Shown: piece by piece, positions 1-25,293 of the stretch
How the letters are laid out: the number at the start of each line of letters is the position of its first letter
Numbering within the stretch: the first letter of the stretch is position 1
IMG/VR virus record: IMGVR_UViG_3300045020_000158
Span: 64,001 to 89,293 of that record
Direction: 5' to 3' (one strand)
Length of the DNA: 25,293 nucleotides
Origin: a virus
Taxonomy: Duplodnaviria > Heunggongvirae > Uroviricota > Caudoviricetes
The notes under the pieces: generated by a model
What the model was told of the DNA's origin: nothing
Seen by the model: only the letters and a program-made list of their open reading frames with translations
Database searches by the model: none
Made by a program: the position numbers and the translations under genes

Positions 1-1122
1 CAGATCCGCATCATACCGCAGAGTCGTGACAGGACTCGTGTTCTGATCCTTCAGAAGATTCTTTGCTTCCTTGGCTTGAAGCGTCAATTGTGGCGACGGA
101 ACTTTGCCGAATGTTGGACATAATTCCAGCGCCAACAGTTTTTTCAATGCCCGGTTATAGCCCTGCGGCAAATTGACCAACTGCGTAAGCGATGTGAACT
201 GCGACAGGATCAGATCGGTGTACAGGAATACCTGTCCTGCGATGCTTGGATTCGGATAGACCCAGAGCGTGCCCAGCGGGAAGGTCGGCTGATAAGATGC
301 CAGATATGGCCACGGACCTGGGACGTTCTTGAGTCCGATTTCGTTGTAACGCTCAAATGAGACGAGCTCAAACCAGTAGTCGAGTCCTGTCGCCGCCGAA
401 GTCGTGACGCGCGTGAAGCTGCGCCGGATGCGCGCCGGACGCTGAAATGCGAAGTCACCCGGCGTCGTGTAGGTGATCTGATCGCCCGTCGTCAGCGTCT
501 GACCGGCTGGATTCGACATGGTGACGGTGCTGGTATTGACGTTCGCCGCTGTCGAGGGCGCTCCGGTCAATGCGGGTGTCCAACTGACGCTGCTGTAGCC
601 ATTGGTAAGGGTGCCAGAGCGGAATTCGCCGTCGCTGAAGGAGACCAGATACAGGCCGCTGGGGCCAGCCCAGGGCACGGTGATGACGCCGCTGGTGCCC
701 GTAGGCGCAGCCGTAAAGGTAATCGCGACTGGCGTCGGGTTTGAGCTGAGGGCCGTCACCGTCGTACCACTCGGGATTGAGGCCAATTGGTCCGTCAACG
801 TCGCGCCAATCGACAGAGCGCTTGGAATTGAGGCGCCCGTGATGACATTGTTGTTCTGCGTCGTATATCCAATGAATGGAAGGGCCGCGGTCGGATTGCC
901 GATGGTGTACTGATACTGACCGGGCGTCCATTGAACGATGTTCTCGTTCTGGGTGTAGATGAACGCCTGGTCAATCGAGAGGGAATCCAGAAGGTCATTC
1001 AGGATCTGCATGCAGACCGAGGCGATCTGCGCATTCAACGGCTGGCCCGGCGAATAGGCATTGATGTTGAGCAGAGCCCCCAGAATGATATCGGAGGCAG
1101 TGCTCGTGACGTTGCCGGTCAT
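1..1122 (-). CDS. Head-to-tail adaptor / DNA stabilization protein (P22 gp4-like), 3' end outside the window, >374 aa
   Basis: Missing from the ORF track because it has no stop in the window. ATG at 1122 overlaps the methyltransferase stop (ATGA) and the frame is open to base 1. MTGNVTSTASDIILGALLNINAYSPGQ...ILNDLLDSLS...YQYTIG...RP...LWVYPNP...LPQGYNRALKKLLALELCPTFG matches the adaptor pattern I recognise downstream of P22-like coat genes. Confidence 0.75.
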   Translation of the reverse strand, partial: MTGNVTSTASDIILGALLNINAYSPGQPLNAQIASVCMQILNDLLDSLSIDQAFIYTQNENIVQWTPGQYQYTIGNPTAALPFIGYTTQNNNVITGASIPSALSIGATLTDQLASIPSGTTVTALSSNPTPVAITFTAAPTGTSGVITVPWAGPSGLYLVSFSDGEFRSGTLTNGYSSVSWTPALTGAPSTAANVNTSTVTMSNPAGQTLTTGDQITYTTPGDFAFQRPARIRRSFTRVTTSAATGLDYWFELVSFERYNEIGLKNVPGPWPYLASYQPTFPLGTLWVYPNPSIAGQVFLYTDLILSQFTSLTQLVNLPQGYNRALKKLLALELCPTFGKVPSPQLTLQAKEAKNLLKDQNTSPVTTLRYDADL

Positions 1123-1715
1123 GGGGCTTTGGGGGGTTCCTTGGTGGCGACGCAGGTGGCGATCACGTCGAGAATTGCGTCTTTGTAGTTGGTCATGGCG
1201 AACTGTTGGTATTCAGTGTTGCGCACACTTAGGTCCTGTCGCATCGTATAACCCCATGTGCAATTCCAGTTGCAATCATAGCCCGTTGAGTTCCATTTGA
1301 TGTCGGTGTGCGGAGCGTTCTGCAGGCGCCAGAGGCGGTCCAGATAGTAGAACGCCATTTCGCTGAAGGCTTCCCGATGAGTCGGATCACCATAGTAACG
1401 GTTCGATGCCCAGTGCGGAAAAATCAATGTCATTTTTCCGAACGGCTTCATTACACGGAAGGCTTCGTTGAAAAAATGCGTACGCTCCCATTTGCCTTCG
1501 AAGTTGGTCAGGTGCTCAAGAAAGTGGGATGCGAACAGTTCATCGACGCTATTGTCAGCCCATGGCCATGTTTCGGAACCTACGTCACAGACGACATCGA
1601 CGTTATCGAATTTGATGCGATCTACGTCGGTCCAGCCGTCGCCTTTTTTCGTCGGGCCGGAGCCCAAGTTCAGTTTCAGAATTGTGGACTCATTTGGTTT
1701 CACTACTGCGTTCAT
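1119..1715 (-). CDS. Class I SAM-dependent methyltransferase (Methyltransf_11-like), 198 aa
   Basis: Motif I KLNLGSG, then D-V-D, WPWADNSVDELFASHFLEHL and EAFRVMKPFGKMTL. Confidence 0.9.
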   Translation of the reverse strand: MNAVVKPNESTILKLNLGSGPTKKGDGWTDVDRIKFDNVDVVCDVGSETWPWADNSVDELFASHFLEHLTNFEGKWERTHFFNEAFRVMKPFGKMTLIFPHWASNRYYGDPTHREAFSEMAFYYLDRLWRLQNAPHTDIKWNSTGYDCNWNCTWGYTMRQDLSVRNTEYQQFAMTNYKDAILDVIATCVATKEPPKAP

Positions 1716-2650
1716 TTAATCTTCCGCTGGTATTAATGGTATTTGGACATCATCGTCCTTAAACTTTTTCTTAGATTCGAAATAGCAGGCACGAGAGCAA
1801 TTTTTAGGACTTTTTGATTCGGCAACCCATTTCGGCACGTGAAAAATCTTTCCGCAATTGCCACAAGTCAAATCCACGCCTGGGTTGGTCTTTTTTCTAG
1901 CCTCGGCATTTTTTAAAATGCGCTGAGCTTTCTTCACCGGATCAGCCCAAGCTGCCTTAATTCCAGCAACCTGCTTCTCTACAAACTCTTCAGAGCGCTT
2001 TCCATAGAGTTTGCCTCGCTTTGAATCACCGATCTTTTTTCGCCATTCCGGGTTGGCGGCGCGTTCAGCGGCAAAATGCTTCATAGCCTTTTTCATTTCA
2101 GGAGTAGCCATCGCAGCTTTAACTCCAGCCGATATCTTTTCTCTATGTTCTACGCTCCCACTTCGAGAGCGTTTTTCATAATTTCTATGTTCCCACGGCG
2201 CACGCCCATTTATTCGACGTGATTCAAATAATTCTTTGCGAGTCAGGGCTGCCTTTTTAGATTGTTCTCGTAGTCTATTGCGCTCAATTTCTACTGAGAA
2301 TCTTTTTTTCTGACTCTCAGACATTCGTGCTCTGGTTTCATCGGTTATCTGTCGACCAATGATTCCCTCGCCGCCATCCGTCATGTTGTATCCATGTGGA
2401 TATTTAGTACCGAATGCGATAATCGCCTTCTTCTCAAGATCGCATAGATAATCCCATTTATTGGCGATCACGAGAGTTTTTACGATGAAATTCTCAGGTT
2501 TATATTTTCTCAGAGCCGAATAGATAACTCCGTTTTCGCGCCGTCCCAAAGCGTGTTCAACATGCTTCGCAAAACGTTTTCTGCAGTTTTTGTAGTGATC
2601 CCTACATAGCTCTTTCCACTCGATGACGTTAATTGATAGAGACAGCCCAT
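1716..2650 (-). pseudogene. Free-standing GIY-YIG homing endonuclease with a one-base frameshift near 2577-2600
   Basis: ATG at 2650 after an AGGA RBS reads MGCLYQLTSSSGKSYVGITTKTAE, carrying the GIY and YIG-like motifs. The rest of the domain (KRFAKH...LEKKAI...GYNMTDGGEG) is in the -1 frame, ORF 1716..2549. It has a basic C-terminal region with CxxC...CSRAC and is AT-rich relative to its neighbours. Confidence 0.8.
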
Positions 2651-2673
2651 TTTTATTCCTATTTTATGTGTAA

Positions 2674-3414
2674 TTACCAGACATGGTCTGGAGGTCCGAA
2701 ATCACCTCGGAAATCCAGGTGCCCGGATTTTACACTACAATCGACTGCAGCTCTATAACCATATTTTCTTGCGTCGCTCCAAAAATGGAGGTCTTGCGTT
2801 GAGATGCCGCCCTCAGTTTGTGTTTTAAACCAAGGTTTGCGTAAGCGCTCATCTTTAAACATGGAAAGGCGAAACAAACACATTCCCATGCCAAGTCCAC
2901 AAACTTCAACCAAACCACCGTTAGGATCTGGAAGTTGGGGCATGAAGTTAGGTTCCGGAATGGAAGGAGAACCCCAGCCCTGAAAACATCCGCCCGGTCC
3001 CTTACAAAAATACGAGGCGCTCAACGCGGAATACTCCGGATGCTCCTCCATGCGTTCCAACAGTTTCAACAATCCGTCGGATGGAACCAGATTGTCGTGT
3101 TCGAGCGTGAGAATATATTCCCATTGGCTTAAATCCGGGTTCGCCAAGATTTGTTCGATGGCAGTTGAATAAGCAACTCCAACTTCCATTCCCTGAGCAA
3201 GAATCCTAACAACTCCGTTGTTGGGTGGAAAAGCCAGATTCCAATGAGATAAGGCAACCTTAGCCGGAATCAAATCTGCTGCGGGCAGGATAACTACAAT
3301 TCTCTGCCGGCGCCAGGAACCTCCTTTTAAAAGGCGCGCGCGCGTAGCATTGAGATCTTTATTGTGCTCTCCACAAAAATCATCCTGCACAATCAAAGCC
3401 GGTTTATTCGCCAT
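2674..3414 (-). CDS. GT-A fold glycosyltransferase-like protein, 246 aa
   Basis: EYILTLEHDN (DxD-equivalent), CGLGMGMCLFRLSMF, RKPWF, TQDLHF and AVDCSVKSGHLD follow the pattern of phage GT2-like proteins. Confidence 0.8.
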   Translation of the reverse strand: MANKPALIVQDDFCGEHNKDLNATRARLLKGGSWRRQRIVVILPAADLIPAKVALSHWNLAFPPNNGVVRILAQGMEVGVAYSTAIEQILANPDLSQWEYILTLEHDNLVPSDGLLKLLERMEEHPEYSALSASYFCKGPGGCFQGWGSPSIPEPNFMPQLPDPNGGLVEVCGLGMGMCLFRLSMFKDERLRKPWFKTQTEGGISTQDLHFWSDARKYGYRAAVDCSVKSGHLDFRGDFGPPDHVW

Positions 3415-3433
3415 AGTGACTCACAAATATCAA

Positions 3434-4114
3434 TTATTGAACCCACGCAATCGTTGCGGTGTTGGCCGCCGCAATCAGCGCAAATGCCATGACTCCAGTT
3501 TCATTAGCTGTGCCGGCCGTGCCCGGTGCCATGGTCGGTATAGTTCCTCCTGCGCTCGCGTTATATCCTGCAGCCCAAGCTCCGATGCTACCGTTGGTGC
3601 TGGTCAGGGATGCCGGAATCGTAAAGCCACCCGTACCCGCTACAGGCTGCGTATTGGCCGCAGAAGTCGTATCCGTGAGCGCCAACATATAAACTAAGTC
3701 GCCCGCATTACCAACGCTACCACCCGGTGTTAGTGTTTGCCCCACAGTAGGATTCGTCACCAGTTGACTGATAGCTGCTGCTCGCAGAGCCGGAAGCGTG
3801 TCCTCAATGAGGATAGCGACGTAGTCACCCGTGCCGGTGTAGTTCACCGTAAGAGTATGCGTACCCGACGCAACACTACCCGTGGCAATCGCGCAAACCA
3901 GAGCGGTACCACCCGCCGTTAGCGCGAGAACCGGACCAGAAATGGTCCAGATCGTCCCAGCACTGTCAGTGATCGAGGTAATGCCCGGTGTCGTCGTGAT
4001 GTTGAAAAACAGAAATGCGAACAGGCCATGGAGCGCCGTCACCCCGGTCAATGACGGTCCCGAAGTGCCACTGGTATAGAAAGTCCCGAAGTCAACACTC
4101 TGAACGTAACTCAC
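3434..4114 (-). CDS. Ser/Thr/Gly-rich beta-sandwich virion protein with C-terminal TATIAWVQ tag, 226 aa
   Basis: Likely start is GTG at 4114, overlapping the upstream stop (GTGA). The track's longer start at 4258 lies inside the previous gene. Paralogous to 7322..8056 and 8079..8768. Confidence 0.7.
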   Translation of the reverse strand: MSYVQSVDFGTFYTSGTSGPSLTGVTALHGLFAFLFFNITTTPGITSITDSAGTIWTISGPVLALTAGGTALVCAIATGSVASGTHTLTVNYTGTGDYVAILIEDTLPALRAAAISQLVTNPTVGQTLTPGGSVGNAGDLVYMLALTDTTSAANTQPVAGTGGFTIPASLTSTNGSIGAWAAGYNASAGGTIPTMAPGTAGTANETGVMAFALIAAANTATIAWVQ

Positions 4115-5310
4115 GTGAACTGACCCAGTAGCGTTGTAACGTTGCTCGAATTCGTCGCATACAAATACTTTCCGGCCAAAGACTGGTAGAAAACGCCACC
4201 GTGCAGGCGGAATTGCACGGAGCCATTGGTCCACCAACTGGGGCTTTCGATCGTGCACATTGCTTTGCGTGTGCTGCCGGCATAAGTCGCCGAATCGAGT
4301 ATCTCAATACGTGCCGCTGCGCCGACATTTCCCGAACTCGGACCTGCGAGGTAATACTCACTCTGCACCACATAGCAATTGTTATCAACGCTCCAGTTAG
4401 GATCGGTACCGCTCGTATATTGCACAAATCCTGGTAACGTACAGATCTGATAGCCGTTATAGGCGGAACTGCTGGTCACCAGAATCACATTGTTGCTATA
4501 GGCTCCGATCGTCTGGGCGGTCCCATCCCAGACGCCGGTCCAGAGAATATTACCTGTACCGGCGCCTTGGGCTGCATTGATCTGCACCCATTTGCAGTTG
4601 CAGATTGGAACACCGGTTTTAGGATATGGCGTTGAATTCCAAACCCACTCGGTCGCAGTCCCAACGGGTAGATTGCTGGCCAATCCGGGCGCATTGTTGG
4701 ACAACCATTCCCATTGATTCGAGATGGTTTGATTATCCACCGCATTATAAATATCGGTGTCATTGAATCCACCTCCGCCGGTCTTGTCGCAATACCACCA
4801 AGACAGCTTGACCTGTGGAGTGCCCGAAGTTGAAATCGATGTGTAGTTGCAACCCGATGGAAAATAGACAATCTCGGAAACAAATACCTCGGCCATCTGG
4901 GAAGGTGCCGTCACCACGATGCCGCCCCAGCCGCCTCCAGAGCTCACTGTGCCGATGCGGGAATCATTGGACGTGATCATGCCCTGTCCATATGGAAGTC
5001 CTGAGCCACTCACGCAATATGGATAACCGTTGCCATTCGGGACCCACGTGCCACCGGATACCAAGAAATCCGGTCCATTGGCGACAAGACTACCAGGTGT
5101 CTCATTGGCAAAATTCTTATAGGCGATCAACTGAGGCCCGATTGCACCGAAACTGCTGCCACTGATGGTCATCAGTTGGCCTTCGCCGATTCCTGAAGGT
5201 GCGGACAATGAGAAGCCGGACTGCGGAGTGAACCCGATACCGGAGGCGTAGAGATTGCCGGCAGCTCCTGCGATATGCGCACCCACCATGTAAAGGCTGG
5301 GAACGCTCAA
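4111..5310 (-). CDS. Putative virion appendage / carbohydrate-binding protein, 399 aa
   Basis: N-terminal MSVPSLYMVGAHIAG is shared with the GH5 protein. It is followed by an IPT-like segment (GQLMTISGSSFG) and a Trp/Tyr/Asn-rich beta region. The function is inferred. Confidence 0.6.
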   Translation of the reverse strand: MSVPSLYMVGAHIAGAAGNLYASGIGFTPQSGFSLSAPSGIGEGQLMTISGSSFGAIGPQLIAYKNFANETPGSLVANGPDFLVSGGTWVPNGNGYPYCVSGSGLPYGQGMITSNDSRIGTVSSGGGWGGIVVTAPSQMAEVFVSEIVYFPSGCNYTSISTSGTPQVKLSWWYCDKTGGGGFNDTDIYNAVDNQTISNQWEWLSNNAPGLASNLPVGTATEWVWNSTPYPKTGVPICNCKWVQINAAQGAGTGNILWTGVWDGTAQTIGAYSNNVILVTSSSAYNGYQICTLPGFVQYTSGTDPNWSVDNNCYVVQSEYYLAGPSSGNVGAAARIEILDSATYAGSTRKAMCTIESPSWWTNGSVQFRLHGGVFYQSLAGKYLYATNSSNVTTLLGQFT

Positions 5311-5317
5311 ATGCAGA

Positions 5318-7321
5318 TCATCCCAGCACGGCCAACATCAATTGGTAGCCGGTGAACACGCCGCTACGCGCCGCGACGTCAGTCAACACCAGGGTCGCCT
5401 GGGCCGTTGTCGTAATATAGAACGGCTGCGCAGGCGTATAGCTTAGATATGCCGCCGCGCCCGCATTGGAGCCCGATAGCTGCGGTACGGTCATGGTGAT
5501 TGGTCCGACAGTCTGAGAATTGTTGACCGTCCATGAGCTTCCGGAACCACCCGTAATGGTCGTTCCGGACGTTATCCCGGTACCAATGATCAACTGTCCG
5601 ATGGCGAGCGTCCCTGTCACGCCGGAAGTGGTGAGCGCAGTGCCCGAAATCGTGCCCGTAAAGGTCACCGTGGGACTGCTTAATACGGTCGGCGTACCTT
5701 CAGAATCCTGCAATGTATAGCCATAAACGGCAGAATTACCGTTCGCTGCCTTCAGAAACTGCCAACCCAAAAATAAACAGGGTATGGGCAACTTGTACGT
5801 CAATGTGCCGCCGCTGATTGGCCCATCAGAATTTGGTCCCACCATATTGACATACCACGGATAGAGCTTCGCTCCGCAAGTCAATTGCCAGTTGAAATCG
5901 CAATCGACAATCTCGTGATATCCTTGCGTGCTCGCATTGTTCTGATTTTTGCAGCCTCTGAAACGGATCAGCGGCACGCCACCGGAATTAGTGCCGCTCG
6001 TGACAATGAATCCGGCCGCATTGTTGTTCTGGAGAAGCGTGCAATCGTCATATGTGATACTGGACTGGAAGTTATAATCATTCGATGTGTAGTTGTAGAC
6101 GTGTTGTCCAGGAATATCGGATTCGCGAAATGAAATGATCGCGCCCGATGTATTAGAGGACGTGACCGATACATATTGTTGAGTGGCCGGTCTGTTGTTG
6201 ACCTGGGAACTGCCGTCGTAGTTTTTTATTGAAATGTTGCCGATTGGCCACTGCGTCTGCAAAAGCAGAGATTCGTTAGATGAATGTTCGACCCGCAGTC
6301 CGTTGACGCGGAAACTGCATACTCCTTCGGCGTGCGTCGCCCCCATGAGATTGAACAGATAGGTATTGGTCGTCGGCGCGTGATTGCTGACATCACAGTC
6401 ATCAATCGAGAACTGACCACCGTAATAGGCAATGATCCAGGCACCGTTGGCAGCATCCCAGAACTTGCAGTGGGACCACCAGTGATTGACGAACTGATCG
6501 CTGCCGACAACGGCTGTGGAAGTGCCATTCGTATTGGGTGTCACAGCAGATCCGCCGGCAGTCGCTGAGACTACAATCGAAGTCGCGCTCGCCGAGATGA
6601 TGTAATAGGTTGTCGCGGACGAAATATTCCCCACCGTGGTCGAAAAGGTAATCGATGAGCCCAACACGAAACCCAGCGCGGAATTGATCAGCGCGATCGT
6701 TGGATTGCTGGCTGTGAATGTCGCAGTCTGACTCTGCGGAATATGTAGCCACGCCGTTACGGGCGCATCGACCGTGCAGGATTCCCAACGCCATTCACTG
6801 TTGTTATTACCGCCGGCAAGCAACGCGATATACTGCCAGCTACCCTCCCAGGAGACATTTCGGAAACGATAATCCTGGATATTCGATAATCCACCCTGCT
6901 CCAGCGAATGGATGAAATCCGAATTCGCATCCGTGCAGTAAAAGGTCATATCCTCGAAAGTCGGATTGAGCCAATATTTATTGATGCACATCGGGCCACT
7001 GACCGAAGGCACGTAATGAATACGTGTCAGATCGATGCCTGCGCCGCGCCATTTGATACCGATCCCCTTGATGGCAAGACCGGCATTGCCCATGAAGGCG
7101 CCGCTCGTATTGATATAGAAATCGCCGGGACCTAAGGTCAAAGTCAAATTGCCGGTGTCACTGCTGAATCCTGATGGAGCGCTCAATGCCGTCACCGCCG
7201 CAGCCTCAAAAGCTGCAAAGGCTACTGCATCCAATGCTCCTGTGGTATCGCCAGAGGGCACAAGCCAGCTCGTGGCATTCGTACCATACATGCCACCGGG
7301 CAACAGGACAGCCAGAGTCAT
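5318..7321 (-). CDS. Tailspike-like parallel beta-helix (pectin-lyase-like) protein, 667 aa
   Basis: The N-terminal pattern VPSGDTTGALDAVAF...LTLGPGDFYIN...WRGAGIDLTRI and the recurring F-x-D/N-x-x-F strands are typical of Pectate_lyase_3-like spikes. Confidence 0.7.
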   Translation of the reverse strand: MTLAVLLPGGMYGTNATSWLVPSGDTTGALDAVAFAAFEAAAVTALSAPSGFSSDTGNLTLTLGPGDFYINTSGAFMGNAGLAIKGIGIKWRGAGIDLTRIHYVPSVSGPMCINKYWLNPTFEDMTFYCTDANSDFIHSLEQGGLSNIQDYRFRNVSWEGSWQYIALLAGGNNNSEWRWESCTVDAPVTAWLHIPQSQTATFTASNPTIALINSALGFVLGSSITFSTTVGNISSATTYYIISASATSIVVSATAGGSAVTPNTNGTSTAVVGSDQFVNHWWSHCKFWDAANGAWIIAYYGGQFSIDDCDVSNHAPTTNTYLFNLMGATHAEGVCSFRVNGLRVEHSSNESLLLQTQWPIGNISIKNYDGSSQVNNRPATQQYVSVTSSNTSGAIISFRESDIPGQHVYNYTSNDYNFQSSITYDDCTLLQNNNAAGFIVTSGTNSGGVPLIRFRGCKNQNNASTQGYHEIVDCDFNWQLTCGAKLYPWYVNMVGPNSDGPISGGTLTYKLPIPCLFLGWQFLKAANGNSAVYGYTLQDSEGTPTVLSSPTVTFTGTISGTALTTSGVTGTLAIGQLIIGTGITSGTTITGGSGSSWTVNNSQTVGPITMTVPQLSGSNAGAAAYLSYTPAQPFYITTTAQATLVLTDVAARSGVFTGYQLMLAVLG

Positions 7322-8056
7322 CTATTTAATCCATGCCAGAGTTGCCGTGGAAGAGGGCAATCCCTGTGCCTTGAAGGCCATGGTGAAAGCTGCCCAATTG
7401 TGGGTGTTGGTCGTTGAGCCATAGAGAAATGTATCGTTATAGGAACCTGCAGCCTGATTGACGAGAGCGCTCATGGCACCGGGATACGCCGAAGTTGTGC
7501 CGGTGCCGTCTGTAAACGACTGCAGAATATTGTTCCAACCGGCCGTGTCCGTGACAGTATCTCCAGAGGATGTTGTGCCATCCTGTGTGGCCATGATCGC
7601 TGCCAGCAAAAACGCGTCGGCACTTGAAGCCACCGCGGTCGGAGACGGAATTGACGTACCGATCGCTGTATCTCCATTTGTCGGCATCGCGAAATTATCC
7701 AGAACGGCATGATTGCCAGCGAATCCTTCAATCTCACAGAAAAATGCCTGCCCCGTGCCGAAACTCGAGGTATTGACCGTCACAACATGCGTATTGCCCC
7801 CCGCACCATTCACGCAAGCATATGCCGTGAGCGTTTTGCCACCGAAACCGAAAGTTTCACTCGTGCCGATCTGGTTATAAATGTTCCCTGTCGCGACTCC
7901 GCCGACTGTATCGGAAATACCCGTGAAGGTTCCGGTGGTGGATAAAATCACCACAAACGTACTCAAGCTCGTCTGCGTATTGACACTTGGCAATGTCAAC
8001 GTTTCAGTGAAGTTATTCCAGATCAGCGTATTGGCGCCGAGAGTCAGATTCGGCAT
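7322..8056 (-). CDS. Beta-sandwich virion protein with C-terminal TATLAWIK tag, 244 aa
   Basis: Abuts the next gene and has T/G/S-rich composition. Paralogous core and C-terminus with 3434..4114 and 8079..8768. Confidence 0.7.
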   Translation of the reverse strand: MPNLTLGANTLIWNNFTETLTLPSVNTQTSLSTFVVILSTTGTFTGISDTVGGVATGNIYNQIGTSETFGFGGKTLTAYACVNGAGGNTHVVTVNTSSFGTGQAFFCEIEGFAGNHAVLDNFAMPTNGDTAIGTSIPSPTAVASSADAFLLAAIMATQDGTTSSGDTVTDTAGWNNILQSFTDGTGTTSAYPGAMSALVNQAAGSYNDTFLYGSTTNTHNWAAFTMAFKAQGLPSSTATLAWIK

Positions 8057-8078
8057 GGCCGTTCAACTGTTTCGCGAT

Positions 8079-8768
8079 TCAGACGACCCATGCGATGGAA
8101 GCTGTCGCGCCCGGTGCAGTGTAGGTAAATCCGGCAACTGCTGTGGCGCTCTGATTAGAAGGTGTCCAGGCCCACGCGCAGGTCAACGCTGAAGCACTCG
8201 TGATGATCTGCGCATTCGCCTCGCAAACTTCGTAGGTTGCACCGTTCTGTTGGACAACCCAACAGCTATGGCTTGCCGAGTCGCTCAGGGAACCCAGTGA
8301 TTGGAAGCCAGTCGTCGTGCAGTGCATGGCGTCGTTCGATGCACTGCCAGTCTCACCACAGATCGCGATAACCACTTCGCTCGATGATCCGGGAGTATAA
8401 CTTGCACTCGTCGCCGTGGCGGCAGCGCCGTTAAATCCGGTGACTCCTGTTCCTCCAGTACCCGTGATGCCATTCCATTCGCTGATGCCAGCCGTAGAAG
8501 CATCTGGCGTAGTGGCCCATGTCAACGTATGGGTACCTGCATTGGCATTAAGCAAGTAGGCAATTGCAATCGACTGATTCTGTCCATTTCCAGACACCCG
8601 CAGCGTCCAGGTCTGGCCTGAAGAATCGGTTGGGGCTGCGAGCGTGAGGGCGTCATACACGTGATACGTGCTGATCAATGTGTTGCCGGCCGTCACTCCG
8701 GTAATCGTCGGCTGATTGGTGCCGGAAGTTACCGAGTTCGTAGCACCATTCTGAACAAAACCTGTCAT
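8079..8768 (-). CDS. Beta-sandwich virion protein with C-terminal TASIAWVV tag, 229 aa
   Basis: TGATG overlap with the GH5 gene. Same paralog family as the two genes above. Confidence 0.7.
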   Translation of the reverse strand: MTGFVQNGATNSVTSGTNQPTITGVTAGNTLISTYHVYDALTLAAPTDSSGQTWTLRVSGNGQNQSIAIAYLLNANAGTHTLTWATTPDASTAGISEWNGITGTGGTGVTGFNGAAATATSASYTPGSSSEVVIAICGETGSASNDAMHCTTTGFQSLGSLSDSASHSCWVVQQNGATYEVCEANAQIITSASALTCAWAWTPSNQSATAVAGFTYTAPGATASIAWVV

Positions 8769-11206
8769 CAGTTAAACACCGCTACGGTGGTCAGATAATC
8801 CGGAGTCTGACCTCCCGTTGCAGGTTCCTGTGGAGACCAGGTCACCAGTTGCGCGCCGGAAGATACGTACGAACACTGCCCGCGCGCACTGTAATTGTTG
8901 CCATTGGTGTTGAACAACCACATCGACCCCAGATCGAATGATGCGCCGGATAGGGAGTCGTTGACCATCGGGAAGATCGTCCCGGCCACTGACTGCGATC
9001 CCGTCGTGGTGCTTGCGAAGGAAACCGAGCCTGCAGAGGATGCAGTCACGGTATATGTGCCGTTGTACCCGGCAGGTGTGACACCCGCAATAATCACTGT
9101 AGCGCCAACGGGGACGGTGAGACCGCCTCCGAAGGTCACGGTGGCCGTCGTGCCGGTCCCTGAAGCGGCCGTAGTCGCGATAGCCTGAGGCGCCCCTGGC
9201 AACGGGACTGTTGTCGGCGCATAGCTCACATCGTCGAACGTTACCGAAATCATCAGTCCCGCCGCTGAGGGCGAGATCCCGAGGCTGACAACATTCGTTC
9301 CGGGCGCGACGCTCGAGGAAATTGAGATCGCGTGGCCCACCACAGGCGAAGTGGGTGCATTCAGGTAAGCAACTTCGAAAATCGTGAATGACACCCAGTC
9401 CTCCGAGGTCGGAGAACTCGGCGCCATGTTGATCGTATATGATCCGGCGGCGACGTTCGCGCGGTACCAGTGCCCCATGGACTGCGTGCCCTGAATGCCG
9501 TTGTTTTTGCTGACCAGATCATCGATGCGATCCAGCTGGGTATAGACATTTGCCCCGCCTGAATCCGTGCAGCCCATGCTGGGATAAGTCGAAGCAAAGT
9601 TAGGCCACATGCCGACAACATAGATTGTCGAGCCCGCAAGCACAGATTTCGAAAAAGTCGCATTCCACGTCGAACTGTTGACCGAGTTGTGGGCAGTGTT
9701 CTGAAACTGAGCGGATTGGCGTACGTAGCGCGCCGGGCCTGTCTGGTGGGCAGTAAGCCAGTTATACATCTCCTGACCTTCACCCAGGATCGGGGTCGGA
9801 GCAGCTTGCGTCCCCGTCGTCATGTAGTTGTTTGTCGTCGAGCTGCTGGACTGAGGGTTGTTCCATTGCCACGCAATGTAGTGGGCACCAAAGGCATCAG
9901 CCCAATGCTGCATGAACGACATATGCGGCTCGCCGCTGTTGGACCCCGAACCCCCCTGGCCACCGTCTTCCGTGATAATAACCGGCAATCCCGCTGTCAG
10001 GACAGCCTGAGCCCATTGGGTCGATAAGTACGTTCCGCCGCCACTATCGGCGCCGATCTTGCCGTATACGTCGCCGTTGGAATAGTTGTAGGTTCCATTC
10101 GGATAGGGATGCCATCCCACGCAGACTTGTGGGGTTCCCAATGTATCGGTTGGGGTGTACTGGGCGTAATTCTCGATCGACTGCGTAAACGACGGTCCAT
10201 TCGCGATGATGACATTCTGCGCACCGGTCGTGCGAATCGCATTGAGCATCTGCTGATAGCCCGCGATGCCGACGCCGCCGGTGGGGGCCACACTGTAGGC
10301 GCCTATGGCCCAGTGATAAGTAGCGACCGTACCACCGTTCAACATCAAGCCATAGAGTGTCGAGCCGGATGCATAGTCATCCATGTATGGCTCGTTGAAC
10401 AACTCAAACAGAATACCGGCGTTACTGATGCTACCATAGTTCGCAACGCCGCTTCCGGTCCCCGCGCCGGTGGCTGTGAATACTGTTCCGGCATTGTTGT
10501 TGGCCGCGCCCACTGCCGTCCAGTTCGTACTGCCCGGTGTCAGAATCGTATAAACGGTGCCCGAAGAAAGCGCAGTCGCCGCAGTCGTGCTCGAGGTTTG
10601 TGGTGTCGCCTGAGTCCCGAAATAATTGGCGATAGAGGTCCAGAATGTAATGTCAGTGCTGGAATTGGCGAACTCCGGCTGACCATTTGCCAGAATGTAC
10701 TGCGTCGAGCCGCCGAGCGTGACCTGCGGGGCGCTCCAGTGTAGATCCAGAATGACATAGCATCCGACCTGCTGGGCCTGAGCGATGCCGTCGATGACAG
10801 TCTGCTTGTAGTCGCCTTGTGGGTCGGCGAGGACATTCGTCCCCGAAAAACTGGTCGCCGGATTCGCATCCGCAGTCTGACACGTCAAGCCCAACCACGA
10901 TGCCACATTCAACGGCATACGGATGCAATTGGGTTTCCATGTCTGGTAAACGCCCCAGGCCGGCTCTACGCCACCCCATTCATTGACGTTGCTGAATCCT
11001 TGGACGCCGACAAACTCCAGAGCGGACATATCGGCGCCGCGGAGCTGGATCTGGCTGCCGCTCGACCCATAAGCGGCATTGATGAGCGTATTGCCCGAGA
11101 CCGAAACTGCGAGTCCGCTGCCACTGCTGCCACTGCTGGTCGCGAAAACCTTGCCGCTCGCGCCGACAAGGTGCGATCCGATCATGTAGATACTGGGGAC
11201 ACTCAC
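8768..11206 (-). CDS. Multidomain protein with a glycoside hydrolase family 5 (cellulase-like) TIM barrel, 812 aa
   Basis: LRGAD, NCIRMPLN, YVILDLHW, ILFELFNEP (acid/base E272, NEP at 10388-10396), WHPY, VIITEDGG (nucleophile E413, 9968-9970) and YIAWQW are in GH5 order. A C-terminal beta-sandwich follows. Confidence 0.85.
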   Translation of the reverse strand: MSVPSIYMIGSHLVGASGKVFATSSGSSGSGLAVSVSGNTLINAAYGSSGSQIQLRGADMSALEFVGVQGFSNVNEWGGVEPAWGVYQTWKPNCIRMPLNVASWLGLTCQTADANPATSFSGTNVLADPQGDYKQTVIDGIAQAQQVGCYVILDLHWSAPQVTLGGSTQYILANGQPEFANSSTDITFWTSIANYFGTQATPQTSSTTAATALSSGTVYTILTPGSTNWTAVGAANNNAGTVFTATGAGTGSGVANYGSISNAGILFELFNEPYMDDYASGSTLYGLMLNGGTVATYHWAIGAYSVAPTGGVGIAGYQQMLNAIRTTGAQNVIIANGPSFTQSIENYAQYTPTDTLGTPQVCVGWHPYPNGTYNYSNGDVYGKIGADSGGGTYLSTQWAQAVLTAGLPVIITEDGGQGGSGSNSGEPHMSFMQHWADAFGAHYIAWQWNNPQSSSSTTNNYMTTGTQAAPTPILGEGQEMYNWLTAHQTGPARYVRQSAQFQNTAHNSVNSSTWNATFSKSVLAGSTIYVVGMWPNFASTYPSMGCTDSGGANVYTQLDRIDDLVSKNNGIQGTQSMGHWYRANVAAGSYTINMAPSSPTSEDWVSFTIFEVAYLNAPTSPVVGHAISISSSVAPGTNVVSLGISPSAAGLMISVTFDDVSYAPTTVPLPGAPQAIATTAASGTGTTATVTFGGGLTVPVGATVIIAGVTPAGYNGTYTVTASSAGSVSFASTTTGSQSVAGTIFPMVNDSLSGASFDLGSMWLFNTNGNNYSARGQCSYVSSGAQLVTWSPQEPATGGQTPDYLTTVAVFN

Positions 11207-11208
11207 GC

Positions 11209-14199
11209 CTAGGCCGTAACGTTATACAGGTTCACGAACGGTGCAATATTGCCAATCGATCCGCTGATCTGGGATAGGCCGATGGAGGCTGGAAGCGCCG
11301 CCGATGTAGCGCTGTAATAACCGCCGCCCAGAATGACCTGGTTTGAGCCAGCCGTGTTGGAGCCCAGAATACCGTTATAGGTCAATGCGCCTTCGGATGC
11401 GACCACATTGTTGAATGTGGCGTAGTTGAATCCGGAGGAAGCGGTGTTCGACATCAGCGCGAGCCAATAATTTCCCGGAGTCATCGAAGCTGCAAGTGGC
11501 AACGTGAGCCCCTTGATACCCGAATAGATCGAGGCCGAGTTGTTCGAGGTATTGGTCAGCCCGTAGCTTTGCGAGCCTGATGTTGCAAGCGACAGGGTCG
11601 AGGCATTGAGCGTGTAGAGTCCGGCATACACTGAAATGGTATTGCCGTAGCTCGAATTGGTCACGGAGAAGCTGCCCGAGATGAACTCGCGCAGTGCCGA
11701 CACCGACAGATTCGCATCGATCACCATCTGCTGAAGCACGACACTGCCCGCGCCGAGCACGGTCGTCAGTGGTAATCCGTTCAGAATGCCGTTATCCCAG
11801 TATGACAAAGTGCCATAGTTCGGCGCACCGATACTGATGGTGCTGCCGTTGACCGAAATGGAAACCTGGCCGGTGCCGCTGATGCTGGAAGTCGCCGGCG
11901 CCGAAACTTGAATGGAGCCGTTAGTGTATCCCATGGTCATTGCACCCAGGGCATTGAACGACATCGCGCTTTGATTGATCGTGGTGGAACTGTTCTGGGT
12001 CGTATTTCCCAGCGCGTACAAACCAACCGTGGAAATCTGATTGGCACCCGATACCGTAATCGTCTGGGCAGCGCCGGCCGCCGTGCCGACACTCAGAGTA
12101 ATATTGTTGCCGCCGGCAAGGATCACCTGGCCCGAATAGGTTCCGGTATTTCCTGAAGTGTTGCCGATGTTGGACACCCCCACGGACGAGGGCGGCGCCG
12201 AAATCTGGATGCTGCTATTGGAATAACCGATCGTGATTTCGCCCAATCCATTGAAACTCAGTGCGCTCTGATTCAACGTGGTCGAGCTGTTCTGCGTGGT
12301 GTTACCGAGTGCGTAGAGCCCTACGGTCGAGTTGGCAGCCGCTGCACTGGCGGTGATGGTCGAACCGTTCAGCCCGAATGAGACGCCGTTGGAATTGCTG
12401 AAAACTACAGAGCCGAGGTTTCCGGAAGTCGTGCCGGCAGAGAAGTTGACCGAGCCTGCTCCAGCACCGCCGCCCGAGATCGTGACCGCATTACCATTCT
12501 GCGAAAGCGTGATGTTGTTACCGCCCGCGAGCGTCCAGGTGCCCGTACTGATCAGTGCCAGCGTACCAGTCGTATTGCCGGCCAGTGTCGCATCAAATCC
12601 ACCACCACCTGCCCCGCCTGAGATGGTAATGGTCATCGATCCGTTGGCCGCAGTCGATCCCGACAGAGTGATATTGTTACCGCCGGCCAGGACCAGCTGG
12701 CCCGAGGCCAATCCCGTGGTGCCGGCCGTATTGCCCAATGTCGACATACCTGCGGACAGTTGAGTCAGTCCTGTGGTATTGGGCGCCGAAATGACATAGC
12801 TGTTGGAACTCCAGCCGCCGGAAAGAATGCCGGCCAGAGAGATATTGAGCGATGACTGCGCAAATGTGCTGCTGCTCGACTGGCCGGTCGTATTGCCCGC
12901 AAAGTAAACTGCACCGGTTGACGCACCAGAACCGCCCGCGGCAGCCGAAATCGCAAGGTTCAGCCCCGCGCTGTTCAGCGTCATCGACGCGCTCGCGTTC
13001 GTCCCGGCGAACGTCGTGCCGGTCCCGGCGAACTGCGTGCTGTTGTAACTCGCGGTCACGGTCGAACCGTTCATTCCGAACGACAGACCATTGGAATTCG
13101 ATAGAACGATGTTGCCCGAGGTCTGAGAGCTGCCCGCCGCAGAGAGTCCTATTCCGCTTTCGACAGGGCTTGAGAGCGACAATGCCAGACCCGCGCTGTT
13201 CAGCGTCATGGAACCCGACAGGTTGGCACCGTTGAACGTGGTGCCCAATCCCGGCGCGTTCACGCTACCTGTGATGGTGCCATTATTCAGCCCGAATGAG
13301 AGATTGTTCGAATTGCTAAAGGTGACGCCACCGAAAGCGCCCGTCGTGGTACCGGCTGAGATCGAAAGATTGGCAGCGGCGGCGGTATTGGCCGAGATCG
13401 TGACGCTGTTGCCGTTCTGGCTGAGCGTGACGTTGTTACCGCCGGCCAGGAACATCGTGCCGGTACTGATCAGTGCCAAGGCCCCTGAAGTATTGCCGCC
13501 CAGCGATGCATTGATGCCGCCAACCGCCGCAGAGGCCGTCACGGTGCTGCCGTTCATGCCGAACGAGACACCATTGGCATTCGAGAATACGATATTGCCC
13601 GCAGTCTGCGAGCTGCCATTGGCGCTGATGCCGACGCCGCTGACGGTCGGACTCGAGAGAGACAGGGCGAGTCCTGCGCTGTTCAGTCCGATCGTGCCGG
13701 AAACGTTCGTGCCGGTGTAGGTGGTGCCTGTTCCAGCGCCATTGAAGCTTGCCGTGACACCGCCACCGGTCGTCGATCCGAAGCTGATGCCGTTCGAATT
13801 GATGAAATTGACGGTGCCGCTGGTATAGGTCGTATTCGGCAGTTGGATCGCACCGATGCCCGCAGCGGCACCTGGCGTGACAGTCGCGGTGATGACCCCG
13901 GCGGTGTTCATCCCGAACGTCACGCCGTTGGCGTTCGCGAACGAGACCGTGCCGGAGCTCACCGAATTGGTGCCGGCCTCAATGGTCAGCGAACCGTGAC
14001 CGATCGGTACCCACGTGTAGACGCCATTGATGACTTCGATGACACAGAGGCCTTCATCAGAAGTCAGCGCGAGAAAGCCCGGCGCAAAACTCGCAGCCGG
14101 CGGCAGCGTCGCAAACGTGTAGATCACGTTACTGCCGACGACGATGCTTTCCTGCTGACTGTTCGGCGTCAGCTGTACATTCGGTCCCGGATTCGGCAT
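11209..14199 (-). CDS. Long repeat-rich fibre-like structural protein, 996 aa
   Basis: G/S/T/A/N-rich with several interleaved repeat types (F.N.NG.SFG.NGST.TAS, LAGGNN.TLS, VGLYALGNTTQNSSTT). A GAGGA RBS lies upstream. Confidence 0.75.
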   Translation of the reverse strand: MPNPGPNVQLTPNSQQESIVVGSNVIYTFATLPPAASFAPGFLALTSDEGLCVIEVINGVYTWVPIGHGSLTIEAGTNSVSSGTVSFANANGVTFGMNTAGVITATVTPGAAAGIGAIQLPNTTYTSGTVNFINSNGISFGSTTGGGVTASFNGAGTGTTYTGTNVSGTIGLNSAGLALSLSSPTVSGVGISANGSSQTAGNIVFSNANGVSFGMNGSTVTASAAVGGINASLGGNTSGALALISTGTMFLAGGNNVTLSQNGNSVTISANTAAAANLSISAGTTTGAFGGVTFSNSNNLSFGLNNGTITGSVNAPGLGTTFNGANLSGSMTLNSAGLALSLSSPVESGIGLSAAGSSQTSGNIVLSNSNGLSFGMNGSTVTASYNSTQFAGTGTTFAGTNASASMTLNSAGLNLAISAAAGGSGASTGAVYFAGNTTGQSSSSTFAQSSLNISLAGILSGGWSSNSYVISAPNTTGLTQLSAGMSTLGNTAGTTGLASGQLVLAGGNNITLSGSTAANGSMTITISGGAGGGGFDATLAGNTTGTLALISTGTWTLAGGNNITLSQNGNAVTISGGGAGAGSVNFSAGTTSGNLGSVVFSNSNGVSFGLNGSTITASAAAANSTVGLYALGNTTQNSSTTLNQSALSFNGLGEITIGYSNSSIQISAPPSSVGVSNIGNTSGNTGTYSGQVILAGGNNITLSVGTAAGAAQTITVSGANQISTVGLYALGNTTQNSSTTINQSAMSFNALGAMTMGYTNGSIQVSAPATSSISGTGQVSISVNGSTISIGAPNYGTLSYWDNGILNGLPLTTVLGAGSVVLQQMVIDANLSVSALREFISGSFSVTNSSYGNTISVYAGLYTLNASTLSLATSGSQSYGLTNTSNNSASIYSGIKGLTLPLAASMTPGNYWLALMSNTASSGFNYATFNNVVASEGALTYNGILGSNTAGSNQVILGGGYYSATSAALPASIGLSQISGSIGNIAPFVNLYNVTA

Positions 14200-14218
14200 T
14201 TACGCAGTCCTCATCAGT

Positions 14219-14497
14219 TCAATAGGGATCATCGTGGGGAGCAGGCTTTTGAGGCTTGAGGACTCGCGGTGCCTCCCGACCGGGTTCGATTTTTCCAGGC
14301 TGTGCAGCGGTTGCGCGTGGCATCAGGCCACGAGGGGCAGACTCGATGCACGCTGCCCCGAAGGCCTCAGGCATGCGCTCGTGGTGCGTATACTGCGAAG
14401 CGGGACCTCCCGTGGCGATGTCCGGCACCCGTTCCACGGGTTGGTGCGGAGTTCCTTCTTCCGCATTGGTGTTCTCCCAGCTCGGATGGCCGCCCAT
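14219..14497 (-). CDS. Hypothetical protein, Pro/Glu-rich, 92 aa
   Basis: TGATG coupling with the upstream gene and it fills the operon gap. Confidence 0.55.
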   Translation of the reverse strand: MGGHPSWENTNAEEGTPHQPVERVPDIATGGPASQYTHHERMPEAFGAACIESAPRGLMPRATAAQPGKIEPGREAPRVLKPQKPAPHDDPY

Positions 14498-14871
14498 CAG
14501 ACGCCTGCCCCGCGGGTGAAGATCACCGCCGTATTGGTGCCGGGCGCGGTCCCCAGGATCACACTCACCGCAGCGACCTCACTATTGACCGTCACGGTGC
14601 GACATACCCCAGGAGCGACGGGAAAGCTCGCCGCGACCGTTGCCGCCACTTCCTCGGTGGTATTGCGCGAGAAGTTCACATAGGCCCAGGCGGTCGTCGT
14701 GTTGGCAATCTGGATCTGATTGAGATCGCTGTTGCCGGTGGTATTGCCCGGCAGCACGCCCGAAGTCGCCGATGCATTCGTCGCCGTCACTGTCGTGCTG
14801 GCAATCAGAGAGCCTGCGCCGGAACCGGAATTGGGACCGTAGAGCGGTTGGAAAGGGCGCTGGTCGTACAT
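14497..14871 (-). CDS. Small virion structural protein, 124 aa
   Basis: T/A/G-rich beta-type sequence, tightly packed in the operon. Confidence 0.65.
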   Translation of the reverse strand: MYDQRPFQPLYGPNSGSGAGSLIASTTVTATNASATSGVLPGNTTGNSDLNQIQIANTTTAWAYVNFSRNTTEEVAATVAASFPVAPGVCRTVTVNSEVAAVSVILGTAPGTNTAVIFTRGAGV

Positions 14872-14874
14872 GGT

Positions 14875-15222
14875 TCAGGCACTGATGCCGGATGGAGCCG
14901 AGCCGGTTTCGGGATATGTTTCACAGCGCGCGACAAATACCGTGTAGACGGTACTGGCCGTGGGCGTGATGGTCGCAGCCGTGAGATTCCCGAAGGTGAT
15001 ACCCAGCGTACTGTCTGCGGTCACCCTGGCATTGGTAATGGCAAGTCCGGACTGTGCGGCCCCGGAATTGCTGACACTCACATAATCACCGATGTGAAGT
15101 CCCTTGACGGTAAAAGTCTGTTCAGCGGATACGTTAGGGGCCACGGAAGCAGGGCTCAGCGTGGTGTTGAGAACCATGACGAGGCCAACATTGCCAATGG
15201 CCGGAGTTGCGGGACCACCCAT
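14875..15222 (-). CDS. Small virion structural (decoration-like) protein, 115 aa
   Basis: GGAG RBS. SPASVAPNVSAEQTFTVKGL...NARVTADSTLGITFGN resembles small beta proteins near P22-like coat genes. The decoration role is inferred. Confidence 0.65.
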   Translation of the reverse strand: MGGPATPAIGNVGLVMVLNTTLSPASVAPNVSAEQTFTVKGLHIGDYVSVSNSGAAQSGLAITNARVTADSTLGITFGNLTAATITPTASTVYTVFVARCETYPETGSAPSGISA

Positions 15223-15234
15223 TTTGAAAGTCTC

Positions 15235-15942
15235 CTAAGATGCGATTGAGAGGGGGACAGATTCGGGCTCTGGAAGCTGCCTTGCCTGCAACATTCCGGT
15301 TTTCACACCATACTCGAGGAAGTTACCTTCCCAGAATTTCTGGCCGCGATGCGTGAAACGCACATCGGCATCGATCCAGACGGACTCACCCAATGCCGTC
15401 CATTGACGGCAGAAGAAAATGTCTTCGCCCGTAAAATGCTTGTTCATGTAGCCGGTCTGGAAGTATGGCTTACCGCTATCCATCGTATGATAGTCGGCGT
15501 ATTCGGGATAGGCCTTGTCGAGTTTGTCAAAGACTGAGCGTTTGATCCGCATGAAGGCGGTCGGCGCCTCCAGCGTTTCGATCAGACCATTCTCGACTTT
15601 CCCGGTCAGCGCACGATCGTGATAGGGATCTTTGTCCCAGCGCTTCGGCACGAGACCTGCGACGACTTCCTGCGGATACTCTAGGAATTTCTTCGTCGCA
15701 TGGAAGTCCCAACCCACATCGGAGTCGATGAAGAACAGATCCGTGCAATCGGTCTCATGCAGGAAATGATGCACGAGCTGATTGCGTGCGAGATCAATGA
15801 AGCACATGCCGGCGACGAAGCGCGCCTGGACATGGATTTTATGCTGGGAAAGATAAAGCGCCGTCGACATCATCGAGGACTGATATTCGGCGCAGAAACT
15901 GAAATCGAAGGTCGGGGTGGCGAACAATACACGGGGAGTCAT
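15235..15942 (-). CDS. GT-A fold glycosyltransferase-like protein, 235 aa
   Basis: RVLFATP, IDLARNQLVHHFL, LFFIDSD (DxD), PTAFMRIKRSVF, GEDIFFCRQW and VWIDADVRFTHRG. Confidence 0.85.
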   Translation of the reverse strand: MTPRVLFATPTFDFSFCAEYQSSMMSTALYLSQHKIHVQARFVAGMCFIDLARNQLVHHFLHETDCTDLFFIDSDVGWDFHATKKFLEYPQEVVAGLVPKRWDKDPYHDRALTGKVENGLIETLEAPTAFMRIKRSVFDKLDKAYPEYADYHTMDSGKPYFQTGYMNKHFTGEDIFFCRQWTALGESVWIDADVRFTHRGQKFWEGNFLEYGVKTGMLQARQLPEPESVPLSIAS

Positions 15943-16328
15943 TGTTTTGCCTCGGAGGCTTTTTTGAGGGAGAGCGTCATGGGGCGCGACGAGGAGCCCT
16001 GAGATTGGATCACCTCCTTCGGGTCGAAAATCGGCGTGACAGTAGCCATTTCGGCGCGATTGATCGATGCCAGCACGGCCAGATCATCCGGATGGTATTC
16101 ACAGAAAGCACCGATCGGACGTGGGCGTCCTCGCTGCCACAACGGCACGGTGATGCGACGGTCCGGCTGGCCATTGCGATCCAGGTAACTGATATTGACG
16201 GTGCCATCGGCATTCACGTGTGTGATCGTGGCGGCCGAGGGCTGATTGGCGAGATCATAGGGTGCACCGTCGGGAGTTGCGCGTGTCGGCCAGTACCAGA
16301 GACGTTTGCCGACTGTGGGTTGGATCAT
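15939..16328 (-). CDS. Phage hypothetical protein, 129 aa
   Basis: MIQPTVGKRLWYWP...QPSAATITHVNADGTVNI is a pattern I recognise among phage hypotheticals. ATGA overlap with the downstream gene. Confidence 0.7.
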   Translation of the reverse strand: MIQPTVGKRLWYWPTRATPDGAPYDLANQPSAATITHVNADGTVNISYLDRNGQPDRRITVPLWQRGRPRPIGAFCEYHPDDLAVLASINRAEMATVTPIFDPKEVIQSQGSSSRPMTLSLKKASEAKQ

Positions 16329-16329
16329 T

Positions 16330-16704
16330 TCAACTGTTTTCCACTTCGCCCCAAGAATACCAAGTATTGTCAGCTACCTTTGTGAACACGGCTTGCATGA
16401 ACTCAACTCCGTTATCGATTCCAGTTGCGTTGATGTTTCCACCAGATTCTGGATATGCATACACAGTAATGTCGGATCGAGTCAAATGAAGCTCTATGAT
16501 GTCACCAATGCTCGCAGAATTCGGCAGGATTACACCCAAGCCGCCAGCGCTGGCAGTTACGAGGACGATGGTCCAACCTGAATAGGTCGAAAACGTTGTT
16601 GCGCCACTTTGTCCGCCAGAGGCCGCTGTAACATCAATGACCGTTTTGCCGCTCGCATTGTAAGTTACAGAGGGCGTGCCGCCGGGGCTCGTGATAGTTG
16701 TCAT
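16330..16704 (-). CDS. Small virion structural protein, 124 aa
   Basis: ASGGQSGATT...GVILP...GDI...VYAYPESGGNIN pattern, packed against the next gene. Confidence 0.65.
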   Translation of the reverse strand: MTTITSPGGTPSVTYNASGKTVIDVTAASGGQSGATTFSTYSGWTIVLVTASAGGLGVILPNSASIGDIIELHLTRSDITVYAYPESGGNINATGIDNGVEFMQAVFTKVADNTWYSWGEVENS

Positions 16705-16715
16705 TGTTTACATCC

Positions 16716-16742
16716 AAAAAGGAGGGGCTCTAAACACCCCTC
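16716..16742 (-). terminator. Possible intrinsic terminator
   Basis: GAGGGG/CCCCTC stem with a 9-nt loop, followed by CTTTTT on the minus strand. Confidence 0.4.
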
Positions 16743-16787
16743 AATGTGTGTCACCACAGGGAAAATCAGACGGTGAGAAATGCTTAC

Positions 16788-17255
16788 TTACGAGCAATCA
16801 TAGCCATAAATATAGCAATCAAACGTCGCAGCAGCTCCCGCCAAAGTGGTTCCAATGTTGACGTACATGGTGCTGCCTGTCTGCAGGGTATTACTCGCCT
16901 GCACCGTCATGTACTTCACATAGGTCGTAGCATTCAAGCTTGTCAGAGGTGCTGCAGCTACGATGGTCGTCCCCCCGTTATTAGTCGCCGCGTTCACCGA
17001 GAAGTACGCATTGGTTACGGCCGTGGTGCTGGCATTGGCCGTCAGCACCGCCTCCACCACCCACTTGGTTGAGTTGATCACGGGAATTGGCGTGTCGCCG
17101 ACTGCATTGGCGTTCACGCCGCGGGCCTGTCCCAGAAGTCGAAGCGCATTCGATCCCTGGTAGTTCCCGCCGTAGGTCTGATCGTTGACAGGCGTCAGTA
17201 CGGCAACTGAATTCGCGTTGCTCGCGACTGATGGGCCTGGATTGGTATCTGCCAT
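16788..17255 (-). CDS. Virion structural protein downstream of the coat gene, 155 aa
   Basis: AGGAG RBS. NALRLLGQARGVNANAVGDT...FDCYIYGYD pattern, T/A/N-rich. Confidence 0.75.
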   Translation of the reverse strand: MADTNPGPSVASNANSVAVLTPVNDQTYGGNYQGSNALRLLGQARGVNANAVGDTPIPVINSTKWVVEAVLTANASTTAVTNAYFSVNAATNNGGTTIVAAAPLTSLNATTYVKYMTVQASNTLQTGSTMYVNIGTTLAGAAATFDCYIYGYDCS

Positions 17256-17270
17256 GGAAAATTAGCTCCT

Positions 17271-17298
17271 AAATGAAAAGGGCGCCGTGTGGCGCCCT
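17271..17298 (-). terminator. Intrinsic terminator after the HNH gene
   Basis: Perfect 8-bp stem AGGGCGCC-ACAC-GGCGCCCT followed by TTTCATTT. Confidence 0.8.
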
Positions 17299-17342
17299 CA
17301 AGGTGGTTGGTTGATCGGCCCTGTCAGGCCCGGACGAGAACA

Positions 17343-18122
17343 TCAGTCGGTAACGTGCTTCCAGACTTTGCGTCTGCGGATGTTGGAAACGAGAACGTTG
17401 GAGATTCCATACTTCTGAGCCAGAAGGACTCCTTGCTCAGTGCTTTTACGAATCTCTCTCACGATTTCCTCGGTGATCTTAGTGCCCATTCCTCTTCTGT
17501 GCGGTCCGCCAGGAGAGTTCTTGGCAATATGATCAACCTGAACATGCGCCCATGATTCCCGATTTTTGATGCTCGTTATGGTCGTGGCAGCAACGCCATA
17601 TGACGCGGCGATTTCCGCATAAGGGCGAGGATCAATGAGAATAGCTTTCGCCTGATTCTCAGTAAGTTTCGCTCTATGCGACATTTCGCCGCGCTGCTCT
17701 GTCCTGCGCCGACCTTTTCTCACCATATCATCGTAATTTTCCCGCAACGTGCCCATCCATAAATGGGCTGGATTCACGCATCGTGGATTATCACAAGAAT
17801 GGCAAATGAACATTCCTTTCGGGATTCTAGATTGCGTGTAGAACGCCCAAGAGAATCGGTGAGCCCGGTGATACATTACACCGGCGACCTCGCCTTGAAA
17901 GACGCCGTAATTATCCTTTTCCACGGCGCCTATCCATTCCCAACACTCGCCCACTTCCTTGTACTGCATCTTGAATCGCTGCTCCGCCGATAGACCCCTC
18001 ATTATGTGATTTTTAGTCGCGAACGGGGAGCCATATCGGCGATTGCGGCGCCAATGCTTGTTGCACATTCCCATGCAACGAGCCGGAAGATCACAACCCT
18101 TACACTGGCAGCTTTCCGCCAT
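17343..18122 (-). CDS. Free-standing HNH homing endonuclease (HNH_3 type) with an N-terminal Cys-rich motif and two C-terminal HTH-like repeats, 259 aa
   Basis: CWEWIGA...YGVF...AHRFSW...CHSCDNPRCVNPAHLWMGTLRENYDDM, then AKLTENQ...YGVA.TTI..IKNRESW.HV and TKITEEI...YGIS.VLV..IRRRKVW.HV. The preferred start is ATG 18122. Confidence 0.9.
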   Translation of the reverse strand: MAESCQCKGCDLPARCMGMCNKHWRRNRRYGSPFATKNHIMRGLSAEQRFKMQYKEVGECWEWIGAVEKDNYGVFQGEVAGVMYHRAHRFSWAFYTQSRIPKGMFICHSCDNPRCVNPAHLWMGTLRENYDDMVRKGRRRTEQRGEMSHRAKLTENQAKAILIDPRPYAEIAASYGVAATTITSIKNRESWAHVQVDHIAKNSPGGPHRRGMGTKITEEIVREIRKSTEQGVLLAQKYGISNVLVSNIRRRKVWKHVTD

Positions 18123-18123
18123 A

Positions 18124-18190
18124 CCAACACCAATCAGGTAGCTATCTACTCTCGGCCGAGAGAAGCATAGTTTACGCTGATTGGTGTTGG
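18124..18190 (-). promoter_or_regulatory. Long hairpin covering the HNH ribosome-binding region
   Basis: Perfect 14-bp inverted repeat CCAACACCAATCAG (18124-18137 and 18177-18190) with further inner pairing (CTAT/ATAG, CTCTCG/CGAGAG). It ends 1 nt before the ATG. Confidence 0.8.
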
Positions 18191-18209
18191 ATGAGCAACG
18201 ATTTGGCAC

Positions 18210-18238
18210 AGTATATCAGCCGAAGATGCGAATACCAA
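18210..18238 (-). promoter_or_regulatory. Candidate sigma70-type promoter for the HNH gene
   Basis: TTGGTA (18238-18233), a 17-nt spacer, then TATACT (18215-18210), with an extended -10 TG supplied by the coat stop codon. Confidence 0.5.
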
Positions 18239-20101
18239 GTGAACGATAAAGGCTTGCAGGCCCGTAAAGTACATCGCCATTTAATGTTAACCAAACTCAT
18301 GTTTGGTCAGCCTTGCGGCTGCTCTGGATTTCGCCAGAGATCAGACTATATCTTGGTCCTTTCGGACCGCTCCCGTTTCGGCCTCGTGGCCTACTCTCTT
18401 GCGAGATAGTCGTTGAAGGTTTCTGCATCGCTGCAGACTTCCCTGCTGATTGTCCAATCCTAGGGATTGTCACCCTCTCGGGTACCCTAGGCTCTAAGGA
18501 GTTTCCAGCAATTAGAGAGCTTTAAACTCGGCTTAATGCAACTTTAACCGAGTCGGTTCTGAGTCGTTATTGATGGTAAATTGCGTCACCATCCGGATCG
18601 ACATCCCCACATCCTCGTCGTCATAAGCCCGCGCCGCAAACTCCACGCCCCGAGGCAGTGGCAGATCCGCGAAGGCCAACGCAAACGCGTACTTGTGGAA
18701 CACCAACCCCTGCGGACTCGCCGTGCTGGCGTACGCCGTTCCACCATTGACCGTAATAGTCGTACCGGTGCCGGTCGGGGCTGCCGTGCAGTTCTGGAAC
18801 TGGCCGGCGCTGATGATCGCGTCGCCAATCGTGAGCTGCAGGTTGCCCGAGCTGTCACTGGTATACACACCGGTCAGCGGGTTGAACGTACCGTTCGTCA
18901 AACTCGCCGGTCCGTAGTAGATGCCCGTCGTCGCGGCACCGTTCGGGGGAGTGATAAAGCCACCGGGCGGCAGAATCACGAACTGCTTCAGCGTGCGTCC
19001 ATACTGCTGACGGCTTTGTGGGTTCACCGGATAGATTCCGCTGAACTGGATCACATCGCCGACCTTAACCACACCGGTTGAGCCGGTCCAACCGGTCGTC
19101 AGGATCGTGCCGCTGGCCGCCCACCCGCTGGTGAGGAGTGCCGTACCGGTCGGTGTCGCAGACACCGTGGGCGTACCGCCCTGAACACCGGTCGTGAACG
19201 ACATGATGTTCTGATCCTCCCACCAGTCCAATCCGGCGAACTCCTTCGCCACCATGCCGCGCTCGTTGAACTCCGAGATGCGCGCCTGGGGATTGAACAG
19301 GCCCTTGATGGCATCCGTTGCCGCTGACATGCTGATCGGGTCCAGCACGCAGTTTTTCTCGCCTTCGGCCGGGCAGGCCTCGGACGCCAGCACCGCACGT
19401 GCATCGGAGAAAATCTTGTAGCTGGCAGGCTGGATGCCCGCGGTGCCCAAGGAATTCGCCGTGTTGAGCGTGCAGAACTGTGCAGTGTCGGAATCAACGC
19501 GGTTCGCCACGGTCGCGACCTGGGGTTTCAGAATGCGCTGCTTGAACATGTCCATGGACAGCGCCAGGTCCTGCGTCGTGAACTGCACATCGACGTGGAA
19601 CTGGTAGTTGAGCACCACCGGGACGTACTGCTCGAACGTGTCTTCCACGTTCAGAGGCGGACCATACGTACCGATGTAGCGGGGCGGACGCCGGACGTTA
19701 ACTGTGTTCGAGGTGTTCAGTCAGCTCATGCTGACCCGTCTTGCGACTGCTGTAAGTTTCCCTACAGTCCAGATCATATCTTGCCTCTTTCGAGGCCCCA
19801 CCGTTTCGAGCCCGTTGACTCTACTTCCTTTCGGAATGATCGTTGAGCGTTCCGTCTTGCGACGGCTTCGTTGCTGATTACCCAATCCTGACGATTGTCA
19901 CCTTGCGGTACGTCAGGCTCTAAGGGCGTTCCAGGCAGTTAGATGGATTTTGAATCGGCCGATTCAACCGATTTTGGCGCCGGTCTGGGCGAACTCGTTA
20001 CTGTATTGGCGGTCTACACGATTTGCGATAACGAGTTCGTTTTCAAGCACCACTAACGCCTCGTTAGTGATGTATGAAATTGTCAGAAGTTGTTGAACCA
20101 A
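18216..20101 (-). CDS. Major capsid protein (P22 gp5-like) in three exons: 20101-19967, 19708-18547, 18277-18216; 452 aa after splicing
   Basis: TTG start 6 nt after TAGGAG. Exon 1 reads MVQQLLTISYITNEALVVLENELVIANRVDRQYSNEFAQTGAKIG. The joins read AKIG|NTVNVRRP and EPTR-C-DVLYGPASLYRSLGIRIFG*, restoring both conserved ends of the P22-type coat. Total length is 1359 nt, in frame. Confidence 0.92.
18278..18546 (-). ncRNA. Group I self-splicing intron 2 (269 nt, no ORF; P7.1/P7.2 present, IA-like)
   Basis: The exon ends in U and the intron ends in G. P1 is ACUCGGU/GCCGAGU with a U-G at the splice site. P3 is GCUCUC/GGGAGC and P7 is GACUA/UAGUC. Core elements: AAUUGCUGGAAAC, AAUCAGCAG, UCAACGACUA, AAGAUAUAGUCU. 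The 5' loop UAAAGU is complementary to exon 3 ACUUUA (P10). Confidence 0.93.
19709..19966 (-). ncRNA. Group I self-splicing intron 1 (258 nt, no ORF; P7.1/P7.2 present, IA-like)
   Basis: The exon ends in U and the intron ends in G. P1 is AAUCGGU/GCCGAUU, P3 is UCCAUC/GGUGGG and P7 is GAUCA/UGAUC. Core elements: AACUGCCUGGAAC, AAUCAGCAAC, UCAACGAUCA, AAGAUAUGAUCU. Multiple GNRA-capped stems. Confidence 0.93.
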
Positions 20102-20115
20102 GTAAAGCTCCTAAG

Positions 20116-20638
20116 TTAGATGTTAACTAAGTGAGCTGAATGATTTACGTGGCCGTTTAGGATCAAAGAAATCAAAGGACGGCTAACACCAAACCAGTCA
20201 GCTATCTGCTGTTGAGTGCAGCCAGAAGCGCGAAGATCACAGATTCTCTCGCCGTCCGTAGCGTTGAGTTTCTGCCATCTCGTGCCTTGACGCCATGCAT
20301 GGCGTCCCTTAGATACCATATCTCGGGAGTTATCCATTGCCGTACCGAGGAACAAATGGTCAGGATTAATGCAACGAGGAACATCGCATTTGTGTAAAAC
20401 CATTTTGTCAGAGGGAAGATCGCCATTTGCAAGAACCCATGCAACACGATGGGCATATCTCATATATTGCCCCTTGCTGAGTAGGATTTGACCATATCCC
20501 CTATCATTAACCGTTCCATTCCAAATAATGCACCCGTTTTCATTAGGGGGGGCCGTATTTGGTATGAAAGCGCTTAATGCAACGATCTGGAATATCCGAC
20601 CGCTTAAGAATGCGGGCGAATCGATTGCGATTAGTCAC
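20116..20638 (-). CDS. Free-standing HNH homing endonuclease split by a +1 frameshift at CCC-TAA (20552-20543); about 173 aa if read through
   Basis: GTG at 20638, 8 nt after GGAG, reads MTNRNRF...KRFHTKYGPP*. The +1 frame continues NENGCIIWNG...GYGQI...YAHRVAW...VLHKCDVPRCINPDHLFLGTAMDNSRDM plus a C-terminal HTH. The track ORF 20116..20463 lacks the N-terminal part of the domain. Confidence 0.85.
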
Positions 20639-20679
20639 TAAGGTGGCTCCAGTTGGATCTTGGAATGCCTCATTTTAAC

Positions 20680-21894
20680 CTACCGCCGCTTACTCCGCGC
20701 CTTCTCCCTCTCATAAGCCCGCAGCTGTTTGAAATCCATCTTCGACGGATCTGTCACCACGGTCCCGGAGCCTTGCGCAGAAATCGGCGTGATCGGTGGA
20801 GGCGCTCCACCACGCTCGGGTGCTTTCGGTGCAGGAGCCGGCGGCACGACTGCGACAGGCGCAGGCGCAACCGCTGGAGCTGCGGGAGCCGGCGGCGGGA
20901 TCGGCGTGGGAGCCGGGGTAACCGCTGCAGGCTTCTCGAAAGTCAATTCGAGCTTGCCTATCTCGGCTAAAGCCTTGACAGGCGAGAGTTGTCGGATCTT
21001 GTCCGTGAAATCTGGGTGATTCGCCATGTGATAGGTGATATCAGCCCCGTAATCGCTCTCGGTGATGAACTGGAGCACCGCATCAGGAACCAAAACATCG
21101 GTCGCACCCACAACTTCCAGGAAATCGGGGTATTTGATCTGAGCTTTTTCAAGTCGGGCCTTGAATTTGGCTTCGACTTCGGCACGCTCCGCTGCCTGTT
21201 TTTCTTGCGCGATTTTGGCGCGCTCCTGCTCAGCCGCGTGCGTGGCTTTCGCATCTGCAAACTGGTCTTTCGCGTCGATGAATTTACTCCAATCGACGAC
21301 GCCCTCTGGGGAGGTGAATTCCTTGATGTCGGGCGCTTTCGGCGGTTCGGGCGCAGCCGGCGCGGCCAGTGCAGGTTTCTGAGCCTTCGCAGCCTGCAAT
21401 TCGCGCTCGAGCTCCGCGGCGCGGGCCTCAGCCAGCCGGGCACGCTCGAATTGGTTCTTTGCGAACGCCTCAGCGTCCTTAGCTTCTTCTTCCGCCGTCT
21501 TCCGCAGCGCCTCTTCCTGCTTCGCGATCTTATGCCGCTTGCCCACCAGGCGCCGCACGCGCTCCGTCTCATCCGGCGCGGTCAGAATCCACTCTTTGTC
21601 GGATTCGGAGATGCCGTGGTAGGGGTCCGGCAGGTCATCGGGGTCAACCAGAGGGGCTGGCGGCGCAACGGCCGCGGGAGCCTCTGGCGCGGGCGCAGGC
21701 GGTACTTCCGGCGGTGTGCCGGCAGTCGCGTCGGACTGCACGGGAGGCGCTGGCGGCGGCGCTACAACCACCACAGTCTCGACCGGCGTTGCGCCCGGTA
21801 GTGACTTATCGCCCTTCACGTGGTTTTTGACCTCGGTGACGGCGCCGGTTTCAATGAAATCTTGCAACCCAGTCGAAGTCACAACCTTACCCAT
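20680..21894 (-). CDS. Capsid scaffolding protein, about 404 aa
   Basis: Sits between portal and coat. Pro/Ala-rich linkers flank an E/K/A/R-rich coiled coil, and there is a short basic C-terminal helix (DPSKMDFKQLRAYEREKARSKRR). ATG 21894 is preferred over the track's 21927. Confidence 0.85.
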   Translation of the reverse strand: MGKVVTSTGLQDFIETGAVTEVKNHVKGDKSLPGATPVETVVVVAPPPAPPVQSDATAGTPPEVPPAPAPEAPAAVAPPAPLVDPDDLPDPYHGISESDKEWILTAPDETERVRRLVGKRHKIAKQEEALRKTAEEEAKDAEAFAKNQFERARLAEARAAELERELQAAKAQKPALAAPAAPEPPKAPDIKEFTSPEGVVDWSKFIDAKDQFADAKATHAAEQERAKIAQEKQAAERAEVEAKFKARLEKAQIKYPDFLEVVGATDVLVPDAVLQFITESDYGADITYHMANHPDFTDKIRQLSPVKALAEIGKLELTFEKPAAVTPAPTPIPPPAPAAPAVAPAPVAVVPPAPAPKAPERGGAPPPITPISAQGSGTVVTDPSKMDFKQLRAYEREKARSKRR

Positions 21895-22072
21895 GGACGC
21901 TATCTCGCGGCATGTCGGCCAATGCACGTCCTACGCATCGTTGACACGGACCGTCACCATTGGCTTTTGCCACCTCACCGAACGTCACACCAATGCCGAG
22001 ATATTTCTTGATCGTCACGATGAAACGACGACCAAGATTCATGGAAAACCGATTCCCATTAGACAATTTCAT
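21887..22072 (-). CDS. Small hypothetical protein, 61 aa
   Basis: Fills the gap and overlaps the scaffold start. No recognisable motif. Confidence 0.35.
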   Translation of the reverse strand: MKLSNGNRFSMNLGRRFIVTIKKYLGIGVTFGEVAKANGDGPCQRCVGRALADMPRDSVHG

Positions 22073-22101
22073 TCAAACTCGCTCTCGGCCAATGGCCGCA
22101 A

Positions 22102-22254
22102 TTATTCTAAAATTTCCACCTGCCACTTTTTCGAATGGCAGTATTCTTTAATCTGACTCAGTGTCCAGCCCTTCATATAATTTATAATCGGAGCACAACG
22201 ACCGCCGCGGACAATTCCTGCGACGAAATGCGGGGCCGAAATGCGCAGCATCAT
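22102..22254 (-). CDS. Small phage hypothetical protein, 50 aa (below the ORF-track cutoff)
   Basis: ATGA overlap with the portal stop. MMLRISAPHFVAGIVRGGRCAPIINYMKGWTLSQIKEYCHSKKWQVEILE. Confidence 0.65.
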   Translation of the reverse strand: MMLRISAPHFVAGIVRGGRCAPIINYMKGWTLSQIKEYCHSKKWQVEILE

Positions 22255-24392
22255 GCTTTCTCTGCCTTCTCAGCCGCTCGCGCTGTTTCCCGCGCCAGAT
22301 TCAATTCATGCCCGGCCTGCGCATGCGTATCCAGCAGTTTGCCGCCGACACTGATTTCGGTCTCCGCAATACCAGCCTGTGCGCCGATATGTGCTTTGGT
22401 CAATTCCGTGTGCGACTTCAGCGCCGCATCGTTCGCCTTGACCTGCGTCTGCTGATCGATCTTGTATTTTTCCAAGGCGATCCAGTTATTCTCAATGTTG
22501 GTCTTGAGTTTGATTTCCTGCTCAAGCCCTTGAATCTTCTGCGTGGCCTGTTGCAATTGTTGCTGCATGGCCGTAACGATGCCCTGCGCCTGCTTCGGCA
22601 GCGACTTGATCGCCTTGTCGAGTCCTTGCGGCGTAAGCGGCGCGAGGCGATCGGCGAGGTCAGATGCACCGGGCCAGTCCATGTTGCGCACCACGAGATC
22701 GGCACCAACTTTCACGACGGGCTCAGCCAACGGCGTGCGCATGAGATCCAACATCGCATCGACGGACTCAAGACGCTTTGTCTCATATCCAGGTCCGGTA
22801 TCCATCACCACATCATAGCGGCCGACCGTCAGGTCATTCTTGATCTTTATGATGCTCGGGTCCGTCGACTGTGCCTGCGCTTCCTCGTCAGGTTGATTGA
22901 TGCCGACCACTTCCGGCACACCATCCTCGCCAATGATGCGTTGCATGCGCGCTTCGCTGTAGTAGTACGGAATCAGGTCGAGAAGGATACGGCCCGTATG
23001 GCAGATCGACTTGGTCTGATTGTCGTAATACTGAAAGTGACCGATATCGGAGAGTGCTTGTCGCGCGCGCAGGGCTTTGCCAGAGACGACCTGACCGGGC
23101 GCGTCCTGGCCTGGCTCGTGGGGCATCCCGGCGAGGATCATCAGATCTTTCAGCGCAGATTCCGCGGCAGCAACAAATCCGGCCGGAATCGCAACAGGCT
23201 CAACGCGCTGCGGAGGTGGCAACGGCGTCTTGCTACCATCCGGTTGTTCAATAAAATCCGGTGTGTAGGTCAGCTTGGAATAGGGAACTTGATTGGCATC
23301 ATTCCATTCCGGATGACCATCAAACTGGTTGGTTGTTCCAACCCACGGCGCACGCGGAGCCAGCGCGATAACTTCTGTCTCACAAGTACGCCAATAATCA
23401 TATGCTCTTTGCGTATCAATCAAATCGCGCACCATTCCCTTGCGCTTGATCTGACCATTGATATCCATCACGTTACCTTCGCAACGCACGACAGGAATCC
23501 ATTTCCCCGGCAAATTCACCGACTCCACAACGGTTGATCCATTCAACCGATGCCATTCCAACTGCCGCCGATAAGAAGGACGCCGGATCGGATTGCCGCG
23601 CAAATTCGTCGCGACCTGATCGCCTTCCTTCATGTCGTTTTCAAAGACGTTCCGACCATCCGTCAGTTTGACCAGCCACGCTTTCTTTTTGACGATACGA
23701 AAATATTCCGCGAGCCGGATTTCCTCCTTGTCCATCCAATCCAGAGCCATGTCCCCTTGGCCGCCTTCGCGCCATTCCGTCTCCACTTCATCCGGATACT
23801 TGCGCTCAAACTCCGAGCGCTTCATTTTCTCCGTAATGATGCACCACTCGGCATCCTCGCCGGCCGGCAGAATGGATGCCGGATCCATGTAGACCGTGAA
23901 GGGATTGCGGATGGGCGCAATCTTCAGCTCCTGCTCGAAACTGTCTTCCGAGATATACTCCGACAGCACGCGCCAATAACCCCAGCCCATCTTGACCGCG
24001 GACTCACCGCCGATGTCATAGGCCGTCGCGCCTTCTGAGCGCTGCTCGATATGCCGGATCAGTCCGCCGATCTTCTGTGCGATATCCACATCCGCGCCGT
24101 CGCTGACCGGATGCACCTTGATGCGCGGCCGCTGCATGCGCATGTTGTTCACCACACGCTTGACCATCGCGCGCGTGTGATTGATGGTCAATGTCGGACG
24201 GCGAGAGACCTTGCGTTGATTGTAGATATCCGTGGGCCATTGCTGGCCATCTTCGAATTCGAGATCGATGACCGCGGCCTGGCGGTTGGCGCCTTCGGAC
24301 TGTTCGCCGATCGACAGGCGTTCGTTGGCTTCTCTGAAAATTTCGTCGTTGGTCGTTGCGGGCTGATGAGATTCAGCCGGGATTACGGGCAA
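22251..24392 (-). CDS. Portal protein (P22 gp1-like), 713 aa
   Basis: DLEFEDGQQWP...RPTLTINHT...VVNNMRMQRPRIKVHP, GWGYWRV, KGMVRDLIDTQRAYDYW and GRYDVVMDTGPGYETKR, with a C-terminal coiled coil. TTG start after GGAG. Confidence 0.93.
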   Translation of the reverse strand: MPVIPAESHQPATTNDEIFREANERLSIGEQSEGANRQAAVIDLEFEDGQQWPTDIYNQRKVSRRPTLTINHTRAMVKRVVNNMRMQRPRIKVHPVSDGADVDIAQKIGGLIRHIEQRSEGATAYDIGGESAVKMGWGYWRVLSEYISEDSFEQELKIAPIRNPFTVYMDPASILPAGEDAEWCIITEKMKRSEFERKYPDEVETEWREGGQGDMALDWMDKEEIRLAEYFRIVKKKAWLVKLTDGRNVFENDMKEGDQVATNLRGNPIRRPSYRRQLEWHRLNGSTVVESVNLPGKWIPVVRCEGNVMDINGQIKRKGMVRDLIDTQRAYDYWRTCETEVIALAPRAPWVGTTNQFDGHPEWNDANQVPYSKLTYTPDFIEQPDGSKTPLPPPQRVEPVAIPAGFVAAAESALKDLMILAGMPHEPGQDAPGQVVSGKALRARQALSDIGHFQYYDNQTKSICHTGRILLDLIPYYYSEARMQRIIGEDGVPEVVGINQPDEEAQAQSTDPSIIKIKNDLTVGRYDVVMDTGPGYETKRLESVDAMLDLMRTPLAEPVVKVGADLVVRNMDWPGASDLADRLAPLTPQGLDKAIKSLPKQAQGIVTAMQQQLQQATQKIQGLEQEIKLKTNIENNWIALEKYKIDQQTQVKANDAALKSHTELTKAHIGAQAGIAETEISVGGKLLDTHAQAGHELNLARETARAAEKAEKA

Positions 24393-24543
24393 CTGAAGAC
24401 GCTCCGAACTGGGGTATCTGATATTTGATTTGGTCGAAACATTTTTCGCAGAAAGGGCCGCGTTTATCGCCGTTAGGCATCACTACGAGTGTATGACGTT
24501 GAATCGAAAGATCCGATTCACACATCCGGCATTTTTGACTCAT
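24373..24543 (-). CDS. Small zinc-finger-like protein, 56 aa
   Basis: ATGA overlap at 24543. CRMC...CEKC. Confidence 0.55.
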   Translation of the reverse strand: MSQKCRMCESDLSIQRHTLVVMPNGDKRGPFCEKCFDQIKYQIPQFGASSVARNPG

Positions 24544-24791
24544 GCCAGCCACCAATTATTCGGCCGCGGCGACCGACCCGTGGGACTCCCCTCGTAGAAC
24601 TGCGGGAAATACCACGGCGGTACCTGCTGACTCAAACTGACCCCAACGTGATCGCCCGGTACAAACGTGATGTTGTACGGAATCGCCGCGCCACCGCCGT
24701 TGATCAGGCAGGCACCATCCGCGGTCCAATCCGTCGAATCCGCTGTGATCAGCATGTTGTCGGCGGTGGGAATAGCGAGTGGAGTATTCAA
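24540..24791 (-). CDS. Small hypothetical protein, about 83 aa
   Basis: TTG at 24791 overlaps the upstream stop (TTGA). Contains an ITADSTDWTAD motif. Confidence 0.55.
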   Translation of the reverse strand: MNTPLAIPTADNMLITADSTDWTADGACLINGGGAAIPYNITFVPGDHVGVSLSQQVPPWYFPQFYEGSPTGRSPRPNNWWLA

Positions 24792-25060
24792 GTCGCGAGC
24801 AATCCAGCCTGCTGCAGAATCAGAATAATCTGCGCAAGCGCCTCGCCGCACTGTGCTGTGGTGGCAGCGGAGCCGGAGAAATTCTGCAGAACGCCTGCAT
24901 TAGTCGGCGTGCCCCAGCCTGCCGAGGGAGATTGCGCGAGCGTACCCAAGGCATTCAACACTGCGAAGTTGGAATTGCATTTCTGAAATGCGGACTGCAA
25001 CGGATCGCCCGTCGCATCGTTCGGAAAAGCGCCAACATTGATGACTTGAAGGCCCGTCAT
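24788..25060 (-). CDS. Small virion-associated protein, 90 aa
   Basis: N-terminal QVINVGAFPNDATGDPLQSAFQKCNSNF resembles the T4 gp9/gp10-like N-terminal motif found on many phage fibre proteins. Confidence 0.7.
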   Translation of the reverse strand: MTGLQVINVGAFPNDATGDPLQSAFQKCNSNFAVLNALGTLAQSPSAGWGTPTNAGVLQNFSGSAATTAQCGEALAQIILILQQAGLLAT

Positions 25061-25233
25061 TTAGGTGCGCAACCTTCGCGATACTTCCATTCGATTGATT
25101 CGCGTACGTGCTTGCAGCTTCGGCATTCGATCGTACCGTCGTGATTCAGGAAAAAAAGCTGGCTGCCGCAGGTACATTCGAAGACCCACTCCGGGCGCCT
25201 GATCTGGAAATCATGCTCCACTACGTCGCCCAA
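25057..25233 (-). CDS. Small Cys-rich protein, 58 aa (below the ORF-track cutoff)
   Basis: TTG after GGGAGA. MGDVVEHDFQIRRPEWVFECTCGSQLFFLNHDGTIECRSCKHVRESIEWKYREGCAPK. ATGA overlap with the next gene. Confidence 0.65.
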   Translation of the reverse strand: MGDVVEHDFQIRRPEWVFECTCGSQLFFLNHDGTIECRSCKHVRESIEWKYREGCAPK

Positions 25234-25244
25234 AGAGGTCTCCC

Positions 25245-25274
25245 AAATGAAAAGGCCAACCCGAAGGCTGGCCT
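25245..25274 (-). terminator. Intrinsic terminator
   Basis: 9-bp stem AGGCCAGCC-TTCG-GGTTGGCCT followed by TTTCATTT. Confidence 0.8.
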
Positions 25275-25293
25275 TGTGAATAATCGCCCGATA

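Follow-up and report, generated by a model that had tools for sequence, protein, structure and literature searches.

The accessory genes of an uncultured phage encode two short terminal peptides, an N-tag on large proteins with dissimilar bodies and a C-tag on small beta-sandwich modules, and the odds are, in our view, about even that both peptides serve as portable docking elements in a modular virion appendage. The window analysed here is a stretch of 25,293 nucleotides (positions 64,001 to 89,293 of the record IMGVR_UViG_3300045020_000158), and the tag system which it carries was retained in at least 25 metagenomic relatives of this phage with the protein bodies swapped. In a close relative, L042/L020, whose adaptor is 90% and whose small head proteins are 64-95% identical to those of the window phage, the whole six-gene accessory set has been exchanged for two other genes and both tags have been kept, with an N-tag 73% identical and a C-terminal ending of NTASIAWVS. 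A preliminary description of this DNA had proposed that the tags are docking strands which attach interchangeable modules to a common scaffold, such as the fibre or the capsid, and that they might recur in other genomes on diverse cargo. The recurrence was found, both tags being borne by unrelated bodies in metagenomic phages, and the portable termini on swapped cargo agree with the docking proposal; the capsid is, however, unlikely as the socket, since the same C-tag is found in phages with unrelated coat families.

Layout of the accessory cassette

The cassette is placed between the coat genes and the head-tail adaptor genes, and both in the window and in the metagenomic phage loci its order is fibre, N-tagged cargo, C-tagged module, glycosyltransferase-like gene and methyltransferase. 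All features described below lie on the (-) strand. The 996-aa fibre (11209..14199), which is the candidate scaffold, comprises an N-terminal domain (residues ~1-70), a long shaft built of short NG(V/I)SFG-type repeats (~70-790) and a C-terminal knob (792-996); the knob can be aligned to the L001, L005 and L009 fibres, and its HMM matched the fibre C-terminus in 40 of the 80 loci anchored on the glycosyltransferase-like gene. The first N-tagged cargo, an 812-aa protein (8768..11206), starts with GTG 2 nt past the fibre stop and consists of the N-tag (first 23 residues, 11138..11206), a Gly/Ser linker, a GH5 catalytic domain and a C-terminal domain distantly resembling the small modules. An ATGA overlap at 8768 couples it to the 229-aa C-tagged module 1 (8079..8768), which has two beta-sandwich halves and ends in TASIAWVV (8082..8105). 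This is followed by the 244-aa module 2 (7322..8056), the most diverged copy with 18% identity to module 1, whose ending TATLAWIK (7325..7348) was located by six-frame regex scan, and immediately after its stop comes the ATG of a 667-aa protein (5318..7321) bearing neither tag. The second N-tagged cargo, of 399 aa (4111..5310), starts with TTG 7 nt past the stop of the 667-aa gene and carries its N-tag (first 23 residues, 5242..5310), a linker, a small Ig-like part and a concanavalin-like jelly roll. It is coupled to module 3 (3434..4114) by a GTGA overlap at 4114..4111, from which it follows that module 3 is of 226 aa and not of 274 aa as the longest ORF would have it; its ending, TATIAWVQ (3437..3460), lies 20 nt upstream of the glycosyltransferase-like gene. 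The coordinates and sequences, the three endings and the coupling of each N-tagged gene to a C-tagged gene of ~230 aa were as the preliminary description had given them. The 246-aa glycosyltransferase-like protein (2674..3414) closes the cassette on its right-hand side as a conserved border, and its conserved companion is a 198-aa methyltransferase (1119..1715; Pfam Methyltransf_11). These are the best-conserved genes of the cassette, the former being 53-71% identical in 80 viral contigs and the latter being found in 83 of 85 loci.

Searched by regex in all six frames, the complete 89-kb genome yielded two N-tags and three C-tags and no more. The codons of the two N-tags differ at third positions, and in the C-tags third codon positions vary freely, with all four Ala codons and many codons at the hydrophobic positions in use, while the residue classes are kept; conservation is therefore at the protein level, as had been claimed. 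This bears on the reading in which the conserved ends are DNA-level features, either linkers for recombination where modules meet or signals for translational coupling, and the likeness of the peptides is a by-product. The tags do stand exactly at the gene borders where cassettes swap, and the frequent last Ala of the C-tag is explained by overlap with the start codon of the glycosyltransferase-like gene. But third positions are saturated with the residue classes still maintained, and the tags persist in front of a different downstream gene and ribosome-binding site, which leaves such a reading hardly credible.

The N-terminal peptide and its cargo

The N-tags of the 812-aa and 399-aa proteins are identical at 13 and similar at 21 of 23 residues (BLASTP E 3e-6), whereas the next-best segment reached only E 0.057, so that two unrelated bodies indeed share a start of about 20 residues. 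The non-ATG starts of both genes, also noted earlier, are supported by the relative L009, in which the same peptide begins with ATG at the equivalent place. Public gene calls (P0029 and P0173) start both genes at an internal ATG and thereby lose the first 7 residues, and automatic calls which truncate both N-tags in this way hide such systems from protein databases. Applying the criterion of Latka et al. 2019, a shared N-terminal peptide on at least two unrelated proteins of receptor-binding type, we found the N-tag in 12 loci on bodies of 12 clusters, each time as the N-terminus of the gene or genes after the fibre and followed by a Gly/Ser run. The 15 N-tagged cargos fell into these 12 BLAST clusters and differ in Pfam content.

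The bodies point to glycan-active functions. The 812-aa protein is assigned to GH5 by a Pfam profile match (PF00150) that falls in two stretches and, at 73.8 bits (E 2e-20), exceeds the curated cut-off of 23.5. For the 399-aa protein, the AF2 model (pLDDT 65) places the predicted jelly roll closest to polysaccharide lyases, with a VIA Z of 12.2 to PL14 alginate lyase and an rmsd of 3.4 over 215 residues. The untagged 667-aa protein had no Pfam match; a lead from the ESM Atlas (structure TM 0.50/0.75 to the Pect-lyase_RHGA_epim cluster, feature score 0.90) suggests that it is probably a right-handed parallel beta-helix, a depolymerase-type body like those of the pectate-lyase superfamily. Among the cargos of the relatives there are beta-helix proteins as well as an apiosidase-like hydrolase.

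In proteins homologous to the 399-aa body (46-73% identity), the position of the phage N-tag is taken by a Tat-like signal peptide. This replacement of the signal peptide of cellular homologues, together with the sharing of one short N-terminal peptide by unrelated proteins whose genes lie among head genes, would suit a packaging or targeting signal directing the cargos into the prohead or another compartment, comparable to the sequence that targets T4 internal proteins to the capsid. We consider such a signal very improbable, since glycan-active enzymes and lectin-like bodies, of which the cargos consist, would act outside the particle, the N-tagged gene always comes after the fibre gene, often with stop and start overlapping, and no prohead protease for removing the signal was detected among the window ORFs scanned against Pfam. 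The N-tag was of low confidence in the model of the 399-aa protein, which is to be expected anyway because the alignment held no N-tagged homologues. Furthermore, in 36 pairs the similarity between N-tags did not follow that between fibre knobs (Spearman rho -0.16), and the knob is thus unsupported as the N-tag socket.

The C-terminal Ala-Trp peptide and its modules

The C-tag, with the consensus (T/S)A(T/S)(I/L)AW(V/I)x, terminates three diverged beta-sandwich proteins of ~230 aa. A loose form of its regex gave 35 matches among 2,089 ORFs on the same strand and 5 among 1,767 on the opposite strand, and the 28 C-tagged modules fell into 17 BLAST clusters, one of them being a glycine-rich protein of L009. 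The three small modules of the window align pairwise at 18-32% identity, which upholds the diverged core that had been described for them; its proposed recurrence at the C-terminus of the GH5 protein found modest support, as a profile-profile comparison by hhalign gave E 8e-4 and a probability of 24% over 167 columns. No match for the C-tagged modules was obtained in Pfam or PHROGs. Homology searching collected 28 homologues (E 1e-137 to 6e-3), and both a significant profile match over ~215 residues and the predicted fold place the module in an uncharacterised family of two-beta-sandwich modules, here called the D family, with ~4,870 cluster representatives at E<=1e-3. Its fold is common to the C-terminal parts of mycobacteriophage 'minor tail proteins'. 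The module model had a Foldseek E of 1.6e-12 against BFVD, and AFDB clusters matching the fold include fusions with cellulase, SGNH and S74 domains.

For the 229-aa module, AF2 gave a model (pLDDT 93) that is confident over residues 1-216, where the fold stops; the last residue block containing the C-tag has a pLDDT of ~52 and is unstructured outside the fold. Burial of the tag in a larger shared fold, which the preliminary description had named as evidence against docking strands, is therefore not what the model predicts. A tag unstructured in the monomer model would also be compatible with both tags being self-assembly elements, that is, strand-swap oligomerisation elements or folding aids of each module and not scaffold connectors. 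Jelly-roll receptor-binding heads are usually trimers, trimer contacts are often mediated by terminal strands, and among the solved folds closest to the module, none of which reached a Z of 8, are the Tuc2009 RBP head and TNF-like lectins. An element packing on its own body should, however, co-vary with that body, whereas one tag is found here on bodies of different sequence families, the glycine-rich protein included, and near-identical cores carry different tails. Members of the D family bear several discrete C-terminal tail classes (AW, LMGQxLT, FFVNDxxxQ, PWQQxGxMG and others), and P0002 has a core 86% identical to a window module with a tail of another class. Such discrete alternative tails on standalone modules argue for a partner outside the module, and we regard self-assembly as an unlikely function of the tags.

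In another reading, the C-tag would be recognised by the neighbouring glycosyltransferase-like and methyltransferase enzymes, or hand the module over to them, and so mark the module or its linker for modification instead of being a structural plug. The last C-tagged gene stands directly before the glycosyltransferase-like gene in all loci with enough sequence, often with a GC-ATG-A stop/start overlap and also in loci found independently of that gene (L001, L005, L007, L009 and L017); the two enzymes are the best-conserved members of the cassette, and Ser, Thr and Asn abound in the linkers that precede the tag. On the other hand, two of the three C-tagged genes of the window are not adjacent to the glycosyltransferase-like gene, P0106 has a C-tag and yet is followed by a PASTA-domain gene, and in many tags neither Ser nor Thr is close to Ala-Trp (e.g., GGGPIAW and VVPGIAW). 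The majority of loci with the glycosyltransferase-like gene lack any C-tagged protein, which implies that the enzyme has no need of the tag, and a fixed gene order with accessories inserted between fibre and glycosyltransferase also explains the adjacency. A hand-over role is, on balance, improbable. The docking proposal is favoured by a comparison limited to loci having >=5.5 kb upstream of the glycosyltransferase-like gene, in which a repeat-shaft fibre was present in 12 of 14 loci with the C-tag against 13 of 37 without it (Fisher p 0.0016, uncorrected for relatedness).

The docking proposal and known systems

Taken as plug-type connectors, which they most likely are, the tags would comprise a front plug known in principle and an end plug that is new. 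The larger glycan-active accessories would present the ~22-residue N-terminal peptide followed by a Gly/Ser tether, and the small lectin-like beta-sandwich modules a flexible linker followed by the hydrophobic Ala-Trp-centred C-terminal peptide. Each peptide would fit into a socket of one shared scaffold, for which the fibre is the most likely candidate and its repeated shaft a possible site, and recombination could then swap in new bodies with the virion unchanged. We infer that the tags bind and where their socket lies and, from gene position, that the tagged proteins are incorporated in the virion; the repeat-rich fibre is probably the docking partner.

The preliminary description knew of no named system with these tags. 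This holds for the particular peptides but not for the principle, as secondary receptor-binding proteins attached via N-terminal docking peptides of 7 to ~30 residues are established (PMC6872550) and such docking has been validated experimentally (PMC13352976). Examples are the hepta- and undecapeptides of K1E, K1-5 and SP6, which dock on the gp37 adaptor, and the 'conserved peptide' of the Klebsiella phages KP32, KP34, Menlow and PhiK64-1, which docks on a T4gp10-like branching domain (PMC6872550). Similar to these systems, a short, lineage-specific N-terminal peptide is found here on unrelated enzymatic spikes or fibres with the bodies exchanged, and the genes adjoin that of the presumed anchor protein. 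By this analogy, we regard the N-tag as a novel variant of the 'conserved peptide' plugs. It differs from them in its unrelated sequence with a Gly/Ser tether, in its locus between coat and adaptor genes instead of a tail-spike locus, and in that a Pfam sequence-profile scan detected no T4gp10-like branching domain, the socket known elsewhere, in the fibre or its neighbours. A further difference is the second, putative C-terminal connector on another class of modules; no description of the C-terminal AW tag was found in the literature, and this N-terminal peptide is likewise not among the described plugs.

In T4 Hoc, display domains that vary are joined to a C-terminal anchor that is conserved (PMC10385173). 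As in Hoc, the anchor would be C-terminal and the variable display part N-terminal, and in some phages several proteins pair one such anchor with different cargo, a hydrolase included. The Hoc anchor is, however, a folded domain that binds the centre of capsid hexamers and is without sequence similarity to the C-tag, which has 5-8 residues after a linker, and the unrelated coat families with the same tag argue against a capsid socket. A Hoc-like decoration protein was rejected, as the modules have no conserved folded C-terminal capsid-binding domain and their tag is unstructured in the model.

Short terminal connectors also join fibres or enzymes to one scaffold in adenovirus, in which the N-terminal tail motif of the fibre binds the penton base, and in the cellulosome, in which dockerin-cohesin pairs attach many different glycan-active enzymes to one scaffold. 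Both are unrelated to the present phage in sequence and organism, and dockerins are folded calcium-binding domains and not 8-residue peptides. A speculative extension, to which we give rather little credence, would be a phage 'cellulosome', in which a glycosylated, head- or neck-attached fibre has repeated shaft sockets for two kinds of plug (N-terminal hairpin-type and C-terminal Ala-Trp), one particle displays a changeable mix of polysaccharide-degrading enzymes and lectins, and the tail classes of the D family serve, across many phage lineages, as a general C-terminal address code for different virion sites.

The tail classes of the D family, together with relatives which keep the tags and swap the accessories, offer a testable route to the addressing of virion accessories. 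If the tags are connectors, a C-terminal Ala-Trp peptide of 5-8 residues would add to the N-terminal plugs that already serve rational display and host-range work with laboratory phages, and uncultured phages would re-equip an appendage with glycan-degrading and glycan-binding parts and leave the particle unaltered.

Terminal tags and gene coupling in the cassette

The preliminary description had noted that two otherwise dissimilar large proteins begin with nearly the same residues from non-ATG codons. This held, as the 812-aa GH5 protein (8768..11206, GTG start) and the 399-aa protein (4111..5310, TTG start) share 13 identical and 21 similar residues among their first 23 (E 3e-6), and BLAST comparison found no likeness between them outside this N-tag. 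The third positions of the N-tag codons differ between the two genes, in agreement with the conservation at protein level that had been proposed. The common ending claimed for three small proteins was likewise recovered, the modules of 229 (8079..8768), 244 (7322..8056) and 226 aa (3434..4114) finishing in TASIAWVV, TATLAWIK and TATIAWVQ (C-tag or AW tag), and no further copy of either tag was found in the whole genome. The suspected translational coupling of tagged genes is seen as an ATGA overlap, a GTGA overlap and one stop abutting an ATG. In public collections both N-tagged proteins begin at an internal ATG (805 and 392 aa) and have lost seven residues, so that the N-tag is hidden in public protein sets by non-ATG starts after translational coupling; the equivalent peptide in the related locus L009 has an ATG start. 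Fusion of the fibre with the N-tagged gene through frameshift or readthrough was considered and discarded, since the offsets are unequal and the frame soon meets a stop.

The tags are appended elements. A Gly/Ser run follows every N-tag, and Gly, Ser, Thr, Ala, Pro and Asn abound in the linkers preceding the C-tag. In the model of the 229-aa protein (pLDDT 93) residues 1-216 form two beta-sandwich halves, and the last residue block, at pLDDT 52, lacks secondary structure. Homologues of the 399-aa body (46-73% identity) align with it only from about residue 30, and four of them (P0174, P0175, P0179 and P0180) carry a Tat-like twin-arginine signal peptide in place of the N-tag; these may be secreted bacterial proteins ancestral to the phage cargo, or the reverse. 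The LLGQFT end of the 399-aa protein was rejected as a second tail class, since it belongs to the conserved end of that body family.

Bodies of the accessory proteins and the module family

PHROGs and Pfam gave no match for five of the six accessory proteins, and Pfam assigned a GH5 domain to the 812-aa protein. The model of the 399-aa protein, of moderate confidence (pLDDT 65), is a concanavalin-like jelly roll with polysaccharide lyases as its closest structures (Z 12.2), and the 667-aa protein (5318..7321) looks like a parallel beta-helix, which we offer as a lead only. By structure comparison, phage 'minor tail proteins' have the fold of the 229-aa module too, as do cellular proteins that are fusions with cellulase, SGNH, S74 or dockerin domains. 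Foldseek of the module against the PDB gave no match at E<=1e-3, and a VIA wide search with it brought up nothing beyond generic jelly-roll likeness to solved structures (Z below 8); the fibre, the 399-aa protein and the module profile were each searched against PDB sequences and gave no meaningful match.

The claim that the module core recurs at the C-terminus of the GH5 protein was upheld in part: profile-profile hhalign of that domain against the module gave E 8e-4 with a probability of 24%, while the module profile against single sequences (GH5 C-terminus, 399-aa protein) was not significant. On the profile-profile result, this domain and the small modules are probably distantly related. 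A tail-less module paralogue, either standalone (254-258 aa) or the C-terminal domain of a larger protein, lies directly before the tailed module in four phage lineages (loci L003, L005, L106 and L002, and the GH5 C-terminal domain at 8771-9742 of the window), which suggests that tail-less paralogue and tailed module form a conserved pair.

The module family comprises 4,870 representatives at E<=1e-3. Its standalone members (P0002-P0172; loci L002, L003, L106 and L108) show several discrete C-terminal tail classes besides AW, namely LMGQxLT, PF..FFVN(D/E)xxxQ, PWQQxGxMGxIxAQ, SLMGHGIxVxA and xFVLP. Tail class tracks phage lineage and not core similarity; a core 86% identical to that in the window occurs in a protein of a different tail class. 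In long members the module is N-terminal with other parts after it, and many of these terminate in LLLL after an acidic run. The discrete tail classes and the N-terminal placement in long members fit a module that acts as a display head and would be anchored by its C-terminus to a partner outside the module.

Recurrence of the tags in other phage loci

By megablast, the region matched no phage record in GenBank. The N-terminal 40 residues, used in a word search, retrieved from L009 a 607-aa beta-helix-type protein with a near-identical N-tag, encoded directly after the fibre gene, and the same locus encodes a glycine-rich protein ending AVVAWLT. The glycosyltransferase-like (GT-like) gene (2674-3414) is 53-71% identical in 80 viral contigs, and its use as an anchor provided 80 IMG/VR loci (L026-L105), about 20 of which have a protein ending x-A-W-(I/V/L)-x-(A) directly upstream of it; further C-tag loci are L001, L005, L007 and L017. 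Among same-strand ORFs, 35 of 2,089 matched a loose C-tag regular expression; among those of the opposite strand, 5 of 1,767 did. The N-tag HMM matched only at the N-termini of genes after the fibre, in 12 loci, all 12 of which also have a C-tagged protein; C-tagged proteins without N-tagged cargo occur as well, for example in L102. The 15 N-tagged cargos fall into 12 BLAST clusters (GH5, apiosidase-like hydrolase, CHB_HEX_C, DUF5123 and others) and 28 C-tagged modules into 17, and thus the tags do recur on diverse cargo beyond this genome.

The closest relative (L042/L020), 90% identical in the adaptor and 64-95% in head-region proteins, carries no more than two accessory genes, each with another body, and keeps the N-tag (73% identical) and the ending NTASIAWVS. 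An exact N-tag DNA pattern proved too strict, yielding in IMG/VR two chance matches in 27-codon ORFs; in relatives the N-tag reads MSNIYMIGSH or takes more diverged forms. Of the 14 matches to the C-tag DNA pattern, the three in L017, L020 and L022 were genuine, and the others were short ORFs matched by chance. In another branch of these cassettes (L087, L100, L101 and L105), small proteins whose genes come immediately after that of the fibre share a second, different N-terminal motif, MA(Y/F)(Y/L)LPWLSN.

The methyltransferase gene is almost always next after the GT-like gene, and the ATG of the latter and the stop codon of the gene before it often overlap (GC-ATG-A). The last tagged gene strictly adjoins the GT-like gene, as would suit a C-tag that serves as a modification signal for the adjacent GT-like and methyltransferase enzymes instead of a structural plug; tagged genes away from the GT-like gene also exist, however, in this window and in the case of protein P0106, and we hold such a signal to be improbable.

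Position of the cassette and candidate sockets

The record is 89,293 bp long, with the window as its final 25.3 kb, and the assembly is circular or terminally redundant because bases 1-224 and 89070-89293 are identical. The cassette and the neighbouring genes discussed here are all encoded on the minus strand. Reading along them, a P22-type portal (E 7e-141) comes first, then a scaffold protein and a P22-type coat gene (region 17343-20463). The match of the coat gene to the profile is partial, and an HNH endonuclease gene stands on either side of the coat gene. Seven small ORFs separate the coat gene from the 996-aa fibre and its six accessory genes; one of them encodes a 235-aa protein which, like the GT-like protein, matches phrog_1574 (function unknown). 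The 246-aa GT-like gene, a NUMOD3 endonuclease gene and the methyltransferase gene follow. Past the start of the window are a 391-aa protein with a weak match to head-tail adaptor profiles, a 579-aa Hc3/gp10-type protein and then an ejection protein. Also outside the window, adjacent 652-aa and 638-aa proteins (genome 52273-56151, equal to L008:3274-7152, minus strand) have a common N-terminal motif, ..NG.(P/F)LSYGK(L/V)YTY, with a Gly_rich_2 match in one and a weak C1q match in the other, and probably represent the genuine tail fibres, which would share an anchor. From this gene order, the tag cassette is placed between the coat and adaptor genes, outside the tail-fibre locus.

The same C-tag occurs alongside unrelated coat families (P22-type here, Phage_capsid_4 in L001) and alongside different fibre N-terminal domains, and the capsid and the virion-proximal fibre end therefore appear unlikely as sockets. 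The genes present wherever the tags occur are only those of the fibre, the GT-like protein and the methyltransferase, and no small head protein was found to co-occur with them beyond the closest relative. N-tag similarity covaried with neither the fibre knob (rho -0.16) nor the GT-like protein, while knob and GT similarity were correlated (rho 0.72); since N-tag similarity does not track that of the knob, the knob is not supported as the N-tag socket. Complex prediction with three knob copies and the first 60 residues of the GH5 protein, from small separate alignments, scored 0.00 with both folds poorly modelled, and so speaks neither for nor against this pairing. Long repeat-shaft fibres were found in 12 of 14 C-tag loci against 13 of 37 others (p 0.0016, uncorrected for relatedness), and on the strength of this enrichment the repeated fibre shaft is the best candidate for the socket.

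Conserved docking peptides of secondary receptor-binding proteins have been described (PMC6872550) and validated (PMC13352976). The N-tag would resemble these in working principle; it differs from them in its new sequence, tether and genomic position, and Pfam detected no T4gp10-like partner here. The C-tag resembles the C-terminal anchor of Hoc in logic only (PMC10385173). The tag pair is a real, widespread, protein-level feature of these phages, and we put at even chances the reading that the tags are modular docking peptides.

Follow-up and report, generated by a model that had tools for sequence, protein, structure and literature searches.

Introduction

Collaborative homing has been described for the psbA intron of cyanophage S-PM2 and the free-standing endonuclease F-CphI (PMC3984707; PMC6083498), and an arrangement in T3 and T7-like phages has been cited as the same process (PMC10448857). 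In phage T4, the nrdB intron undergoes trans homing by the adjacent free-standing HNH endonuclease MobE (PMC2790892). In the so-called HEG-islands, homing endonuclease genes bracket essential genes or operons of phages, among them capsid modules that contain spliced genes (PMC10448857); the main focus of that study was on the T5orf172 and IPA-HNH genes of ICP1-like and other cultured phages. Group I introns are also present in the capsid genes of mycobacteriophage LittleE and lactococcal phage Tuc2009 (PMC3706429).

It has long been asked how introns that lack an ORF are maintained and by what route introns and homing endonucleases arrive at common target sites; work on both questions has so far been confined to a few cultured phages. 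Bonocora and Shub reportedly found in 2009 that the free-standing HNH of T3 (gene 5.3) and the intronic HNH of PhiI (I-TslI) cut the same DNA polymerase site.

Here we analyzed the coat gene of an uncultured phage of about 89 kb, which contains two small introns that are predicted to be self-splicing and has a homing-nuclease gene on either side. On balance, we favor the reading that this gene lies in a "homing-endonuclease island", in which the two HNHs would co-convert the gene ends and mobilize the ORF-less introns in trans. Because the concept has been published before, what is added here is a further, well-resolved case and not a new principle. Four selfish elements appear to come and go separately and to drag the neighboring coat-gene ends with them, which makes the locus a richer case of a known arrangement.

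Organization of the coat-gene locus

The window, which is the whole stretch of DNA that was analyzed, is 25,293 nucleotides long; the features described here are on its minus strand, and every coordinate was re-checked. The order on that strand is the scaffold gene, HNH-1, coat exon 1, intron 1, exon 2, intron 2, exon 3, and HNH-2. The upstream neighbor, the scaffolding protein gene (20680..21927), is an ORF with a weak match to Pfam Phage-scaffold (22.9 bits, under the cut-off of 25), and it is flanked by the portal and coat genes, an arrangement shared with Xanthomonas phage PBR31.

The coat gene consists of exon 1 (19967..20101; 45 codons with a TTG start behind GGAG), exon 2 (18547..19708; 1162 nt, 86% of the coding sequence, with a Pfam P22_CoatProtein match of 80.9 bits), and exon 3 (18216..18277; 62 nt including TGA). 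The spliced product is a P22-type coat protein of 452 aa. Both splice junctions given in the preliminary description were exact, and the spliced protein aligned there without a gap to the uninterrupted coat proteins of PBR31 and MW202520; it was also aligned across the junctions to about 90 unique relatives. Uninterrupted homologues are colinear across the junction of exons 1 and 2 (GAKIG|NTVNVR), and the product of exon 3 is the conserved C-terminus, (C)DVLYGPASLYRSLGIRIFG.

Intron 1 (19709..19966; 258 nt) is inserted at site B, between nt 135 and 136 of the coat CDS, and intron 2 (18278..18546; 269 nt) is inserted at site D, between nt 1297 and 1298. HNH-2 (17343..18122) is an intact free-standing HNH_3 gene that encodes 259 aa from an ATG at 18122. 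The spacing reported earlier was reproduced: HNH-1 ends 149 nt before the site of intron 1 (20116 and 19967), and HNH-2 starts 155 nt after the site of intron 2 (18277 and 18122). In the entire 89-kb genome, there are no further introns and four HNH_3-like matches in total, and thus the adjacency of introns and HNHs is not a matter of chance.

The two introns and their family

Judged from their alignment and covariation, introns 1 and 2 are ORF-less group I introns of the same family. Neither contains an ORF, as had been claimed. Intron 2 matched Rfam RF00028 with 70 bits and passed the gathering score of 50 bits; intron 1 remained below that threshold at 30.7 bits (E=3e-5). Intron 1 could be aligned over its full length with intron 2 and the introns of two relatives, and in these four aligned family members 35 of the 77 predicted pairs showed compensatory changes, that is, both sides were changed and the pair was kept. 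In P1, the terminal U of the 5' exon pairs with G, and the last base of both introns is G. The 5' exons of both introns end with ...TCGGT, which is paired with the internal GCCGA(T/G)T, and the 3' ends of the introns are ...CTCG and ...AATG.

The likeness to LittleE and Tuc2009 lies in a predicted self-splicing intron within a major capsid gene whose expression is very high. Those phages have single introns, that of LittleE with its own endonuclease gene, whereas the present gene has two introns without an ORF, and the coat-gene family contains at least five insertion sites and three intron families. Site A (coat CDS nt 97/98) hosts three different intron families. A single family was found at sites A, B, and D; the 5' exons there all end with TC(G/A)GT, and P1 covaries accordingly. 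In the window and in the relative L083, both of which carry HNH-2, unrelated intron families are located 7 nt apart (sites D and D'). The third family (L050, L083, and L143) and an insertion in MW202674 were not recognized by Rfam at E<=0.001; they are classed as putative introns because the coat frame is restored exactly without them and because they have the U/G bases at the splice sites and core motifs.

In L017, an intron homologous to intron 2 occupies the identical site D and has an internal HNH ORF, and the site-A intron of L031/L075 has an internal HNH/EndoVII-like ORF. Classical homing followed by loss of the ORF is a live alternative. As in T3 and PhiI, the coat-gene target is associated, depending on the phage, with a free-standing HNH neighbor or with an HNH encoded within the intron. 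The intronic ORFs of L017 and L031/L075 nevertheless belong to a family different from the free-standing HNH_3, meaning that the same nuclease was not simply moved into the intron.

These intronic ORFs would also fit a reading in which independent selfish elements share one conserved gene and their adjacency has no functional meaning. The introns would then have arrived by their own, since-lost intronic HNH or by reverse splicing, and the HNHs would home separately. Turnover of endonuclease genes has been proposed as the origin of such layouts (PMC10448857). The common TC(G/A)GT exon ends at sites A, B, and D are consistent with this reading, since a short guide match could explain ectopic spread. 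So are close relatives of the window intron in other capsid gene families (seven other contigs), around which a regex scan detected no HNH_3 motif; this absence is valid for the HNH_3 type only, because the regex also missed known intronic HNHs. We nevertheless consider it unlikely that the elements are independent, because introns and HNHs co-occur above expectation and because of the replaced exon flanks described below.

The two HNH genes

HNH-1 and HNH-2 matched Pfam HNH_3 with 55 and 28 bits, respectively, and both matched PHROG HNH families, in the case of HNH-1 those of HNH endonucleases. The catalytic motifs in the two proteins are H-K-C-D...C-I-N-P-D-H-L...D-N and H-S-C-D...C-V-N-P-A-H-L...E-N. 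The nuclease frame of HNH-1 (20116..20544) comprises the HNH_3 domain and one C-terminal helix-turn-helix, and HNH-2 ends with two helix-turn-helix repeats. A sequence search of the PDB with HNH-2 gave no match. Orthologues of HNH-2 (51-63% identity) occupy the same intergenic position in L009, L022, L081, L083, and L148, and different HNH types are found at one and the same position among relatives.

HNH-1 is not one intact ORF. Its N-terminal reading frame (20543..20638) starts with GTG at 20638 after GGAG, a good RBS, and runs for 31 codons to a TAA at 20545-20543. The nuclease frame is in +1 relative to this frame, and the two meet at a run of seven C (20546..20552; GGC CCC CCC TAA), where a +1 shift reads CCT AAT GAA. 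The sequence ahead of the stop is similar to the N-terminus of intact HNH-1 homologues, and the nuclease frame is 52% identical to the intact HNH-1 at the equivalent position in L012. The run could be a sequencing error, a genuine frameshift, or a site of programmed +1 recoding; an exact-pattern scan found no copy of the N-terminal region with six C. Because of the frameshift, the pair of HNH-1 and intron 1 may be defunct, and the HNH-1 cassette may be inactive or expressed weakly.

In cos phages, HNH packaging proteins are encoded beside the terminase and portal genes. Since both HNHs here are located within the head-morphogenesis operon, they might be packaging-associated proteins or ordinary regulators and not homing endonucleases. 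We disfavor this reading and regard it as very improbable: the HNHs are missing in about 90% of the relatives with the same head genes, HNH_3 proteins with helix-turn-helix tails resemble phage homing endonucleases, and the presence of an HNH predicts replaced flanks.

Distribution of the four elements among relatives

We surveyed 161 related loci (about 110 relatives), all of which are metagenome assemblies; 111 lineages could be assessed at the 3' end and 88 at the 5' end. Scans of IMG/VR with single proteins gave few extra loci (five with HNH-2 and seven with HNH-1), and the survey was therefore built on coat-gene matches.

Most of the 161 loci were without any of the four elements, and every element was also found alone. 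The downstream HNH was present in 12 and the 3' intron in 3 of 111 lineages, and the upstream HNH in 3 and the 5' intron in 5 of 88. Compared with syntenic relatives, both HNH genes are thus sporadic insertions, as is expected of free-standing homing endonuclease genes. At the 3' end, two lineages had both intron and HNH, ten the HNH only, and one the intron only; the corresponding numbers at the 5' end were two, one, and three. The co-occurrence was weakly enriched at both ends, although the counts are small (Fisher p=0.030 at the 3' end and p=0.0077 at the 5' end).

The correlation across relatives on which the preliminary description depended was therefore seen in part: the partners are enriched together, but their association is far from strict. 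The closest relatives, which are 98% identical over the coat segment encoded by exon 2, carry HNH-2 without intron 2, and this goes partly against that description; they also have an intron 38 nt from site B in the absence of HNH-1. Introns of the intron-1 type thus occur in close relatives that lack HNH-1.

The same description had interpreted the locus as doubled collaborative homing, in which each HNH cuts the intron-less allele at the site of the neighboring intron and the intron protects its own genome. The geometry fits, with ORF-less introns and HNHs about 150 nt away. The unrelated introns at sites D and D' in two HNH-2-bearing phages, as well as the three intron families at site A, are what would be expected of a nuclease target. 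On the other hand, four lineages with an HNH-2 orthologue (L009, L022, L081, and L148) have no 3' intron, and in L081 the intron-less ACTCGGT|GCGA site is intact. Similarly, the intact HNH-1 of L012 is not accompanied by an intron, the site-B intron of L017 is not accompanied by HNH-1, and the HNH-1 of the window is frameshifted. The sporadic HNHs and the co-conversion described below remain in agreement with collaborative homing; the separable partners, the frameshift in HNH-1, and the intronic HNH of L017 weaken it. In its strict form, we think that this reading is rather doubtful.

The protective role of the intron was not borne out in all genomes. In L012, in the closest relatives, and in the ten lineages with the downstream HNH only, an HNH is present without the intron, which indicates that the intron is dispensable for self-immunity in these genomes. 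Around site D, an alignment of the 3' end of about 80 loci showed scattered synonymous differences only, with no diagnostic pattern of immunity polymorphisms in the intron-less genomes that carry HNH-2.

Replacement of the coat-gene ends

The sequence mosaics are stronger evidence than the co-occurrence. When the window was compared with its closest relative, L009, the nucleotide identity was 79% in exon 1, 93.5% in exon 2, 61% in exon 3, 62% in HNH-2, and 90% in the last 400 nt of the scaffold gene. That is, exon 2 is conserved at 93.5% as against 61-85% in its flanks, and the HNH-2 alleles are only 62% identical although the two phages share 98% over the coat segment encoded by exon 2. The maximum-likelihood breakpoints of this pair fell within nt 101-145, with the best estimate at 102 or 135, and within nt 1281-1292; the log-likelihood gain over a uniform model was about 38. 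The inner block boundaries are thus at, or about 5-16 nt from, the intron sites 135/136 and 1297/1298, and the window contains two blocks, one composed of HNH-1, exon 1, and intron 1 and the other of intron 2, exon 3, and HNH-2. The position of these boundaries is compatible with cleavage exactly at the intron sites. The blocks, which unite HNH, exon, and intron with one boundary at the intron, also argue against independent elements, and the replaced exon flanks are unlike the outcome of reverse splicing.

Other pairs showed tract ends that were likewise sharp but differed in position. Between L012, which has HNH-1, and L013, which does not, there were 23 mismatches in nt 1-72 and then zero to nt 188; the HNH-1-associated tract of L012 thus ends at nt 60-79, short of both site A (97/98) and site B (135/136), which is against strict collaborative homing. 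Between L136 (with HNH) and L138 (without HNH), the core identity was 98.5% and mismatches were dense from nt 1236 on. The 3' breakpoints varied by pair (about 1235, 1242-1258, and 1281-1292), and they bound the possible cut location only.

We also compared nearest-neighbor pairs, which are not independent of one another. The median excess divergence at the 3' end was 13.6 points with a downstream HNH and -0.3 otherwise (Mann-Whitney p=1.7e-8), and over all such pairs the excess at the 5' end with an upstream HNH gave p=9e-4. In L143, which has a 3' intron and no HNH, there was no excess 3' divergence. The predicted co-conversion of the coat gene was thus borne out, in that lineages bearing an HNH show replaced coat-gene ends. 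From these replaced ends and the breakpoints near the intron sites, the HNHs appear to be active cassettes whose homing co-converts the exon and the intron next to them. Chimeric joins within the conserved exon 2 could mimic such mosaics; L009 and L010 are identical and come from two independent data sets, which counts against this artefact.

Proposed mechanism and comparison with known systems

The homing-endonuclease island that we favor would work as follows. Two free-standing HNH_3 cassettes occupy the intergenic spacers on the scaffold side and the downstream side of the coat gene, and the ORF-less introns of one family lie within its first 135 nt and last 62 nt. Each intron splits a highly conserved stretch, a plausible nuclease target. 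In a mixed infection, the HNH would nick or cut the coat-gene end of a cassette-less phage. Repair would then use the donor as template from the break onward and across the HNH gene. The adjacent exon and any intron inside the tract are thereby co-converted, as the mosaics show. In this way the ORF-less introns would be moved in trans, and the blocks of HNH-1, exon 1, and intron 1 and of intron 2, exon 3, and HNH-2 would flank an exchangeable exon 2. The candidate cut locations are either exactly the intron sites, as in strict collaborative homing, or places within co-conversion distance of them, as in trans homing of the T4 MobE type.

Compared with S-PM2, where nuclease and intron likewise converge on one conserved stretch, this locus has two intron/nuclease pairs on one gene; its nucleases are of the HNH_3 type, whereas F-CphI is EndoVII-like. 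In addition, the partners occur alone in relatives, and cleavage at the insertion site is putative here. The T4 system resembles the locus in that a free-standing HNH adjoins an intron unable to move by itself, and in that the intron is inherited via co-conversion although its insertion site is not cut, which fits the variable tract ends found here. The T4 nrdB intron differs in having a defunct endonuclease ORF, while the window introns have none, and T4 trans homing was proven experimentally whereas the present case is known from its sequence.

The preliminary description took the symmetric arrangement to be undescribed. This was right in part, since bracketing of essential genes by homing endonuclease genes is published (PMC10448857). 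As in those islands, endonuclease genes are found on both sides of an essential gene, the cargo is more conserved than the flanks, the endonuclease content is unstable among relatives, and the nuclease genes mark the boundaries of exchange. The differences are the ORF-less introns at both boundaries, the breakpoints at or near the intron sites, and a clade of uncultured, metagenome-assembled phages, in which selfish nucleases and introns appear to set the exchange boundaries inside one essential gene.

The coat-gene family offers a natural comparative series, with at least five sites, three intron families, co-located free-standing and intronic HNHs, and mosaics in which gene conversion ends at or near intron sites. 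It could be used to separate collaborative homing, trans homing, and endonuclease turnover. We give a small chance to the further idea that both intron sites are true cleavage sites of the HNHs and that the paired cassettes make exon 2 a unit of exchange between phages. If the intron sites are cut sites, the family would also retain, in natural populations and within a single gene, almost all stages through which mobile introns evolve: a nuclease alone, an ORF-less intron alone, an intron with a neighboring nuclease, an intron that encodes a nuclease internally, a nuclease gene that has decayed, and one intron family retargeted to three sites via changes of the guide sequence.

Size of the genome record

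The contigs of the relatives are mostly shorter, many of them about 37-42 kb, and this had raised the suspicion that the 89-kb record is a concatemer or chimera. We rejected this possibility, as internal duplication was absent in a self-comparison of the record, which revealed a terminal repeat of 224 nt only.

The coat locus and its introns

The genes of the locus all lie on the minus strand, in the order portal, scaffold, HNH-1, three-exon coat gene, HNH-2 and the remaining structural module. Behind the P22-type portal gene (24392-22251; Pfam, 471 bits) and the scaffold gene (21927-20680), coat exon 1 (20101-19967) begins with TTG at 20101, with GGAG upstream. It is separated by intron 1 (19966-19709; 258 nt) from exon 2 (19708-18547), which is separated by intron 2 (18546-18278; 269 nt) from exon 3 (18277-18216). 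The spliced exons encode a coat protein of the P22 type, 452 aa long (Pfam P22_CoatProtein). Its alignments with two coat proteins from unsplit genes, that of Xanthomonas phage PBR31 (52% identical over exon 2) and that of MW202520, are gap-free at both junctions. The splice junctions of the preliminary description were thus correct; so were its distances (149 nt from HNH-1 to the intron 1 site, 155 nt from the intron 2 site to HNH-2) and its statement that both introns are without an ORF and encode no nuclease.

Intron 2 is a clear group I intron (Rfam, 70 bits), and intron 1 matched the same class with just 30.7 bits (E=3e-5). Intron 1 could be aligned over its full length with intron 2 and two relatives' introns, and RNAalifold on these four sequences gave 77 pairs, with compensatory changes in 35 of them. 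In P1 of both introns the U ending the 5' exon pairs with G, and the last intron base is G in both. P1 covaries with the exon context, which is ...ATCGGU at site B (coat CDS nt 135/136, intron 1), ...CUCGGU at site D (nt 1297/1298, intron 2) and ...GUCAGU at site A (nt 97/98) of L009, a related coat-gene locus. Because P1 matches the exon at all three sites, we regard these introns as one family retargeted to three places with TC(G/A)GU in common. At the DNA level the sites of this first family all end with TC(G/A)GT (window 19967-19971 and 18547-18551; L009:3698-3702), and the guide sequence GCCGA/GCTGA matches. A guide match this short could account for ectopic spread of the intron inside the coat gene.

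Close relatives of the window's intron, with an exact 26-nt core in common, interrupt major capsid genes at the loci L181, L183/L184/L187, L185/L186 and L189. The split capsid genes of L181-L189 belong to unrelated families (Pfam Phage_capsid_2, SU10_MCP), and no HNH_3 motif was found in these loci. The intron lineage therefore seems to be recurrent in capsid genes, and L187 may possess a second intron 43 codons downstream.

The two HNH genes

HNH-1, in the spacer between scaffold and coat gene, and HNH-2, on the 3' side of the coat gene, both have matches in Pfam (HNH_3) and among the PHROG HNH-endonuclease families, and are 34% identical. The H...N-P-x-H-L...N motif is kept in both, followed by one helix-turn-helix repeat in HNH-1 and two in HNH-2. 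The reading frame of HNH-2 (18122-17343, minus strand) is intact. That of HNH-1 is not: a 31-codon ORF (GTG at 20638, with a good RBS) ends with GGC CCC CCC TAA (20543-20552, minus strand), and the nuclease frame resumes in +1 as CCT AAT GAA. Read through the shift, HNH-1 resembles intact homologues such as that of the related locus L012 (52% identity). The break could be a homopolymer error, a real frameshift or pseudogene, or programmed +1 recoding; the Pro-stop site may be shift-prone and could throttle nuclease expression.

Distribution among relatives

With coat exon 2 as query, scans found 80 loci in IMG/VR and a further 80 in metagenomes (67-98% identity, apart from an outlier at 32%), mostly on contigs of about 37-42 kb or less. 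Together with the window, these 161 sequences represent about 119 distinct lineages. In the majority of relatives the coat gene is unbroken and HNH is absent. Counted by lineage, the 3' end carried both elements in 2, HNH only in 10, intron only in 1 and neither in 98 (Fisher p=0.030); at the 5' end the values were 2, 1, 3 and 82 (p=0.0077). Co-occurrence of intron and neighboring HNH is enriched but loose, the partners often occurring alone, and very few cases bear on the exact pairs of the window.

At the 5' end, L009 and L010, 98% identical to the window over the coat segment encoded by exon 2, lack HNH-1 and carry a window-family intron at site A, 38 nt upstream of site B. L017 has introns at A and B without HNH-1, L012 has an intact HNH-1 without an intron, and L050 has a third-family intron at site A with a mere C-terminal remnant of HNH-1. 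At the 3' end, HNH-2 orthologues (51-63%) occur without a 3' intron in L009, L022, L081 and L148, as do remoter HNH_3 genes (33-36%) at the same position in six more lineages. Site D' (nt 1290/1291) lies 7 nt upstream of D and holds a third-family intron in L083, which also possesses HNH-2, and in L143/L179, which are without HNH.

The third-family insertions (L050:3761-3962, L083:5159-5378 and L143 at D') are 200-230 nt long, have U/G bases at their splice sites and the core GATAGTCTGA, and their removal restores the coat frame exactly; none matched RF00028 at E<=0.001. The coat gene of MW202674 is interrupted at a fifth site: two annotated 'P22 coat protein' CDSs (L002, MW202674.1, 2866-4381) are one gene with an insertion of ~217 nt after ...TQFHVD, which had no Rfam match.

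Mosaicism and the mode of homing

Between the window and L009, nucleotide identity was 85% over the scaffold gene (90% in its last 400 nt), 79% in coat exon 1, 93.5% in exon 2, 61% in exon 3, 62% in HNH-2 and 71% in the downstream gene. A two-breakpoint likelihood scan placed the boundaries at nt 101-145 (best 102 or 135) and nt 1281-1292, with a log-likelihood gain of ~38 over a uniform model. This pattern indicates that HNH-1, exon 1 and intron 1, and likewise intron 2, exon 3 and HNH-2, are blocks with ancestry unlike that of exon 2, each with its boundary at an intron site or close to one. All sequences are metagenome assemblies, so that the window itself may contain chimeric joins within the conserved exon 2; the sequences of L009 and L010, from two independent data sets, are the same.

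Other lineages showed similar mosaics. L012 (with HNH-1) and L013 (without) differ by 23 mismatches in nt 1-72 and then by 0 over 116 nt; L136 (with HNH) and L138 (without) are 98.5% identical in the core, with dense divergence starting at nt 1236. Among all nearest-neighbor pairs, the final 59 nt had a median excess divergence of 13.6 points with a downstream HNH versus -0.3 without (p=1.7e-8), and the 5' counterpart gave p=9e-4; these pairs are non-independent, so the p-values serve as an indication only. No excess 3' divergence was seen in L143, which has a 3' intron and lacks HNH. Flank replacement is the signature of DNA-level homing via double-strand-break repair and is not expected from reverse splicing. 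From these comparisons, the HNH genes behave as free-standing homing cassettes, active or recently so, with conversion tracts that extend into the coat gene by about 40-130 nt. The two window introns are within this zone and would therefore travel along with the cassettes.

The preliminary description proposed doubled collaborative homing, each intron being paired with its HNH. This term applies if the HNH cuts at the intron insertion site (PMC3984707). The window/L009 boundaries are compatible with such a cut, but those of other pairs fall elsewhere, and many HNH-bearing genomes are without any intron. If the cut is only near the intron, the process is trans homing, as with T4 MobE and the nrdB intron (PMC2790892). 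Endonuclease turnover, in which a free-standing gene comes in and the intronic nuclease is then purged (PMC10448857), also fits, since relatives carry intron-encoded HNHs at the same sites. The site-D intron of L017, homologous to intron 2, has an HNH ORF inside it and is cut short by the contig end; a second-family intron at site A of L031/L075 encodes its own HNH/EndoVII-like protein, with matches to the HNH and endonuclease VII families of PHROG. This intron (L031:3269-3962, the same sequence in L075) is 694 nt long, and its 179-aa protein had no Pfam match. L017:2250-4651 holds three group I introns in one coat gene (sites A, B and D), with exon 2 apparently frameshifted by 1 nt.

The preliminary description suggested that the symmetric arrangement might be undescribed. 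It is already published (PMC10448857) that homing endonuclease genes flank essential genes on both sides, capsid modules with spliced genes among them, and that nucleases lie at exchange boundaries; introns in capsid genes are known (PMC3706429). What is new is the doubled layout of ORF-less intron and free-standing HNH in one coat gene, the putative exchange breakpoints at or near intron sites, and the large natural series of intermediate intron/HNH states.

The whole 89-kb record (G000:C1) contains two introns only, those of the coat gene, and four HNH_3-like matches. Two of the latter are adjacent weak ORFs outside the window (G000:C1:43069-44336; 21.5 and 13 bits), near which no intron was detected. 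The record is listed as linear and lacking end repeats, despite a direct terminal repeat of 224/225 nt with 99.6% identity (G000:C1:1-224 and 89069-89293, the latter being window 25069-25293); the genome is probably complete.

Follow-up and report, generated by a model that had tools for sequence, protein, structure and literature searches.

Two predicted group I introns in the P22-type coat gene of an uncultured phage and the HNH genes that flank it

Group I introns are already known from capsid genes of phages. The capsid gene of mycobacteriophage LittleE contains a group I intron whose splicing was shown experimentally (PMC3706429), and, as cited in the same paper, lactococcal phage Tuc2009 has an intron in a capsid subunit gene. 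In addition, a single phage gene can hold several introns, since three group I introns were described in orf142 of Staphylococcus phage Twort (Landthaler and Shub 1999, cited in PMC6669764). Furthermore, collaborative homing, in which an ORF-less intron is combined with a free-standing endonuclease, was reported for the psbA gene of cyanophage S-PM2 and for the DNA polymerase gene of T7-like phages (PMC3984707), and the endonuclease of the S-PM2 psbA case is F-CphI (PMC6083498). Capsid-gene introns, multi-intron phage genes and collaborative homing are all already published. What the locus described here adds is a doubled intron-plus-HNH layout and a natural series of relatives, and it is no new kind of element.

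The locus lies in a 25,293-nucleotide stretch (hereafter the window), which makes up the final 25 kb of an IMG/VR record (89,293 bp) from an uncultured phage. As in LittleE and Tuc2009, the predicted introns interrupt the gene of the most abundant virion protein, the 5′ exons end in U and the introns in G, and close relatives have intron-less alleles. However, in LittleE a single 819-bp intron, which contains an HNH gene, interrupts the gene of an HK97-type capsid, whereas here there are two short ORF-less introns in a gene for a P22-type coat, the HNH genes lie outside that gene, and we infer splicing from sequence. As in Twort orf142, several introns in one phage gene mean that expression needs several splicing events, although the gene and the host are different. 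The arrangement is that of collaborative homing, with ORF-less introns and with free-standing HNH_3 genes adjoining the interrupted gene. Like the S-PM2 and T7-like systems, it places ORF-less introns at a distance of about 150 nt from free-standing homing-endonuclease genes on the flanks of the interrupted gene, and the intervening exon looks co-converted. Unlike those systems, the layout is doubled, with one HNH gene per gene end, cleavage at the insertion sites is putative, and relatives show the HNH gene and the intron each without the other.

Coat gene and its homologues

The minus strand of the window carries a P22-like morphogenesis block that includes a portal gene (22251-24392, minus strand; PF16510, 471 bits) and a scaffold gene (20680-21927, minus strand). 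The coat gene, on the same strand, is in three pieces. Exon 1 (19967-20101) starts with a TTG at 20101, has 45 codons and ends in ...AAAAUCGGU; an AGGAG stands 6 nt 5′ of the TTG, at 20112-20108. Exon 2 (18547-19708) holds 387 codons and the first base of codon 433, and exon 3 (18216-18277) holds the rest of Cys433, 19 codons and a TGA. Removal of 19709-19966 and 18278-18546 gives a CDS of 1359 nt that encodes a P22-type coat of 452 aa, with ...AAAATCGGT/AACACAG... and ...GACTCGGT/GCGATGT... as the predicted ligated-exon junctions.

The coordinates and frames agree with those of an earlier reading made from the sequence only, which had proposed that removing the two inserts restores this protein. 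It was also right that the first codon of intron 1 is TGA, so that unspliced RNA would give a 45-aa product. For retention of intron 2, the ending LKLH followed by a stop was found as described (...R-LKLH by read-through), but 20 C-terminal residues (C433-G452) are lost, not 21. The two peptides it named for detection, IGNTVNVR and CDVLYGPASLYR, are genuine tryptic peptides of the predicted spliced product. A search for a second coat gene found none in the 89-kb genome, whose completeness is 100% according to CheckV; thus coat production would have to depend on the removal of both inserts. Gene callers would be expected to return a coat cut short at either end (a 371-aa ORF at 18533-19648), and to do the same in intron-bearing relatives, whereas exon-aware calling yields the full 452-aa coat.

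The homology of the coat extends across all three exons. Exon 2 matched PF11651 (P22 coat) with 80.9 bits, and exon 1 alone matched positions 5-41 of this family with 20.4 bits (cut-off 24). The uninterrupted coat of relative L007, which is 86% identical, covers positions 8-422 of 423 in PF11651, and membership in this family holds over the whole protein, both termini included. Exon 2 shares 52.5% identity with the major capsid protein of Xanthomonas phage PBR31. The spliced coat aligns end to end with the uninterrupted coats of PBR31 and MW202520, and this alignment is gapless at both junctions (GAKIG/NTVNVR and PTR/C/DVLYG). In addition, 80 related loci were detected in IMG/VR, with an exon 2 identity of 69-98% in 79 and 32% in one outlier. 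In about 70 of these 80, the counterparts of the three exons run on without interruption, the gap being exactly 0 at either junction. Exon 1 aligns to residues 1-45 of the uninterrupted coats and exon 3 to the C-terminus ...DVLYGPASLYR... that is common to all homologues. The earlier reading had allowed that the sequences of exons 1 and 3 might be absent from homologous coats; we found both in them. Meanwhile, the 3.2-kb region gave no match when compared by megablast with GenBank phages; the phage has no close cultured relative.

The TTG start is consistent with the family, in which each of GTG, ATG and TTG is found as the codon here, following a Shine-Dalgarno sequence. In eight relatives the first codon at the position of the TTG is ATT or ATC, behind a good AGGAG (among them L005 at 3606, L007 at 392, L008 at 629, L012, L043, L055 and L062); these are rare starts for what is presumably the most abundant virion protein. 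Many of the related contigs with a similar coat are 37-42 kb long, whereas the record of the window has 89 kb and that of L005 73 kb. Either phages whose genomes differ widely in size have this coat module in common, or the long records are composites.

The two inserts and their predicted fold

Intron 1 (19709-19966, minus strand) is 258 nt long and occupies site B, between CDS nt 135/136. Intron 2 (18278-18546, minus strand) is 269 nt long and occupies site C, between CDS nt 1297/1298, in phase 1. The last base of both is G, and this G sits exactly where colinearity with the uninterrupted coats is restored. In the covariance-model check that had been suggested for both inserts, the outcome was divided. 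Against RF00028, whose gathering cut-off is 50 bits, intron 2 scored 70 bits (E = 4e-16) with the whole model covered, whereas intron 1 stayed below the cut-off and surfaced only in E-value mode (30.7 bits, E = 2.4e-5), in an alignment that misplaces P1/P2 into exon 1. The homologue of intron 1 at the same site in relative L013 reached 69.3 bits, and intron 1 itself scored 299.9 bits against R1, a model of our own.

The core of a group I intron could be mapped by hand in both inserts. In P1, the exon end AAUCGGU pairs with the internal guide sequence (IGS) GCCGAUU in intron 1, and ACUCGGU pairs with GCCGAGU in intron 2, both ending in U.G; this U.G at the 5′ splice site showed no change in a manual comparison of five full-length members of the family. 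Further mapped elements were J3/4 (UAA), P4, P5, P6, a P5a/P5b extension, J6/7 (CAAC), P3′, P8, J8/7 (AAGAUA), P9, P9.1 and P9.2, and P3 and P7 form a pseudoknot. The three compensatory helices quoted from sequence alone are all present and correspond to P7 (GAUCA/UGAUC in intron 1, GACUA/UAGUC in intron 2), P5a (CCUGACG/CGUCAGG and CCUAGGG/CCCUAGG) and P8 (GCCUC/GAGGC and GGUCC/GGACC). P7 combines an invariant G-C and an invariant A-U pair with covariation at pairs 3 and 4. Between P7 and the 3′ strand of P3, intron 1 has UUCC-GAAA-GGAA and GAGUC..GGCUC, and intron 2 has UCUC-GCAA-GAGA and GGCC-ACGA-GGCC; the first of these helices, P7.1, shows compensatory changes. Judged by this P7.1/P7.2 pair in the predicted fold, both introns belong to subgroup IA.

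Known phage introns of the IA2 type include those of T4 td, nrdB and nrdD and the DNA polymerase introns of SPO1-like phages. The two introns share with them P7.1/P7.2 between P7 and P3′ and a compact core. They differ in the P5a/P5b extension with an ACAAU bulge, in the host gene, and in P2, a helix that could not be mapped by hand in either intron. Among cultured phages, parts of intron 2 resemble known introns, one of them (86% similarity over 87 nt) in Pseudomonas phage KIL1, whose portal gene carries an annotation as a join of two segments. The introns of Acinetobacter phages and of Bacillus phiNIT1-like phages showed 69-77% partial nucleotide similarity.

Comparison of the introns with each other also points to a conserved fold. 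Introns 1 and 2 are 67% identical and keep every helix. RNAalifold recovered P1, P3-P6a, P7.1, P8 and P9-P9.2, and 22 of 69 pairs were compensatory between the two window introns alone. When nine related introns were aligned, 95.3% of cells paired, compared with 74.5% after shuffling and 33-44% after sliding; the alignment had been fitted to a model derived from introns 1 and 2 of the window, which favours the structure, and the margin is large. Among the nine, 49 of 69 pairs changed on both sides, a number that none of 500 shuffles reached. The claim that the inserts are related group I introns with compensatory changes is supported by the covariance model (above the cut-off for intron 2), the hand-mapped core and the covariation. 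No endonuclease ORF was found in the introns, neither of which has a sense ORF of more than 58 aa. A search of the 89-kb genome with the two-intron model returned only the two copies of the window; five other contigs contained related introns.

We consider it highly probable that both inserts are genuine group I introns and that both have to be removed for the coat to be made. After transcription, each intron would fold into a ribozyme core (P3-P9 with P7.1/P7.2), and its internal guide would pair with the 7 nt that end the upstream exon, the final pair being U.G. Two guanosine-dependent transesterifications would then remove the intron up to its terminal G, and the 452-aa coat would be encoded by the doubly spliced mRNA only. 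Splicing of both inserts is predicted from the comparison of sequences. Exon skipping has reportedly been seen in Twort. In the window, the guides of the two introns differ by one base (GCCGAUU and GCCGAGU), and skipping of exon 2 is therefore predicted here.

The coat gene could instead be a pseudogene of a defective phage, in which the inserts, as introns in decay, have lost the ability to splice. The score of intron 1 under the Rfam cut-off, the upstream HNH gene without a canonical start (see below) and a frameshift in exon 2 of the related contig L013 would agree with this. However, all exons are intact and in phase, and they are under purifying selection, with 128 nucleotide differences but only 10 amino acid differences between the window and L005. 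Moreover, compensatory changes keep all core helices, and this is the sole coat gene of a genome that CheckV rates as complete. We regard decay as very improbable.

It is scarcely credible that the inserts are bypassed or removed in another way (an intein, a translational hop or a frameshift) or are assembly artefacts; a search of our results for support of such explanations found none. Translation would meet in-frame stops immediately, namely the TGA after exon 1 and the stop after LKLH past exon 2, and the covariance-model matches favour introns. Furthermore, independent metagenomes contain the same introns at identical sites, which argues against an artefact of assembly.

Intron variation among relatives

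Most relatives have no introns in the coat gene, about 70 of them carrying intron-less alleles, and presence or absence varies at four sites in the coat clade of the window and at one in a distant coat. L005 and L006 (98% amino acid identity) have a 260-nt intron at site A (CDS nt 97/98) that is 81% identical to intron 1 of the window, and their sites B and C are empty. L013 has introns at sites A, B and C, with Rfam scores of 59.7, 69.3 and 27.9 bits, and its site B intron is 78% identical to intron 1. At site A, L027 and L071 have a 694-nt intron with a 179-aa ORF; this ORF had no match in Pfam, and PHROGs identified it as HNH/endonuclease VII-like (PHROG 2255, 1.5e-15). L046 has a 202-nt intron at site A, and L079 has a 220-nt insert at site C′ (nt 1290/1291). 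RF00028 gave no match in the inserts of L079, L046 and MW202674, whereas the intron of L046 was recovered by our own model with 24 bits.

The two window introns, the site A intron of L005 and the site B intron of L013 are 67-81% identical and therefore represent one lineage at three sites. The guide sequence covaries with the upstream exon at these sites, being GCUGACG at site A, GCCGAUU at site B and GCCGAGU at site C. In addition, the 5′ exons at the three sites of this lineage all end in UC(G/A)GU, and TCGGT occurs three times in the CDS of the window, two of these occurrences holding introns. This pattern would fit a choice of site by guide pairing and is only suggestive. With one lineage at three sites and most relatives intron-less, the introns seem to be, or recently to have been, mobile. 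Within this phage clade the coat gene is a hot-spot for introns, whose presence varies naturally among relatives, and these relatives offer a comparative system for studying the movement of ORF-less introns and the origin of cooperation between introns and homing endonucleases.

A second compact group-I-like family of about 220-260 nt was seen in L079 (5159-5378) and in L002 (MW202674.1, about 1625-1887). In MW202674, a distant coat, the insert follows ...HVD and GenBank annotates two CDS. Both inserts have the exon-end U, the terminal G and the P7 strands GACUA/UAGUC, with 14 compensatory pairs between them. Meanwhile, the three-intron coat gene of L013 (IMGVR_UViG_3300037827_000128) spans 2250-4651. 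Its third intron contains about 400 additional nt and runs off the end of the contig, and its exon 2 has a 1-nt frameshift near codon 108, which is either an assembly error or the mark of a dead gene.

Flanking HNH genes and the proposed spread

The only two HNH_3 genes of the genome above the cut-off flank the coat gene, both on the minus strand. The upstream gene (20116-20634) matched PF13392 with 55 bits and PHROG 1872 with 1e-29. Its stop is 3 nt before the Shine-Dalgarno sequence of the coat gene, 14 nt from the coat and about 150 nt from the site of intron 1. The downstream gene (17343-18209) matched PF13392 with 27.8 bits and PHROG 1872 with 4e-27. Its likely ATG at 18122 lies about 93-95 nt past the coat stop and about 155 nt from the site of intron 2. 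Homologues of the downstream gene occupy the same position in L005, L018, L077 and L079. HNH genes also stand at the same intergenic positions beside the intron-less coats of L008, L018, L077 and L069, and neither flanking gene is present in PBR31 and most relatives.

The association between introns and HNH genes was tested on 55 de-duplicated loci with full flanks. An adjacent HNH gene was found at four of the five intron-bearing coats and at three of the 50 intron-less ones (Fisher p = 5e-4, a value that rests on few loci and ignores phylogenetic relatedness), and the fifth intron-bearing coat has an HNH gene inside its intron. Base composition and divergence show a pattern of their own. The nucleotide differences between the window and L005 cluster in nt 1-120 (25) and nt 1291-1359 (26) and are almost all synonymous. 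The GC content is 46.7% in exon 1, 50% in exon 3 and 61.4% in exon 2, compared with 49-53% in the introns and 47-51% in the HNH genes. Exon 3 is thus 11 points under exon 2, whereas in 60 uninterrupted relatives its equivalent averages 2 points above exon 2, and a GC as low as in the window was seen only in L018 and L077, both with the same downstream HNH gene. With differences clustered at the ends and a donor-like GC, the ends of the coat gene therefore look co-converted with HNH cassettes, and the introns fall inside these tracts.

Nevertheless, the link between HNH gene and intron is loose rather than strict. In L005 the downstream HNH gene is present and the site C intron absent, its site A intron being 1.2 kb away. 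L018 and L077 have the HNH gene and no intron, and L013 has three introns and no HNH gene in the 2.2 kb upstream. Among intron-less alleles, no clear pattern of features at site C separated those with the HNH gene from those without.

Our best guess, with roughly even prospects of being right, is that the introns spread by trans-homing via the two flanking HNH genes. The free-standing endonucleases would cut intron-less alleles near the ends of the gene, and in the repair that follows, the nearby intron would be copied along with the HNH gene and the short terminal exon, a route known as collaborative homing. The introns might instead be immobile relics or move by reverse splicing alone, the HNH genes being independent selfish elements that favour the conserved coat gene. 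This alternative concerns the mobility only and not the splicing, and we take it as a serious possibility of less than even probability. The pairing of introns and HNH genes by site is imperfect, as the HNH genes beside the intron-less coats of L008, L018, L077 and L069 illustrate, and the UC(G/A)GU exon ends, with two of three TCGGT pentamers occupied, fit a guide-directed choice of site. On the other side, all intron-bearing coats with full flanks have an HNH gene either adjacent or within the intron, and the low GC and excess synonymous divergence of the short exons are what joint co-conversion would be expected to leave.

Trans-homing could also be joined with reverse splicing in one more tentative scheme, which we think rather unlikely as a whole. 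One ORF-less lineage would have colonised the coat sites nt 97/98, 135/136 and 1297/1298, which end in UC(G/A)GU, by reverse splicing via guide pairing. Its later spread in trans would have been the work of two different HNH endonucleases, both free-standing and one per gene end, with co-conversion tracts carrying the terminal exon and the intron. If this were true, the locus would be a doubled collaborative-homing unit, with several intermediate stages preserved in about 80 natural relatives.

The frame of the upstream HNH gene is open to 20634, and its first ATG, GTG or TTG is at 20463. The region between them (20463-20634) encodes the N-terminus NGCIIWNG..GYG in frame, with no ATG, GTG or TTG before it, and a start at 20463 would delete this conserved part. 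The similarity to the homologue in L008 (52% identity over 160 aa) includes the region 5′ of the ATG. The gene could use a rare start, could be expressed by recoding from a 31-codon ORF at 20543-20638, or could be in decay. Meanwhile, the coat stop is followed by a hairpin (18124-18190, minus strand) with perfect 14-bp arms, CCAACACCAATCAG and CTGATTGGTGTTGG, which ends 1 nt before the ATG of the downstream HNH gene. The hairpin may limit translation of the HNH gene or terminate the coat transcript.
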